Part shown: one piece after another, positions 1 to 51,454 of the stretch
Position numbering within the stretch: position 1 is the first letter of the stretch
How the letters are laid out: each line of letters starts with the position of its first letter
Virus record (IMG/VR): IMGVR_UViG_3300034788_000438
Span: 1 to 51,454 of that record
Length of the DNA stretch: 51,454 bases
Origin: a virus
Taxonomy: Duplodnaviria; Caudoviricetes
Strand: one strand, 5' to 3'
Notes under the pieces: generated by a model
Database searches by the model: none
What the model was told of the DNA's origin: nothing
Seen by the model: only the letters and a program-made list of their open reading frames with translations
Translations under genes and position numbers: made by a program

Positions 1-37
1 GCGGCGATACGTGGACCGCTAACTTGGAGGTGACAAA

Positions 38-598
38 ATGACGGCGTTACTTGTTACAGCGGGTTCACTTCTTGGCATTGGCGGCGGCGCTGGTGCGGGC
101 GCAGCGGCGGCAGGCACAGCAACAACACTTCAAAACATCGGGCTTGGCTTAAGTGCTGGCGGTTCTGTTCTTGGCGGCGTGGGGGCTATCCGCGCGGGTC
201 AGCAGGCAAAGGCTGAAGCGGACGCAGCGGCAAACGTTGCGCTTGCGGAATCACAGCGAGAAGCAGAGCAGCGGCGCAAAGAAGGCGCACTGCTTGCATC
301 CCGTCAACGTGCACTTGCGGCGGCGCAGGGCGCGTCAACGGATGCATCTATCCTTAACATCTTTGCAGACACAGAAGCCGAAACAGAGCGCGCGGTTCAA
401 TCGGCGCTATACGGTGGCCAGACACAAGCGGCAGGGCTTCGCACACAAGGGCAGCGCGCGGCGCAGCAAGCTCGCATTACTGGCGGGGCAAACATCATTG
501 GAGGTCTTGGCTCCGCTGCTGGGCAGTATGCCTCAGCGCGTGAACGCTTTGGCGACGTGACACCCAAACGGCAACAGACTGGCTACAGGTACGGTTAA
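38..598 (+). CDS. internal virion (ejection) protein, T7 gp14-like, cassette A
   Basis: 186 aa, Gly/Ala-rich hydrophobic N-terminus then A/Q-rich helix; GGAGG RBS; first of three ejection genes; similar in pattern to 41256..41720. Confidence 0.7.
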   Translation: MTALLVTAGSLLGIGGGAGAGAAAAGTATTLQNIGLGLSAGGSVLGGVGAIRAGQQAKAEADAAANVALAESQREAEQRRKEGALLASRQRALAAAQGASTDASILNIFADTEAETERAVQSALYGGQTQAAGLRTQGQRAAQQARITGGANIIGGLGSAAGQYASARERFGDVTPKRQQTGYRYG

Positions 599-600
599 GC

Positions 601-3462
601 ATGGCAAGAATTCCTACCGCAGTTGAGACCTTCCGAGCGCCCACCCCACGCGGTGGGGTTCGCCAGTTTAGCGCAGCACCTGTTGACTTTAGCCCGCTGG
701 GGGATGCAGCGCGCGCTGTAGGTCAGGCCGCAACGACCGTATCCCTCACTCAGCAGCAGAACCTTGCGCAAGACGAGAAGTTCAACGCCTCTGCTCGGTT
801 CCTTGAGTTCCAAACCCAGCAGCAACAAAAGCTGCGCGACATGGGGCGCGATGCGCAACCAGGTGCATTCGGCTTTACGCAGTCGGCACAAGAGGAATAC
901 AAGGATGCCGCAGATGAGTTTGCGCGTTCTCTGCCAAAAAACTTGCGCCGCGAATATGACGTGCGCTTGCAGAACCTTGAAGGCAAGTTGCTGCTAAATG
1001 CAGACAGCTTTGAAAGCCAAGCGCGGACGGGGTTCTATAACGACACCATCGAGAAAAGCTTTGAAGGCCTGCGCGCTGGCATTATTGACGGCGACATTGA
1101 CTATGACGCAGCCATTGCGCAAGGCGCGGAGATTGTTGCCAACTCAGGCTTGACGCCAACCGAAAAGCTGAAGTTTGCGGAAAGCTGGGAACGTGACGCG
1201 GCGGCGGCGTTGTGGCGCAAGGAGTTTAACGAAGACCCACAGCGCGCCCTTGTGGCGGCAGGTGGCGGCACTGAAGCGCAGCGCATGGATTATCAGCGCG
1301 GCAATCTCTTCTCTGCAATGATCAAGCAGGAGAGCGGCGGCAATCCGAATGCGGTTTCCCCTGTAGGTGCTACGGGCATAATGCAGGTTATGCCAGCAAC
1401 CGGCGAGCAAATTGCGCGCGAGATTGGCGACCCGAACTTTCCAACCGGCGGCACAGTTCAGGAGCAGCAGGACTACCTGAAAGACCCTGATATTAATAAA
1501 GCCTACGGCGAATACTACATGAACAAGCAGCTTGATCGGTTCGGCGGAGACGTTGAGGCGGCGCTGATTGCGTATAACGCTGGACCTGGTAACGCGCAGA
1601 AGTGGCTTGATGCTGGCCGTGATTATGACGCGCTTCCCAAGAAATCCGAGACGCAGCCATACGTGCGCAACATTCTGGGCGACTTGGGGCTTGCGCAGGG
1701 CTTGCCTGTTGAGGCTGTGACGCTGGCAGCGAATGGGCCTGCTGACCCGCGCTTTGAGGCGTTGGACATTGACACACGCTTAAAGCTTATCGGATCTGCC
1801 GCCAAGGCTGTTGACCAAATCGGCAAGGCAGAGCGCACCGCCGCAATTGACGGCTATAAGCTCGCGCTTGAGCAAGACCCGTTTGCTGTGCAGGAAGATG
1901 ACATTCTAAACGACTTGCGCCTGAATGACGGAGACCGCGCGTCACTTCTTAGCAAACGGGACGCAGAAGTTGGCACAGCACAGACAGACCGCGTGGGTGA
2001 GCTTGAGCTAGACATTGCCACCAACCCCGCCGCTGTTTCCCAGAAAGACATTCTGGAAGATGGTTTGCTTGACGATGGCCAAAAAGCTGGACTGGTCAAC
2101 AAACTTAAAGCCGCGCTAAAAGATTACGACGCGCAACAGGCGGACGTTGCCGCATACCGTGACGGAGTGCAGGGCAACCCCTACAGCACCGATGACCGCA
2201 AGAGTGTAGACAACGCATGGAAGTCTTTTGACGTGCAGCCAGAGAGCGAGAAATACGCACTTTCTGCATTGTCTGTTGTGCAACGTCGCGGCGTCATGCC
2301 AGGGCCGGTTGTAGAAAATATTCGCGGCACCATGCTGCGCGGCAATATCGAGCAAGCAGTCGCCATGCTTGAACTTGCTTCAAAAGCTGAAGACATTAGC
2401 ACAGGGTCAATGGCTGGTCGCAGCGGGTCCGACGATGTACGCAATGCAATTGCCGAATATAACTACTGGCGCAAGCTTGACTTCTCACCAGAAGAGGCGG
2501 CGACAAACGTTATTAATGCGCGTCAACCAGGTGCGGAGCAAGTGGCTGTGCCAAAGGACGTGCAGAAGAAAATCGAGAAGATTGACCTTGGCGACGTTGA
2601 AGGGCTGTATGATGAGACAATCAACCCATTCACGGCAGACCCAGAGGCCGCGCCAGGTGTTGCCGCGCAGACCATGGTTGCCGAATATCGGGACATTGTG
2701 CTTGAGCACTATCAGCAGACCGGCGACCTAGAGACCGCCAAGGCCCGCGCAGAGGCGCAGTTCAAGCGCACCTACAACGTATCAAACGCAACCGGCAAGC
2801 CGCAGATCATGCGCTACCCACCCGAAGCGTACTACCCTGCATTTGAGGGCAATCAAGATTACCTTGCAACGCAACTGCAAGAAAGCGTGACGCAGGCGTT
2901 TGGCGCAAACGTGAACGCAGACAGCGTGAGCCTTGTTGCCGTGCCTGGCGTCACTGACGTTGACGTGCGCCTTGGCCGTCCACCGCGTTACGGCGTTATT
3001 GCACAGCGCGAAGACGGCACCTTCGACGTGCTTCCTGAAAATGTATACATGCAGTTTGACCCAGCGACGGGCGAGCAGGAAACCACACAAAGCCGGATTG
3101 AGGAAACCCGCCAGCGCAGCGCAGAGTTTGAGGAAAGCGCTTTGCGTGACGAAGGGTTCTTGCAACCCGATGGCTCAATCCTTCTTCGCGTCAAGACTGC
3201 GGACAACCGCAAGGGCGGCGTGGTCGTGAATGTGGACACCAAAGAAATCTACGCCAAAGACCCAGACACAGGCGATTGGGAACCTACAGGCGGCATGTAC
3301 AAAACCAAAGGTATCTCCGAAGGGTTCCTGACCATCGACAACAAGCGCTGGACAAAGACAAGCCGCGCTGAGGCGATCAGACGCCAAGAGCGAAAAGATA
3401 AACGAGCGCAAGCGCGCCAAGAATTGCGGGATCAACTTGATGACCCGTTGTTTGAGGAGTAA
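601..3462 (+). CDS. internal virion protein with lytic transglycosylase (SLT) domain, cassette A
   Basis: 953 aa; SLT motifs IKQESGGNPNAVSPVGATGIMQVMP, ALIAYNAGPG and ETQPYV. Confidence 0.85.
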   Translation: MARIPTAVETFRAPTPRGGVRQFSAAPVDFSPLGDAARAVGQAATTVSLTQQQNLAQDEKFNASARFLEFQTQQQQKLRDMGRDAQPGAFGFTQSAQEEYKDAADEFARSLPKNLRREYDVRLQNLEGKLLLNADSFESQARTGFYNDTIEKSFEGLRAGIIDGDIDYDAAIAQGAEIVANSGLTPTEKLKFAESWERDAAAALWRKEFNEDPQRALVAAGGGTEAQRMDYQRGNLFSAMIKQESGGNPNAVSPVGATGIMQVMPATGEQIAREIGDPNFPTGGTVQEQQDYLKDPDINKAYGEYYMNKQLDRFGGDVEAALIAYNAGPGNAQKWLDAGRDYDALPKKSETQPYVRNILGDLGLAQGLPVEAVTLAANGPADPRFEALDIDTRLKLIGSAAKAVDQIGKAERTAAIDGYKLALEQDPFAVQEDDILNDLRLNDGDRASLLSKRDAEVGTAQTDRVGELELDIATNPAAVSQKDILEDGLLDDGQKAGLVNKLKAALKDYDAQQADVAAYRDGVQGNPYSTDDRKSVDNAWKSFDVQPESEKYALSALSVVQRRGVMPGPVVENIRGTMLRGNIEQAVAMLELASKAEDISTGSMAGRSGSDDVRNAIAEYNYWRKLDFSPEEAATNVINARQPGAEQVAVPKDVQKKIEKIDLGDVEGLYDETINPFTADPEAAPGVAAQTMVAEYRDIVLEHYQQTGDLETAKARAEAQFKRTYNVSNATGKPQIMRYPPEAYYPAFEGNQDYLATQLQESVTQAFGANVNADSVSLVAVPGVTDVDVRLGRPPRYGVIAQREDGTFDVLPENVYMQFDPATGEQETTQSRIEETRQRSAEFEESALRDEGFLQPDGSILLRVKTADNRKGGVVVNVDTKEIYAKDPDTGDWEPTGGMYKTKGISEGFLTIDNKRWTKTSRAEAIRRQERKDKRAQARQELRDQLDDPLFEE

Positions 3463-3467
3463 CGCGC

Positions 3468-6400
3468 ATGTTTGTTGATCAGAACGGGCAACCAGTTTCC
3501 GGCGACATCTTCACTCAGCCACCTGCTGACAATGACCCTGCACAGCCTGCGCCTGATTTTCGTGAGACTACCGGCGCGGCGTTTCGTCAGGAAAACATTC
3601 TTGGCTCATACTTCAGCAGCCCGACAACAGGTGTAGAGCCTGGCGTTGTTGAAGAGGGTTATAATCCTTGGGCCGATATTGAAGGCACCCCATACGAACC
3701 ATATTGGGACCGCTTCACTGATGTTCACAATTCACGGTACGCCACGGCGCTAAAGTCGCGCATCGATCAGGAGATTGAAGACCGGCGCACACTTGGCGCG
3801 GCAGGTTGGAAAGGTCTCGTTGCTGGCATGGGCGCGGGGCTTCTTGACCTACCCACGCTTATTCCTGGAGGCGTTGTCGTTCAGGGCGGCAAGGGAACCA
3901 TTACGGTTTCTAAGCTTGCACTTCAGACAGCAGCGGCGGGCGCGCTTGACGGGACAATCTCAGAAATCGGCTTGCAGCAGTCGCAGGAAACGCGCGGATA
4001 CACCGAAAGCCTGATTAACATCGGCGCTTCTACAATCCTCTCCGGCCTTCTTGGCGCAGGCGCAGGCAAGTTCTTGCAGGCTGGCGAGTTCAAACGACTT
4101 GAGGGACAGCTAGGAAACGACCTGACAGACCGGACACACGCGGACGCAGGCGCTATGGAAGAAGCCTATGACGCGATGATAGAAGGTCAGCGCGCAGGCG
4201 TAGGTGCTGAGGCGGCGCAGGCGTTTAGCAAAGAGGATCTGGAAATTCGCGGCAAGGCGGCCAATGCGCTGGGCAGTGTTGCGCCATTCAATCCCATGAT
4301 CGGCCTGACGCGCAGCGAAAGCGCGGCGGCGCGCAGTGTTGCGGCTAACCTGCCTGAAATGGGATTTGCGCTTAAGATGACAGGGCGCGGGGCATCTCAG
4401 CCGCAGGCAGTTGAAACCTATGTGAAGCAATGGACACTTGGCGCGGTGGGTTCTGCACTGGATGAAACCAACAGAATTTTCACTGCATACCGCAAGGCAG
4501 GCGGCAAGCTGGGCCGTGCGGAGTTCCACGCGCGGGCGGGCGATGCTATGCGCAACCTTGATGAGGACACGCTAGGCGATGACTTTGTGAGCAAGGCTGC
4601 ACAGGTCTGGCGTCGGCGTGTGTTTGATCCGCTCAAGAAAGAAGCGATTGACGGAGGCTTGCTGCCGGAAGACATCGATGTGTCCACGGCTGACAGCTAC
4701 TTCACGCGCATTTGGAACAAGAACAAAATCATTGCGCAGCAGGATAAGTTTGCATCCACGCTCAACCGGTATTTTAAACGCATCGTTGACGACCTCGTTG
4801 CGAAGGGTGAGTCCGAGGCTCTTGACGGCTTTGATTTTAAAAGCAGTTCTGACGTTGACGCATACGTGCGCGAGGCCACGGAAGCAGTGATTGCCAAGCT
4901 GACAGGCCGCGACACGTCAGAATCCCCGATGCACATTGTTCCGCTGACCCGTGGTCCGTTGAAAGAGCGGACGCTGAACATTCCAGACGCTGAGGTTTTG
5001 GAGTTCTTGGAAAACGACATTGAACTTGTGGGGCGGCAATACGCGCGCATCATGGGTTCCGATGTTGAGCTACAGCGCAAATTTGGGCGTGCCGACATGC
5101 GCGATCAGATTCAGGCGGTTGCCCGCGACTATGAGGAATTGCGCAACAAGGCTCTGGCAAACAAAGACCTGAGCGAGACTGACCGCGCCAAGCTGTTGCA
5201 GAAACTTGATGCTGACGAGCGCAAGGACGTTGACCGGATTGAAGGCTTGCGTGATCGCCTGCGCGGCACCTATTTGCTAGATGCCAACACATCCACGCCC
5301 GCGCGCGTGTTTCAGGGGGCCATGACCTTCAACTATCTGCGCACCATGGGCGGTGTTACCCTGTCCAGCCTGTCAGACGTTGGACGCCATGCGATGATGC
5401 ACGGCTTTGGGGCTGTGATGCGCGACGGAATTGCACCCCTTGTCAGCAACCTTAAGGGAGTGAGGCTGTCACGCGCCGACGCAAAGCTTGGGGGCACCAT
5501 TGCGGAGACGTTGCATAACACCCGCATGGCCACCATGGCGGAGCTTACAGATCCTTACGCCTACGGCCACCCTGTAGAGCGCTGGCTGAACAACGCCGCA
5601 ACGGGATTTTCCAAGGTCACAGGCATGCCGTATTGGAACGAGTTTCAGAAGACATTCGCTGCGCAACTTTCCCAAGCTCGCATTCTTCGCGCATCCAAGC
5701 AGGCGGTTAACAAAGGCTTCGATAGCCTGCCTAAGCGTGAGCAGCGCTTCTTGTCTCAAATTGGCCTTGGCCGTGGCGACCTTGAAACCGTTGGTGACTT
5801 CTACATCAAAGAAGGCATTGAAGAAGGTGGTTTGCCGATTGCGCGCCTTGACCGCTGGGGCGACACGGGGCGCGGCTATGAGGCGCGGCGTTTGTATATG
5901 GCTGCGGTCAATAAGTCCGTTGACACAACGATTGTGACAAAGGGTATCGGTGACACCCCGCTTGCGCTCGATCATCCGGTTGGTCGTGCAATCTTGCAGT
6001 TCAAAAGCTTTGCCCTCGCCTCTCACCAGCGTGTGCTAATGCGCGCGGCGCAGGACGTGGCAGACGCTCCGGTCTCTGTGCTTGCTGGCATGACAAACAT
6101 GATTGCCGTGGGTTCGTTCCTGTATTGGCTGAAGTCAAAGGAAAGCGGGCGCGACATCAGCGACAACCCCGGCAAGTTCTTGGCTGAAGGCATTGACCGC
6201 TCTGGCTTGGCTGCTGTGTTTATGGAGTTCAACAACATTGCAGAGCGCATCGGCGCACCTGGCTTGTACTCTGTTTCACAAGCCGCATTCCCTGAGCGCG
6301 ACCAAGGCGCACCGGCATCGCGTTACGCTATCCGCTCAACTATCGGCTCCCTTCTTGGCCCTACCTTTGGCCTTGCAAGTGACGTGACGCAGCTAATGGG

Positions 6401-6575
6401 CGTTGCTGGCACCAATGCAAGCGCCGCCGTTGGTTTGCGCGAGGATGGCCAGCCAATCACAGAAGGCGACATAAACGCCGCGCGGCGATTGCTGCCAGGC
6501 TCAACACTTCCCATCATTCGGTCACTGCTAGAGTACCTAGCACTGCCAGCCCTCAAGGAGAACCTTGTTCAATGA
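3468..6575 (+). CDS. large internal virion/ejection protein, gp16-like, cassette A
   Basis: 1035 aa, helical, no Cys; shares motifs (SLSDV, QFKSF, LxGPxxG) with 45562..48084; position after the SLT protein. Confidence 0.75.
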   Translation: MFVDQNGQPVSGDIFTQPPADNDPAQPAPDFRETTGAAFRQENILGSYFSSPTTGVEPGVVEEGYNPWADIEGTPYEPYWDRFTDVHNSRYATALKSRIDQEIEDRRTLGAAGWKGLVAGMGAGLLDLPTLIPGGVVVQGGKGTITVSKLALQTAAAGALDGTISEIGLQQSQETRGYTESLINIGASTILSGLLGAGAGKFLQAGEFKRLEGQLGNDLTDRTHADAGAMEEAYDAMIEGQRAGVGAEAAQAFSKEDLEIRGKAANALGSVAPFNPMIGLTRSESAAARSVAANLPEMGFALKMTGRGASQPQAVETYVKQWTLGAVGSALDETNRIFTAYRKAGGKLGRAEFHARAGDAMRNLDEDTLGDDFVSKAAQVWRRRVFDPLKKEAIDGGLLPEDIDVSTADSYFTRIWNKNKIIAQQDKFASTLNRYFKRIVDDLVAKGESEALDGFDFKSSSDVDAYVREATEAVIAKLTGRDTSESPMHIVPLTRGPLKERTLNIPDAEVLEFLENDIELVGRQYARIMGSDVELQRKFGRADMRDQIQAVARDYEELRNKALANKDLSETDRAKLLQKLDADERKDVDRIEGLRDRLRGTYLLDANTSTPARVFQGAMTFNYLRTMGGVTLSSLSDVGRHAMMHGFGAVMRDGIAPLVSNLKGVRLSRADAKLGGTIAETLHNTRMATMAELTDPYAYGHPVERWLNNAATGFSKVTGMPYWNEFQKTFAAQLSQARILRASKQAVNKGFDSLPKREQRFLSQIGLGRGDLETVGDFYIKEGIEEGGLPIARLDRWGDTGRGYEARRLYMAAVNKSVDTTIVTKGIGDTPLALDHPVGRAILQFKSFALASHQRVLMRAAQDVADAPVSVLAGMTNMIAVGSFLYWLKSKESGRDISDNPGKFLAEGIDRSGLAAVFMEFNNIAERIGAPGLYSVSQAAFPERDQGAPASRYAIRSTIGSLLGPTFGLASDVTQLMGVAGTNASAAVGLREDGQPITEGDINAARRLLPGSTLPIIRSLLEYLALPALKENLVQ

Positions 6576-9052
6576 CTGAAACAACCTTTGACAATGACAT
6601 TCACAACGCTCTCTTTTTTGAGGGAGCAAACGTCACGAATGGCAACTCCTTTTCTGAAAAGTGGTCAGACATCATTTTCTCTGCCCTTAAAGCAGGCGGG
6701 ATGCTTGATAATATTGTCATTTCAAACACGCCACCAACGCCCTCAATTCCGCCTGCGGACCCTACTCTTTGGCTGGATACGCGACCACACCCAGACCTTC
6801 CATCCGTTCTTAGACGCAGAAATCGGGTAACACTGGAATGGGACAAAGTTACGTATTCTGATTTTTTTGATAGTGAGACATCTTCTCTTACCGTTAAAAG
6901 CTTTGGTGTGGTTGCCAATGACCCCACGGCGGCGGTTGATAACGTTGCCGCCATCAATGCGGCAGAGTCTTGGTGTTCTGAAAACAATGTAGATTTGCTG
7001 TATGAGGGTTTGATTTACTGTGAAGGGCGCGTCATCTGGCAGTCTAATGTGCACCGTCGCGGCGTGGGCGTTGTGCCAAACCTGCGCCCTGCGCCTAGCA
7101 CCATCGGGGCAAGTACGCCAGAAGAGCTTTTGACAAACACGTCTGGCTGCGAGCTTCGATTTATTGGAACTGGCGTGAAAGACTTGGAATTTCCTTGGGT
7201 TACAAATGCTTCGCATTCAGGCTTTGGCCGCGCCAACCCGCGACGGCCCTACAGCAATGCGTATGACGCCCGGCTTGATTTGCGGGATTTCTCTAACCAA
7301 GATGCGGTGGGTGCGACACCTGCAACGCTGCGGCAAATGTCTGCGGCGGTTGTTATCAACAACAACACCTTGGATCGAATTTATTGCGAAGGCATCACTA
7401 TTAGGACGGCCTGCGATGGAACATCTTCTGACGGCGGGACTAGCCTTGAGGGTTACACGGTAACGGATCGCCTACCAGATTGGGCAGATTACGACATCGG
7501 TCTTCTTGTGGATAGTCCGTGGCAAGCAGAGTTTTATCGCTTGAATGTTATTGGGTATTGGAATGAGGCCGGTGTTTTGTGGTCTAGCTCTCGCAATGCT
7601 CCTGAGTTCAACGACCCAAGTGAGGCCTTTAGGGGGTACGCTGAAGGCAACCTTTGGCGTCATTGCCTTATTCAATCTGGCTGGGTGTATCGCACCGCAG
7701 ATAGCTGGCCTATTCTGGCTAAAGACGGGGCGGCAGATACGATTACAGTGCCTTGGACTGCATCGCATCAGTTTGAGCAGACAGGAACTATTCGCATTGG
7801 CGCTAGCTTTGTGAGCTTTGCCACTTACGACTACACATCTGTTACTTTTGACAACTCTGGTAGCGAACCCGTTCTTATCATTGCCTTAGATACAACAGAC
7901 ACAAGCGGTATTGAAGTTGGAGACAACGGGCATCACGTCTACTTTTCTGGCGGCGCGGGGCCTGCTGGCACAGCGGCGTATGACTGCGAGTTCTACGACC
8001 TCAGCCCTACATCGCTATTGCAGGAACCAGCCTATGATCGACCGTATCGGGCCGGTTGTGAAATTTCTGGCGGCGTAGCTAGGGCAATTAAGCTTTACAA
8101 CTGCATCCTAAACCCTCTGGGTTTTATGCCTATCGCTGTTGGATATGCGCCAGATCTTCAGCTATCCGATTGCTATTCAGAGCCGCGCAGGTTCCGTTTG
8201 AGCCATGGTGGGCCTCTGCAAGATCGTGGGGGCTTGTTTATTTGCGGGCCTGACAATGCCCACTTTGATTTGCTTGGCGATGATCACAACGGCAGCTTGT
8301 ACGCTCGCGGTTACTTCCAGTGGCCAGGGCTTAACATGGCCCCTCTTGTTCGCGTATCTTCAACTGGATGGTTTGGCAATCTGGATGGGGATTGGTTTAA
8401 CCCGCGTAGTTACACCCCGCCAATTGAAGGAAGTCTTCGCACAAGTCGTAATGTAGCCTATGAGGGCTTGCGCGGGTACGAGGTGTCTTTGGTTGCTCGC
8501 CTGACGGATGGGACTTTTTACCCCGTCGCTTCTGGCGATGGCGCTACTGGTGACACCAACTTTGGGCAAGTTGACATTGGCGGAAGTTTTGTAGACTTTT
8601 TGACCCTTGAGCAAGGCGGCACTGCGCGTTTGCGCGGGGATTTGGTTTTCACCACCACGGCTAGCCCTGATATTAAAAATATTCGCAACGACAATGACAA
8701 CATTGCAAGCCAAAGCGCTCCAACAGGAACGGGCGGCTTCCGGTGGGTCGAATCACTCATGCAGCTTAGGTTGTTTAGCACACTTGCTGCCGCGCTTCAG
8801 TTGCACCGTCTTGACTCTGGAAGGGTTGCAGAGTTCCGCCGCAATGGCGTCGTGTCTGGCCAAATTGAGGTATATACGGACCACACACGTTACACCGTGA
8901 ACAGTGACGGCGACTACCTAGGGCAAACGTTCACAACAGCGGGTCGCCCGACTGCGGTAAAGACGGGTTTTTATGGATATGACACCACTCTGGGCCAACC
9001 CGTTTGGAAAAGCGCGACTGGCTGGGTGGATGCTTCAGGGAATTCTGTGTAG
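6572..9052 (+). CDS. tail fibre/tailspike receptor-binding protein (beta-helix-like)
   Basis: 826 aa; TVKSFGVVANDPTAAVDNVAAINAA tailspike entry motif; C-terminal GFYGYDTTLGQPVWKSATGWVDASG. Confidence 0.75.
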   Translation: MTETTFDNDIHNALFFEGANVTNGNSFSEKWSDIIFSALKAGGMLDNIVISNTPPTPSIPPADPTLWLDTRPHPDLPSVLRRRNRVTLEWDKVTYSDFFDSETSSLTVKSFGVVANDPTAAVDNVAAINAAESWCSENNVDLLYEGLIYCEGRVIWQSNVHRRGVGVVPNLRPAPSTIGASTPEELLTNTSGCELRFIGTGVKDLEFPWVTNASHSGFGRANPRRPYSNAYDARLDLRDFSNQDAVGATPATLRQMSAAVVINNNTLDRIYCEGITIRTACDGTSSDGGTSLEGYTVTDRLPDWADYDIGLLVDSPWQAEFYRLNVIGYWNEAGVLWSSSRNAPEFNDPSEAFRGYAEGNLWRHCLIQSGWVYRTADSWPILAKDGAADTITVPWTASHQFEQTGTIRIGASFVSFATYDYTSVTFDNSGSEPVLIIALDTTDTSGIEVGDNGHHVYFSGGAGPAGTAAYDCEFYDLSPTSLLQEPAYDRPYRAGCEISGGVARAIKLYNCILNPLGFMPIAVGYAPDLQLSDCYSEPRRFRLSHGGPLQDRGGLFICGPDNAHFDLLGDDHNGSLYARGYFQWPGLNMAPLVRVSSTGWFGNLDGDWFNPRSYTPPIEGSLRTSRNVAYEGLRGYEVSLVARLTDGTFYPVASGDGATGDTNFGQVDIGGSFVDFLTLEQGGTARLRGDLVFTTTASPDIKNIRNDNDNIASQSAPTGTGGFRWVESLMQLRLFSTLAAALQLHRLDSGRVAEFRRNGVVSGQIEVYTDHTRYTVNSDGDYLGQTFTTAGRPTAVKTGFYGYDTTLGQPVWKSATGWVDASGNSV

Positions 9053-9079
9053 TGGCCGTTTTGTCAGTCAAATGTTGTA

Positions 9080-9096
9080 TGTGGCAAATTGTCGCA
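9080..9096. promoter_or_regulatory. 17-bp imperfect palindrome, RegA/RegR-like box
   Basis: TGTGGCAAATTGTCGCA in the intergenic gap upstream of 9139. Confidence 0.45.
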
Positions 9097-9138
9097 TTTT
9101 GTGGTTTAAAGTACGCAAGGCACAAAGGAGTGTGACAG

Positions 9139-11517
9139 ATGGCGTATAATCCCGATGGATTGAGTCTAAACGTAGACGGATTGTCTAGCCAGAGTTCACA
9201 GACCTGGCTTCTCGATGGAACCGACAGCATTACGGCGGCGCTCGCTGACGGCTACATTGATGATGCTGCGAAGCGCGGTGTGCGCGTTGGCGATGTTGTC
9301 CGCCATCGGCAGTGGACGGAGTTTGTTGATCAATTTGATAAGACGCCTCCCATTTTATCCGACACGATCACCAGTGTTTCAGCTATCAACGAAAACGGCG
9401 CAGCCACACTTATTGAGGCGACATCAAGTCCAATTTCTTGGCCAAATCGCGGCGATCTTTCAGGAGATTTGCAAGCGGGTTTAGTCCTCCCTGATGGAGC
9501 GTTAATGTCGGACGGGACTGTCTTCTATATCTACGAGTCGGGCGCAACTGCTATTGCGGATATGCCTAACGCACTCCCATTTGGGGTGACAAAGCCAAAT
9601 CACTTTGCTGAGAATACGGCTCCTGGATCAACGCCAATGCTTGCAGCGTTTCAATCTGCGACCAATTACGAGATTGAGAAGGTTGGCGCTGCTGTTGGTT
9701 ACTTTGGCAGGCCATCCCCTGTAGTTGAGTTTATTGGAAGTCAATCGTATTATATTGAGGGGGCTTTTTCTGCTGAAAGAGACGCTAGAAGCCTTAAGCT
9801 TCGCGGCCATGGGTGCCGATTGGTTACTGACTTCAATGGGCCTCTACTCAGCTTTGGGGATGCTGATGTTTTTACGGCAGACGCTGCGGGAACAGTTGCA
9901 ACATATGGTATCCACGTTGTTGGGTTTAAGTTTGTAAACACAAACCTTACAGCGGCAAGCTCCATTGCGATCCGTCTGGGTCGGTGCTGGAACGCTGTCA
10001 TTGATGACAACGTGTTTTATGATTTTTGGCTAGATGTTGACTGCCATGGCGTGGGGCATTCTTGGATTGAGAGAAACCAAGGCTTTCTGCGTGACAGGAC
10101 GGCCACAAAGCAGGCGTTCGCTCGCTTCCAAGGTGTGTATGCTTCAGACAATGATAAAATTGATGGGACGGGCATTCACTTTAACCACAATGAAATATCG
10201 GGGCTTCCAGCGGATAGCACTGCGCAGGCAAACTTTATTGAGATTAAATCTGTGGACGGGTTCTACTTTGCCCAAAACCACGCACAGCACATCAATTGTT
10301 TCTTGCGAGTTGAGCCAGCTGGGTCTGCGGATAACTACAAAAACAACCGGACATTCGACATCATCTCAAATGGTGGCAACTATGCGGATAACCCAGGCGG
10401 GAATCAAGTCCGCATCATTGGTACGGTTGCATATACCGGAGGGGGCGGGCGTCAAAACGGCCTTTATAAAAACGTCAAGCTAGACAGAAGCGATTGGATT
10501 AGGGGGGCGGGTGTAGCGCAATCGGGGGCCACGGTTAACGTCACGGATGGGGGAGGTTATGCGGATCAATTTGGCGGTCTGACCGGAATTGAATTGCGCG
10601 GACACTTTGACCAGCACACCGGCACGCCTATCTCCGTTCTTGGAGCGAACAGTGGGCGGCTGGAGTGTATAGGCCTTGAGATTGAGGCCCGCTTCTCTTC
10701 TGCCCGCAGCGGAAGTGGTGGCGGCTCAGGATGCGCATTTGTAGAGGCAAATTCCGTGTTTATCCATGACTGCATTGTCGGGGCTGAGGACAACGCGCCA
10801 GACTATGTATTCACGCTGAACCTCAGCAGCACGGGCGCAGACGCAGCGGTGACAATCACGGGCAATGACTATTCAAAGTCCACTTATGCGATTGCGCCGC
10901 ATAACATTAGCGCCCCTCTTGAGACGAGCGTCAGCGTATATGGCAACATCTCAAAAGCGGGCGCTGGGCGAATTATCAAAGAAGAGTTCCGCATCCTTGC
11001 TGATCAAGGGGAGGTTGCTATTCCTTGGACTTACTCTTTCCCAGGCAACGAAACTGGGATTGATGTGAAGATCCGAGCCCTTGGCCAGTCCCACCCGACG
11101 CAAGGCTTACAAGACAGAACCACTGGCTCCGAGGCTGCGGGAACGTTTTATCGCAACGCTGCGGCGGCAACATCCAACATCGGGGGCTTTGGGTCTCAAA
11201 TTTACCTGAACACAAACATCGGCACCAATGACGCGCCCGTCTGGCCTGTTCTCATGACCGGAGATGCATGGCCAACAACAACCGCCGTTAACGCGGGGGA
11301 TGTGTACGTGGCAGGCGGCAATGTGTATCTTGTGATTGTGGGCGGCACCACTGGCGCAAGTCAACCTACCCACACCAACGGCTTCGCAAGCACAGGCACT
11401 GAAACATCTGCATATGTGGGGGCTGAAAGCGTGAACACGATTAGCGCGGTTCTAGGTGGCAACACCTCGACCCGCATGTATTGGACGGGCGAAGTTGAGA
11501 TTCTGCAAGCCCGATAA
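9139..11517 (+). CDS. fibre/depolymerase: decoration-like N-terminal domain, beta-helix, C-terminal CBM5/12-like module
   Basis: 792 aa; AAAGGAG RBS; PNHFAENTAPGSTPMLAAFQSA entry motif; Asn/Gly-rich repeats; WPTTTAVNAGDVYVAGGNVY...PTHTNG. Confidence 0.65.
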   Translation: MAYNPDGLSLNVDGLSSQSSQTWLLDGTDSITAALADGYIDDAAKRGVRVGDVVRHRQWTEFVDQFDKTPPILSDTITSVSAINENGAATLIEATSSPISWPNRGDLSGDLQAGLVLPDGALMSDGTVFYIYESGATAIADMPNALPFGVTKPNHFAENTAPGSTPMLAAFQSATNYEIEKVGAAVGYFGRPSPVVEFIGSQSYYIEGAFSAERDARSLKLRGHGCRLVTDFNGPLLSFGDADVFTADAAGTVATYGIHVVGFKFVNTNLTAASSIAIRLGRCWNAVIDDNVFYDFWLDVDCHGVGHSWIERNQGFLRDRTATKQAFARFQGVYASDNDKIDGTGIHFNHNEISGLPADSTAQANFIEIKSVDGFYFAQNHAQHINCFLRVEPAGSADNYKNNRTFDIISNGGNYADNPGGNQVRIIGTVAYTGGGGRQNGLYKNVKLDRSDWIRGAGVAQSGATVNVTDGGGYADQFGGLTGIELRGHFDQHTGTPISVLGANSGRLECIGLEIEARFSSARSGSGGGSGCAFVEANSVFIHDCIVGAEDNAPDYVFTLNLSSTGADAAVTITGNDYSKSTYAIAPHNISAPLETSVSVYGNISKAGAGRIIKEEFRILADQGEVAIPWTYSFPGNETGIDVKIRALGQSHPTQGLQDRTTGSEAAGTFYRNAAAATSNIGGFGSQIYLNTNIGTNDAPVWPVLMTGDAWPTTTAVNAGDVYVAGGNVYLVIVGGTTGASQPTHTNGFASTGTETSAYVGAESVNTISAVLGGNTSTRMYWTGEVEILQAR

Positions 11518-11569
11518 CGACAAAGCAACACATGGGAGAAAGGTAAACCATGACTGCGCTAGGTGTGAA

Positions 11570-11992
11570 ATGATAAGGCAAATTCTAAAAACTTTGACCA
11601 CACCTAGCAGTTATGATGGGGACTGGTTTGCATACGCTAAAAGCCAAATTTCACATACAAGCATCGGCGTCTTTCTTGTGGCTTTGATTAGCTATGGTGC
11701 CTTTATGGTTGACGGCGAAATCCCCTACAAGATGCACGTGTTTTTTGTCATTGCCTTTATTTATGCGTCAAAGGAGATATTCCTAGACAAGTGGAATGGC
11801 TTTGACACCGTGGAAGATTTTATGTTTGTGGTGGTCTACGGTACAGGTGGAACGCTTTACTCGTTTACAGAAAGACAAGCTGGCCTTTCAGAAGTGGTGT
11901 TTGACTTGGAGAAGTCAGCCCCGTTTTTTGCTGTGTGTTGTGTGCATTTGCTGGCAGGGGTTTTATACCGTTTGAAGGAATCGACAAAATGA
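11570..11992 (+). CDS. multi-pass membrane protein preceding the lysis cassette
   Basis: About four hydrophobic segments; start at 11570 supported by the homologous start at 51295. Confidence 0.65.
   Translation: MIRQILKTLTTPSSYDGDWFAYAKSQISHTSIGVFLVALISYGAFMVDGEIPYKMHVFFVIAFIYASKEIFLDKWNGFDTVEDFMFVVVYGTGGTLYSFTERQAGLSEVVFDLEKSAPFFAVCCVHLLAGVLYRLKESTK
11603..11729 (+). repeat. 127-bp exact repeat, copy 1 (= 51328..51454)
   Basis: Direct comparison; identity begins right after an A/G mismatch at 11602/51327. Confidence 0.95.
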
Positions 11993-12216
11993 CAAACTCC
12001 TATGTTGAACCTGCAATAAAAGGCGCGGGCGTTACTAGCGCTTCAATGCTTGGGGCTGGTTGGGTTTGGTCGATTGACTGGATTGCGCTTATCGGCTGTG
12101 CAATCCTTGTGCTAACGTTTGTTATGAATTTCATTTTTCGGCGTCGTGACGACAAGCGGAAACAGGAAATCCATGACTTGGCTATGGCTAAGGCGCGAAA
12201 GGAGTTGGATTTATAA
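11989..12216 (+). CDS. holin
   Basis: 75 aa; TM segment IDWIALIGCAILVLTFVMNFIF followed by basic RRRDDKRK; upstream of the endolysin. Confidence 0.7.
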   Translation: MTNSYVEPAIKGAGVTSASMLGAGWVWSIDWIALIGCAILVLTFVMNFIFRRRDDKRKQEIHDLAMAKARKELDL

Positions 12217-12380
12217 TGCAGTTTCAAAACAAGATTAAGGCGGCAATCAAAGAGCTTGAGACCGCGCACCCGCGCAGCTTTCAGCGCGAGCAAATCAAGG
12301 CTATGCTTGATCAGGCGGCGCAATGGGAGAAAGCCCTGCGCGACGGATTGCCGGTTGACGAAATCAAGGAGGTCGCATGA
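12216..12380 (+). CDS. hypothetical 54-aa protein inside the lysis cassette (MQFQNKIKAA...)
   Basis: Manual translation; TAATG and ATGA coupling at both ends; below the ORF-track cutoff. Confidence 0.6.
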   Translation: MQFQNKIKAAIKELETAHPRSFQREQIKAMLDQAAQWEKALRDGLPVDEIKEVA

Positions 12381-13027
12381 GACACCTGACAGAAATTATT
12401 ATTCATTGCAGCGCCACCCGCGACGACTGGATGCAAGGCCAATCGACTGAGGCAAAGGTTGCGGAAATCAAGCGCTGGCACATGGATGACAACGGATGGT
12501 CTGACATTGGCTATCACTGGATCATTGACCGTGACGGCACTGTTGCCGCAGGCCGCACCATGGAGCGCGACGGGGCGCACGTCAAAGGCCACAACAAAGG
12601 CACGGTAGGCGTTTGCCTTCTGGGTGGCTTTGGGTCTTCTGAGAATGATAGCCCGTATGACCACTACACCGCCGAGCAAATGGCCTCTTTGCGCAAGCTA
12701 ATCGGCAAGCTGCAGTTTGAATACCAGAGCATCACCAAGGTGACGGGACACAACCAATATGCAGCCAAAGCCTGCCCTGGCTTTCAGGTCAAACCGTGGC
12801 TGAATGAAAGCAAACCCAAGACCGACAAGGTGCTTGAGAGCGGAACCAACAAGGCGGCAATCGGCGCGGCGGCAACAACCGTGTGCAGTCAAACCGTCCC
12901 TGCGCTGGTGACTGACAACGCATTTGCGCAGAACGTCATCACGGTTGGTTTGGTTGGCGCTGGCCTGATGTGCCTTGGCTACATTCTTTATAGCCGGATC
13001 AAAAAGCAAAAGCGGGGGATCTTGTAG
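12377..13027 (+). CDS. endolysin, N-acetylmuramoyl-L-alanine amidase (T7 lysozyme-like) with hydrophobic C-terminal tail
   Basis: IIIHCSAT, GWSDIGYH, GAHVKGHN and GHNQYAAKACPGF zinc-amidase motifs. Confidence 0.92.
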   Translation: MRHLTEIIIHCSATRDDWMQGQSTEAKVAEIKRWHMDDNGWSDIGYHWIIDRDGTVAAGRTMERDGAHVKGHNKGTVGVCLLGGFGSSENDSPYDHYTAEQMASLRKLIGKLQFEYQSITKVTGHNQYAAKACPGFQVKPWLNESKPKTDKVLESGTNKAAIGAAATTVCSQTVPALVTDNAFAQNVITVGLVGAGLMCLGYILYSRIKKQKRGIL

Positions 13028-13293
13028 TGGGCCTCTTTGCAATTCGATACATTCCCGCCGCTCTGCTGCTTGCTGGGGTCGCGTGGGTGTGCTTCTGGGT
13101 GTTCGGGCTGGTGAACGCTAACGCCGCCCTAGAGGCCCGCGTAGCGGCGCTGCACAACGACTTGATGACATGCGGTGCGCGCTTATCAAACATAACAGAG
13201 GACATGCAAAGCGATGCGACTGTTAATGACCCTAACGATTTTGACGTTCCCCCTCATTGGCTGCGGACAGAAGGAACCGACGCCGGTAATTGA
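13027..13293 (+). CDS. inner-membrane spanin (Rz-like)
   Basis: N-terminal TM plus coiled coil directly after the endolysin. Confidence 0.65.
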   Translation: MGLFAIRYIPAALLLAGVAWVCFWVFGLVNANAALEARVAALHNDLMTCGARLSNITEDMQSDATVNDPNDFDVPPHWLRTEGTDAGN

Positions 13294-13456
13294 GGAGGCG
13301 CTATTTTGCGATGTTGAAGAGCCTCGCAAATTCTCCCAAGCTGAGATTGACTGGCGATCTGCTAACGCCCCATGGAACCTTGCGCGCGACTACCGCACCA
13401 ACCTGACATGGGATCGTGAATGCGCTGACAAGGTGCGTCAATCCGCCGCAGGGTAG
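13214..13456 (+). CDS. outer-membrane spanin lipoprotein (Rz1-like)
   Basis: Signal peptide with lipobox LIG-C; overlaps the Rz-like gene. Confidence 0.7.
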   Translation: MRLLMTLTILTFPLIGCGQKEPTPVIEEALFCDVEEPRKFSQAEIDWRSANAPWNLARDYRTNLTWDRECADKVRQSAAG

Positions 13457-13516
13457 TGTTTACCCTACCTTCTCCTTTCTGTGTTACACTGGTGTTACAT
13501 GAAAAGGAGGTAGACT

Positions 13517-13813
13517 ATGAAGGGACTGCTGCTTACTGCGATTATCACACTGACCGGAACGACTGCGCTTTCTCAGCAAATCAACTGCGCGCCAGCCTTC
13601 CACATTATGATTCAGCTAGACAGCCGTTATCAGGAAAGCGTGCGCGACACACAGGACCGTGACGGGGTTATTCTGGAGATGTGGGCAAACTCTGAAAATG
13701 GAACATGGACATTTACGGCGCGCGATGGCAGCGGCGCTATGTGCGTGTTAGGCCATGGCAAGGACTACCACGGCCAAACTGTTAGTGACATGATTTTAGG
13801 GGTGGAGGCTTAG
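13517..13813 (+). CDS. small secreted protein
   Basis: AAAGGAGG RBS; signal peptide; C...L...YQE...GTWT...C pattern. Confidence 0.7.
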   Translation: MKGLLLTAIITLTGTTALSQQINCAPAFHIMIQLDSRYQESVRDTQDRDGVILEMWANSENGTWTFTARDGSGAMCVLGHGKDYHGQTVSDMILGVEA

Positions 13814-13965
13814 GCCTCATTTTTCACCGGCTCACCCGTAAACGTCTGCTCCCCTACCCGAATGCGCACTTGGCCGTTGGGGTAGGTGTGTTCCACTGGA
13901 CCCTGTACGTGTGAGTATGGGGTGATTTGAATGGTTGCGATTTTCATGTCTGGTGTGTTTGTCAT
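13810..13965 (-). CDS. hypothetical 51-aa protein (MTNTPDMKIA...)
   Basis: In-frame ATG at 13965 with AAGGAAAGAGG upstream; last gene of the leftward arm. Confidence 0.55.
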   Translation of the reverse strand: MTNTPDMKIATIQITPYSHVQGPVEHTYPNGQVRIRVGEQTFTGEPVKNEA

Positions 13966-13979
13966 GCCTCTTTCCTTAT

Positions 13980-14129
13980 CTATGCGACCAGCACCGCGCA
14001 AAATTCCCGTGATGGTTGGTGCTGGCCGCTCCCGTGAGTGGGATAGGGTTTTAGAAAACAAGGGCGGTGTGACATTGCCATTTGGCGCGGCTCTGTCTGT
14101 TCCTGGGGGAAGCCCAACCAGAGCGACAT
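13980..14129 (-). CDS. possible 49-aa peptide (MSLWLGFPQEQ...)
   Basis: AAAGGAG RBS and open frame, but lies within a hairpin-rich region. Confidence 0.3.
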   Translation of the reverse strand: MSLWLGFPQEQTEPRQMAMSHRPCFLKPYPTHGSGQHQPSREFCAVLVA

Positions 14130-14168
14130 CCGGGGTCTCCTTTCGTTTGCGCTCATTCCCTTGTTTTC

Positions 14169-14211
14169 AAAAGCCCCGCGCCGCTGTGTGGGAGGAGAGT
14201 GCGGCGCGGGG
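14169..14211 (-). terminator. GC hairpin/intrinsic terminator with anti-SD-like loop
   Basis: 11-bp stem 14174-14184/14201-14211; minus-strand loop ACUCUCCUCCCACACA; followed by CUUUU. Confidence 0.6.
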
Positions 14212-14243
14212 TGGCGGCTAGTCTGATGTGCCGCCGGTGTTGC

Positions 14244-14429
14244 TTATGACCGCGACAGCGACCGCGACAGCGACCACGACCGCGACCACGACCACGACCG
14301 CGACAGCGACCACGACCGCGACAGCGACCACGACCGCGACCACGACAGCGACCACGACAGCGACCACGACCGCGACCGTGACCGCGACCACGACCGATTA
14401 TAACCCTCTGTCAGAATCGCCGCGTTCAT
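14244..14429 (-). CDS. Ser-Arg/Ser-Trp/Ser-Leu dipeptide-repeat peptide
   Basis: 61 aa MNAAILTEGYN(RSWS...); ATGA overlap with the upstream gene. Confidence 0.65.
   Translation of the reverse strand: MNAAILTEGYNRSWSRSRSRSWSLSWSLSWSRSWSLSRSWSLSRSWSWSRSWSLSRSLSRS
14248..14397. repeat. degenerate hexamer tandem repeat (CGACCG/CGACCA/CGACAG), about 25 units
   Basis: Directly visible. Confidence 0.95.
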
Positions 14430-14767
14430 TTCTGCACCCGATATGTTTTGCCATGCTCAACAGCATCGATAATGGCACCGCGACCAATGATTACCCGACC
14501 CTCTGGAAATGGCTCAATCTCTTTGGGGTCAGCTTTTTCCGTTAGCATGTCGTGAAAACGGCCTGTGTCTGCAATCCATGCAGCGTCTTCCAAGACTATT
14601 TCTTGCGGGGTTACGGACACAACGCGGCCAACGTCAATCATGGTCACGGTGCGGATCAGGTAGATTTTTCCAATCTCCCAAGCGCTGTTGTCCTGCTTTG
14701 GCGCAGATCCAAACATTGCCGCTAGTTCCTTGGCTTCTCCGATAGTCATGCTGTCAAGTTTGCTCAT
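14426..14767 (-). CDS. predicted Sm/LSm-like (DUF6948-like) protein, copy 1
   Basis: AGGAGAG RBS; IGKIYLIRT...GRVVSV...EIVLEDA resembles the Sm1 pattern; N-terminus aligns with 25038..25412. Confidence 0.6.
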   Translation of the reverse strand: MSKLDSMTIGEAKELAAMFGSAPKQDNSAWEIGKIYLIRTVTMIDVGRVVSVTPQEIVLEDAAWIADTGRFHDMLTEKADPKEIEPFPEGRVIIGRGAIIDAVEHGKTYRVQK

Positions 14768-14822
14768 CTCATTCTCTCCTTGTTACTCTCTCACCCTAAC
14801 CCACACTGTAGGGGTGGGGGGA

Positions 14823-14839
14823 TTGGTCATTTTGTCGCA
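14823..14839 (-). promoter_or_regulatory. RegA-like box upstream of 14767
   Basis: TGCGACAAAATGACCAA about 55 bp before the start codon. Confidence 0.5.
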
Positions 14840-15090
14840 GGTGCGTCGTCTTTATACATATACTCAACTAAAAACTGATCACCTCCGCATAGCATCACTT
14901 GCAAAACAACAATCTCCTGAGCATTCCAGTCAGAAGATATTTTCGGCTTAGTCGTCGAAAATATCCGTTCAGCCAGTTCGGAATTCATGTGAAAGCGAAC
15001 AAATCTGCTTTCCTCGCAACTTTTCACAATAGTTCCAGCAACTGAGTTAAACGAAATGCTTTGATTGTTCCTAACGTTGGCGTCAAACAT
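14827..15090 (-). CDS. hypothetical protein (AT-rich)
   Basis: 87 aa ORF overlapping the stop of the preceding gene. Confidence 0.55.
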   Translation of the reverse strand: MFDANVRNNQSISFNSVAGTIVKSCEESRFVRFHMNSELAERIFSTTKPKISSDWNAQEIVVLQVMLCGGDQFLVEYMYKDDAPATK

Positions 15091-15460
15091 CCCTCACTTC
15101 TCCTAATATCTGCAATTGCGTTTGATCGATGTATTCCCAGTCAGGCCCGTGCAGCGCAACCCAGCTTGCCTTTCCGTTATGTATGGCTTCCGGTCCATCC
15201 TGGTGGTGCTTCTTGCACAGAGGAATCGCATCCCAATCGCTTGACTTGCGCGCGCCAAACCTATCACAAATGACGTGGTGCGCGTCTGATGGCGGTGGAG
15301 CGCCACACACAGCGCAGGGAAGGTGTTTGACCGCCTGCAGGTATGCCGTGGCCGCCTTGCCTTCGTCACTGGCGCGGTATGCCTTGCGCTTGTCGCTGCG
15401 TTGCTTCATGCGAGTTTTGGCGCGCAGCGGCTTGCCTCGTTTTAGTGGGGTGCGTTTCAT
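15083..15460 (-). CDS. HNH-type nuclease, Ref/DUF968-like
   Basis: PCAVCG...DAHH...DAIPLCKKHH; start MKRTPLKR via ATGA overlap. Confidence 0.75.
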   Translation of the reverse strand: MKRTPLKRGKPLRAKTRMKQRSDKRKAYRASDEGKAATAYLQAVKHLPCAVCGAPPPSDAHHVICDRFGARKSSDWDAIPLCKKHHQDGPEAIHNGKASWVALHGPDWEYIDQTQLQILGEVRDV

Positions 15461-15897
15461 GAGTTTGACCCGTCGCCGTCGCTGTCCCAATAGCTCATTT
15501 CTTGGTCTGCAATTTCATAGGCCGCATCCTTGTCCCATGAAAAATCTGAACATCCGAACGTGTCGCCTAATTCAGCTAAAGCTTTCAGCGCCTCAATAGC
15601 CATGTCAATGGCCTCTTGTTTCTCAAGCCTTCCGCGCCGCACAAAGCGTTCTGCAATGTATCCTATGAATTTTGAGAAAGTTACACCCTCTTTGGAAGTT
15701 GCTATATCAGCCTTCCAAGCAATTTGTTGCCTTGGCATTGGAGAAGTCCACGATTTATCTCCAATATTTGTGAATGTTTGCAAGGCCGACCCTTGAACCA
15801 TTCTGTATCGAATAGGCCTTTGTTCAAGCTTGGCAAAGCAATCCGCACAAAGCCAATACGTTGAAACGTAATCGCCTCTATCATGCTTGCACGTCAT
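15457..15897 (-). CDS. hypothetical protein
   Basis: 146 aa, translationally coupled on both sides. Confidence 0.65.
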   Translation of the reverse strand: MTCKHDRGDYVSTYWLCADCFAKLEQRPIRYRMVQGSALQTFTNIGDKSWTSPMPRQQIAWKADIATSKEGVTFSKFIGYIAERFVRRGRLEKQEAIDMAIEALKALAELGDTFGCSDFSWDKDAAYEIADQEMSYWDSDGDGSNS

Positions 15898-16340
15898 TGA
15901 TCGTAACCCCTCAACTCTGGATCTGTCAAAAAAATTCCCATTTCCCGATAGTCCCGCATCATCTGGTCCATGTATTCTTTTAGCTCAGGCACGCGCATTT
16001 TGCGGGTAAACGGTATGTCAAGAACTCGAATTGCTTTGAGCTTGGCGGCGTGTGATAGGCTATCGAAAAGGTAGCCAAATGTGCTGTCCCATTCTGGGTC
16101 TCGGCGCATGATGTCTAGGCCGTACATTAGATTGCAATCTGCCTTCACGTCTTTTTCCGTCCGGTCCCCCATGTGACTAGCTATCTCTGCAAACCACTTG
16201 TGAACCAAGTCGTTTTGCGGGTTGGTGCGCTTCACCCCATCCGCAATTGCAGCCGTGAAAGGAAGGCCGCGAAAGTTGATGTACTTTACCAGCCTCTCGC
16301 GGTCCTCTTCTGTCTTCACAATGCGCGTCTCAGTCGCCAT
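15894..16340 (-). CDS. NinB/Orf-like recombination protein
   Basis: RTNPQNDLVHKWFAEIA and TRKMRVPELKEYMD motifs; start MATETR. Confidence 0.75.
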   Translation of the reverse strand: MATETRIVKTEEDRERLVKYINFRGLPFTAAIADGVKRTNPQNDLVHKWFAEIASHMGDRTEKDVKADCNLMYGLDIMRRDPEWDSTFGYLFDSLSHAAKLKAIRVLDIPFTRKMRVPELKEYMDQMMRDYREMGIFLTDPELRGYDQ

Positions 16341-16503
16341 CCAACTCACCCCGCAAGTAAGAATCATACGCCGCCAGTAGTTCCCGCGCAGACACGCCGT
16401 ATTCCTGCGCGACCACCGCCGCGCACGCCTCAAGAGACTTTGGGTTGCCGCTATCGCGCTGGGCCTCTACGTCAAGCACAAGGGAGCTTACTGCGCCAAT
16501 CAT
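16330..16503 (-). CDS. hypothetical 57-aa protein
   Basis: AAGGAGG RBS; ATGA overlap. Confidence 0.55.
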   Translation of the reverse strand: MIGAVSSLVLDVEAQRDSGNPKSLEACAAVVAQEYGVSARELLAAYDSYLRGELDGD

Positions 16504-17129
16504 GCGGCCTCCTTGAGGTCTGGGCAAATCTTCTCAGCCTCAGCCTTTAGCTCTAGCTGCATTGGCTGGGGAAGGCTGGCGAGTTTGGCCTTGAAGTTAT
16601 CATTGCTCAGCCATGCCTTGCGCACGTCTTCCGGCGTTGTCTTTGGTGCGTTCATCCACGCTTTCAGCATGTCGCGTAGCTCTGGGCGGGTTGGCTCTGG
16701 CGGTTTTTCTTTGGTTTCCTCAATGCGCTGCTGAACGTACTTGTTGTCATCCCACATTCCTAAGAAAATGTCGGCATTGAAACCAAGCTGAGAAAGAAGC
16801 TTTGTGATTGCGTCGGTGGTGGCTTTTTTGGGCGCGTCCGTGTCGGTGCGCTTTCCGAAAATCTCCGCACAACCTGGCATTGGCCCAAACACATTATCGC
16901 GCGATCCATGCCACAGCGTCACGCTGACAATGACCACCCCGTCATGCACAGAAAGGTTTTCCGTGGTGTATCCCCAGCCAACACCGATTGGCCCAAACTG
17001 GCGCGTTGCTTCCATAATCTGAGAATTGGCATTTACAGACGTAAACCCGCCACGCTGGTTGACGTGTTTTGTGTGCTTCGGATCTGTCTTGCCTACCGCA
17101 TCCCAAATCTTCATGTTGTCGGCTGTCAT
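16500..17129 (-). CDS. single-strand annealing protein, Sak/Rad52-like
   Basis: FGPIGVGWG and DAPKKATTDAITKLLSQLGFNADIFLG motifs. Confidence 0.75.
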   Translation of the reverse strand: MTADNMKIWDAVGKTDPKHTKHVNQRGGFTSVNANSQIMEATRQFGPIGVGWGYTTENLSVHDGVVIVSVTLWHGSRDNVFGPMPGCAEIFGKRTDTDAPKKATTDAITKLLSQLGFNADIFLGMWDDNKYVQQRIEETKEKPPEPTRPELRDMLKAWMNAPKTTPEDVRKAWLSNDNFKAKLASLPQPMQLELKAEAEKICPDLKEAA

Positions 17130-17182
17130 TTTTGTCTCCATTCTGTCTTGGGCTACAATAGCATAATGGGGTGGGGGTGGGA

Positions 17183-17199
17183 TGTGGTCAGTTGTCGCA
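17183..17199 (-). promoter_or_regulatory. RegA-like box plus promoter for the SSAP operon
   Basis: TGCGACAACTGACCACA, with TATTGT 22 nt downstream. Confidence 0.5.
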
Positions 17200-17200
17200 G

Positions 17201-17392
17201 TTAGTCAGCAGGTGTTGTGCGCGTGTAGTCGGTCCACACGCAAGCAGGCGCAACGTCATTGATAAAATCAAGCTGGTCTTTTGTGATTTTCTGATTGCCT
17301 GAAAGAAATATTTCTCGGCCCGTCTCTTTGTCCTTAATCATCACATCAAAGTCACCGCTTTGAAATGTGCAAATTGCCATGGTTATTTTCAC
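17201..17392 (-). CDS. hypothetical protein
   Basis: GTGA overlap; GGGAGG RBS. Confidence 0.55.
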   Translation of the reverse strand: MKITMAICTFQSGDFDVMIKDKETGREIFLSGNQKITKDQLDFINDVAPACVWTDYTRTTPAD

Positions 17393-17595
17393 TTGATGGC
17401 CTCCCAATCCTTAAGGTTCATCCGGTCATAGCGAATGTCTTTGATGACCTTCTGCACAAGCATACGGCGGTACTGGCGCATTCCTGGCAGGTGCTCGTTG
17501 CGCCACTCTGGAATGAGCTTGACGCGCAGCAGGTGTTTGGCGCGGTCAATGTGGCCTTGGATCTTCTGGCGGGTTTCTTCTACGTAGTCGGTCAT
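17389..17595 (-). CDS. hypothetical protein
   Basis: 68 aa; GAGGAG RBS. Confidence 0.6.
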   Translation of the reverse strand: MTDYVEETRQKIQGHIDRAKHLLRVKLIPEWRNEHLPGMRQYRRMLVQKVIKDIRYDRMNLKDWEAIK

Positions 17596-17762
17596 CCTAA
17601 AATCTCCTCTTCTGTAAAAAAGCTAAGGCAAGACATTTTGCCGCACTGATAGGTAACGCCTTCTTGGTCTTCGCGGCGCTCCAACTCATTGCCGCACTCT
17701 GGGCAAATAGGATCGTCAGGCCACTCACCAAACCATTCTATCATGTCTGCCATGTCGCCCAT
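17592..17762 (-). CDS. small zinc-ribbon protein, 56 aa (MGDMADMIEW...)
   Basis: Manual translation; CPEC...CGKMSC; coupled at both ends. Confidence 0.6.
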   Translation of the reverse strand: MGDMADMIEWFGEWPDDPICPECGNELERREDQEGVTYQCGKMSCLSFFTEEEILG

Positions 17763-18031
17763 CAAACTTCCTCCGTTTCTTTCCCTGCATTATCCACCGA
17801 GCGCGGGGCTGATGCTATGCGGCGCAATGTCGCAAGCCCGCGCGGGTCAATCAGCTTGTACCGGATTACACGGGCGTATCCCTTGCGCCAGATCCATGAG
17901 CCTGCATGCCCTTTACCTATTCGGCATTGCGCAACCTCTGTTTCACCGCATGGGAAAAGCAGCGTCACCACAGCGTCACGCCCTGATAGGTGGGGGACTG
18001 GTTGGCCGTTGTGGCGATGCCAGCCGGTCAT
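17762..18031 (-). CDS. hypothetical protein
   Basis: WHRHNGQPVP N-terminus similar to WHGWNGGECP in 27833..28156. Confidence 0.6.
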   Translation of the reverse strand: MTGWHRHNGQPVPHLSGRDAVVTLLFPCGETEVAQCRIGKGHAGSWIWRKGYARVIRYKLIDPRGLATLRRIASAPRSVDNAGKETEEV

Positions 18032-18309
18032 GGGGCTTTTCTTGCTGGCGACACGGCAAGCGCTTCAATGAGCAGATCTATAGTTTTGGCCGATGGACTC
18101 ACATTAACGGATGGGGAGTGCGGCGTTCCTGCTGCGTAGGGATAATTCTCAACCCATACTAGACGACCACCAACCCGCGCCGTGCAATTGGTTTCATGGC
18201 AAACATCTCCCCTTGAAATTGCTCTCAAAACAAACGCATCCCAGCTTTTTGAATACCTGCCGTTCATTAGCCAAAATCTTGGTCGAAACAGTCTATAAAA
18301 ATCGATCAC
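18028..18309 (-). CDS. hypothetical protein
   Basis: GTG start within a GGAGGTGGGGCAGTGA junction. Confidence 0.55.
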   Translation of the reverse strand: MIDFYRLFRPRFWLMNGRYSKSWDAFVLRAISRGDVCHETNCTARVGGRLVWVENYPYAAGTPHSPSVNVSPSAKTIDLLIEALAVSPARKAP

Positions 18310-18653
18310 TGCCCCACCTCCTGTGCAATAAGAGCTTTGAGGATAGCCAGCAGCCACGCGCGGGCGGGGCATTTTTGACCATCGCCCGACCTGTAAATTC
18401 CCACCCCTGGCCCAGCCACTAAATGAACAGCCACAGAATAACCCGTTGCCGTGGAATGTATTCCATACCATTGGCGCGGCAGCACAGCCTCATGCAGCGC
18501 CTTGGCGGCGTCTAGGGAGCCTTCCATAATACGCCCGACCCCCAACCAAACCGGAGGAAATGAAACGGCGCTATTGACGATTAATTCTCTGACAGCTTCA
18601 GCGTCTCCATCCTCCACCTTCTCCGCAAGTTCTCTCAGCGCCTCAACACTCAC
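18306..18653 (-). CDS. hypothetical phage protein
   Basis: GSLDAAKALHEAVLP...PARAWLLAILKALIA pattern; GTG start in the same junction repeat. Confidence 0.65.
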   Translation of the reverse strand: MSVEALRELAEKVEDGDAEAVRELIVNSAVSFPPVWLGVGRIMEGSLDAAKALHEAVLPRQWYGIHSTATGYSVAVHLVAGPGVGIYRSGDGQKCPARAWLLAILKALIAQEVGQ

Positions 18654-18667
18654 TGCCCCACCTCCTG
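18306..18667. repeat. 18-bp direct repeat TCACTGCCCCACCTCCTG at 18306-18323 and 18650-18667
   Basis: Directly visible; encodes RBS, stop and start at two gene junctions. Confidence 0.9.
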
Positions 18668-18805
18668 CGCCACACCCCAATCATGCGCGCTCTTCCGCGC
18701 TGTCTCGGTCACGTTGATTGCGTAGAGGAAGATCACAACAAGCGCTGCAATGCAGGACAGCCAGTTGATGATAAACATTGCGGATTTGTGTTGGTCGTCG
18801 GTCAT
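18650..18805 (-). CDS. small single-TM protein
   Basis: AGGAGAG RBS; hydrophobic FIINWLSCIAALVVIFLYAI. Confidence 0.6.
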   Translation of the reverse strand: MTDDQHKSAMFIINWLSCIAALVVIFLYAINVTETARKSAHDWGVAQEVGQ

Positions 18806-18815
18806 TGGTTCTCTC

Positions 18816-19109
18816 CTATGAAACGTCTTTGTCATTATACCACCACTCTTGTTGGCAGTTCCCGCAGTATGCGTTTTCTTGCGGGTCAACATATGCGGTG
18901 CATGTGGTTCCTGCGCACGGGGCTTTGCCTTCCGCCTGCGCCCGCTCTGCTGCGTTGCGCTCTGATGCAGCTATAAGCGCATCTGCTGAGAAGTGCGTTG
19001 CGTGCATGCTCTGCGCCCGATACCGGCGACCATAGCCGCATGTGCAAATCTGGTTTAGGCCGTCATCGTATCCGGTGCCGTAGCATTTATGGCAGTCGCT
19101 GGCTGGCAT
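18816..19109 (-). CDS. Cys-rich hypothetical protein, first leftward gene
   Basis: AGGAGAG RBS; CxxCxGxG and further CxxC motifs. Confidence 0.65.
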   Translation of the reverse strand: MPASDCHKCYGTGYDDGLNQICTCGYGRRYRAQSMHATHFSADALIAASERNAAERAQAEGKAPCAGTTCTAYVDPQENAYCGNCQQEWWYNDKDVS

Positions 19110-19124
19110 GTGTCTCTCCTTGCT

Positions 19125-19199
19125 TGGGTTGAATGTAAATTAGGCATTGCACAAAGTAAACCCCTTGCGTGCAATTTATTTGCATGATATATATTGAGC
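19125..19199. promoter_or_regulatory. divergent promoter region with inverted-repeat operator
   Basis: AT-rich strand switch; ATTGCAC(19146-52)/GTGCAAT(19169-75); rightward TTGCGT-N17-TATATA; leftward TTTACT-N17-TACATT. Confidence 0.65.
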
Positions 19200-19349
19200 A
19201 TGGACGATAAACGAACAGAGCAAATTCGCCTTATTCTTAGCGATAGCGAGAAACAGGTGATTGAACAGGCAGCAAAGAAAAGCGGCCTACGACCTGGAGC
19301 ATATGGACGCATGAAGCTTTTGGAAGCTGCGCGAAAGGATATGCAATGA
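19200..19349 (+). CDS. ribbon-helix-helix (Arc/MobC-like) regulator, 49 aa, probably leaderless
   Basis: MDDKRTEQIRLILSDSEKQVIEQAAKKSGLRPGAYGRMKLLEAARKDMQ; no SD; ATG 6 nt after the -10. Confidence 0.7.
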   Translation: MDDKRTEQIRLILSDSEKQVIEQAAKKSGLRPGAYGRMKLLEAARKDMQ

Positions 19350-19630
19350 TAGACCATCCAAAGTGCAAAGCGTGCGCCCATTTTTCGGCAAGTTCTGACG
19401 AATGGGATAGACCGCATGGTTTTGGCGTATGTAATCTTGTCGAAATGACGTGCGAAATGACTGCTTGGGATGAGGATTATGAAAATTTGACGCTAAAGCC
19501 GGAATATAAAAAGCACTTAGCTGGCGTCATGGATGGGTCATCTTACAGTGCGACTTTGCACCCGCACCCAGATTTCTATTGCCCAATGCATTCAGATTTG
19601 ATGCCAGAATTGGAGAGCACCAATGACTGA
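19346..19630 (+). CDS. hypothetical Cys-containing protein
   Basis: 94 aa; CKACAH...FYCPMH; ATGA overlap. Confidence 0.65.
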   Translation: MIDHPKCKACAHFSASSDEWDRPHGFGVCNLVEMTCEMTAWDEDYENLTLKPEYKKHLAGVMDGSSYSATLHPHPDFYCPMHSDLMPELESTND

Positions 19631-19745
19631 CCACATGGACAACGCAAGTGAGCTAGACACAGCCTTTCGCTGCGGCGTCGCTGTCGTGGCAATGCTGGTG
19701 GTTGCTGGCCTGGGGTTGGGGGTGATGCTATGCGCCGCCTTCTAA
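19623..19745 (+). CDS. 40-aa single-TM peptide
   Basis: Manual translation MTDHMDNASELDTAFRCGVAVVAMLVVAGLGLGVMLCAAF; GGAGAG RBS. Confidence 0.5.
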   Translation: MTDHMDNASELDTAFRCGVAVVAMLVVAGLGLGVMLCAAF

Positions 19746-19975
19746 ACCTCTTCACCCGCAAACCCACCCCTCCCCCACAAGTGCTTGACGTAGCCGCAGC
19801 AAAGCGCCGCGCAGAGCAGCGAGAGGCGCGTTCCAAGATTGAAGCCATTGTGTTGCGCGAGATTTATTGGGCTGAATATATGGATGCCGTGGACCGAAAG
19901 CATACTCAGGACCAGCGCAAAGCCCTAAAGCGTGTTCGTCGGGCAACTGACCTATGCCTAGAGTTGGGGGTGTGA
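19730..19975 (+). CDS. hypothetical protein
   Basis: 81 aa ORF in operon. Confidence 0.6.
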   Translation: MRRLLNLFTRKPTPPPQVLDVAAAKRRAEQREARSKIEAIVLREIYWAEYMDAVDRKHTQDQRKALKRVRRATDLCLELGV

Positions 19976-19976
19976 G

Positions 19977-20306
19977 ATGGGGATTGTGACAACATACGTT
20001 TGCCCCCCGATCCCCGACAGAGGGCACGACTGGCACGCCCATTTTGATTGGCAGTGCGCAAGTGATTTGTCGTGCGAGGGATACGGAGAGACGGAAGAGA
20101 GTGCAGTTATCGACTTGTTGACCAATGCGCTTGAAGTGGACCTTGACGGCTCAGAGCAAGAGGAAGTCATTGAGCTAGCCATTCGTGGTTTTGCTGCAAT
20201 GAAAGATGAGGCCAAAACAAGACCGGCAACCACATTGCGAAACGAAAGTGGCCCGAAGCTAGACCGCCAGTGCCGCAGAGAGATAGAGGGAAGGCAAGAT
20301 GTCTGA
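19977..20306 (+). CDS. hypothetical protein
   Basis: 109 aa; PPIPDRGHDWHA...GYGETEESAV pattern. Confidence 0.6.
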   Translation: MGIVTTYVCPPIPDRGHDWHAHFDWQCASDLSCEGYGETEESAVIDLLTNALEVDLDGSEQEEVIELAIRGFAAMKDEAKTRPATTLRNESGPKLDRQCRREIEGRQDV

Positions 20307-20676
20307 GCCAATTGGCGTTTTCCAAATCGGGATATTCAACACACAGGTTGCGGTTTTTGATAGTTTGAAGAAACTACAGAAGCACCACACAAAAACGCTT
20401 GGATTTTCAGCAATTGAAGGCCTCAACCCTGCGTCCTACGGCATGTGCGTCAAGGAAACCGTAGATGACGGGACGGTTTATTTTTACTTGTATATTGGGG
20501 AAGATGCCAGCCAATACACCCGAATCCATGAATGCAGCCACTTGGTTGATTGGGTCATGGAAAATTGCGGTGTTCCGGTTGACGTGAACAACACAGAGAT
20601 CCGCGCCTACATGCTGGCGGAATGCTGTCAGCTTCTTGACGAAGTTTTGCAGGATCATTGGGGGTCGTCACAATGA
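20299..20676 (+). CDS. hypothetical protein with HExxH motif
   Basis: IHECSHLV...NTEIRAY, metallopeptidase-like. Confidence 0.6.
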   Translation: MSEPIGVFQIGIFNTQVAVFDSLKKLQKHHTKTLGFSAIEGLNPASYGMCVKETVDDGTVYFYLYIGEDASQYTRIHECSHLVDWVMENCGVPVDVNNTEIRAYMLAECCQLLDEVLQDHWGSSQ

Positions 20677-21056
20677 CACACACAGTCACGCTTCCATGGC
20701 CCAGCAAGCACCTAAGCCGCAACGCGCGGGTGCACTGGGCTGTCAGATCCAAAGCAACCAAGGCGGCGCGTACACTGGCGTTCTGGGAGGGCCGCATGGC
20801 AAAACTCCCACCGTCACCGGATGCGGTCATGACCTTCACCTTTCACCCGCCTGACAATCGCCGCAGAGACGCGCACAACATGCCTGACATGATGAAGGCA
20901 TACATTGACGGGCTGGCTGACGCGATGGGTGTGGATGACATAAATTTTCAATGCCGGTTTCCCAGCAAATTCGCAGAGGTCCGCAAGGGTGGCCAGGTTG
21001 TGGTTGAGATTACCGCGCCGAGCGTTCTTGTGGAGCACAGAGGGCAAATCACATGA
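20673..21056 (+). CDS. rusA: RusA-like Holliday junction resolvase
   Basis: TLPWP...FHPPDNRRRDAHN...KAYIDGLADAMGVDD. Confidence 0.8.
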   Translation: MTHTVTLPWPSKHLSRNARVHWAVRSKATKAARTLAFWEGRMAKLPPSPDAVMTFTFHPPDNRRRDAHNMPDMMKAYIDGLADAMGVDDINFQCRFPSKFAEVRKGGQVVVEITAPSVLVEHRGQIT

Positions 21057-21238
21057 CTGACCCCGACGCACACGCCCACCTGATCGACGTCAAAACCATG
21101 TTCTGCAAGAAGTGCGGGCAGCACATGGAAGACCACGCAGCGCGCATCGATCCTTGTCCTGGCGGCGGTGTGGTTGTTGGCATATCCCACATTCTTCTGC
21201 GCAATAGGTTCAAGGAAGAAACGGGGGTTGCGTTGTAG
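21053..21238 (+). CDS. hypothetical protein
   Basis: 61 aa; CKKC; ATGA overlap. Confidence 0.55.
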   Translation: MTDPDAHAHLIDVKTMFCKKCGQHMEDHAARIDPCPGGGVVVGISHILLRNRFKEETGVAL

Positions 21239-21269
21239 GGTGTGTGTCGCAGGGGTGGGTTTGCAGGTT

Positions 21270-21800
21270 AGCAGAATCCACTTTGCACAGTTTGCAAACT
21301 CTCTGTTGGATTTGCTGGGGAAATGGCTTACAAAAGAAAGCGGCGGCGCGAGACTGTGAATCTCAAGCGCCGCCTTGGAAGGTGTACCGTCTGGCAGGAT
21401 TTGCACACCTTCGACAGCAAATATACCCAAACACGGGGCGCGTTGCAACAATCCTGTCTGACTTTTGGCCCTTAGAAAGCAAAGGGTATGGCAGATGGCT
21501 CACTGTTCTAAGCAAATGAGCAAAAACAAATCGCGGGCAATGCTTCCCTTTGTACCCCGTGGCCGTGGAGTTGAACGAGCAACCCTCGGAAGGTAAAGCG
21601 CCAAATTTTGCGCCTGTGTTGGAATTTGACCCCCAATATGGCGTTTTTTGGTAAGGTCGCCTGGAAAAGACCTTGGCAGGTGTTGGGAAACCAGCAGGGC
21701 GAGAGCCAAAGGAAATGAGTACTGGGCGAAAGCTGGGCGTGGTCTGCCCCCGTGGTTAAGGTAGGTGGCTATCTCCACGGCAGGAAAAGGGGGAGCTGTA
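21270..21800 (+). ncRNA. candidate structured non-coding RNA / origin region
   Basis: About 580 bp without a convincing ORF; many stems and three GNRA-capped hairpins. Confidence 0.45.
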
Positions 21801-21820
21801 TCTAATGGAAGGAAAGACGG

Positions 21821-21976
21821 ATGAAAGATGAAGATCTGCAAGTAGAGCGATGCAGGATTGCATTGTATGATCTGGGTTCAAGAGAGGGTGCTACAGTCCA
21901 TGGAGTGATCAAGCAATTAAAACGGGACGGCTTCACGGCTGATCAGATTTCAAAAGCTGCGGATAAGACGCTTTAA
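21821..21976 (+). CDS. hypothetical 51-aa protein (MKDEDLQVER...)
   Basis: Manual translation; purine-rich RBS. Confidence 0.5.
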   Translation: MKDEDLQVERCRIALYDLGSREGATVHGVIKQLKRDGFTADQISKAADKTL

Positions 21977-21981
21977 CCCCC

Positions 21982-21998
21982 CGCGACATTTTGTCAAC
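21982..21998 (+). promoter_or_regulatory. RegA-like box upstream of 22055
   Basis: CGCGACATTTTGTCAAC, then TTCCCC-N17-CAGGAT. Confidence 0.5.
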
Positions 21999-22054
21999 TT
22001 CCCCACCCTTCCGCTCTAAGGCAGGATGGGGAGAGAGTAACAAGGAGAGAGATT

Positions 22055-22453
22055 GTGGAGATTGATATTTTCAATTACGTCAATGACGCAGAAATCAAAG
22101 AGGCTATTCTGGACGGCATCAAGAATTATGCGTCATCAAATGCAGAGCGTGTTATTGCGAATGCGGGGCATCATTTAGCCACGGACATCGTGAATGAAAA
22201 GCTTGGCGTAAATGCTGAGGTTGACATTGCTCTTAAGGCTAAGGAAGTGATCAGTAAGCTTTCTAGCTACACTCTTTTTGATGTCGGGGGTTATGGTCGG
22301 CCACCGTCAGATGCGCGAAAGCTTTTAGATCATTGCGTTCGGGAAAACAAAGACGATCTTTCCCAAGCGGTAAAGTCTGCCATGCACAACCTTTCAAAGC
22401 GTGACGTGATGGAAATCATTAAAGAGGGCAAGTTTAAAATGGTGGTTGAGTGA
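22055..22453 (+). CDS. hypothetical protein
   Basis: 132 aa; AGGAGAG RBS. Confidence 0.7.
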   Translation: MEIDIFNYVNDAEIKEAILDGIKNYASSNAERVIANAGHHLATDIVNEKLGVNAEVDIALKAKEVISKLSSYTLFDVGGYGRPPSDARKLLDHCVRENKDDLSQAVKSAMHNLSKRDVMEIIKEGKFKMVVE

Positions 22454-22456
22454 GCC

Positions 22457-22939
22457 ATGAATGACCTCTTTCAATGCACTTGCCCCCACTGCGGCCAACC
22501 GCTTCCAGACCAAAGCGTCACTGAAACCACGAAAGACGGAAGCTTTGCAAAATTCTGGGCTAGCATCCCCAAGGGAACAACAAAGGGCAGCAAGAAAAAC
22601 GCAGAGAAGGCATGGCACAAGCTTACAGCGCAGGAGCAGGCCCTAGCCGCAGAGCGCGCCCCCGTGTTCTACACGCTAACGCCAGATGAGCGTTTCGGTG
22701 CGCTGGGTTTGCATGTGTCCACGTTTCTCAACGGCGGTCACTACGAAGAGGAAGTGATAGCTGAGAAGATGAAGCGCCGCCAGGAGAAGGCCGCATACGA
22801 TCCGCGCCAGATGGCAGCTAAAAACATCAAGTCGGGCAAGCGCTTTCTATGCACAAACATAACCCCCACCAAGGCCCGCACCCTCATTGCAGATGGCCTT
22901 GTGACAGAGGACGAATGTAGAAAGGTAGGAGTGTTGTAA
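22457..22939 (+). CDS. replication initiator/replisome-organiser C-terminal-domain protein
   Basis: FAKFWASIPK...KKNAEKAWHKL...HVSTFLNG motif typical of phage initiator C-termini; N-terminal CPHC. Confidence 0.6.
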   Translation: MNDLFQCTCPHCGQPLPDQSVTETTKDGSFAKFWASIPKGTTKGSKKNAEKAWHKLTAQEQALAAERAPVFYTLTPDERFGALGLHVSTFLNGGHYEEEVIAEKMKRRQEKAAYDPRQMAAKNIKSGKRFLCTNITPTKARTLIADGLVTEDECRKVGVL

Positions 22940-23301
22940 TGGCTAAAACATGGAGAGAACGCACAAAGGCGCAGAAGCTGGCAGCGGTGAAGCGTTTGGC
23001 AAAATCAGACTGCGGGAAAGTGGACGCTTCTAAAAAGCTGGGTATTCACCTGACCACGCTTTACAACTTTCTGCACAAGCATGACATTGAGTGGACGTTT
23101 AAGGCAAACCCAGGCCGCAAGGAACAGAATTTCCCAACAAGCCAAATCGCCGCGTTTTACGAAGACGGCAACACGATGAAACAGACTGCGGAGCATTTTG
23201 GCATTTGCGTTCACAGCGTCAGGAATCGCCTAGAGCGCGCAGGCGTCACCCCTCGCCCTAGCGCGGCGCAGATCAACGCCACACTGGCGCAACACACATA
23301 G
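22939..23301 (+). CDS. double HTH DNA-binding protein
   Basis: DASKKLGIHLTTLYNFL and TMKQTAEHFGICVHSVRNRL. Confidence 0.75.
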   Translation: MAKTWRERTKAQKLAAVKRLAKSDCGKVDASKKLGIHLTTLYNFLHKHDIEWTFKANPGRKEQNFPTSQIAAFYEDGNTMKQTAEHFGICVHSVRNRLERAGVTPRPSAAQINATLAQHT

Positions 23302-23303
23302 GG

Positions 23304-23320
23304 CGCGACAACTCGCCGCA
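23304..23320 (+). promoter_or_regulatory. RegA-like box upstream of ssb
   Basis: CGCGACAACTCGCCGCA, then TTCCTA-N17-CAGTAT. Confidence 0.55.
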
Positions 23321-23375
23321 TTCCTAGGCACCCAACAACAGGCCAGTATAGGGCCACACACAAAGGAGAGACACA

Positions 23376-23795
23376 ATGCAGAAACTGATTATTGCAGGGA
23401 CGGTTGGGCGCGACGCAGAATTGCGCCAAACAGGCCGGGGCGATCCGGTCCTAGGGTTCTCACTTGCCATCGACAACGGCAAAGACCAGCAGGACAACAA
23501 GCGTGACGCCACATGGTACGATTGTTCAATTTGGGGAAAGCGAGCAACAGCGCTGCAATCCTACATCACCAAGGGTTCTAAGCTGACTCTGATCGGGCGT
23601 CCAACTGCGCGCGAGCATCAAGGCAAGGTTTACATGGGCATTTCCGTGGATGACCTGACGTTCATGGGCGGCGGTCAACAAGGTGGCCAGCAGGGCGCCG
23701 GCTACGATCAAGGCGGGGGGTATGGGCAAGGTGGTCAGCCGAGCAGTCGCGACATGGATGATGAGATCCCGTTTGCTCCTGAGTGGCGCGCATGA
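23376..23795 (+). CDS. ssb: single-stranded DNA-binding protein
   Basis: IAGTVGRDAELR...TWYDCSIWGK; Gly-rich linker; DDEIPF tail. Confidence 0.95.
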   Translation: MQKLIIAGTVGRDAELRQTGRGDPVLGFSLAIDNGKDQQDNKRDATWYDCSIWGKRATALQSYITKGSKLTLIGRPTAREHQGKVYMGISVDDLTFMGGGQQGGQQGAGYDQGGGYGQGGQPSSRDMDDEIPFAPEWRA

Positions 23796-24472
23796 CCGCA
23801 ATCAAGCGAGAGGAGCGCATAGGCGATTGCCGACTCATTTTGGGTGATTGCCTTGAGGTTATGAAGGAGTTGGAGCCGGTTGAAGCGGTGGTTACAGACC
23901 CGCCTTATGGGATTGCCGATAAGTGGACGGGCGGCAGCGGGCATGGATGGGGCAAGGCGAAGGCGCAGACGGAGAAGCGGAACAAATGGGATTCGGAACC
24001 ACTTGGCTTGTCTGAGTGTGAGCAGATTATCGCAGCCGCAAGGAAGGTAATCATTTGGGGTGGAAACTACTTCCCGCTCCCTCCTTCGCGTTGTTGGCTG
24101 GTCTGGAACAAACCGGAACGCGGCTTCACGTTGGCGGAGGCCGAGCTGGCGTGGACAAATATCGACTCCGTTGTTCGGGTGATTGATGCACCACGCTCGG
24201 AACCTGATCGGATACACCCGACGCAAAAGCCTATTTCTGTAATGTCTTTCTCAATTGAGAAGTCAAAGGCCGAAACCATCCTTGACCCCTTCATGGGCAG
24301 CGGCACCACCCTAGTTGCCTGCGCCAAGCTGGGCCGCAAGGGCATCGGCATCGAGCTAGATCCTGACTATTTTGACATCGCCTGCAAGCGTGTTGAGGAG
24401 GCTTACGCGCAGCCGGACCTCTTTGTTGCGCCACCAAGCACACCGCCAGAACAAACCGGAATGGATTTTTAG
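23792..24472 (+). CDS. DNA amino-methyltransferase (N4-C/N6-A, beta class)
   Basis: TDPPYG, HPTQKP, ILDPFMGSGTT. Confidence 0.92.
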   Translation: MTAIKREERIGDCRLILGDCLEVMKELEPVEAVVTDPPYGIADKWTGGSGHGWGKAKAQTEKRNKWDSEPLGLSECEQIIAAARKVIIWGGNYFPLPPSRCWLVWNKPERGFTLAEAELAWTNIDSVVRVIDAPRSEPDRIHPTQKPISVMSFSIEKSKAETILDPFMGSGTTLVACAKLGRKGIGIELDPDYFDIACKRVEEAYAQPDLFVAPPSTPPEQTGMDF

Positions 24473-24481
24473 GAGAGACCC

Positions 24482-24985
24482 ATGCTTCAATCTCAATTCA
24501 AAGCCAACGCCCAACACCCTGACAAATACGCAGGCCAGGAGTTTGAATCCCGCAAGGTCACGCACATGCCGCTTGACGGTAGCCCGCTGACACTTGAGGA
24601 AATCCGCTTTCTTGAGACGGTGGCTTTCCAATTCCCCCAGCTTGCGGAGAAGTATCGGGTGCATGAGGTGATGCACAAAGCGCCGGTCAAACAGTCTGAG
24701 GGAACCATGTGTGACAGCCGAATGGTGCCATCAAGTAAAGCGCTGGAAAAGACCAGCAAAAAGGAAGAGCGCCGCAAGGGGGTGCATGAGTTCCTGAAAG
24801 GCCGCGATTGGACAATGGTTAGCGAAGTTGCCGCGCAATTCACTGTCATCAAAAGCACTGCATCGGCTGACCTGAAGGCGCTTCTTGATGATGGCTTGCT
24901 AGAAACCAAGCTGGAACCAATGAGGGGTCAAGGCGGGATTTGCCGACTATACCGCCGCACAGACTGCGACACTTTGTCAAATTGA
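24482..24985 (+). CDS. winged-HTH protein
   Basis: VSEVAAQFTVIKSTASADLKALLDDGLL; AGGAGAG RBS. Confidence 0.7.
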   Translation: MLQSQFKANAQHPDKYAGQEFESRKVTHMPLDGSPLTLEEIRFLETVAFQFPQLAEKYRVHEVMHKAPVKQSEGTMCDSRMVPSSKALEKTSKKEERRKGVHEFLKGRDWTMVSEVAAQFTVIKSTASADLKALLDDGLLETKLEPMRGQGGICRLYRRTDCDTLSN

Positions 24986-25010
24986 TGCAAGCAGCCTATC
25001 GGGCTAATCT
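24965..25010 (+). promoter_or_regulatory. RegA-like box abutting a sigma70-type promoter
   Basis: TGCGACACTTTGTCAAA (24965-81) immediately followed by TTGATG-N17-TAATCT. Confidence 0.6.
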
Positions 25011-25037
25011 AAACCCACAACACACAGGAGAGATAAA

Positions 25038-25412
25038 GTGGATATTGATGACATGAAATTGGGCGATCTGAAAAAGATTGCTGCGATGTTTAGCGGAAGT
25101 GGCGATGCGCCAACGTCAAGCGGGTTTGAAGGGCGTTATGTGATTGTTCGCTGCAAAGATGCTGGCGTTCATGCTGGGGTTTTGGTTGCGGATTCGGGGC
25201 GCACGGCAACGCTCAAGGAAAGTCGCCGCCTTTGGTACTGGAAGAGCAATAAAGGGTCATTCCTTAGCGGCGTTGCGCGTGATGGCCTAGACGAAGAAAG
25301 CAAAGTTGGTGGTGAGGTTGATATTCACCTGACCGAGACATGCGAAATCATCCCTTGCAGCGAGATTGCGGAGAAAAGCATTCGAGGAATCAAGGCTCAT
25401 GAGCGCGACTAA
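25038..25412 (+). CDS. predicted Sm/LSm-like DUF6948-like protein, copy 2
   Basis: GRYVIVRCKDAGVHAGVL...TLKESRRLWYW...LSGVARDG...EIIPCS. Confidence 0.7.
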   Translation: MDIDDMKLGDLKKIAAMFSGSGDAPTSSGFEGRYVIVRCKDAGVHAGVLVADSGRTATLKESRRLWYWKSNKGSFLSGVARDGLDEESKVGGEVDIHLTETCEIIPCSEIAEKSIRGIKAHERD

Positions 25413-25674
25413 CAAAGGCCACGGCTCCGGCGACGGCTCCGGCGACGGCTACGGCCACGGCCACGGCCACGGCTCCGGCTATGGCTCCGGCCACGGCTAC
25501 GGCTACGGCTACGGCTCCGGCAACGGCTCCGGCGACGGCAACGGCAACGGCCACGGCTACGGACACGGCAACGGCTACGGCTACGGCTCCGGCAACGGCT
25601 ACGGCAACGGCTCCGGCGACGGCGACGGCTACGGCAACGGCTCCGGCGACGGCGACGGCTACGGCTACGGCTAA
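25399..25674 (+). CDS. Gly-X (X=Y,S,D,N,H) dipeptide-repeat protein
   Basis: MSATNK(GHGSGDGSGDGYG...); start overlaps the upstream gene by 14 nt. Confidence 0.7.
   Translation: MSATNKGHGSGDGSGDGYGHGHGHGSGYGSGHGYGYGYGSGNGSGDGNGNGHGYGHGNGYGYGSGNGYGNGSGDGDGYGNGSGDGDGYGYG
25418..25671. repeat. degenerate hexamer tandem repeat GGC(TAC/TCC/GAC/AAC/CAC), about 42 units
   Basis: Directly visible. Confidence 0.95.
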
Positions 25675-25890
25675 AGGAGGTGATCAGTATCTAAGCCAAA
25701 GTTACCGGCTGGCAAGCTGGCCGGTGACACCGCTTCTTTGCAGATAGCCCCAGCTTTTTTTTCATAAAGTCGAGTTGTTTGGGGAAACTGCCGGATGATC
25801 CGGTCGGGGCTATCTACATGGGCGCGGCCGCCTGTCCGCCAGAAGTGAGGGTGAATGATATGGTTCACCGACAGGACGCGCCCAACCCAT
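25673..25890 (+). ncRNA. candidate structured RNA starting with an extended SD sequence
   Basis: AAAGGAGGTGATC, then stems 25701-28, 25742-51/25806-15, 25819-26/25877-84, 25831-36/25870-75 and 25850-55/25864-69. Confidence 0.45.
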
Positions 25891-25904
25891 AAGGAGAAGT
25901 TAAC

Positions 25905-26090
25905 ATGAGAGGAAAAAGAGTTATGGCAGCATTGGTTTTTTGGGTGGCAGTTTTGGCAGGATGGTTGACGCACATTGTCGTTGCCATCCAAGCAAAAGCT
26001 TGGGTCTTTATGATTGTTGGAGCATTGCTATCACCAGTGGCTGTTGTTCACGGCTGGTCTGTGTGGCTTGGCTTTGATTGGCTGCATTGA
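25905..26090 (+). CDS. small two-TM membrane protein
   Basis: 61 aa hydrophobic; AAGGAG RBS. Confidence 0.65.
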   Translation: MRGKRVMAALVFWVAVLAGWLTHIVVAIQAKAWVFMIVGALLSPVAVVHGWSVWLGFDWLH

Positions 26091-26184
26091 CCCCCCCTGC
26101 CCACATCATCCGCCGCCCCTACCGCTACGGCTGGGCGTGGTTCAACACACACAGCAACAGGTTTCTATTTGAGGAGAAGACACA

Positions 26185-26421
26185 ATGACAAACGGCGCAG
26201 AACTGACAGCAGCGATTGAGGCGATTGAAGGCCTTGAGGAAGAGCGCGCACAAACAGCCGAGCTTATCAAGGAACGGTTTGGTGAATTGAAGTTGCGCGG
26301 CTATGACGTAAAGGTCATTAAGGAAATCATCCGCGAGCGCAAAAAAGACCCCAACGACGTTGCCGAGCAAGAGGCGGTCAAAGACCTCTACAAAGCAGCT
26401 ATGGAGCGGGTAAGTGACTGA
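26185..26421 (+). CDS. GapR/DUF2312-like DNA-binding protein
   Basis: IEAIEGLEEER...IKERFGELKLRGYDVKVIKEIIRERKKD...EQEAVKDLYKAAM. Confidence 0.85.
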   Translation: MTNGAELTAAIEAIEGLEEERAQTAELIKERFGELKLRGYDVKVIKEIIRERKKDPNDVAEQEAVKDLYKAAMERVSD

Positions 26422-26929
26422 TTGGAACGCACTAGCGCAAAGCATTCACCAAGCAAACGTTGATGCGGGATGGTGGGACGAATGGCCCAACCGCAAAGAC
26501 CGCTACAACACAGCCCGCATGTTGATTGTCACAGAGCTTGCAGAGGCCGCAGAGGGTGCGCGCAAGGATCTGATGGACGATCACCTACCACACCGCAAAA
26601 TGTTGGACGTTGAGCTTGCGGACTCGGCCATTCGCATTCTTGATCTAGCGGGGGCGTGTGGGGTTGACCTGTCTCGCGCAAACGACTTCGCTTGCCGTGT
26701 GTGGTTCAAGACGCTGGAAGGCTTGCGCAATGACCTTGAGGCGCTCGATTTGATTGTTGGTTCGGTGTATAAGAAGGGCATCGACGCCGCGCTTATCCGC
26801 ATCATCACTCTTTGCAAATACAAGCGCATTCCCTTGCTGGAAATCATCGAAGAAAAGCGGTTATATAACGCCCAGCGAGCAGACCACAAGCGCGAGAACC
26901 GCGCACAAGCAGGAGGGAAGAAGTGGTGA
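26414..26929 (+). CDS. MazG-like nucleotide pyrophosphohydrolase
   Basis: LIVTELAEAAEGARK...MLDVELADSAIRILDLAG...EKRLYNAQRADH. Confidence 0.8.
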   Translation: MTDWNALAQSIHQANVDAGWWDEWPNRKDRYNTARMLIVTELAEAAEGARKDLMDDHLPHRKMLDVELADSAIRILDLAGACGVDLSRANDFACRVWFKTLEGLRNDLEALDLIVGSVYKKGIDAALIRIITLCKYKRIPLLEIIEEKRLYNAQRADHKRENRAQAGGKKW

Positions 26930-27264
26930 GCAATGCGGATTTGATTAAGCGGCTGCGTGACCAGCCTGTCATGGCATGGTCGCCTCCTATTCTAAAGCAG
27001 GCCGCAGACGCTCTAGAGGCCCACGAATGGCGCACAGACATGGAGAACGCGCCGAGGGATGGGACTTGGATCAGGGCCTATTTTCCAGATTGGGCGGCAT
27101 GTGAGGAGCGCACAGGGCATCACGCACCAGGTCAAATCGATACGTATTGGGCTGGTTGCGATACGTACGGGCGCTGGCAAACACCTGGCCGAACCTCTAC
27201 GGACGAATACAAGCCAACCCACTGGAAGCCCCTCGACAACCCGCCAGACACACAGAACACTTGA
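26923..27264 (+). CDS. DUF551-like protein
   Basis: WRTDMENAPRDGT...PTHWKPL. Confidence 0.65.
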   Translation: MVSNADLIKRLRDQPVMAWSPPILKQAADALEAHEWRTDMENAPRDGTWIRAYFPDWAACEERTGHHAPGQIDTYWAGCDTYGRWQTPGRTSTDEYKPTHWKPLDNPPDTQNT

Positions 27265-27289
27265 CGCCAACCCACTCACGGTTGATAAT
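27261..27289 (+). promoter_or_regulatory. near-consensus sigma70 promoter
   Basis: TTGACG-N17-GATAAT. Confidence 0.75.
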
Positions 27290-27295
27290 AACAAC

Positions 27296-27380
27296 ACTGC
27301 GTGACTAATCACTGCCTCACGCTTTCAACTTCCCTGTTGATTACTTGACCCCGCTGGCTCTCCTCGGCGGGGTCTTTTTT
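27296..27380 (+). ncRNA. candidate ~85-nt three-hairpin sRNA with CU-rich anti-SD loops
   Basis: Between promoter and terminator, no ORF; stems GCGTGA/TCACGC, TCAAC-ttccct-GTTGA and GACCCCGCTG-gctctcct-CGGCGGGGTC. Confidence 0.7.
27347..27380 (+). terminator. intrinsic terminator
   Basis: 10-bp GC stem followed by T6. Confidence 0.85.
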
Positions 27381-27413
27381 ATGGCTACCCCTTTTCTCAG
27401 CAAATCCCCCACC

Positions 27414-27430
27414 TGCGACAACACGCCACG
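27414..27430 (+). promoter_or_regulatory. RegA-like box upstream of 27479
   Basis: TGCGACAACACGCCACG, with TAGTGT 22 nt downstream. Confidence 0.5.
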
Positions 27431-27478
27431 TTACCTCGTCACCCTGACGTGATAGTGTAGAGCAAAAGGAGAGATGTT

Positions 27479-27820
27479 ATGAGATTTATCAGAAATAAGG
27501 TCCGCAATTGGTTAGGGATTGACGCCTTAGAGGTGCGCCTCACTGCCGCTTATTCTTGCATCGGACGCGCTGATGAGAAGTTAAAGCAACGCATGGATGA
27601 GCTTGACCGTCTAACCCACATGGATGCAGACGTTGGTTATCGTTCAGGGTGCACTATTATTATCTCTGGCATGTATCGCGGGCGCGCTTACGTTCAAGCC
27701 TATGACGTGGGCCATGAAGAGTTTCGGCATACGGTTGAGCGTTACAAGGGTATGAGAAAGCATGGGTTTATTCGAAATGTTGATTACCCGATAGGATTTA
27801 ACGGAAGCTTTGAGATTTAG
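27479..27820 (+). CDS. hypothetical protein
   Basis: 113 aa; AGGAGAG RBS. Confidence 0.7.
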   Translation: MRFIRNKVRNWLGIDALEVRLTAAYSCIGRADEKLKQRMDELDRLTHMDADVGYRSGCTIIISGMYRGRAYVQAYDVGHEEFRHTVERYKGMRKHGFIRNVDYPIGFNGSFEI

Positions 27821-27832
27821 AGGAGAGAACAC

Positions 27833-28156
27833 ATGACAGACACAAACTACAATGACGGAAAGTGGCACGGGTGGAACGGCGGGGAATGTCCGGTGCATCC
27901 TAAGACTGAGGTCAGTATTTGTTTTTGCGATGGCGTTTCTGCCGTTCACGACCAATCTACCGCCGACCAATGGGAGTGGGAAAAAGCAGATGTAGTCGCC
28001 TTCCGCGTAACCAAGGAACACAAGGAGACGCGGGAGTTTTGGATTTCAAACAACGACGGATTTGCGCACGACAGTTTGGAGAGCGTCTTGCGTGATCCAC
28101 TTACGGAAAAGCACGGATACATCCACGTCCGCGAAGTCATCGGAGACGACACATGA
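27833..28156 (+). CDS. hypothetical protein
   Basis: YNDGKWHGWNGGECPVHP; AGGAGAG RBS. Confidence 0.7.
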   Translation: MTDTNYNDGKWHGWNGGECPVHPKTEVSICFCDGVSAVHDQSTADQWEWEKADVVAFRVTKEHKETREFWISNNDGFAHDSLESVLRDPLTEKHGYIHVREVIGDDT

Positions 28157-28401
28157 CTGACGCACCAGAACGCATTTGGGCGGGATGGGTTGGTTCTCCA
28201 GATTGGGCAGAGCCTGTTTGGGAAGATGAGCCAGACGAAGGCCTAACGCCCTACATCCGCGAAGACCTCGCCCGCGCCGCACCTACTGTAAAGCCGCTGC
28301 CTGATGTTGATACGCTTGCAAACATCATTCGCACAGTTGATGGAAGCCACAGCCTTGGTGCCGGTGAGCTTGCAGAGCGCATTCTCAGCGCATTGAAATA
28401 G
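28153..28401 (+). CDS. hypothetical protein
   Basis: MTDAPERIWA...YIREDL pattern; ATGA overlap. Confidence 0.65.
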   Translation: MTDAPERIWAGWVGSPDWAEPVWEDEPDEGLTPYIREDLARAAPTVKPLPDVDTLANIIRTVDGSHSLGAGELAERILSALK

Positions 28402-28411
28402 GAGAGATGAG

Positions 28412-28609
28412 ATGACTACACAAAACGACAAAGACCGCCTAGAGCGAATTGCTACTGCTGCGATGCAGGGGTTGCTTGCACGCCCCGACGTCAAGCCACG
28501 GGACCCGTGGCTAAAGCCACGGGACGATTATATGAATAACTGGCGATATGGAGTTGCAAAGGAATCCGCTCGACTGGCCCGCGCTCTTATCGCTGAACTG
28601 GACAAGTAA
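28412..28609 (+). CDS. hypothetical protein
   Basis: IATAAMQGLLA...ARALIAEL pattern; AGGAGAG RBS. Confidence 0.7.
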   Translation: MTTQNDKDRLERIATAAMQGLLARPDVKPRDPWLKPRDDYMNNWRYGVAKESARLARALIAELDK

Positions 28610-28656
28610 ACCCCAAGCCAGCACTGGGAGGGCTATAAGCCAGCTTGGGGCAGGCA

Positions 28657-28685
28657 TTGCTAGCGCTTTGCCCGTATGGTATGGT
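28657..28685 (+). promoter_or_regulatory. candidate late-operon promoter
   Basis: TTGCTA-N17-TATGGT after a CCCCAAGC/GCTTGGGG hairpin. Confidence 0.45.
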
Positions 28686-28710
28686 ATCCCTAAACGCATA
28701 GGGTGTGCCA

Positions 28711-29010
28711 ATGGCTAGAAATCAAGAAACTATAGTTTGCGAAAACGGTGCCTGGACACAGTTGACCAATGCAGACGTGACTTCCATTACATTTCAAGTG
28801 TTACTTGGGGATGTTTATTTGCGGTTTACCACAGATCAAACACAGCCCTCAGAGGCTCAAGGCATGTTGTTTTCTCAGTGGTCAGGCGTGACCAAAAAAC
28901 CTCTATCTGAGCTTACGTCTTTATCCGGCGCTGCAAGGGTTTGGGCAAAGCCCGTTTCTGGAAATGGGGCAGTTGTAGATACTGCCGCAGTTTACGTAGA
29001 CCACGGATAA
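28711..29010 (+). CDS. small beta-rich protein, probably virion-associated
   Basis: About 99 aa; first gene of the late block. Confidence 0.6.
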   Translation: MARNQETIVCENGAWTQLTNADVTSITFQVLLGDVYLRFTTDQTQPSEAQGMLFSQWSGVTKKPLSELTSLSGAARVWAKPVSGNGAVVDTAAVYVDHG

Positions 29011-29025
29011 AAGGGGGAATGTGTT

Positions 29026-29574
29026 GTGAGACGCCCAGAAACACGTTTCTTACAAGCAGACAACGCGGGAATTGACAGGATTGGCGCTTTAGACAGTCAT
29101 TTGGGCCTTGCAGACTACAACGACACGTCAACCGCCACAACGCCCCTAGCTCTGGTTGCCGACACATGGACCACACTGCCAAATGACGGGCTTGGCACGT
29201 TTTCGCAAGAGAACCTGCCCAACGGCGTGACAACGCTTTTGGATGACACTACCGGCGCGCTCGACATCTCCGAACTGACGCAATATTCGGATATTTTCAT
29301 CCGCCCAGACTTTACGGTCACGCCTAACAGCAACAACGCAGATCTTGAATTTCGCTTCCTTCTTGGCGCTGGTCCAAGCCAATATACGTTGCCCACGTCT
29401 TTTGGGCGCTTGGACTTGGGCGCGGGGATTGAATATCGGCGCGGAACTAATGCGCTTTACATCTACGCGGGCGACAGTAACACAATCGACAACCCCATTT
29501 TTCTGCAAGTCAAACTGAGCGCTAATGGCTCCGTTGTAAATGCGGGCATGGCTGTAAAGGTTTATAAGCGATGA
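29026..29574 (+). CDS. beta-sandwich protein, probably virion-associated
   Basis: 182 aa; Thr/Gly/Asp-rich beta-strand pattern. Confidence 0.6.
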   Translation: MRRPETRFLQADNAGIDRIGALDSHLGLADYNDTSTATTPLALVADTWTTLPNDGLGTFSQENLPNGVTTLLDDTTGALDISELTQYSDIFIRPDFTVTPNSNNADLEFRFLLGAGPSQYTLPTSFGRLDLGAGIEYRRGTNALYIYAGDSNTIDNPIFLQVKLSANGSVVNAGMAVKVYKR

Positions 29575-30857
29575 CGGTCAAGATTTATCGGGATGACGCG
29601 GCAAATGCCATCTTTGTTGAGGACAACAACGGGGCGCAGTTTCTCAACAACCTGCAAGCGGTCACAGACAGCCCGTCAGAAACAGTGTTTCGCATCCGCG
29701 ATAAGTCGCGCGACAACCTGCTTTTGTCCAATCTGGAAGCGGCTGACGTGGTGGATGACAATGACCAAGTTTATGGCGCTGACGTTTCATCTGTGGTTAA
29801 TGCGCTGAACGCTCTTTTCTCTGCGTCTGGAACGCCTGACGGTGTTGCCCCCGTCATCACGTCGGCAACAACGGTGAATTTGACAGAAGGCGACACGCTA
29901 AACTATGAGCTAACCGCTACAGGCGGTGTGGGCTATGAATGGAACAGCCTTCCAATCGGCGTCACAACGGTTGAGGGCAACTCGCGCAAGCTGATCGGCG
30001 GATCTGGCTTGTCTCCTGCGACTTACAACATCACGGCGACGGCCATCAACTACTTTGGGCAGGACAGTGAGACTATTGCTCTTGTCGTTTCTGCGCCGCC
30101 GTTCTCCAACACAAAGAGCATTAACTTCTCCAATCAAGACTATCTCGGCGCAAATGCGGCGCTCCTTGATGCGGAGTTGGGGCGCTCTGGCAATGGTTCT
30201 GGCAGCGGCGATGCGTGGACGATTAGTCTTTGGTATAAGGCCAGCACAGACAACCAAGGCCAAACGATTTTGTATTTTGGCAACAACGATATTGCCAACA
30301 ACGGCTATCTTGAGTTGCGGCAGGTAAACGCCAGCGGCGGTAAAAGGCTTCGCTTGCGCTACGGCTCAAACAACAACTATTTGCAGCTTGCAACACCCGC
30401 TGGCAGCTTAACCACTGGAACGTGGCAGCACATCCTTGTCACCTATGATGGCGGCACCACTGGCTCATCATCGGCTGATTTGTCCGATTATTACAGTCGC
30501 TTCACGATCAGGATAAACGACACTGTGCAAAGCACATCAAACACGCACTCAAATTATGGATATACCGGTTCCATCGTTGGGCAAAACTTCCGGCTGGGGC
30601 GTCTTGTTAGTGGCAACTCAATGCGTCAGGCGCGAGTTGATGAACTTGCGATTTGGGGTTCTGATCAAGACAGCAATCATTCTGACATTTACAACAGCGG
30701 CACGCCGTTTGATTTGGACACGCTGACGACTTCGCCGGATCACTGGTGGCGCATGGGCGACGGCGACACATACCCAAACATCCAAGACAATGTGGGAACT
30801 GCCACCTTTGTGATGTATAACATGACAGCAGCAGACATTGTGACCGACGCGCCATAA
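29571..30857 (+). CDS. Ig-like plus LamG/concanavalin-A-like lectin protein (head or tail fibre candidate)
   Basis: APVITSATTV...YELTATG Ig-like segment; WTISLWYK, WQHILVTYDG, VDELAIWG, HWWRMGDG. Confidence 0.75.
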   Translation: MTVKIYRDDAANAIFVEDNNGAQFLNNLQAVTDSPSETVFRIRDKSRDNLLLSNLEAADVVDDNDQVYGADVSSVVNALNALFSASGTPDGVAPVITSATTVNLTEGDTLNYELTATGGVGYEWNSLPIGVTTVEGNSRKLIGGSGLSPATYNITATAINYFGQDSETIALVVSAPPFSNTKSINFSNQDYLGANAALLDAELGRSGNGSGSGDAWTISLWYKASTDNQGQTILYFGNNDIANNGYLELRQVNASGGKRLRLRYGSNNNYLQLATPAGSLTTGTWQHILVTYDGGTTGSSSADLSDYYSRFTIRINDTVQSTSNTHSNYGYTGSIVGQNFRLGRLVSGNSMRQARVDELAIWGSDQDSNHSDIYNSGTPFDLDTLTTSPDHWWRMGDGDTYPNIQDNVGTATFVMYNMTAADIVTDAP

Positions 30858-30883
30858 CCAACCAGCAGAAAGGAGCCCGGCAT

Positions 30884-31279
30884 ATGGCCGACAAGCTTAC
30901 CCCAAAGCAGGAACAGTTTGCCCGAAAATTTGTTGAGTGCGGAATAGCAGCCGAGGCATATCGGTATGCCTACAATGTAGGCGAGAACACTACCCCAGAA
31001 AGCGTTTGGGTTAATGCGTGCAAGACACTTGGCAACGATAAGGTTGCACAAAGGGTTGCTGAACTGCAGGAAGCTGCGCAAAAACGCACACTTGTGACAG
31101 TCGAAAGCATCACCGCAGAGCTTAACGAAAGCCGCTCACTTGCAATAGAGCAGGACAACCCTGCGGAGATGACAAAGGCCACAATGGCCAAGGCAAAGAT
31201 CCATGGTCTTGATGTGCACAAGATTGATGCAAGCGTTGGCTTCAAGGTGACAATCAAAGACGACGACGCGGAGTTGTAA
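30884..31279 (+). CDS. terS: terminase small subunit
   Basis: KLTPKQEQFARKFVE...AEAYRYAY; directly upstream of terL. Confidence 0.85.
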   Translation: MADKLTPKQEQFARKFVECGIAAEAYRYAYNVGENTTPESVWVNACKTLGNDKVAQRVAELQEAAQKRTLVTVESITAELNESRSLAIEQDNPAEMTKATMAKAKIHGLDVHKIDASVGFKVTIKDDDAEL

Positions 31280-32604
31280 TGCCGCTGGACACCACAGGGT
31301 TTGAACTCACAGACAAGCAAAAGGAAGTGCGCGCGGTATTCACATGTGCTGCGCGCTATTTCCTTGTCTATGGGGGCAGTCGATCTGGCAAGACGTTCTT
31401 TATTTGCTACGCCATTGTTACCCGCGCGCTCATGGCCCCAGGTTCACGGCACATCATCTTTCGCAATGATGGCGTTGATGCCAAGCAGTCAGTTGGCAAC
31501 GAGACAATCCCCAAGGTGGTTGAGCTTGCCTATCCTGGTTTGCAACTCAAGTGGAACGACAAAGACGGCTATTACGAACTGCCCAACGGCGCGCAGGTTT
31601 GGCTTGCAGGCCTAAAGGATAAGGCGCGACTTGATAAGGCGCTTGGCAAAGAATACGCCACCATCTACCTGAACGAGGCCAGCCAGATCACGCTTGAGGC
31701 GTTTGAATTGGTCAAGTCACGTCTGGCGCAGGTGGTTATGCGTGAGGACGGCAAGCAGCTATCGCAAAAGCTCTACGTTGACCTGAACCCTACGACCTCG
31801 GCGCACTGGACCTATCAAATATTTGTTCTAGGCAAAGACCCAAGCGACAAGAGGCCCATTCCTGACCACGACAAGGACTATCGCTATGTGATGGTCAATC
31901 CCGTGGATAACATGGCCAACCTGTCACAGGACTACATTCGCAGCCTCGACAACATGCCAGAGCGCCAGCGCCGCCGCTTCTTTGAGGGCATGTATAACGC
32001 AGATGATGACAACGCACTGTGGAACCGTGGTGTGATTATCCACGAGGAACCGCCAGAGCTTGAGCGCATTGTTGTTGCAGTCGACCCCGCAACCACCACA
32101 AACGTAGGGTCAGACGAGACCGGCATTGTTGTGGCTGGGCAGGATGCGGCGCGGCGCGGGTATGTGCTGGATGATGATAGCGACCGGTTTAAGCCGGAGG
32201 AGTGGGCGCGCAGGGCTATCAGTTTGTACGACACATACGACGCGGATTGCATTGTTGCTGAGGCCAACCAGGGCGGCGAGATGGTAGCCAGCACGATCAA
32301 GGCTGCAGCGCGAGGCAGAACCATTCCGGTGAAGCTGGTACACGCATCACGGGGTAAGCATATCAGGGCCGAGCCTATTGCCGCTCTCTATGCGCAGGGC
32401 AAGGTGCGCCACGCAAAGCCCCTGTCAGATCTTGAAGACCAGATGTGCGCATTCAAGATTGACTTTGATCGCAAGGAAGAGGGTTACTCACCAGACCGCG
32501 TGGATGCGTTGGTGTGGGCGCTGACTGAGTTATTCCCGCGCCTGGTGAAGAAGACGCAGCGCAGATCATCTGGTCAATCCAAAGCTAAGGCGAGGTTCTT
32601 CTGA
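31279..32604 (+). CDS. terL: terminase large subunit
   Basis: Walker A YGGSRSGKT; IYLNEASQ; DLNP; VAVDPA; SPDRVDALVWA. Confidence 0.95.
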   Translation: MPLDTTGFELTDKQKEVRAVFTCAARYFLVYGGSRSGKTFFICYAIVTRALMAPGSRHIIFRNDGVDAKQSVGNETIPKVVELAYPGLQLKWNDKDGYYELPNGAQVWLAGLKDKARLDKALGKEYATIYLNEASQITLEAFELVKSRLAQVVMREDGKQLSQKLYVDLNPTTSAHWTYQIFVLGKDPSDKRPIPDHDKDYRYVMVNPVDNMANLSQDYIRSLDNMPERQRRRFFEGMYNADDDNALWNRGVIIHEEPPELERIVVAVDPATTTNVGSDETGIVVAGQDAARRGYVLDDDSDRFKPEEWARRAISLYDTYDADCIVAEANQGGEMVASTIKAAARGRTIPVKLVHASRGKHIRAEPIAALYAQGKVRHAKPLSDLEDQMCAFKIDFDRKEEGYSPDRVDALVWALTELFPRLVKKTQRRSSGQSKAKARFF

Positions 32605-32807
32605 TGGCTGATAAAACCATTCACTTTGACCACAAGACAGACCTCGACAGTGAGGAGGTGCGCGGTCACATCCGCATGCAAGCTCACATTACAGGCTATG
32701 AGTTGGTGGACTTCGGGTATAATGGACATGAGGGGCGACCCTATGTTACCTTGCGGAAAAGGAAGGTGCGACAAACCGCCGCGCCCAAAGCGAGGTTTTT
32801 CACATGA
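32604..32807 (+). CDS. hypothetical protein
   Basis: 67 aa, coupled; ends KARFFT like the TerL end KARFF. Confidence 0.6.
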   Translation: MADKTIHFDHKTDLDSEEVRGHIRMQAHITGYELVDFGYNGHEGRPYVTLRKRKVRQTAAPKARFFT

Positions 32808-32977
32808 ACCTATTCAGCAAGCCAAAGGCCCAAGCCCCAGCAACGCCGCCATCTATTGATGAGGCGCAGCAGCGTGTTGAAACTCAGCGTCGCGGACGTG
32901 GCATGCGTGGACGTGCAGCAACCATGCTGACCAACGGCGCAGCCCAGGCAGGCGCACGTCAAACCACGGGTAACTGA
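32804..32977 (+). CDS. small pre-portal virion protein (T7 gp7.3-like position), 57 aa
   Basis: Manual translation MNLFSKPKAQAPATPPSIDEAQQRVETQRRGRGMRGRAATMLT... Confidence 0.7.
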   Translation: MNLFSKPKAQAPATPPSIDEAQQRVETQRRGRGMRGRAATMLTNGAAQAGARQTTGN

Positions 32978-32978
32978 T

Positions 32979-34622
32979 ATGCCTAGCGTCTCGGAGATTA
33001 TGATTAAGCAGAGCGAGATGGAGGCTCTGCGAGGGAATTGGGAAAGCCTGTGGGAAGGTGTTGCACAGCTTGTGCTACCCCGCTCCGATGACTTCCGCAA
33101 GAAGCACTCCCCAGGCACGCAGCGAAACCAGCAGCAATACGATGCGTTTCCTATGCAGGCGCTCGACAAGTTCGCAGCAGCTATTGAAGCGGGGCTTATG
33201 CCGCGTAACGCGCTGTGGCACAGCCTGAGTACAGGCGACGATGAGCTTGACGAAAACCACGAAGTGAAGATCTATCTTGAGGAATTGAACCAGCTTCTGT
33301 GGGATACGCGTTACAGTCCGCGCGCCAACTTTGCCAGTCAAGCGCATGAAAACCGCATTAACATCGGAGCATTTGGCACCGGTGCATTTCTGATTGAGTC
33401 ACAGGAAGATGGCAACGGCGTTCAGTACAAGGCAATTCACCTCAGCGAGCTATTCATTGCATCCAACTGGATGGGATTGATTGACGTGGTGCACCGCAAG
33501 TTTGACCTTACAGCGCGTCAGGCCATGCAGTTGTTTGGCAAGGACACGCCGGAAAAAATCCGCCACAAGTTTGAAACCGGTGGTGTGCATGAAAAGTTTG
33601 AGTTTTTGCACGCGGTAATGCCGCGCGAGGACTACGACAAAGAAGCCGTTGATGACCGTGGCAAGCGGTTTGTTGGCGTCTATATCTTCGTTGAGGGCCA
33701 GCAGAAGGTGCGCGAGGAGGGCTATTACGAAATGCCCTACACCGTGTCTCGATACTCTGTGTCGATCCGCGAGAACTATGGCCGCTCCCCAGCAATTCAG
33801 CTTTTGCCTGACATCTCCATGCTTAACGAGATGCGCCGCACCACGATTGAGGCGGCGAACATGGCGGTTGATCCGCCGACGCTGCTTTACGATGACGGGA
33901 TTAGCGAGTTTGACCTAACACCAGGTGCGCGGAACTACGGCGCGCTTGATGAGCAAGGTCGCCCACTGGCTGCGCCGTGGAACCCAGGTGTGAACGTTGG
34001 GCTTGGCCTTGAGATGATCAGCGACACACGCAACCAGATTGATGATGGGTTCATGGGGATTTACTTCCGCGTCCTGATCGAGAACCCGCAAATGACAGCC
34101 ACGCAGGCGCTTCTTATTGCACAGCAGCAGGGGCAAATGTCAGCTCCGGTAATTGGTCGCTTGCAGACAGAGTGGCTTGGGCCAATGATCCGGCGCGAAA
34201 GTGCAATCCTCTATCGTCAGGGCAAACACCCGCAAATGCCGGAAATCCTTCGTGAGCGCATTGCATCGACTGGCAAGGGCGTAAACATTGAATACGTGTC
34301 GCCACTGACCCGCGCTGCGCGTTCGGAAGAGGCTGTGGCTATTCTTCGCACATTCGAAACGCTGGCCCCAATCGCACAGATTGACCCGACTGTGTATGAT
34401 CAGTTTGACACTAAAGAGGTGGCGCGTATTGTTTCTGAGGTTAATGGCGTTCCAGCTAAGGCACTGAAAGACCCGTCGCAAGTTGAGGCAGAGGAAGACC
34501 AGCAGGCAGCACAAGCGGCCATGGGCGCAATACTTGATGCCGCACCAGTTGCAGCCGACACAGCCAAAACGCTGGCGGAAGCGCAGGCAGCATCACAACA
34601 ACCAGCACCGGTGGCTAGCTAA
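32979..34622 (+). CDS. portal (head-tail connector) protein
   Basis: 547 aa; FGTGA, ENYGRSPA, MTATQ motifs of T7 gp8/BPP-1-type portals. Confidence 0.92.
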   Translation: MPSVSEIMIKQSEMEALRGNWESLWEGVAQLVLPRSDDFRKKHSPGTQRNQQQYDAFPMQALDKFAAAIEAGLMPRNALWHSLSTGDDELDENHEVKIYLEELNQLLWDTRYSPRANFASQAHENRINIGAFGTGAFLIESQEDGNGVQYKAIHLSELFIASNWMGLIDVVHRKFDLTARQAMQLFGKDTPEKIRHKFETGGVHEKFEFLHAVMPREDYDKEAVDDRGKRFVGVYIFVEGQQKVREEGYYEMPYTVSRYSVSIRENYGRSPAIQLLPDISMLNEMRRTTIEAANMAVDPPTLLYDDGISEFDLTPGARNYGALDEQGRPLAAPWNPGVNVGLGLEMISDTRNQIDDGFMGIYFRVLIENPQMTATQALLIAQQQGQMSAPVIGRLQTEWLGPMIRRESAILYRQGKHPQMPEILRERIASTGKGVNIEYVSPLTRAARSEEAVAILRTFETLAPIAQIDPTVYDQFDTKEVARIVSEVNGVPAKALKDPSQVEAEEDQQAAQAAMGAILDAAPVAADTAKTLAEAQAASQQPAPVAS

Positions 34623-34909
34623 TGAGCAATCAAAGCGCACGGGCGCAGCAGAAGCTTGACCTGATCCGGTCCTATCGTTCCATCTTCTGCAATGAGAAGG
34701 GCGAGCTAACGCCAGATGCGGAAGCGGTGTTGCGTGACCTTGAGAAGGAGTGCGGGTGGATGCCCAAAGCGCTTCCAACCATTTCCACCGGCGCTATTGA
34801 CCCAATCCGCATTGCTGCAGACACAGAAAAGCGCCGCGTATATGCCCACATTCGAGCCATGCTATTTGGCGACGTTATGCACCTTCGTCGCACAACTGAG
34901 GGCGAGTAG
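34622..34909 (+). CDS. Bbp19-like protein
   Basis: YRSIF...AEAVLRDL...EKRRVYAHI between portal and scaffold. Confidence 0.7.
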   Translation: MSNQSARAQQKLDLIRSYRSIFCNEKGELTPDAEAVLRDLEKECGWMPKALPTISTGAIDPIRIAADTEKRRVYAHIRAMLFGDVMHLRRTTEGE

Positions 34910-34951
34910 CTTTCAGCTTTTTAGGTGCCTCAACTGAAAGGACAAGACCAA

Positions 34952-35797
34952 ATGTCAGATGACGTAAACGCGGCCCCCGATGTGGGCCAAGCCGCACCAG
35001 CCCCAGAGGCTGCGCCCGTTCCGGCGGCTGCACCTGTGGCAGAAGGCGCGGCACCTGCGAATTGGTTTGATGGCTTCGAGAACTCGGAGCTTAAGGGCTA
35101 TGTTGAAACCAAGGGGTTTTCTAACCCAGAAGCATTGGCAAGCAGCTACCAAAACCTTGAGAAGCTGCGTGGCGTACCGGCGGAGCAGTTACTGCAACTG
35201 CCTTCCGACTTGACGGACGCTAACGCAATGGCCCCCGTCTATGAGCGCTTGGGTCGCCCAGAGACAGCCGAGAGTTACACCAACGTGCTTGGTGACAGCT
35301 TTGATGATGGCGTGTTTAAGAATGTTGCGGCGCAGGCTCACCAGCTTGGCCTTGGCGATGCACAGTTTCAGGGCCTGCAAAAAATCATGGCAGAGCAATC
35401 CGCCGCCGTGCTTGAAGCGCAGGAGGTCGAGACAGCTGAGGCATTTGACAAGTGGAAGTCCGAGAACGAACAGGGCTTTCAGAATGCCGCAAAGGTTATG
35501 TCCGATGTTGGCATGAGCGAAGAGAACCTTGAGCTTCTACTCTCTGGCGACAAGACAGCGCTGTATGGCTTCCTTGCGCAGATTGGCGAGCGCTCCGGTG
35601 AACCCAACGTGATCCAGGGTGAAAGTCCGCGCGGTGAAGGGTTTGGCATGACACCCACAGCAGCCAAGCAAAAGATCAACGAGTTGATGGCTGACAAGAC
35701 ATTCCAGGAGCAATACTACTCGGACAACAAGAAGGTTCGCGCCGAGGCAATTTCCCGCATGACCGCGCTGCATGAAGCAGCAGCGAAGCAAGGTTAA
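34952..35797 (+). CDS. capsid scaffolding protein
   Basis: Acidic, Ala/Pro-rich N-terminus; LASSYQNLEKL; LGRPETAESY. Confidence 0.8.
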   Translation: MSDDVNAAPDVGQAAPAPEAAPVPAAAPVAEGAAPANWFDGFENSELKGYVETKGFSNPEALASSYQNLEKLRGVPAEQLLQLPSDLTDANAMAPVYERLGRPETAESYTNVLGDSFDDGVFKNVAAQAHQLGLGDAQFQGLQKIMAEQSAAVLEAQEVETAEAFDKWKSENEQGFQNAAKVMSDVGMSEENLELLLSGDKTALYGFLAQIGERSGEPNVIQGESPRGEGFGMTPTAAKQKINELMADKTFQEQYYSDNKKVRAEAISRMTALHEAAAKQG

Positions 35798-35811
35798 GGA
35801 GACTATTGAAA

Positions 35812-35991
35812 ATGACAGGTAGAGAAGTTAGAATGCGTTGCATCGAAGCTCTGTGTGATGGCGGTATGCATGACCCGCAACGGCTCATCAAAGGCGCAGA
35901 GCAACTCGAAGCCTGGGTTTTAAGTGCTGAAGAGGACAAGGAGCAAACCCCCTCTAAGCGTGGACGCCCAAAGAACGCGGACAAGGTCTAA
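35812..35991 (+). CDS. hypothetical protein
   Basis: AAGGAG RBS; KRGRPK tail. Confidence 0.6.
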   Translation: MTGREVRMRCIEALCDGGMHDPQRLIKGAEQLEAWVLSAEEDKEQTPSKRGRPKNADKV

Positions 35992-36108
35992 CGCCCCCGC
36001 TTAACGCCGTGACAAAGAACGGGGCTAACAGAGCCTAAAACTGCAGAGTTGGCCCCGATCTGGACAAGCCGCGTCTCGTTTGAGTGAAACCAAACAGGAG
36101 ATACGGCA

Positions 36109-37011
36109 ATGACCGTGAATATTCCTACCCATTTTGTGGAGCAGTACACCACCAACGTGGCTCACCTGCTCCAGATCCAAGGCGGCAAGCTGCGCGCTTC
36201 CGTCTCCGAAGACAGCCACATTGGTGATGCTGCAGTGCCAGTTGACCAGTATGGTGCGGTTGAGATGCAAGAGGTCACAGGGCGCTTTCAGCCTATGGGC
36301 CGTGTTGATGCCAGCCTCGATCGTCGCTGGGTGTATCCAGTGGACTACGATTTGCCTCAGATGGTTGACAGCTTCGACAAGCTGCGTCTGATGGTGGACC
36401 CGCAGGGCCCGCTGGCACAAGCCGCTGTGAAAGGCGCTGCACGTCAGATTGACCGCATCATCTTTGATGCTTTCTTTGCTGATGCACGCACTGGCCGCTC
36501 TGGTGGAACCACTGAAGCCTTTGACACTGCCAACTTCCAAGTTGCAGCGGACACTGGCGCAGCGGCTGACACTGGCCTGAACGTTGACAAGATCATCGAA
36601 GCCAAGCGCATCATGGAAGATGCCAACGTTGACTTTGAGCTTGAGGGCGATCCTTACATGGCGATTACCCCAACTCAGCACGCTGACTTGCTGCGCCAAA
36701 CTCAGGTGATCAATACGGACTATTTTACCAAGATGGGCAGTCAGCCTGTTTTGGTTGATGGTCGTGTAACCAGCTTCTGTGGTGTTAACATCATCGTGTC
36801 CAACCTTGTTGAGGCTGATGCAACTTACCGCCGCGTCCCTATGTGGGTGAAGTCCGGTATGCACCTCGGCACCTGGAAAGATGTAACCGCGCGCGTTGAT
36901 GATCGCCCAGACATCAAGGGCGTTCCTTACCAACTCTACACATGCTTGACTATGGGTGCTACGCGCCTTGAGCAAGGTCGTGTTGTAGAAATTCAGTGCT
37001 TGGAGGCATAA
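36109..37011 (+). CDS. major capsid protein
   Basis: 300 aa; FVEQYTTNVAHLLQIQGGKLR...MGATRLEQGRVVEI. Confidence 0.9.
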   Translation: MTVNIPTHFVEQYTTNVAHLLQIQGGKLRASVSEDSHIGDAAVPVDQYGAVEMQEVTGRFQPMGRVDASLDRRWVYPVDYDLPQMVDSFDKLRLMVDPQGPLAQAAVKGAARQIDRIIFDAFFADARTGRSGGTTEAFDTANFQVAADTGAAADTGLNVDKIIEAKRIMEDANVDFELEGDPYMAITPTQHADLLRQTQVINTDYFTKMGSQPVLVDGRVTSFCGVNIIVSNLVEADATYRRVPMWVKSGMHLGTWKDVTARVDDRPDIKGVPYQLYTCLTMGATRLEQGRVVEIQCLEA

Positions 37012-37013
37012 TC

Positions 37014-37517
37014 ATGGCTGACCTGAATTCCACCCTGATTTCGAACCGCGCGGCCACCCCGCGCGTTGCGAATGAACCATGGACCAACGCCAAGGTGAAA
37101 ACCACTGGCCCTGGCCAGCTAGAAGTTTCGACTGCAGAAGACGCGGGCGACATTTTGACCTTCTTCGAGATTCAATCGAATGCGGTTGTGAATGGCGTGT
37201 TTGTGTCTTCGGATGCAGCGATCACTTCTGGCGCAATGGATGTTGGCATCTACCAGACCGCAGACAATGGCGGCGCGGTGGTTGACGCGGATTTCTTTGC
37301 ATCTGCATTGGCAGTAGGCGCGGGCCTCACCAAGCAGGACGTAACTCACGAGAGTGGCGTTTACGGCATCGAAGACCGCGATAAGCCGCTGTGGGAAGCT
37401 CTGGGCCTGACTGAAGACCCGCAGGTTTCCTACGTTGTTGCTGGCACAGTGACCACTGACATGGGCGCAACTGGCACCATCGTGTGCGAAGCGCTCTATG
37501 TGGATGGCGGTGCGTAA
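37014..37517 (+). CDS. capsid decoration/cement protein
   Basis: Beta-rich acidic protein after the MCP; GGAGG RBS. Confidence 0.65.
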   Translation: MADLNSTLISNRAATPRVANEPWTNAKVKTTGPGQLEVSTAEDAGDILTFFEIQSNAVVNGVFVSSDAAITSGAMDVGIYQTADNGGAVVDADFFASALAVGAGLTKQDVTHESGVYGIEDRDKPLWEALGLTEDPQVSYVVAGTVTTDMGATGTIVCEALYVDGGA

Positions 37518-37717
37518 TGGCGGTTCGCTACTACGGCGTGGCTGTTGGGGGGCAGAATCCTCCCAACGTCACCATCTCTGCAAGTACCACAGGCGAAGAC
37601 ATTGAGCTTGCGGTAGATGACACCAACCTTGCAGCCGGTAGCATCGACAAACGTCTCTTTGTGGAAATCGCCATTCAGGCTATTCTACAGGCGGTAAACG
37701 AAGACACCGGACTTTGA
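37517..37717 (+). CDS. small virion protein
   Basis: MAVRYYGVAVG...; TAATG coupling. Confidence 0.6.
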   Translation: MAVRYYGVAVGGQNPPNVTISASTTGEDIELAVDDTNLAAGSIDKRLFVEIAIQAILQAVNEDTGL

Positions 37718-37721
37718 CGCT

Positions 37722-37750
37722 AGGCCGTCCCTTCGGGGGCGGTTTCCTCT
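37722..37750 (+). terminator. post-capsid terminator with cUUCGg loop
   Basis: AGGCCGTCCC-TTCG-GGGGCGGTTT. Confidence 0.7.
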
Positions 37751-37764
37751 ATTAGGTGAATTAG

Positions 37765-38388
37765 ATGGCCTCTGAAGTAGACATTGCAAACCGTGCGCTC
37801 TCCATGCTTGGGGATGACCGGATCACATCACTTAACGACAACAACAAGCCCGCTCGCGCTATGAAGGCGCGCTTTGATCTTTTGCGCGATGCTGAATTGT
37901 CAGCATATCCTTGGCGCTTTGCGGTCAAGCGAGTGCAGTTGCCAGCCACTACGGAAACGCCTGAGTGGGGCTATAGCTTCATTTACGAGCGTCCAGTTGA
38001 TGACGTGCGGCCAATCGCAGTTGACAGCCAGCCAATCAACTCACAGACAATCGGGATTTACTATACAGACAGCGGCTATTCGCGGGGGCAATCTCAATAT
38101 GAAATCATTGAAGGGCGGATTGAGAGCGACATACCGGCACCGTTGGATTATGAGTATATCGCTAGGATCACGGACACGGGACAGTTTGATCCGCTCTTTG
38201 TTGAAGCGCTCGCCGCGCGTCTAGCTGAAGATGCAGCCGAAGAGTTGACGCAGAGCAACAGCAAAAAAGAATACGCGGCCAAGAAATACGAAATGGCGCT
38301 CTCGCAAGCCCGCCGCGTTAATTCGCTATATCGACCACCACGCCTTAAGGTCGATGGCGCATGGATGCAGTCGCGCGTGAGGTACTAA
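37765..38388 (+). CDS. tail adaptor (tubular protein A, gp11-like)
   Basis: DIANRALSMLG, PWRFAVKR, FDPLFVEALAARLA. Confidence 0.88.
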   Translation: MASEVDIANRALSMLGDDRITSLNDNNKPARAMKARFDLLRDAELSAYPWRFAVKRVQLPATTETPEWGYSFIYERPVDDVRPIAVDSQPINSQTIGIYYTDSGYSRGQSQYEIIEGRIESDIPAPLDYEYIARITDTGQFDPLFVEALAARLAEDAAEELTQSNSKKEYAAKKYEMALSQARRVNSLYRPPRLKVDGAWMQSRVRY

Positions 38389-38392
38389 CGGA

Positions 38393-40837
38393 ATGGCTAA
38401 AGCAAGCCCGATAATCAGCGCGCTAAACGCGGGCGAATGGACAAAGCTTTTAGATGGGCGCACGGATATTCAGGGTTATCCGGCGTCTTCAAGCGTTCTT
38501 GAAAACTTTATTCCAAGCATCCAGGGGCCAATCATTCGCCGCGCAGGGTCTCGGTTCGTGCGCACCACTAAGCTTGGCGGCGCGTCAAAGGTAAGGCTTA
38601 TTCCGTTTGTTAAGTCGCGCAATGATGCGTTGCAGTTGGAATTTGGGGACGGTTATGTGCGCTTTTATCAGGGTACGTTCCCTGTGGTATCAGGGACAGC
38701 GCAGACAATCACAGGCGTGACGCTGGCAGACCCTGTGGTCATTACGTCCGTAGGGCATGGATACTCCAACGGTGACGAGGTGTTGGTTCGGAATGTGACG
38801 GGGACATTTCAGCTAAATAACCGATGGTTCATTGTCTCCAATGCAACGGCGAACACCTATGAGCTTACAACCATCCACGGGGAGGATGTGGATGGCACCG
38901 ACTACACCGCCTATGTATCGGGTGGCGAGACAGACACCCCTTATGAGATTTCTTCGCCATACACAGCAGCGCAGCTTGAGGATAGCTTCGGGCTTGATTT
39001 TGTGCAGTCTGGCGATGTGTTGTTTATTACTGATCGTGCAGGCGCTCTTGAGCCGCGCACTTTGTCGCGCTTCGGCACTGTGAATTGGCAGTTTGACACC
39101 TTTGATCCTGATGGCGGCCCTTGGCTCCCAATCAACGCAACGAGCACTGATATTTACTCCAGCGCCGCGACAGGCACCGTAACGCTAACCGCAAGCTCAT
39201 CCATTTTCTCTGCTGGGGATGTGGGTAGCCTAATTCGCCTGGACCAGGAAAACATCACCGCAACAAACGTTTGGGAGACAGGCACCGCCTACACGGCTGG
39301 GGATTACGTGCGATCTGAGGGCAAGGAATACGTTGCCGCGACATCTGGCACTTCAGGGACGTCAATTCCCGCCCACACCACCGGCACAGTGACAGATGGC
39401 GGCGTTGAGTGGACCTACACAAGCTCTGGCTACGGGATTGCACGCATTACGGCGCAGGGTGGGACGACAGCGACAGCAACGGTACTGACGCGATTCCCGC
39501 AAACGGTCATTGGGTCAGGAAATGCAACGACACTTTGGCGCAAGGGGGCGTGGTCTGACGCTAACGGCTACCCCACAAATGTTACGTTCTTCCGAGAGCG
39601 TTTGTGTTTCGGCGGCGGTCAAACTGTTTGGATGAGTGTTGTCGGGGACTTCTACAACTTTGCCATTGATGATTTTGGCGAAGTCCTTACGGAGAGTGCA
39701 ATCACCGTTGATGTTCAATCCTCAGAGGCCAATAAGATTGTTGGCTTGACTGAGGGTTCGGCCCTGATTGTCAATACTATCGGCACTGAGTTTACGATTG
39801 ACGCACAGACCACTACCACACCACTTGGCCCGAATAACCTGCGCGTGATTAAACAAACCAGCTATGGCGCGGCACCGATTCGACCTATTCGGGTTGGGGA
39901 AAGCGTCCTGTTCCTGCAGGCATCTCAGCGCAAAATGCGCTCCATGCAATTCGAGTTTCAGGTTGACAACTACGTTGCGCCAGATGTGACGGTGCGTGCC
40001 GCAGAAATTCTAGGGCGCGGCATCGTTCAAATGACAAGGCAGGAGGAACCGTACCAAACCATTTGGGGTGCCCGTGAAGATGGGCAATTGCTTTCCTTTG
40101 CTTTTGACCAAAATCAGCAGGTGCGTGCCTGGGCGCGGCATTTGCTTGGTGGAAATGGGGTGGTCGAAAGCGTTTCTTCCATTCCGTCAGATGACGGGGC
40201 AAGGGATCAGGTGTGGGTTGTCGTGAAGCGGACCATCAATGGTGGTACGCGTCGATATATTGAGTACCTACAGGCGGAGCTTGGGGCGCTTGATGAGCAA
40301 GAGGATGCGATGTACGCGGACAGCATGCGGACTTATGATAGCGTGCCAACAACTACTTTCTATGGGTTTGATCACCTTGAAGGCGAGACTGTGGGTGTCC
40401 TTGCTGATGGGGCCTCAATCGCTGACAAAGTTGTCTCAAATGGCCGCGTAATAATTACGGAGGGGGCTGCCAGTGTCGCGCAGATTGGCTACCGGTATAA
40501 GTCCATCTATCAAAGCAACCGTATTGATGCGGGTGCGCAGGACGGAACGTCTCAGGCAAAAACGAAGCGAATTACAGATTGCGCTTGGCGGGTAATTAAC
40601 TCTCTTGGCGGTGAGGCCGGACCGTCCTCTGATAAGCTTGATGAAATTCGAGATTTGAACTACCGACAGCCAGCCACGCCGATGGGGTCACCACCGCCTT
40701 TATTTACTGGTGATGCTCTTTTGCCGTGGCCTGGAGGTTATGAAACTGACGGTTATCTTCGCTTTGAGACAGATGCGATGTATCCTGTTATCATTGCTGC
40801 GGTTCTTCCGCAGGTGGTTACTCAGGAGGCACGATGA
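38393..40837 (+). CDS. tail nozzle (tubular protein B, gp12-like) with FCCH-like and CBM-like insertions
   Basis: 814 aa; LNAGEW, GPIIRRAG, YPTNVTFFRERL, RAWARH. Confidence 0.88.
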   Translation: MAKASPIISALNAGEWTKLLDGRTDIQGYPASSSVLENFIPSIQGPIIRRAGSRFVRTTKLGGASKVRLIPFVKSRNDALQLEFGDGYVRFYQGTFPVVSGTAQTITGVTLADPVVITSVGHGYSNGDEVLVRNVTGTFQLNNRWFIVSNATANTYELTTIHGEDVDGTDYTAYVSGGETDTPYEISSPYTAAQLEDSFGLDFVQSGDVLFITDRAGALEPRTLSRFGTVNWQFDTFDPDGGPWLPINATSTDIYSSAATGTVTLTASSSIFSAGDVGSLIRLDQENITATNVWETGTAYTAGDYVRSEGKEYVAATSGTSGTSIPAHTTGTVTDGGVEWTYTSSGYGIARITAQGGTTATATVLTRFPQTVIGSGNATTLWRKGAWSDANGYPTNVTFFRERLCFGGGQTVWMSVVGDFYNFAIDDFGEVLTESAITVDVQSSEANKIVGLTEGSALIVNTIGTEFTIDAQTTTTPLGPNNLRVIKQTSYGAAPIRPIRVGESVLFLQASQRKMRSMQFEFQVDNYVAPDVTVRAAEILGRGIVQMTRQEEPYQTIWGAREDGQLLSFAFDQNQQVRAWARHLLGGNGVVESVSSIPSDDGARDQVWVVVKRTINGGTRRYIEYLQAELGALDEQEDAMYADSMRTYDSVPTTTFYGFDHLEGETVGVLADGASIADKVVSNGRVIITEGAASVAQIGYRYKSIYQSNRIDAGAQDGTSQAKTKRITDCAWRVINSLGGEAGPSSDKLDEIRDLNYRQPATPMGSPPPLFTGDALLPWPGGYETDGYLRFETDAMYPVIIAAVLPQVVTQEAR

Positions 40838-41256
40838 ACTTTATTCCGCTCAAAGCAGAACATGTTGCAAAACTTGGCCCTCTTGAGCCAATTCATGGGG
40901 GCTATGAGGTTACACCAGAAATGGCTGTTACTCTTGAGGAATTGGGCGGAACGGCTGCAGTTGACGATGATGGATCTGTAGTGGGTATTGCTGGGATATT
41001 GCCGCGATGGGATGGCGTCGGCCTAGCTTGGGTCTGGCTGTCTCGAAGTTGGCGGAAGCATGCGCGGGCGATTACTGATGAAGTAAAGCGCACAGTTGAG
41101 GGAGCGCCTTATCATAGAATTGAGATGGGCGTAAAACTTGGTTATGATCGAGGAGAGGCTTGGGCGCGGCGCTTGGGGTTCTGCCTTGAAACGCCACTGG
41201 CTAGAAAATGGGGGCCTGATGGGAGTGATTACTCCATCTGGGTACGGTGTAAATAA
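40834..41256 (+). CDS. GNAT-like protein (T7 gp13 position)
   Basis: GEAWARRLGF acetyltransferase-like motif; between nozzle and ejection genes. Confidence 0.7.
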   Translation: MNFIPLKAEHVAKLGPLEPIHGGYEVTPEMAVTLEELGGTAAVDDDGSVVGIAGILPRWDGVGLAWVWLSRSWRKHARAITDEVKRTVEGAPYHRIEMGVKLGYDRGEAWARRLGFCLETPLARKWGPDGSDYSIWVRCK

Positions 41257-41720
41257 TGGCTGAATTATTGCTCGCAGTAGGCGCAGGCGCCAAGACCGTT
41301 TCAACGATTGCCACAATTGCTGAAATTGCAGCCCCAGTTCTTGCGGTTGGGGGTGCCGTTCAGGGCATTCAGGAAGCCAAGGCGCAGGAGGCAGAGTTTG
41401 AGCGTGAGGCCACGGAAAGCCGCCTTATGGCTGGTATTGAGGCCGAGCGTATGCGGCGAGATGCGCGGCAAAGGCAATCAGCAGAGCGCGCGGCGTTTAT
41501 TGAGGGTGGCGCATACTCAGGCACGGCGCAGGGGGTTCTTCAGCAAAATGAAGTTGCGCAAGAGCTTGATGCGCTGACAGTTGAGTTTCAGGGCGAGCAA
41601 CGTGGGCGTGGTGCAGAATTTGCGGCAAGTCAGGCGGCGCGCGCGGCTTCTCCGCTGAATGTATTCAGTGCGGCGGTTGGTGGCTTTAATGATTTTGATC
41701 CTTTGAACGTGGGGAACTGA
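41256..41720 (+). CDS. ejection protein, gp14-like, cassette B
   Basis: 154 aa; hydrophobic N-terminus plus A/Q/E helix. Confidence 0.7.
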   Translation: MAELLLAVGAGAKTVSTIATIAEIAAPVLAVGGAVQGIQEAKAQEAEFEREATESRLMAGIEAERMRRDARQRQSAERAAFIEGGAYSGTAQGVLQQNEVAQELDALTVEFQGEQRGRGAEFAASQAARAASPLNVFSAAVGGFNDFDPLNVGN

Positions 41721-43786
41721 TGGTTGATATTCGCACACCAAGGATTACGCCCAGCGCACGAGCGGCGGGGCGCGTTTCCTCCGCAGGATCGCAGGCCACC
41801 AAGAACCTAGCCAACGCGGCGGCTGGCGCGGCTGACACGTTCACGGAGTTTTACGAAAAGGAAGCTGCCATCCAGGGCGACCTGCTCCTTGCTGAAGTGC
41901 AGGAGGAGTGGAACCGAACATACAATGATCGCGCCAAGCAGGCAGGTGCAGGGTTTGCAAAGAGCATTCTTGGCGACTTTGATAAGTTTCGTCAGGAAAA
42001 GATTGCGGCATATCAGGCAGAGGCTGCAGAGCGTGGTCAAGCCAATGTGCCCAAGCGCGCAGAGCAAGAGGTTAATGCTGCGCTCGACAAGTACCGCATG
42101 CGGCTTGAGACAAAATCTATAGCGCGCGAGGCGGCAGCACGGGCAGCAGCAAAGAGAGCAGCAGCATCTAAAGCGCGACGTCTAAAGCTGAACGCGCTTA
42201 TCTCTGACCCCTCTATGCTTCCTGAGTACCTAGAGGGCGCAAAGACTGCAGGCGAGCGCAACGACTACATCACCACGGCCATGGGGATGGTCGTGCGCGA
42301 TGATCCGCAGCGGGTGCTTGATGAGGTCATGTCTGGGAAGTGGGACGCGGATATTTCACCCTCTCAGAAAAAGAGTTTTATCAAGCTGGCAGATAGCGGC
42401 ATTGCACGGATTGAGCGTGAGAATGAGGCTATTGCCAAGAACATGCAGAACGCCTTTGAGGGGGAATTAGAGGAAGAGCTTGCGTTTGCTCAGGCTAATG
42501 GCGCTCTACCAGTTGATAGTTCTTTTGACGAGGAGCGGATTGACGATCTCTACAGCATGAACCCAGAGCGCGGCGCAGAAGTTAAGGCACGGTTTAAGGA
42601 AGGGGTAGAGTTTGCAGAAACTATGCACACTGTTTCTACGGCTACGCCTGAGCAGCTTGAAATGGAGGCAATCAAGCTTCAGGAAAAGGTTGCAACTCCG
42701 GGCAACACCAAGACGGATGTAAAGCGGCAGCAGCAATTTGTTTCGGCAGTTCAAGAGCGCAACACTGCCATTCAGAATGATGCCGCCTCTTATGTAGGGG
42801 GCAATGTTGATGTTGTTGGTGAGATGTTTGGAATTGTAGAGAGTGCTCCACCAGAAACGCAGGCGCTAGCAGCGCGAAACTACGCGCGCAATCTTGAGTT
42901 CCAATACGATCGGCTTGGTGTTCCTGATGAGTTTCGGAACGTCTTGCCGAATGATGCGGCGGCAAACACTGTTGCGCAGTTTAATGAGATGGGGTCAGAC
43001 GTGGCTGCGCAGGCGCTATCGGATTACGTCAACACATGGGGTGATGCCGCGCCGCGCGTGATCGAGCAACTAGATAAGGCTGGCTTGGCGAAAGAATACA
43101 CAGTTGCAATGCGTCACACGGACAACCCTGGCCTTTCGCAGGCGCTGGTCAATTTGGCTGCGGTAGACACAACCGAGCTAACGCAGGGCTTGCCCACAGC
43201 CATGGTCACAGATACGCGCAACGAACTTGCGGAAACGATGGTTGAATATCGTCAGGCGTTTGAGTTTGCCGGTGGCGGTGGCGCGCAGGAAACCATGAAC
43301 AAGCACTATGAGGTTTCGGAGAAGTTTGCGCTTGATCTGGTGCGTCGTGGGGTTGACCCAAGTGATGCGGTTGAGCGCGCGACGACGCAAATGTTCCCTG
43401 AAACCGTGGTGCAGGAAAATAACGGACAATACATCTTGCCTGTGGGGCTAGATGAGAGCGCTGTGCGTAACGGTGCCGATGAGCTTATGGATCGTGAAGT
43501 TTTGACCGGCGCAATCGCAGCCGTGAATGACCCGCGCTTCCCTGACTTTGCTGATATGGATGTGACGCTTTCTTCAGCCTCCCGTGCGGGTATCTGGGTA
43601 AATAACAGCACCGGTGACGGGCTGCAGTTGATGCTTTCCTTGAACGGCTACCTTCTGCCAGTGCAAACGCCAGAGGGCGAGCCTTACGGGTTTACCTTCA
43701 GCGAATTGACTGCGGCAGGCAGCGGCACAAACACGGTCATTGATCAGAACTTTGACCTGCCTGGGCCATTTGGGAGGAGCCAATGA
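41720..43786 (+). CDS. ejection protein, gp15-like, cassette B
   Basis: 688 aa, helical; no SLT motif seen. Confidence 0.7.
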   Translation: MVDIRTPRITPSARAAGRVSSAGSQATKNLANAAAGAADTFTEFYEKEAAIQGDLLLAEVQEEWNRTYNDRAKQAGAGFAKSILGDFDKFRQEKIAAYQAEAAERGQANVPKRAEQEVNAALDKYRMRLETKSIAREAAARAAAKRAAASKARRLKLNALISDPSMLPEYLEGAKTAGERNDYITTAMGMVVRDDPQRVLDEVMSGKWDADISPSQKKSFIKLADSGIARIERENEAIAKNMQNAFEGELEEELAFAQANGALPVDSSFDEERIDDLYSMNPERGAEVKARFKEGVEFAETMHTVSTATPEQLEMEAIKLQEKVATPGNTKTDVKRQQQFVSAVQERNTAIQNDAASYVGGNVDVVGEMFGIVESAPPETQALAARNYARNLEFQYDRLGVPDEFRNVLPNDAAANTVAQFNEMGSDVAAQALSDYVNTWGDAAPRVIEQLDKAGLAKEYTVAMRHTDNPGLSQALVNLAAVDTTELTQGLPTAMVTDTRNELAETMVEYRQAFEFAGGGGAQETMNKHYEVSEKFALDLVRRGVDPSDAVERATTQMFPETVVQENNGQYILPVGLDESAVRNGADELMDREVLTGAIAAVNDPRFPDFADMDVTLSSASRAGIWVNNSTGDGLQLMLSLNGYLLPVQTPEGEPYGFTFSELTAAGSGTNTVIDQNFDLPGPFGRSQ

Positions 43787-45561
43787 CAACCATGCTCACC
43801 CGTGACGTGATTGACAACCGCATTTTGCGCGAGACCGGCCAACTTGACACCACGCTGGGCGCGGGCATGCGGGCTACATTTGAAATGCCAACGCTCACAG
43901 AATTGGTGGGGGAGCAGTTCGATGGTTTCAATGCCTTCTCCGGACTGACGCCAGAAGAGCGCATTGCGGCACAGACAGCGGAGGCGCAGCGTAAGCAGGA
44001 CATTGTTTCTCTGCAGGATGATTTACTTTCAGAGACTGATGCAGCCCGCAAGGAAGAAATTGTTTCCCGTCTTGAGGAATTGCAACGCGGCCCGCAAGAC
44101 ACAATGGATACGCTCTCTCAGCAAGCCGTTGCAGATGGTCGCATGCGCTCACAGGAGGATCTGCAGCAGCAATATGGCGACTTGGGGTTAACGTTTGATC
44201 GCGCCATGACCGATGAGGAGGCCAATCACATCGCGGCCCGTAAGCGTGAGGAAATCACGCGTCAGGCAATAATTGAGGCTGGCCCCAAAGGTGTACTTCC
44301 AGGCGCGGCACGTTTCGGTGCTGGACTTGCAGCAATGGCAGTTGACCCACTAGAGATTGCCACGGCGTTTATTCCTGTTGTGGGTCCAGCAGGCCGCGCG
44401 GCAGCAGTTGGGCGCTTTGGTCGTGTGGGAGGTCGCGCTGCAGTTGGCGTGACTGAGGGCTTTGTAGGCAACCTGATCACTGAGCCGCTTTATTACGGCC
44501 TGTCTCGCTCACAGCAGCTTGACTATGACATGAACGATGCGCTGATGAATGTTGGCCTTGGGGCAGTGTTTGGTGGTGCGCTGGGCGCTGGCGCTGGGGT
44601 GCTGTCACGATCTGTCATAGACGTGCCAGTTGACACGCAAGCCCGCAGGCTTGATGCGAGCCTTGAGCGCGAGAGTGCAGAGATTGCCTTGCGGCAGTTC
44701 GCAACGGATCAGAGCGTAAACATCTCTCGCTTCCTGGACGGCACAGATCTTCGCAGTACAACGAGTCTTTCCCGCGTGGGGGGCATTGAGTTTCAAGCAG
44801 ACTTGGTGACGGAAATCCCGGTAGGTAATGCCGCGATTGATTTGCGGCCAACTGTTATTGCGCAAAGCCCTGATGGGACGGCTAAGGTATTCACGACTGT
44901 TGGCAAAGCTGATGTGTTTGCGGAAAAGGTTGACGGCTCAGTTATCCAGCACGGTGACGGATTTGCAGTGCGACGGCCTATCAGCGGAGGCATCGTGCGT
45001 GACCCATATGGGAAGCCGACCACATTCAAGACGGAGCGAGCGGCGCAAAAGTTTATTGATCGCGCCCGCGAAATTCCCGACGCCGCCAAACCGGTTCGCA
45101 TCAATGTAAATGGCAAGCCCACTTATGCGGTTGCCCGCGACATGTCGGAAGCTGACCGCGTGGCACTTGAGCGTGGCGCGGAGACAGCAGAAATTCCAGA
45201 CGGCGTGAACACGCGCGAGGTTGCGGAATTGCCAGACGCTGCGGCGCGGATGGATGAGGCGGTGCGCAAGGTGTTTGCAGAAACTCAAGCGGCCAAACAG
45301 TACGCGGCGGAAGCAACCAGCATTGAGGCTGACCCGCTTGTTAACGTTGAAGCTAGCCAGCGCGCGGATATTCCAGCGCCTGAAACATTTGCGCAAGATA
45401 CGCTTGACGATATGGAAGCTATCGTGCGCGACCTAGAGAAAGCTGATACCTTGACCCCAGCAGCCAAGGCCGAATTGGCCGAGGTCAAGGATATTGAAAT
45501 CAAAGCGCGGTCTTACCGTGCAGCAAGCGAGGCGGCGACAACCTGCCTCTTGGGGGCGTAA
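43783..45561 (+). CDS. ejection protein, N-terminal half of split gp16-like
   Basis: 592 aa; Gly/Ala hydrophobic block similar to the N-terminal part of 3468..6575; single Cys near the C-terminus. Confidence 0.7.
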   Translation: MTTMLTRDVIDNRILRETGQLDTTLGAGMRATFEMPTLTELVGEQFDGFNAFSGLTPEERIAAQTAEAQRKQDIVSLQDDLLSETDAARKEEIVSRLEELQRGPQDTMDTLSQQAVADGRMRSQEDLQQQYGDLGLTFDRAMTDEEANHIAARKREEITRQAIIEAGPKGVLPGAARFGAGLAAMAVDPLEIATAFIPVVGPAGRAAAVGRFGRVGGRAAVGVTEGFVGNLITEPLYYGLSRSQQLDYDMNDALMNVGLGAVFGGALGAGAGVLSRSVIDVPVDTQARRLDASLERESAEIALRQFATDQSVNISRFLDGTDLRSTTSLSRVGGIEFQADLVTEIPVGNAAIDLRPTVIAQSPDGTAKVFTTVGKADVFAEKVDGSVIQHGDGFAVRRPISGGIVRDPYGKPTTFKTERAAQKFIDRAREIPDAAKPVRINVNGKPTYAVARDMSEADRVALERGAETAEIPDGVNTREVAELPDAAARMDEAVRKVFAETQAAKQYAAEATSIEADPLVNVEASQRADIPAPETFAQDTLDDMEAIVRDLEKADTLTPAAKAELAEVKDIEIKARSYRAASEAATTCLLGA

Positions 45562-48084
45562 ATGGCTGATTGCTTTGCCAAGGTTAAGGATGCGTTTGGA
45601 GAGCGCCTGTCTGACGAAGAAATTCAGGGCATGATTGACGAGCTTCAAGATGTGCAGAAGTCACGCGCGGTTAATGAGGGGCTACAAAGCGTTGAGGCTG
45701 CGATAATGGATCGCGGCAAGGTCATTGCGGAAGAGGCCGAGATTGCCGCGATGATCGAAAAGCGCAACCGATACAAGAACATTCTTGTGGAGCAAAACCT
45801 GTTAAAAATGATAGGTGACGCGGACGCTTTGACGGGGAACCCGGCGCTGGGCCTTGAGGCTGCGCTTGTGGGTGTGAATGCTCCGTTTGATGGTGCGCTG
45901 CGGTCTGTGGACAGCCTGACTAACGGGCTGATGAATGAATACGCTGGCGGCATGATTGCGGACCTTCGCCGCGCCAATCTGCTTTCTCAGTTTAACAACA
46001 TGAAGGGTGATTTTGAACGCGAGGTTGCCAACGTCATTCAGGCGCTGAATACACCAGACGGACAAATGCCAAAGGTCTCGCGTGAGGCGCAGGAAATCGG
46101 CAGAGCAATGCACAAGTACCAGCGGGCCTCAGTTGAGCGCATGAATCAGGAGGGCGGCTATGTGCGCCGCAAGTCTGGATATGTTGTGCGTCAATCTCAC
46201 AAGCCAGAGCGCATGGCCAAAGCTGGACCGGATGTGTGGAAGCAAACCATTCGCCCGCTTCTTGATTTCGAAAAAATGGGCATCCCTGCGGATAAGATTG
46301 ATGCGTTTCTTGACAGTGCGTATTTGGCAATCGAAAGCGGTGTACGTCTCAACCGTGAAATCAACGACATTGAGCGTGCGTTTAAGGGGGCCGGCAACAT
46401 CGCCAAGAAAGACGCGGCGTCACGAGTGCTTGAGTTTAAGAATGCTGATGCGTGGCTTGAGTATGACAAGCAGTTCGGCAGCGGTTCTTTGCGTGAGGGA
46501 TTTTTGCAGGACTTGACGCGGGCCAGCCGCAACACGGCGCTGATGATGAACCTCGGCACCAACCCGCGTGCGATGGTTGAACGGGTTGCGGCGCAGGCGG
46601 CGGAGACGTTTCGTGCCGACAAGGACAAGCGTGACGCTTTCGTGAATGTCGATGCGCAAAGTGGGCGCTTTTCCAACATGCTGGATGAGGTGACGGGAGA
46701 TATTAACCTGACCTCAAACCACACCGTGGCTAACGTCATGTCAGGGTATCGCGCATTGCAGACGGTTGCCAAGCTGGGTGGCGCATGGGTTTCTGCGCTT
46801 TCTGACGTTGCCTTTATGGCATCCAATCGCATCTATCAGGGCCGCTCTATGGCGGACGCGTGGAGTGATGCGTTTCGCGCGCCGTTCGAGGGCTTGAGTG
46901 GTGGCGAAAAGCGCATCATGGCGGACTACATGGGCGCGGGGCTTGAGGGGCAGCTAGGAGACTTTATGAGTCGGTTTAATGCGGCGGATAATGTGAGTGG
47001 GAAAACCTCAAAGCTGATGGCGTCTTTTTTCAAGCTGAATCTTCTCGGCCCATGGACTGACGCGAATAAGCGTGGCGTCACAATGGTGATCAGCCGCGAT
47101 TTGGCCATGAACGCCACAAGTTCATTTGACGCCCTCCCTGCGGATATGCAGAGGATGTTGCGCACCTACGGCATGGATGAAAAACAATGGGAAGTGGCTC
47201 GCGCCGCAGTAAAGGATGCGCCAGACGGTCGCCAATATATCATGCCGGGGGACATTAACGGTGTACGCGGCGCGATGTTCACCGGTCTGTCGTCTGCGCA
47301 GCAAGACAAGCTGCGCGACGAGGTGAAAAGCAATCTGTTTGCGCTTCTGGCATCTGAGGCGGATTTTGCCGTGCCATCTTCTGGAGCGCGAGAGAGGGCC
47401 ATCATGCGGCGCGGTTATCGCCCCGGCACGGCGGCGGGTGAGGCCATCCGGTTTGTTGGCCAGTTCAAGAGCTTTGGTATCACAGCTCTGACCAAAGTTA
47501 TGGGCCGTCACGTCTACGGGCATGGAGCCAAGAGCATTTCTGAGCAGTTGTCGCGCGGCATCGGCGCAAACATGGGTATCGTCAACACAATGGTGATGGG
47601 AACCGTGATGGGCTATTTCGTCATGCAGGCCAAAGAGATGATGAAAGGGCGAGAGCCACGGCCAGCGGACGCCAAGGCAGTTGTTGCCGCAATGCTTCAG
47701 GGTGGCGGCTTGGGGATTTATGGTGACTTCCTGTTTGGCGAGGCCAACCGGTTTGGCGGCGGCACGTTGGAGACATTGGCCGGTCCTGGCATTGGCACAG
47801 CGTCGCAGGTGATCGACACACTGCAGCGGGCGCGGACAAAGGCCACGGCGGGAGAGCCGGTGGATATGGGTGGAGACCTTGTGCGGTTGGCAAAAGGCAA
47901 CATCCCGTTCGCCAACCTCTTCTATGTAAAAGGTGCTATGGACTATTTAGTGTGGTATCAATTGCAAGAGGCACTAAATCCCGGATATTTGCGCCGCATG
48001 GAGCGCCGCGTGAAGCGGGAGAACAATCAGAAATATTGGTTGCCGCCGTCAAAAGTGGTAGCATCCGGTGGGGGCTTTAGGTGA
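45562..48084 (+). CDS. ejection protein, C-terminal half of split gp16-like
   Basis: 840 aa; SALSDV, QFKSF, LAGPGIG; single Cys at residue 4. Confidence 0.75.
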   Translation: MADCFAKVKDAFGERLSDEEIQGMIDELQDVQKSRAVNEGLQSVEAAIMDRGKVIAEEAEIAAMIEKRNRYKNILVEQNLLKMIGDADALTGNPALGLEAALVGVNAPFDGALRSVDSLTNGLMNEYAGGMIADLRRANLLSQFNNMKGDFEREVANVIQALNTPDGQMPKVSREAQEIGRAMHKYQRASVERMNQEGGYVRRKSGYVVRQSHKPERMAKAGPDVWKQTIRPLLDFEKMGIPADKIDAFLDSAYLAIESGVRLNREINDIERAFKGAGNIAKKDAASRVLEFKNADAWLEYDKQFGSGSLREGFLQDLTRASRNTALMMNLGTNPRAMVERVAAQAAETFRADKDKRDAFVNVDAQSGRFSNMLDEVTGDINLTSNHTVANVMSGYRALQTVAKLGGAWVSALSDVAFMASNRIYQGRSMADAWSDAFRAPFEGLSGGEKRIMADYMGAGLEGQLGDFMSRFNAADNVSGKTSKLMASFFKLNLLGPWTDANKRGVTMVISRDLAMNATSSFDALPADMQRMLRTYGMDEKQWEVARAAVKDAPDGRQYIMPGDINGVRGAMFTGLSSAQQDKLRDEVKSNLFALLASEADFAVPSSGARERAIMRRGYRPGTAAGEAIRFVGQFKSFGITALTKVMGRHVYGHGAKSISEQLSRGIGANMGIVNTMVMGTVMGYFVMQAKEMMKGREPRPADAKAVVAAMLQGGGLGIYGDFLFGEANRFGGGTLETLAGPGIGTASQVIDTLQRARTKATAGEPVDMGGDLVRLAKGNIPFANLFYVKGAMDYLVWYQLQEALNPGYLRRMERRVKRENNQKYWLPPSKVVASGGGFR

Positions 48085-48095
48085 AGGAATGAACA

Positions 48096-48362
48096 ATGGC
48101 CGACAAGTTTGAAAATTATCGCGCGGAATTGAACAGTCCATACGCCGAGGCGGCGGACATTGCGCCAAGTGACAGCACGGATTTATCGACAACGACCCGC
48201 GCCATTTACATCGGCGGCGGGAGCGGCGTTCTGGTTGCCACTATGAAAAGCGGGGCAACTGTAACCTTTAGTGGACTGGTGACAGGATCAGTTTTGCCAA
48301 TCCGTGCGAGGCGCGTGCTGGCGACAGGAACAACCGCAACCGATTTGGTTGCTCTTTGGTAA
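48096..48362 (+). CDS. spike base protein, RcGTA Rcc01079-like
   Basis: SP...IAPSDSTDL...TRAIYIGGG...LPIRARRVLATGTTATDLVALW. Confidence 0.8.
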   Translation: MADKFENYRAELNSPYAEAADIAPSDSTDLSTTTRAIYIGGGSGVLVATMKSGATVTFSGLVTGSVLPIRARRVLATGTTATDLVALW

Positions 48363-48371
48363 GGTGAAGAA

Positions 48372-51071
48372 ATGACCATTGCAAAAACAGGCTCTTCGGC
48401 ATCGTATGCGGGCGATGGCACAACGGTAAACTTCGCATTCCCATACCGGTTCTTTGATGACACGGACCTTCTGGTGTACCGAGTTGATGCGGACGGAACG
48501 TCACACCTGCAAACGGTGACAACGGACTACACTGTCAGCAACACGGGCACCGAAGGTGGTGGCACTGTGACTATGGTTGTCTCCCCAGCCACCGGAACCA
48601 CACTGTTGATTGAGCGTGAAATTCCCGCCACTCAGGATGTTGATTATCAAAACAATGACGCGTTTCCTGCTGAAACGCATGAAGAGGCGCTTGACCGCTT
48701 AACACTGATTGACCAGCAGATTGCTCGATCTGACGGGCTTCACATCACCTTCCCCACTGGCGATACGGCCAGCCCTGTTTTGCCGATTGTTTCTGATCGA
48801 GCGAATAAACTTTTCGGGTTTGGGACTGATGGCGAAATACAGATGGTTGAGGGGGCCGGAGGTTCCGAAAGTGGCGCTTTATTTGATAGTGTCGATGACC
48901 TGTTGGCAAGCACCTCGGCTTTTGCGCCTGGAAGCATTCTGTTTGCAAAAAAAGAGGGGCAGTCCTTCCAGGTTGCCGCGTCTTCCGCAGTAGATAACCA
49001 CCTTGTCACAGCGGGCGGCGTGAAGCTTTACGACCTGACACCTGCCTCCATTGCCTCCAAGCTTCGCCAGCGCAAATCGTTTGAGCCGTTCGCTGGCTTT
49101 GATGATGGTACTACCGACACGCAGATTTTCCCTGGCTCCCGACTGCCTCCGCAGGGTATGGCATGGGCTGAGGTTTCTGGCGTTGAAAAGGTGTTTGTCT
49201 CCCTACGCGATGACAGCGGGGGCACCACGCCTGAGCGCTATCGGATCACTGAATATAACGTGGGTGATCCTAACAACGTTGCCTTCTCTGGAATCCTGAA
49301 TATCGCGCACTCGCAAGACCTTTCCGCCACAGTGGACGGTGCCAACGTGACCCTCTACGCGCAGGCAGAGGGTTCCGAGCCTGATGTCGGCAAGGGTCTG
49401 TCTGTGATTGATTGGCAGGGCGCGGCGACCACGCAAGCCAATGTCACCGCTTACCAACTATTCGGGGACACCGGATCTGGTCAGCGTTATGAGCGCTACC
49501 GCTCCGCTACAACCGGCGTCTACGGTGACAAGGTTGTTCTTCTGGCAAACGACACGAAGGAAAAAGTAGATGACACGGGTCATTACCTGTTCGTTTACTC
49601 TCTTGAGGAAATTGTTGCGGCTGGCCCTGGTGGGTCTCTGGACGTTGAGCCGAAAATCGGGCCTGTGCCTATTCTTATCGGCCCTGAGAGCGGGCAAGCT
49701 ACGCTTCAAGGCTGTGCACCTGGTGAGAATGACATTGCGGTGCTACGCGGCTTTGTGAACCCATTTCAGCGCAAGCTTGTCCAATTCATCGACTATGAGG
49801 GGAACCTCATTCGGGGCGTTGAATACGCTGGCTCCCTGAATGACTACACGCAAGCGCAGCTTGGCAATGACCCAACTCTTGGCACCTTTATCACGCAGGA
49901 GCCAGAGGGCATTACCCGCGACAACCTTGACCGCGTTCTCATTATCAACCAAGAGGAATGGCGCGCCAACGGTGATGTTGTGTCGTGGGAGGGTCTGAAT
50001 ATGACGCCCCGCCGCAACAACGTGACGGAAGAGCCTGGAAGCCCCGACAATTGGGTCACAACGTCCCTGACGCCTTCCGGCCCATGGGCTCCAGGAACCT
50101 ATAGCTATGGCCCCAACTACACCCGCCGCGCCAAGGTGATCCACATTATCGACAAGCCGCTGGCAAGTGGCGCTGATGACCCCATGGGGAATGCCAAGCA
50201 GTTTGTTGCACCTGTTGCCACAATCAAGCCGGGGGATAATGCGGTTGATGTGAGCATCCCGTATCCACGTGACTATTTGGTCGGCACTGACTTAGGTGCG
50301 CCTGGAAAAATTCGACGCCTTGAGGGCTATTACAACCAGCACAGCCACCGCCTTTTTGATGCGCGTGAAGGGGCGGATAACGATGCATACTCCACCGTTT
50401 CCGTTGATTTTACCGATGGTCGTCAGATCATGGAGCTTCGCGGGGCGTCAAGCCTTGCGCTGGGCGCTGGCCTGAACATATACGGCAAGGATGACCCCGA
50501 CTTCCCTGGGCAATTCCGCGCATGGGGGACAGACACGGCAGGCACCAGTATTGAGGCTATCAACTACAACCCCAACGCTGACCGGTGGGACCGACTGCGC
50601 AAAATTCCTCAGTTTGTTGCGTCTACAGGTGAGCGGAGCGCCCACACTGGCGACACCAACGAAACGACACTGGCAACCGTTGAAATCCCAGGCGGATTGA
50701 TGGGCGGCAACGGACTTCTGCGCATCCGTACCCAGACCGGCCAAACCAACAACGCCAACAACAAGACGTTCAGGATCAAGCTGAACGGCAACGAGATTGT
50801 GGACACCACCGCTTCGGTTACGGGATCGGCTGGCACATCGCGCGTTACGCAGGTGCAAAACCGTGGGGCCGTTGATAGTCAAGTTGTTCAGGGGGCGACC
50901 TCTGCGTCGGACCCAGGCGAGACCACCGTTGCGCCAACCACGCTTGCGGTTGATACCGACGCAAACATGACGCTAACCATCACCGGCCAGCTTACTAACG
51001 CGGCGGATGAAATTGCGCTCGAAAGCTATAGCGTTGAGGCGGTGTATTTCCCTAGCGTTGCTGGCGAATAA
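48372..51071 (+). CDS. tail fibre/RBP: T7 gp17-like N-terminal anchor, central beta-propeller-like domain
   Basis: YAGDGTTVNFAFPYRFF...HEEALDRLTLIDQQ anchor; QG..HSQDL..LQG..EPEG motifs. Confidence 0.8.
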   Translation: MTIAKTGSSASYAGDGTTVNFAFPYRFFDDTDLLVYRVDADGTSHLQTVTTDYTVSNTGTEGGGTVTMVVSPATGTTLLIEREIPATQDVDYQNNDAFPAETHEEALDRLTLIDQQIARSDGLHITFPTGDTASPVLPIVSDRANKLFGFGTDGEIQMVEGAGGSESGALFDSVDDLLASTSAFAPGSILFAKKEGQSFQVAASSAVDNHLVTAGGVKLYDLTPASIASKLRQRKSFEPFAGFDDGTTDTQIFPGSRLPPQGMAWAEVSGVEKVFVSLRDDSGGTTPERYRITEYNVGDPNNVAFSGILNIAHSQDLSATVDGANVTLYAQAEGSEPDVGKGLSVIDWQGAATTQANVTAYQLFGDTGSGQRYERYRSATTGVYGDKVVLLANDTKEKVDDTGHYLFVYSLEEIVAAGPGGSLDVEPKIGPVPILIGPESGQATLQGCAPGENDIAVLRGFVNPFQRKLVQFIDYEGNLIRGVEYAGSLNDYTQAQLGNDPTLGTFITQEPEGITRDNLDRVLIINQEEWRANGDVVSWEGLNMTPRRNNVTEEPGSPDNWVTTSLTPSGPWAPGTYSYGPNYTRRAKVIHIIDKPLASGADDPMGNAKQFVAPVATIKPGDNAVDVSIPYPRDYLVGTDLGAPGKIRRLEGYYNQHSHRLFDAREGADNDAYSTVSVDFTDGRQIMELRGASSLALGAGLNIYGKDDPDFPGQFRAWGTDTAGTSIEAINYNPNADRWDRLRKIPQFVASTGERSAHTGDTNETTLATVEIPGGLMGGNGLLRIRTQTGQTNNANNKTFRIKLNGNEIVDTTASVTGSAGTSRVTQVQNRGAVDSQVVQGATSASDPGETTVAPTTLAVDTDANMTLTITGQLTNAADEIALESYSVEAVYFPSVAGE

Positions 51072-51081
51072 GGAATTCGAC

Positions 51082-51282
51082 ATGGACGGCACAGGCGGCG
51101 TGGTTTGCTCATCCTGTAACTTCATCTGTAACGAGACGGAGGCGGGTTCTGCCATCTTCCGCCCGCGCAGAAATGGTCCATTATGCCGATGCAACCGCAA
51201 CAACCTTCTACTCCACCCCAATGGGGGTGGCTCAAACTTCGTGCCCGTTCTTTCCACTGGATCAGGATGGGTCATTGCTTAA
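51082..51282 (+). CDS. possible small Cys-containing protein
   Basis: AAGGA RBS; 66 aa; no recognised family. Confidence 0.3.
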   Translation: MDGTGGVVCSSCNFICNETEAGSAIFRPRRNGPLCRCNRNNLLLHPNGGGSNFVPVLSTGSGWVIA

Positions 51283-51294
51283 GCTGGGCGTGAA

Positions 51295-51454
51295 ATGATT
51301 AAGAGCATACTAAAAACTTTGACCACGCCTAGCAGTTATGATGGGGACTGGTTTGCATACGCTAAAAGCCAAATTTCACATACAAGCATCGGCGTCTTTC
51401 TTGTGGCTTTGATTAGCTATGGTGCCTTTATGGTTGACGGCGAAATCCCCTACA
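51295..51454 (+). CDS. 5' part of a second allele of the 11570 membrane protein gene (truncated by the window end)
   Basis: MIKSILKTLTTPSSYDGDWF versus MIRQILKTLTTPSSYDGDWF. Confidence 0.85.
   Translation, partial: MIKSILKTLTTPSSYDGDWFAYAKSQISHTSIGVFLVALISYGAFMVDGEIPY
51328..51454 (+). repeat. 127-bp exact repeat, copy 2
   Basis: Identical to 11603..11729. Confidence 0.95.

Follow-up and report, generated by a model that had tools for sequence, protein, structure and literature searches.

The gap at positions 21239-21820 of the window (by which we mean the whole 51,454-nucleotide virus record analysed here, IMGVR_UViG_3300034788_000438) is non-coding and very probably represents a cassette of two real non-coding RNA genes that face each other, one for a long folded RNA on the plus strand and one for a short antisense RNA on the minus strand. 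This proposal is based on the conservation and non-coding nature of the gap, on covarying helices, on promoter and terminator footprints, and on the complementarity between a hairpin loop and a downstream box. We lean slightly towards a fuller version of it, in which the cassette is real, the antisense RNA gates the folding of the long RNA, and the pair serves the onset of replication or of middle-gene expression in some manner.

Coding content and conservation of the gap

The longest open reading frames of the ~580-nt gap encode 91 residues on the plus strand and 113 on the minus strand, and neither product has a PHROG or Pfam match. Stop codons are found in all frames (6, 5 and 3 on the plus strand; 1, 6 and 2 on the minus strand), and none of the short peptides looks hydrophobic as judged by eye. 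No conserved translated ORF, the finding that would have spoken against the preliminary description of this block as a large non-coding RNA, covers it. All the hairpins, repeats and the promoter-like pair listed in that description are present, including the palindrome AGTTTGCAAACT (21289-21300), the hairpin GGCGGCGC-GAGA-ctgtgaa-TCTC-aa-GCGCCGCC (21342-21374), the inverted repeats AAGGTC (21653-58)/GACCTT (21669-74) and CCGTGG (21750-55)/CCACGG (21775-80), the GNRA-capped hairpins TGTTGG-gaaa-CCAGCA (21681-96), GGC-gaga-GCC (21698-21707) and GGC-gaaa-GCT (21725-34), and a G5 tract (21789-93).

The term 'hairpin-dense' did not survive comparison with shuffled sequences, as the fold of the whole gap lies within chance on both strands (plus, z -1.27, with 10 of 100 shuffles as stable; minus, z -1.10, with 16 of 100). 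Among thirteen 120-nt segments compared with the genome background, 21321-21440 stands out (3.6th percentile on the plus strand, 0.4th on the minus strand), the other outlier being 21601-21720 (2nd percentile on the plus strand). The GNRA loops had been taken to point to a plus-strand RNA, but the gap contains four GNRA-capped hairpins versus 1.7 +/- 1.2 in 1000 dinucleotide shuffles, which is not significant (P 0.077). Three of them (21681..21734, plus strand) lie within the 99%-conserved part, where sequences do not vary. The suggested Infernal/Rfam check yielded no family at gathering score in the whole window with Rfam 15, RNAI and ctRNA families included; over 21100-22100, with E-values up to 10 allowed, the best hit was an unrelated snoRNA model (E 0.49). 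A tRNA/tmRNA search returned none. Part of the stretch is present in about 7 sequencing runs from at least 3 studies; none of those listed is recorded as RNA, and the RNA run from the sample of the best DNA run (X1) gave a single 152-nt contig, at 22030-22181, outside the gap.

The block is conserved above the level of the neighbouring genes. A 36.4-kb contig from another study carries 21047-21348 with 6 differences, all within a 61-aa ORF, so that 21239-21348 is identical, and 21481-21824 with 4 differences in 344 positions. This contig has other sequence in place of RusA, the 51-aa ORF and the 132-aa gene, and its rep-like gene differs at 21 of 359 positions. Another relative (G002) shows 99.1% identity over 331 nt of the gap vs 87.3% over the rep-like gene, the next gene in common. 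Overall, identity of the block is ~99% in relatives in which the genes on either side have been exchanged or reach only 87-94%. Other contigs have mosaic joints at its edges (21242 and 21824), those at 21824 coming from two other studies. The one segment swapped among near-identical relatives is 21346-21480, which comprises the inner stem of the first hairpin and three further helices (H1, H2, H4 and H3 below), and the swapped segments retain every hairpin, both minus-strand promoter hexamers and their 17-nt spacing. One sample set harbours the window-type segment alongside others: a 165-nt contig of run X5 covers 21323-21467 with 2 differences.

The same architecture was found in 13 other virus records, at one copy of the cassette per record. 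Using nhmmer, 21272-21487 was matched in three further records (E 3e-11 to 8e-6), and an exact 16-mer combined with a stem pattern recovered 12 loci in IMG/VR. The members include the cultured Sulfitobacter phage phiGT1, described as lytic (PMC7427195), in which the module lies within a 641-nt unannotated gap (34364-35004 of MT584811.1). DNA searches of phage and plasmid collections with the window's own gap gave no match, while the module of a relative (L041) matched phiGT1. No matches were obtained with an exact pattern from the variable inner part of the hairpin, nor was the module found in a pattern scan of 401 sampled Alphaproteobacteria genomes. RusA as a locus anchor yielded no loci, and the 132-aa neighbour (A1) was rejected as an anchor, as the loci of its relatives (L003-L012, including a Qipengyuania prophage) have densely packed genes and no homologous gap.

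Chance hairpins in a spacer or in a decayed gene would account for the fold z-scores and GNRA count within chance and for the lack of an Rfam match. However, this reading is refuted by a gap more conserved than its flanking genes, and by the sharing of the architecture, with covariation, by the 13 other records. In addition, translated comparison with related loci gave no similarity.

Predicted facing RNAs and their helices

The putative sense promoter, TTGGAT-17-TACAAA (21306-21334, plus strand), would start an RNA at ~21341, and the near-consensus antisense promoter consists of TTGCAA (21448-43) and TATATT (21425-20) separated by 17 nt (21420-21448, minus strand). Promoter patterns that were defined post hoc, from alignments already inspected, recur at both places: all 14 records have TTGnnn-17/18-[TC]AnnA[AT] at a constant distance from the hairpin, with different spacers (background, 73 of 1940 equal-size pieces), and TTGnnn-17/18-TAnnn[TC] occupies the homologous place in 13 of 14, being absent in L037 (background, 51 of 1286 pieces). 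On the sense side, alignment A3 shows no variation at the TG of the -35; the -10 (TACAAA/TAGAAA) does not end in the customary T, and the consensus promoter scan did not pick up this site. On the antisense side, the hexamers and the spacer length are kept and the spacer sequence diverges; this site is the only promoter-like one that the scan found in 20500-22600. The minus-strand promoter had been overlooked in the preliminary description, as had the minus-strand U-tract that follows the 21342-74 hairpin.

Of the two promoter-like pairs proposed there, that at 21306-34 is thus kept in place in all records, but that at 21465-93 is not conserved as a promoter. Alignments of relatives show a conserved TTGAC-like -35 with no conserved -10, and a plus-strand promoter at this position was rejected; the sequence may rather contribute to the RNA fold or lie in the upstream region of the antisense promoter. 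Just upstream of the sense -35, three TTTGCA repeats (21260-65, 21282-87 and 21291-96) represent possible regulator-binding sites, for which the HTH protein (22939-23301) and the rep-like protein (22457-22939) encoded nearby are candidate ligands. Three to four such repeats are present at the same place in G002, L031, L040, L041, L042 and phiGT1, and other sequence takes their place in L032, L033-35, L036 and L039.

The predicted antisense RNA of ~82 nt (21332-21413, minus strand) would consist of a 5' stem-loop complementary to H2, a short linker, and a terminator hairpin complementary to H1 followed by GCUUUCUUUUGU. Its end, at ~21332, would lie ~90 nt beyond the stop codon of the upstream ORF at 21238. 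Full complementarity links this RNA to H1 and H2, which make up the first ~73 nt of the predicted long RNA. The U-rich tract that follows H1 on the minus strand is invariant. A covariance model of this RNA (R1) scores 73.3 bits at 21328-21414 (minus strand) of the window and finds a single copy in each of the 13 other records, with 48-87 bits in 13 of 13 sources. All 11 antisense variants folded adopt the same two-hairpin shape. In the alignment fitted to the model, the region is 88.7% paired vs 66.5% when shuffled, its covariation reaches 0.59 vs 0.18 shuffled (a value attained by 0 of 500 shuffles) and 0.08-0.15 slid, and G-U exceed A-C combinations by 25:6. Folding energy does not tell the strands apart, the minus strand being more stable in 5 of 12 variants, and the covariation of the hairpins is symmetric between strands.

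H1 (21342-21374) serves both strands, as the first hairpin of the predicted long RNA and as the putative terminator stem of the antisense RNA. Its outer 7 bp are invariant, and its inner stem covaries (GAGA/TCTC, TCC/GGA, GAGTG/CACTC, GACCC/GGGTC and others). H2 (GAAGGTGT...ACACCTTC, 21378-21412), with an apical loop of the CUUUGGCAGG type, is the predicted target of the antisense 5' stem-loop. In the model-fitted alignment, its outer pairs all show compensatory double changes (7/7), with pairing in 94% of cells; across types, the stems change and the loop motif persists. H4 (21417-21446, plus strand; outer stem GCAA/TTGC, inner stem CCC/GGG) extends across the antisense promoter (-10, spacer and -35) and therefore lies outside the antisense RNA. 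In a plain MAFFT alignment with no model fitting, its outer stem is 97.5% paired and its inner stem 90% paired, each with 3 of 4 pairs doubly changed. H3 (GCCCTT...AAGGGT, 21468-21487, plus strand), preceded by a conserved CTGAYTTTTGR, interchanges CCCTT/AAGGG, CGCTT/AAGCG and CCATTT/AAATGG between variants and is 78% paired, with 3 of 5 pairs doubly changed, in the model-fitted alignment. Because of indels, RNAalifold on plain MAFFT alignments recovered only parts of the hairpins, and we chose per-sequence folds and covariance models instead.

Between H4 and H3, the box AATCCTGTCTGAC (21450-21462, plus strand) is complementary to the loop and 3' side of H2 (21389-21401; inverted repeat I10) and has the same sense as the loop of the antisense RNA. 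Predicted duplexes between cognate H2 and box sequences average -15.2 kcal/mol vs -10.9 kcal/mol for non-cognate ones, and the cognate duplex ranks 1, 1, 1, 3, 4, 1, 2, 2, 1, 2 and 7 among the 11 variants. None of 100000 random H2-box pairings of 10 variants (L042, a duplicate of L041, was dropped) reached the cognate mean. As evidenced from these calculated energies, loop-box pairing is specific to the cognate pairs.

The long untranslated RNA is predicted to extend over ~470 nt, from ~21341 to ~21813 on the plus strand. The leaders of relatives share its beginning (CTGACTTTTGG plus H3) and the motif at its end, and retain their length (450-480 nt) as their sequence diverges. The 3' end motif GGAAAAGGGGGAGCTGTATCTAA (21782-21813, plus strand), which includes the G5 tract, marks the end of the conserved block, 8 nt before the ATG at 21821, and aligns with GCGGAAAGCGGAACTRTG.C.AA at the leader ends of G006-G008 and others. 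With the profile of seven related leaders, the window gap has a sole match, at 21453-21486 (E 0.036). The body of the window leader (~21490-21780) is not alignable to other leader types, and its own relatives are too similar for covariation. A hairpin-plus-U scan found a terminator-like hairpin (21609-21643, plus strand; dG -11.8 to -13.8) followed by U6 (21644-49). Such an attenuator-like element occurs in the window only (21609-21649), i.e. in 1 of the 11 leaders scanned, with L034 and L035 left out as near-copies of L033 and L038 cut short.

Covariation extends to the leader of the related phages. Over the homologous ~330 nt of seven relatives, 63 pairs are predicted, 26 of which are doubly changed; the fold is 88.6% paired vs 76.7% shuffled, with a covariation of 0.372 vs 0.178. 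Many G-U pairs in these helices are invariant, which correspond to A-C mismatches on the other strand. The covariation sought by the preliminary description was thus detected in the short RNA, in H4, in H3 and in this leader. Its proposal of a large non-coding RNA stands as regards an ORF-free block that is conserved above the flanking genes and contains the covarying H4 and H3, but it found no echo in Rfam.

The seven leaders also bear on a type I toxin-antitoxin system of the hok/sok kind, in which a ~400-nt folded toxin mRNA closed by a 5'-3' helix would be countered by a short antisense antitoxin from a strong promoter. The cassette is autonomous and orientation-free (see below), the antisense RNA would be directed against the 5' region, and RNAalifold on the seven-leader alignment predicts a long-range closing helix of CUGAUUUUUG with CGGAAAGCGG. 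However, this helix is without double changes, the gap peptides do not appear hydrophobic, and no ORF is common to the seven leaders: an ATG at alignment column 73 opens frames of 13-48 codons with different ends, variation shows no 3-base periodicity (0.43/0.39/0.49), and stops interrupt all frames. We consider the hok/sok-like reading close to refuted.

It might also be argued that the block acts at the DNA level only, as an origin or protein-binding element with cruciform or single-strand signals, or as a linker for mosaic recombination. The symmetry of hairpin covariation between strands, the mosaic joints at the block edges and the resemblance of the TTTGCA repeats to protein-binding sites are in line with this idea. 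We nevertheless regard it as very unlikely: the minus-strand -35, -10, 17/18-nt spacing and U-tract are conserved in the correct order, the invariant G-U pairs of the leaders would mismatch on the other strand, and a linker would not retain ~20 compensatory pair changes.

Genomic context and possible outputs

The cassette is found at the boundary between the recombination and replication modules. The long RNA of 10 out of the 12 distinct variants is oriented towards a block headed by replication or DNA-metabolism genes; the first downstream genes (rep-like A2, helicase, ParB-like, methyltransferase or primosomal) vary from phage to phage, and the upstream neighbour is usually RusA, or NinB and HNH. 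The other two variants (L036 and L039) carry the cassette turned around with respect to both flanks, such that a convergent gene ends opposite the long RNA and the short-RNA unit is directed towards HNH/packaging genes. This inversion makes the cassette look self-contained and argues against a simple role as an operon leader. The leader body is conserved even without a gene behind it (L036/L039 vs L040-42, E 1e-27 to 1e-32). The scanned ORFs of the window yielded no DNA polymerase, primase or helicase; among the members, G409 has a primase/helicase gene of its own. A search of 5 records for a tyrosine integrase was negative, 18 scanned ORFs gave no repressor-like Pfam match, and the phages that carry the cassette look lytic.

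We infer from the sequences that both RNAs are made, their start and end points, that they pair with each other and what they might control. A weak or regulated plus-strand promoter (21306-34) would start a highly folded RNA of ~470 nt at ~21341, and the near-consensus minus-strand promoter (21448-20) would produce the ~82-nt antisense RNA against H1 and H2. Within the long RNA, the H2 loop would pair with its cognate box 60 nt downstream (21450-62). As the antisense loop has the same sequence as the box, the antisense RNA would compete for H2, and its binding would alter the folding of the remainder of the long RNA; transcriptional interference between the facing promoters may contribute. In its active fold, the long RNA would most likely permit the phage to enter its replication or middle programme. 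In most members, it leads an operon with replication and DNA-metabolism genes at its head.

If both RNAs are real, control of downstream gene expression is a plausible though tentative candidate for their output, a primer or origin function is conceivable with some reservation, and another autonomous RNA role appears rather improbable.

The preliminary description had suggested a ColE1-like origin. In such a scheme, the long RNA would be a pre-primer that hybridizes near its 3' end (~21780-21813), is processed and is extended by a host polymerase, the antisense RNA setting priming frequency and type specificity. Consistent with it are a predicted antisense RNA opposite the 5' end of an untranslated RNA whose length (450-480 nt) is preserved, a self-contained unit present once per genome in free orientation (2 of 12 inverted), a leader body conserved even without a downstream gene, a specificity segment swapped between 99%-identical flanks in the manner of incompatibility determinants, the lack of polymerase, primase or helicase among the window ORFs scanned, and a purine-rich 3' motif with a G5 tract. 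Nevertheless, we consider it doubtful. The G5 tract is not conserved, other leaders carrying GCGGAAAGCGG there; the GC skew of the leaders (0.02-0.14) resembles that of the flanks and gives no R-loop or origin signal; neither iterons nor an AT-rich unwinding stretch was found; Rfam has no RNAI match; G409 has its own primase/helicase; and in the inverted members the origin would fire head-on into genes. Moreover, we know of no ColE1-type replication outside gamma-proteobacteria. The analogy is strengthened by a feature absent from the preliminary description, the conserved facing promoter and terminator of the predicted ~82-nt antisense RNA.

Alternatively, the two RNAs might act in trans as a regulatory or immunity pair, the short RNA of a resident phage silencing, for exclusion or competition, the cognate long RNA of another phage related to it, or the long RNA serving as a decoy or sponge. 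The type-specific segment between near-identical sequences, the coexistence of several types in one sample set (the X5 contig over 21323-21467), the independence of orientation from neighbouring genes and the strong, near-consensus antisense promoter would all fit. However, the H2 loop motif is conserved across types, which would weaken specificity, and the phages look lytic, with no tyrosine integrase in the five records and phiGT1 reported to be so (PMC7427195). On balance, we find a trans-acting pair unlikely.

Relation to known antisense systems and significance

Antisense-RNA control units of this design are textbook knowledge for plasmids and a few temperate coliphages. In ColE1, RNA I and RNA II are transcribed from facing promoters, and the short antisense RNA (three stem-loops, ~108 nt) is directed against the 5' end of a ~500-nt RNA. 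The cassette similarly has a predicted short, terminated antisense RNA with a facing promoter and complementarity to the 5' end of a long RNA (13-14 of 14 records); antisense binding is expected, by analogy, to act at a distance through refolding of the long RNA, and close relatives differ in their antisense/target segment. Unlike ColE1, it has two stem-loops in ~82 nt and no sequence or Rfam match, and it is found in lytic podoviruses of marine bacteria, where it usually runs into genes.

With the Inc RNA of IncI-alpha/IncB plasmids, in which the target loop pairs downstream to form an activating pseudoknot by the ribosome-binding site of rep, coupled to a leader peptide, it shares a target-hairpin loop that is complementary to a sequence further along the same RNA and for which the antisense RNA would compete. 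In contrast, the box is ~360 nt upstream of the first ORF rather than at a ribosome-binding site, and there is no conserved leader peptide. Countertranscript attenuation in pT181 and pIP501 and the alphaproteobacterial repABC ctRNA rely on constitutive antisense RNAs against the leader of a replication gene. The cassette would likewise set an antisense RNA against a leader in what would be a replicon control region, for which repABC is an alphaproteobacterial precedent. It differs from these systems in the absence of a conserved attenuator terminator (1 of 11 leaders), in a leader several times longer and in the lack of an Rfam ctRNA match.

Phage systems provide further parallels. The lambdoid late unit PR'-6S RNA-tR' combines a strong constitutive promoter with a short terminated RNA, features predicted here too, and the cassette likewise follows genes of the nin type (NinB, RusA); the short-RNA unit of L036 and L039 also points into HNH/packaging genes. 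However, the short RNA points away from late genes in 10 of 12 variants, and no Q-like protein was identified. In lambda, the oop RNA overlaps the end of the cII coding gene. Like oop/pO, the cassette would produce a short leftward RNA just upstream of replication genes and opposed to rightward transcription, in the window and in 10 of the 12 distinct variants, but this RNA has no overlap with the upstream ORF, its target would be a dedicated structured non-coding RNA, and no homology was found. One lambda study reports that cross talk of leftward pO/oop with rightward pR transcription tunes the initiation of replication (PMC3985674).

In titles and abstract openings, we found no literature report of an antisense control unit in marine lytic podoviruses. 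The words intergenic, promoter, antisense and non-coding did not turn up when the 2023 phiGT1 paper was searched for them, and the 2020 announcement of its genome is silent on the gap. A structured non-coding RNA of ~470 nt conserved beyond the surrounding genes is unusual for a 40-kb phage. Given its position at a module boundary and the lack of an identified polymerase, primase or helicase, the cassette may explain how replication starts or is timed. As the cultured, non-pathogenic pair of phiGT1 and Sulfitobacter sp. HGT1 carries it, the question is directly testable. Only with considerable hesitation do we propose that lytic, headful-packaging podoviruses of marine Alphaproteobacteria (roseobacter group) possess an RNA-primed origin with antisense control of copy number or timing, in the manner of ColE1 RNA I and RNA II. 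If so, co-occurring phages would fall into replication 'incompatibility types' according to the swappable antisense/target segment that they carry.

Gene context and conservation of the gap

At 51,454 bp, the window is a complete viral record of IMG/VR and combines T7-like structural genes (portal, major capsid, tail tubes A and B, internal virion proteins) with early genes that are lambdoid in kind (NinB, exonuclease, RusA, SSB and DNA methylase). The window ORFs scanned revealed no polymerase for either RNA or DNA, nor any primase or helicase, and a search for a tyrosine integrase yielded no match. The gap (21239-21820) sits within the rightward gene block, preceded by RusA (20658-21056) and a 61-aa zinc-ribbon-like ORF (21053-21238) and followed by ORFs of 51 aa (21821-21976) and 132 aa (22055-22453), a 160-aa rep-like protein (22457-22939), and then an HTH protein, SSB and methylase. 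The 160-aa protein has only weak similarity, at about 1e-6, to PHROGs for replication initiation and primosomal proteins, in their C-terminal part; a replication role of its family is putative. Members of this family harbour an N-terminal CxxC motif, and four of the nine match Pfam DUF3106. The 61-aa ORF, zinc-ribbon-like by eye from its CxxC...C spacing, has no family match and is variably present among relatives.

The record's last 172 nt (51283-51454) repeat an internal segment (11558-11729) at 94.8% identity, the genomes of relatives measure 36.6-40 kb, and genes for internal virion proteins and tail fibres occur twice in the window, as unrelated sets at 38-11517 and 40834-51071. For these reasons, the record may consist of a circular genome of ~39.7 kb (about 11730-51454) and a ~11.6-kb ejection/tail module of a co-occurring strain, joined via the shared stretch. 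The only RNA-library contig placed on the stretch, an identical 152-nt sequence at 22030-22181, covers the region upstream and the start of the 132-aa gene and falls outside the gap; its run shares a sample with the best-matching DNA run, and DNA carry-over is possible. We infer the host only from the Sulfitobacter phage phiGT1, a Qipengyuania prophage with the same 132-aa gene, and the marine and other aquatic metagenome labels of the runs in which the stretch occurs.

The hairpins, palindrome, G5 tract and hexamer pairs of the preliminary description are all present in the gap at the positions it reported, and the gap is indeed non-coding: its ORFs do not exceed 113 aa and lack family matches, and stops occur in every frame. 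Its hairpin density is not special (whole-gap fold z -1.27 on the plus and -1.10 on the minus strand); unusual folding relative to the genome background is confined to the windows around 21321-21440 and 21601-21720. Neither are the GNRA-capped hairpins a telling sign, with 4 observed for 1.7 +/- 1.2 expected (P 0.077). The gap has no Rfam match, and no iterons or tRNA were found in it. The observation is real, yet not significant by itself, and the case for an element from the sequence alone is weak.

Public contigs were compared over window 20600-23400. One mosaic relative is a 36.4-kb contig of another study, with six differences at 21047-21348, all within the 61-aa ORF, and four over the 344 nt of 21481-21824. 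It carries other sequence in place of RusA, the 51-aa ORF and the 132-aa gene, has 21 differences over 359 in the rep-like gene, and contains 126 other letters instead of the middle of the gap (21349-21480). In contigs of a third study, RusA is joined straight to 21242, 28 nt replacing the 61-aa ORF so that RusA directly abuts the block, and similarity breaks again at 21824. The block edges thus are mosaic joints. In G002, a 36.6-kb IMG/VR record that also has a 61-aa ORF, the gap is 99.1% identical over 331 nt versus 87.3% for the rep-like gene; 21167-21345 is identical and 21346-21480 has diverged, with each hairpin retained in different letters. On its minus strand, TTGCAA and TATATT are retained 17 nt apart with a changed spacer, and this site is the sole promoter-like match of a consensus scan in this region. 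G002 (36,595 bp) begins and ends with the same 99 nt, apart from one mismatch, indicating a circular assembly, though classed 'linear'; its break, inside the conserved leader (window 21494-21591), looks arbitrary.

A predicted short antisense RNA

Past this promoter, the minus strand harbours in order the hairpins H2 (21378-21412) and H1 (21342-74) and GCTTTCTTTTGT. With its promoter, stem-loop and intrinsic terminator, this arrangement is the gene for a predicted RNA of ~82 nt (21413-21332).

Distant homologues of window 21272-21487 (nhmmer E 3e-11 to 8e-6) occur in loci collected by way of the rep-like protein family; they have the 16-mer AAAGAAAGCGGCGGCG in common, and AAAGAAAGCGGCGGCG with the far arm of the stem led to 12 IMG/VR loci. 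The module of phiGT1, found through that of a relative, is located in an unannotated gap of 641 nt that separates the gene of a resolvase-like nuclease from an HNH gene. phiGT1 is a lytic, circularly permuted phage with headful packaging and without integrase, and its genome announcement is silent on the gap (PMC7427195); a term search of the 2023 phiGT1 paper gave no mention of it. Altogether, the family as collected here comprises 14 records and 12 distinct variants, with a single copy per record.

In the predicted folds of 11/11 variants tested, a 5' stem-loop is followed by a linker of 2-4 nt and then by a terminator hairpin with its U-tract, for a length of 81-87 nt. A covariance model built on our own structure recovers 13/13 sources at 48-87 bits and, in addition, phiGT1 at 66.7 bits. 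In the model-fitted alignment, 88.7% of cells are paired versus 66.5% when shuffled, and covariation reaches 0.59 versus 0.18 for shuffled alignments (0/500 reach it) and 0.08-0.15 with partners slid; double changes affect all seven outer pairs of the 5' stem-loop and five inner terminator pairs. The promoter pattern, chosen post hoc, occurs at the homologous place in 13/14 records versus 51 of 1286 background pieces. Promoter readings on both strands presume a sigma-70-type host polymerase, and TATATC and TAGAAA presumably fit alphaproteobacterial -10 boxes. A divergent member, L037 (1453-1547, minus strand; 48.5 bits), has a longer 5' stem-loop, no match to the antisense promoter pattern and a spacing of only ~60 nt from the module to a primosomal/replication-initiation gene; this member may represent a reduced cassette.

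A predicted long RNA and its link to the short one

A promoter pattern, covarying helices and a conserved leader support transcription of the plus strand, too, into an RNA with predicted ends (~21341-21813); comparative evidence upholds the large plus-strand ncRNA first proposed. TTGnnn-17/18-TAnnAA, a pattern chosen post hoc, precedes H1 at a constant distance in 14/14 records, with diverged spacers. It would start the long RNA at the base of H1, in which case the short RNA would be complementary to its first ~73 nt. H4 (21417-46), outside the short RNA, covers the antisense promoter from its -10 across the spacer to its -35; the stems of H4 are 97.5% and 90% paired, with 6/8 pairs doubly changed in a plain MAFFT alignment. 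H3 (21468-87), also outside the short RNA, covaries too. The next ~330 nt are conserved in seven relatives (nhmmer E 1e-27 to 1e-83 within the group), with no codon periodicity or shared ORF in these seven leaders. Their RNAalifold fold has 63 pairs, 26 with double changes, above shuffled and slid controls, a comparison that favours the fold because it was predicted on this very alignment. The leader body of the window (about 21490-21780) does not align with these seven leaders, sharing with them only the start (CTGACTTTTGG and H3) and an end motif, and it is too similar among close relatives for a covariation test. Depending on the variant, the first ORF lies 410-560 nt from the predicted start.

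The loop and 3' side of H2 (21389-21401) are complementary to a box (21450-21462, repeat I10) just past the antisense -35, and loop and box co-vary across variants. Cognate duplexes average -15.2 versus -10.9 kcal/mol for non-cognate ones; the cognate box ranks first in 5/11 variants and second in three, and 0/100,000 random pairings were as stable. Box and short-RNA loop agree in sequence sense and would therefore be competitors for H2. The IncI-alpha/IncB pseudoknot systems follow the same competition logic, but the box here is not near a ribosome-binding site.

Directly upstream of the plus-strand -35, 7/12 variants carry three or four TTTGCA repeats (window 21260-21296; L043 3487-3520; upstream of the module in L040, L041 and L042). 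The remaining variants have different inverted repeats there, e.g. TATGCGCT.CACGCAA in L036 and L039. That the repeat type differs between variants suggests putative exchangeable operator sets for different regulators.

Possible roles of the cassette

In 10/12 variants, the long RNA points into a block opening with replication or DNA-metabolism genes (rep-like protein, helicase, ParB-like, methylase, primosomal protein), and RusA, or NinB and HNH, lie upstream in most. Such an orientation and gene content would fit an antisense-controlled leader, and expression control of the downstream block is the role that we tentatively put first, at less than even probability. However, the gene that comes first downstream is a different one each time, and no attenuator is conserved, a hairpin with U6 (21609-21649) being present in the window type only. 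In this leader type, a near-palindrome, GCGCCAAATTTTGCGC (21596-21613, repeat I19), directly precedes that terminator-like hairpin. Furthermore, L036, whose surroundings were read as ORFs, and L039 (record G409) carry the entire cassette in reverse, between genes located on the opposite strand. In L039, a family scan placed dCTP deaminase and phrog_474 at one flank and HNH at the opposite one, and the short-RNA unit points into the HNH genes. The leader body of both is still conserved with other members.

Since the long RNA is retained where it heads no gene, the cassette looks autonomous, which raises the odds of a role of the RNA itself. The ColE1-like primer or origin of the preliminary description gains from this and is only slightly less probable than expression control. 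Against it, the G5 tract is not conserved, GC skew gives no signal, there are no AT-rich stretch and no iterons, and G409 encodes its own primase/helicase. Another autonomous role of the RNA is unlikely, though it deserves some weight, and all other readings are improbable. The main new result is a conserved cassette of predicted antisense and sense RNAs, unmatched in Rfam, in marine podoviruses. With phiGT1, this cassette has a cultured member and is thus amenable to testing.

Follow-up and report, generated by a model that had tools for sequence, protein, structure and literature searches.

Can a protein that is encoded in two pieces be made continuous again by a disulfide bond? The question is raised by two neighbouring open reading frames in a 51,454-nucleotide stretch of viral DNA (IMG/VR record IMGVR_UViG_3300034788_000438), referred to here as the window. 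ORF1 (43783..45561, + strand, 592 aa) and ORF2 (45562..48084, + strand, 840 aa) share one frame and are separated by TAA alone. A script count found one cysteine in each protein, next to the break. Cys588 of ORF1 (TGC at 45544..45546, + strand; ...AATTCLLGA*) lies four residues before the C-terminus, and Cys4 of ORF2 (TGC at 45571..45573, + strand; MADCF...) lies near the N-terminus. This confirmed the arrangement described in an earlier note on this DNA, which had further proposed that an inter-chain disulfide replaces the missing peptide bond.

An ejection protein in two pieces

The source of the locus is a marine short-tailed phage (podophage), whose genome unit of about 39.7 kb lies inside the record and is bounded by a 172-nt repeat. 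The third and fourth ejection (internal virion) proteins of this podophage are encoded by ORF1, the upstream half of the split, and ORF2, the downstream half. The first ejection protein is gp14-like (154 aa; 41256..41720, + strand) and matched phrog_418, internal virion protein, with E 3.5e-8. The second (688 aa; 41720..43786, + strand) gave no match in PHROG and Pfam searches and was assigned to the gp15 position by its place in a conserved four-gene set, which is also present in Ab31, Vibrio 1.182.O, HTVC035P, and phiV10. Ejection proteins are generally free of Cys, presumably because they must cross the tail and the oxidising periplasm. None is found in the window's other internal virion proteins (154, 688, 186, 953, and 1035 aa) or in T7 gp15, T7 gp16, P22 gp7, P22 gp20, and P22 gp16; the Cys content of non-structural ORFs in the window is 0.7-6.4%.

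ORF1 matched phrog_3003 (E 6.9e-25) and, over profile positions 206-429, the gp16-type phrog_342 (E 1.4e-13). ORF2 matched phrog_684 over the full length (E 4.2e-176), and 4895 cluster representatives matched it at E <= 0.001. The phrog_684/phrog_3003 proteins of other podophages are true homologues: phiV10 p19/p20 (epsilon15-like), Ab31-like ORF15/ORF16, and pelagiphage HTVC035P gp48/gp47. They have gene order and the terminal Cys pair in common with this phage, and ORF2 is 27-34% identical to the phiV10, Ab31-like, HTVC035P, and related podophage proteins. Their records annotate them only as hypothetical, virion structural, internal virion, or pilot proteins and do not mention the Cys. Judged from the sequences, ORF1 and ORF2 jointly correspond to one long protein, of which some relatives make a single-piece version.

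The AlphaFold2 model of ORF1 has a mean pLDDT of 73.8. It comprises a conserved helical, glycine-rich hydrophobic domain in the N-terminal part (about residues 117-273; 44131..44601, + strand), a variable middle alpha/beta domain (about residues 350-470; 44830..45192, + strand; pLDDT about 84-96), and a predicted long C-terminal helix of 33 residues that holds Cys588 (residues 559-591, H in DSSP; 45457..45555, + strand). Near-invariant columns in the alignment of ORF1 homologues fall in the N-terminal domain, which is the sole part of ORF1 matching pelagiphage proteins. The ORF2 model is all-alpha (pLDDT 90.2, pTM 0.91), with Cys4 within a predicted N-terminal helix (residues 2-12). Its top Foldseek matches were T7 gp16 (PDB 9JYY chain I) and PhiM1 (PDB 8VB2 chain A), with scores below the safe level for helical proteins. 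The T7 core chain 9jyy_I was best with E 1.8e-3, and the PhiM1 ejectosome chain 8vb2_A gave a Foldseek probability of 0.96 and a VIA Z of 6.8 (rmsd 5.8 A, 252 residues aligned). Like ORF2, T7 gp16 (internal virion protein D) is the last and largest of its set of ejection proteins; it has no Cys in 1318 aa. Unlike the two chains of ORF1 and ORF2, it is a single polypeptide and has a lytic transglycosylase domain at its N-terminus; a Pfam search of ORF1 and ORF2 found no such domain.

The earlier note had compared both ORFs with a one-piece gp16-type protein of 1035 aa in the window (3468..6575, + strand; phrog_342, E 9.2e-90). As it stated, this protein has no Cys. The homology was upheld for ORF2, of which the C-terminal 500 residues align (residues 299-805 with 533-1033; BLASTP E 3e-5, 21% identity), and the motifs SALSDV, QFKSF, and LAGPGIG fall inside this alignment. 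For ORF1, BLASTP was not significant (best E 0.75), but a relationship was found via the common profile phrog_342, which the 1035-aa protein matches at positions 213-1221, the same region as ORF1. The 1035-aa gene is located left of the 172-nt repeat bounding the genome unit; a second phage, joined into the same record, is its probable origin. On sequence comparison the protein is a distant relative only, and much closer natural fusions exist.

Terminal cysteines in split and fused relatives

The note's expectation that both Cys are conserved together in split homologues and missing from fused ones was borne out on both sides. All 96 ORF1 homologues, whose aligned identities span 18-100%, have a Cys 3-6 residues from the C-terminus; the Cys588 column is invariant, and 95 of the 96 have no other Cys. 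Among the best 120 of 256 ORF2 homologues, 119 carry a Cys as residue 4 or 5, and 118 contain a single Cys; the sole exception to the position is an N-truncated 741-aa entry. The best 150 of the 4895 cluster representatives include 134 stand-alone proteins, of which 129 also have the N-terminal Cys. Four of the five representatives without it are fragments, and the fifth (P0265, 818 aa) is full-length and has no Cys in the gene call with its start as given.

Both Cys are present in every relative in which both genes were read (16/16). These are six IMG/VR genomes and Ab31, Vibrio 1.182.O, HTVC035P, phiV10, APEC, YeP5, Piluca, HB2107-3I, BUCT708, and ZCVPP1, where APEC was counted with both only after its ORF2 start had been re-read upstream of the annotated start. 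ZCVPP1 keeps the pair despite 2.8 kb between the two genes. Both Cys codons alternate between TGC and TGT among the relatives, which argues for selection on the residue.

Natural one-piece relatives numbered 33 (sets of 16 and 17; 1148-3311 aa), all metagenomic gene calls taken as called. The ORF1-type N-terminal domain was matched in the N-terminal regions of 11 of the 16 and 6 of the 17. A junction Cys is lacking in every one of the 33, and 32 are entirely free of Cys. When a tree was computed with the junction columns left out, the state changed between fused and split four times. All four independent fused/split pairs go in the predicted direction (sign test, p = 0.125); with only four independent transitions, this test is unable to reach significance.

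A PDB sequence search matched no member of the ORF1/ORF2 family. A disulfide of this kind is already known in cyanophage A4; of the family-wide rule, Cys present in split and absent in fused proteins, we found no description in the literature.

A probable disulfide between the two halves and its alternatives

In the part of the A4 report cited here (PMC12002296), cryo-EM of the purified mature virion shows a disulfide between gp27 Cys1715 and gp26 Cys5. The pre-ejectosome structures of A4 (Anabaena phage A-4L) are PDB 9K2V and 9K3A, and the core is oligomeric with 5 + 5 copies (PMC12002296). The cited part describes the bond for one phage and does not contain family conservation or Cys-less fusions. 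In the A-4L record, the terminal Cys are the sole Cys of the 1717-aa and 1114-aa proteins, and the same pair is found in four A4 relatives (Pf-WMP3, Pf-WMP4, TR020, and CHP58). Like this phage, A4 encodes its four ejection proteins as one set, ordered small, second, third, fourth. Its third protein, gp27, has its sole Cys near the C-terminus (1715 of 1717), within a long C-terminal helix, as predicted for ORF1, and the sole Cys of its fourth protein, gp26, is at position 5, compared with position 4 in ORF2. However, gp27 is three times as long as ORF1, and its Cys is 2 rather than 4 residues from the end. Sequence homology of ORF1 or ORF2 to the A4 proteins was not detectable (ORF2 vs. gp26: phmmer E 0.28, hhalign probability 0.4%), and the match of the ORF2 model to A4 chain 9k2v_E (VIA Z 5.0, rmsd 4.3 A, 84 residues) is within the noise for helical proteins. 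Because neither sequence nor clear fold homology links the two systems, A4 supports the proposal by analogy.

A complex prediction of ORF1 residues 500-592 with ORF2 scored 0.53, a weak pass, compared with 0.00 for the best of three controls. In calibration, 58 of 80 solved complexes attained the mark, as did 2 of 110 mismatched pairs; scores of 0.60 or under account for just 7 of these solved complexes and for both of these mismatched pairs. The runs had at least 61% contact agreement and a partner pLDDT of at least 58.

The pattern in split and fused relatives and the A4 bond (PMC12002296, in the part cited) support the inter-chain disulfide of the earlier note, and we consider it probable that Cys588 of ORF1 and Cys4 of ORF2 are bonded and so re-join the split protein in the virion core. 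ORF1 would dock onto ORF2 by its long C-terminal helix, the two Cys would form the disulfide, and the two gene products, their ends nearly abutting, would then act as one covalently continuous chain. The bond would be formed in the assembled particle and may serve to hold the halves together through packaging and ejection. Since assembly takes place in the reducing cytoplasm, it would have to form late. That it acts as a redox-releasable link during ejection is a guess.

The split itself might be unreal at the protein level, with the TAA read through or an error, giving one 1433-residue protein in which the Cys are incidental. The common frame and the single TAA in the window fit this explanation, but a shared frame is expected by chance in 1 of 3 cases. 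The TAA is followed at once by the ORF2 ATG as a coupled stop-start (TAA at 45559-45561; 45559..45564, + strand), and 5 nt 5' of that start, within the final ORF1 codons, is a Shine-Dalgarno-like GGGGG (45552..45556, + strand), the likely ribosome-binding site of ORF2 from its sequence and position. The phrog_684 profile starts where ORF2 starts. Across the junction, a contig from a second sample has the identical sequence and a diverged relative from another study has no insertions or deletions, contradicting the sequencing error that the earlier note had allowed for. Six relatives have the two genes in different frames, overlapping as TAATG, others have 2-5 nt spacers or 4-nt overlaps, and in ZCVPP1 2.8 kb of other genes intervene. 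Readthrough, the note's own alternative, is therefore rejected, and an unreal split of either kind is barely credible. Scarcely more probable is coincidence, in which the Cys serve separate purposes or reflect nucleotide constraints at the junction (ribosome binding, coupling). The final ORF1 codons do overlap the likely ribosome-binding site, but the alternating codons and the distant gene pair of ZCVPP1 argue against such constraints, and the pair is absent as a whole from the fusions and recurs in the sequence-unrelated A4 family.

The remaining explanations accept that the Cys matter and differ on partner or timing. The Cys partner is not fixed by the sequence data, and in an oligomeric core such as that of A4, like Cys could be close (PMC12002296, in the part cited). 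A metal at a multi-subunit interface, or ORF1-ORF1 and ORF2-ORF2 disulfides, could thus take the place of an ORF1-ORF2 bond. This is improbable, as a metal would be poorly coordinated by the two thiols of a heterodimer and the A4 bond is heterotypic (PMC12002296, same part). Loss of both Cys together in 33 of 33 fusions fits an end-to-end bond made redundant by the peptide link, but neither a metal site nor a pair of independent homotypic links. Somewhat better placed, but still unlikely, is a bond that forms only after ejection, by DsbA or spontaneously in the periplasm, and locks a trans-envelope channel. Virions are assembled in the reducing cytoplasm and the periplasm catalyses disulfide formation (PMC3821669, in the part cited), and the conservation data are silent on timing. 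Against this, the A4 bond was seen before ejection, in the purified mature virion (PMC12002296, in the part cited). The natural fusions are joined from the outset, so a link within the particle is their closer equivalent. We thus favour the disulfide in the virion core.

The middle domain of ORF1

The one-piece relatives are of the large polyvalent protein kind (ART-PolyVal PF18760, ddrB-ParB PF18763, and LPD23 PF18838). They begin with the ORF1-type N-terminal domain, continue with effector-type domains, and end in the ORF2 module. As a class, polyvalent proteins are carriers of injected effectors. ORF1 of the window differs in that it matched none of these three Pfam domains, and searches with its middle domain found nothing in Pfam or, at E <= 0.001, with Foldseek. 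This domain varies from lineage to lineage, and in some split ORF1 homologues its place is occupied by ART-PolyVal (e.g., residues 358-477 of P0148). It is probably a cargo position.

The split ejection gene pair and its family

The window is a complete IMG/VR virus record of 51,454 bases. The third and fourth ejection proteins of this podophage are encoded by adjoining genes in the same frame. ORF1 (43783-45561) codes for 592 aa and ends in a TAA stop at 45559-45561, and ORF2 (45562-48084, 840 aa) starts at the base right after that stop. An earlier note, made from the sequence alone, had described the two as a split gp16-like protein with its cysteines at the break and had proposed an inter-chain disulfide between them. 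Scripted counts confirmed the split and the cysteines: each ORF has exactly one, at residue 588 of ORF1, four residues before its end, and at residue 4 of ORF2, close to its start. The other internal virion proteins of the window (154, 688, 186, 953, and 1035 aa) contain no cysteine, and the cysteine content of its non-structural ORFs is 0.7-6.4%.

The pair is part of a podophage virion module that runs through terminase, portal, a scaffold-like protein, capsid, and tail tube A and B, followed by a 140-aa protein, a 154-aa gp14-like internal virion protein, a 688-aa protein, ORF1, and ORF2. The ejection ORFs of 154, 688, 592, and 840 aa come downstream of the phrog_394 and phrog_376 tail genes, and an 88-aa ORF and then the tail fibre gene lie 3' of ORF2. 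The same four-gene ejection set is repeated in annotated phages, with products of about 150, 700, 430-960, and 770-970 aa.

ORF2 matched phrog_684, a virion structural protein family of the epsilon15 gp17-like fourth ejection protein type, over its full length (E = 4.2e-176, residues 3-832 on profile positions 4-828 of 840). Because this profile is itself 840 positions long and ORF2 matched it end to end, stand-alone proteins of this length are the norm of the family. ORF1 matched the gp16-type profile phrog_342 (E = 1.4e-13) at profile positions 206-429 only, and ORF2 gave no match to phrog_342 at E ≤ 0.001. The window thus has here two chains, and not a single gp16-type polypeptide like that of T7 matching most of phrog_342. 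No Pfam match was found in ORF1, ORF2, or the adjoining ejection proteins, and the Pfam SLT (lytic transglycosylase) domain is absent from both ORFs. Pfam also recognised no polyvalent-protein effector domain in either ORF; such domains were found in three relatives (P0148, P0367, and P0378).

The earlier note had matched the two ORFs to the N- and C-terminal parts of the one-piece 1035-aa protein encoded at 3468-6575, which is of gp16 type (phrog_342, E = 9.2e-90). The C-terminal 500 residues of ORF2 are similar to the C-terminal 500 of that protein by BLASTP (E = 3e-5, 21% identity). For ORF1, BLASTP against it was not significant and the two share only the phrog_342 region, so the proposed homology is distant and holds at the profile level only.

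Megablast of the ORF1/ORF2 region against the phage collection gave no match. Tblastn with ORF2 reached 127 phage records, including Pseudomonas Ab31-like phages, marine Vibrio phages, pelagiphages, epsilon15-like phages (phiV10), Yersinia, Stenotrophomonas, and Alcaligenes phages, and others, and a full HMMER scan returned 4895 cluster representatives at E ≤ 0.001. Judged from these comparisons, the ORF1/ORF2 split is old and widespread.

Cysteines in split and fused relatives

We examined 96 ORF1 homologues, the window's own included, which are 18-100% identical in the alignment. All 96 have a cysteine 3-6 residues before the C-terminus, in a column that is invariant across the alignment, and 95 of them have no other. 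Among the best 120 of 256 ORF2 homologues, a cysteine is found at position 4 or 5 in 119 and exactly one cysteine in 118; the sole exception to the position is a 741-aa entry without its N-terminus. Among the best 150 of the 4895 representatives, 129 of 134 stand-alone proteins have the N-terminal cysteine. Four of the five that do not are fragments, and the remaining exception is the 818-aa P0265, which has no cysteine at all. Both genes were readable on a single stretch of DNA in 16 relatives, and all 16 have both cysteines: six IMG/VR records, Ab31, Vibrio 1.182.O, HTVC035P, phiV10, APEC, YeP5, Piluca, HB2107-3I, BUCT708, and ZCVPP1. The predicted co-conservation of the two terminal cysteines is therefore borne out in the split homologues.

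The count for APEC requires the frame of its ORF2 homologue to be extended upstream of the annotated start. In this genome (Escherichia phage vB_EcoM_APEC, L012, 3791-4013) the start annotated at 4013 seems to lie too far downstream. Upstream of it the frame stays open and reads ...VRKECKQAV..., which resembles the N-terminal MKEQCKQAV of the homologue in Piluca; thus the true protein is probably about 70 residues longer and carries the N-terminal cysteine.

Natural fusions provide the comparison with the one-piece state. In 16 of the best 150 representatives the ORF2 module ends a longer protein, and a length-restricted search for longer proteins found a terminal ORF2 module in 17/17. An ORF1-type domain lies at the fusion's own N-terminus in 11/16 and 6/17 of these, respectively, and one fusion of 1449 aa (P0261) is collinear with ORF1 plus ORF2. 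None of the 33 fusions (1148-3311 aa) has a cysteine near the junction, as the earlier note had predicted, and 32 have none anywhere; the other has three, all more than 330 residues away from the junction. Local alignments of the junction with the natural fusions gave low scores (32-48), suggestive at most, so no weight is placed on a residue-level mapping of the cysteines onto the fused linker.

The raw table contains 128 split proteins with the cysteine, three split without it (two of them truncated), 32 fused without it, and none fused with it. On a FastTree tree of 164 rows, with the junction columns excluded, the fused or split state changes at least four times, and the cysteine accompanies the split in all four independent pairs. 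With four pairs (p = 0.125) this trend is consistent and is not significant by itself.

Ejection proteins of other podophages are also free of cysteine, as in T7 gp15 and gp16 and in P22 gp7, gp20, and gp16; the usual rationale for this is set out in work on Alteromonas N4-like phages published in 2013. As a separate observation, the only cysteine of the T7 gene 14 product (L019) is residue 2; T7 gp15 and gp16 lack cysteine. From the comparisons made here a sequence rule emerges: the ejection proteins are cysteine-free save for one cysteine on each facing end where the protein is split.

Proposed disulfide link, alternatives, and the cyanophage precedent

Since the ejection proteins are otherwise free of cysteine, a cysteine kept on both of the facing ends is most readily explained as a deliberate link. 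Only about four residues extend past each cysteine, so the joined product would be nearly linear, and the linked pair would act like its one-piece relatives in packing and ejection. The disulfide of the earlier note, demonstrated in a solved analogue rather than in this phage, is well supported for ORF1 and ORF2 by the comparative evidence and by that analogue.

The analogue is the cyanopodophage Anabaena phage A-4L (A4). Its cryo-EM report (PMC12002296), in the sections dealing with these proteins, describes four ejection proteins, gp29 to gp26, and a gp27-gp26 disulfide, which is thus already published for A4. The gp29-gp26 order is that of the ejection genes in the window, where the pair is likewise the third and fourth of four after the tail tube. 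The sole cysteines are Cys1715 of 1717 aa and Cys5 of 1114 aa in A-4L, compared to Cys588 of 592 and Cys4 of 840 in the window. In the A4 relatives Pf-WMP3, Pf-WMP4, TR020, and CHP58 the third protein has its cysteine 1-2 residues from the end and the fourth at position 5 or 8. Sequence comparison of ORF1 and ORF2 with A4 gp27 and gp26 was negative (phmmer E = 0.28 and 0.5; hhalign probability 0.4% for ORF2), as was a profile search of the PDB, and the A4 chain 9k2v_E superposed on the ORF2 model with a VIA Z of 5.0 (rmsd 4.3 Å over 84 residues), too low a value to be trusted for helical proteins. A4 is therefore a precedent in position and pattern, not a demonstrated homologue. The sequence rule suggests that the A4 disulfide is one instance of something widespread.

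Other explanations of the junction were considered. A sequencing error at the TAA was rejected because a contig assembled from a second sample has the same junction, and no indel occurs there in a diverged relative taken from a different study (both are assembled contigs, not raw reads). The earlier note had offered readthrough of the TAA as an alternative, by which the two same-frame genes would still yield one chain. The shared frame occurs in this phage and its near relatives and is not kept elsewhere: in six relatives a TAATG overlap puts the two genes in different frames, and in ZCVPP1 the third and fourth ejection genes are 2.8 kb apart with the terminal cysteine pair kept. Readthrough was thus rejected. 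A constraint acting on the nucleotides, which could also preserve the two cysteines, was rejected as well, because the codons alternate between TGC and TGT among relatives and the pair persists across the 2.8 kb in ZCVPP1. In Vibrio phage ZCVPP1 the inserted segment (L025, 17278-20080), about 2.8 kb long, holds small genes, of which several are cysteine-rich with CxxC-type motifs.

The ORF2 model is all-alpha and of high confidence (pLDDT 90.2, pTM 0.91), with Cys4 in the predicted first helix (residues 2-12). Foldseek gave no match to it at E ≤ 0.001; the top two matches were the T7 core (E = 1.8e-3) and the PhiM1 ejectosome (probability 0.96). A wide VIA search aligned it to PhiM1 8vb2_A with Z = 6.8 and rmsd 5.8 Å over 252 residues. 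Structurally it is nearest to chains of gp16 type, those from the T7 core and from the PhiM1 ejectosome, at values that are weak for helical proteins. Among PDB sequences, phmmer with ORF1 and ORF2 and a 12-sequence ORF2 profile found no meaningful match, with best E values of 0.027 (a ribosomal protein) and 0.58.

The ORF1 model (pLDDT 73.8) consists of a helical N-terminal region, a disordered linker, an alpha/beta domain, and C-terminal helices; the final helix (residues 559-591) is predicted to carry Cys588. Complex prediction with ORF1 residues 500-592 and ORF2 scored 0.53, compared to 0.00 for the best of three controls; contacts agreed at 61% or more between runs and the partner pLDDT was at least 58. 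In calibration the mark was reached by 58/80 solved complexes and 2/110 mismatched pairs, and a pass with a score of 0.60 or less came from only 7/80 solved complexes and from both passing mismatches. The complex prediction lends weak support to docking of the ORF1 C-terminal helix on ORF2.

The alpha/beta domain of ORF1 (window 44830-45192, about residues 350-470, model pLDDT about 84-96) matched nothing in Pfam, nor in Foldseek at E ≤ 0.001. Relatives of ORF1 carry ADP-ribosyltransferase and other effector domains, and in some homologues an ART-PolyVal ADP-ribosyltransferase domain occupies the place of the alpha/beta domain, which may be an uncharacterised injected cargo domain.

A broader and rather doubtful reading joins these points. 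Facing-end cysteines would be a putative general programmed device of short-tailed phages that re-chains a split giant injected protein, so that the pieces may be packed and drawn through the tail in order as a single thread. The reducing host cytoplasm would then cut the bond and free the cargo, and the released piece may be ORF1, leaving the channel-forming piece ORF2. The split may exist for this redox-timed release and for free exchange of cargo modules.

Besides the A4 paper, we found nothing in the literature on ejection-protein cysteines or disulfides in this podophage family, and no paper whose main text notes the cysteine pair in the epsilon15/Ab31/pelagiphage family, its family-wide conservation, or its absence from fusions. 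Neither "cysteine" nor "disulfide" occurs in the text of a 2022 review of ejection proteins or in the A1002 paper, and the PhiGT1 paper does not contain "cysteine". Understanding is still poor of how short-tailed phages pack their internal proteins, let them leave the head in sequence, and form a channel through the cell envelope. The rule predicts a covalent link across a very large family (4895 cluster representatives) that spans epsilon15-like coliphages and Salmonella phages, Pseudomonas Ab31-like phages, and the abundant pelagiphages of the ocean, and no core structure has been solved for epsilon15-like, Ab31-like, or pelagiphage members. It makes the question of such a link directly testable in cultured phages and, because the two genes belong together, aids annotation.

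Record architecture and other observations

A direct repeat of 172 nt, 95% identical, is present at 11558-11729 and 51283-51454. The copies are 39,725 bases apart, and the record ends with the second one. They look like the terminal repeats of a podophage genome of about 39.7 kb (11558-51454). The ejection and fibre genes in the first 11.5 kb, the gene for the 1035-aa protein among them, form a second set that differs from the other. This segment is probably the right-hand end of a different but related phage, attached via the shared repeat, and the join probably arose through chimeric assembly or as a concatemer. In that case, the set in the first 11.5 kb (cassette A) and the set with ORF1 and ORF2 (cassette B) likely do not belong to one genome.

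Within cassette A, the 953-aa protein (601-3462) carries a Pfam SLT domain (PF01464, E = 4.5e-26, residues 226-339) and is encoded upstream of the 1035-aa gp16-type protein. The lytic transglycosylase domain of T7 is at the N-terminus of its gp16-type protein. The placement of the domain therefore differs between the cassettes and from T7.

Two long arrays of repeats with periods of 6 and 12 nt, built of GAC-CRC-type and GGC-WAC-type units, were found at 14224-14420 and 25369-25704. If translated, they would give low-complexity dipeptide-like runs in the early region.
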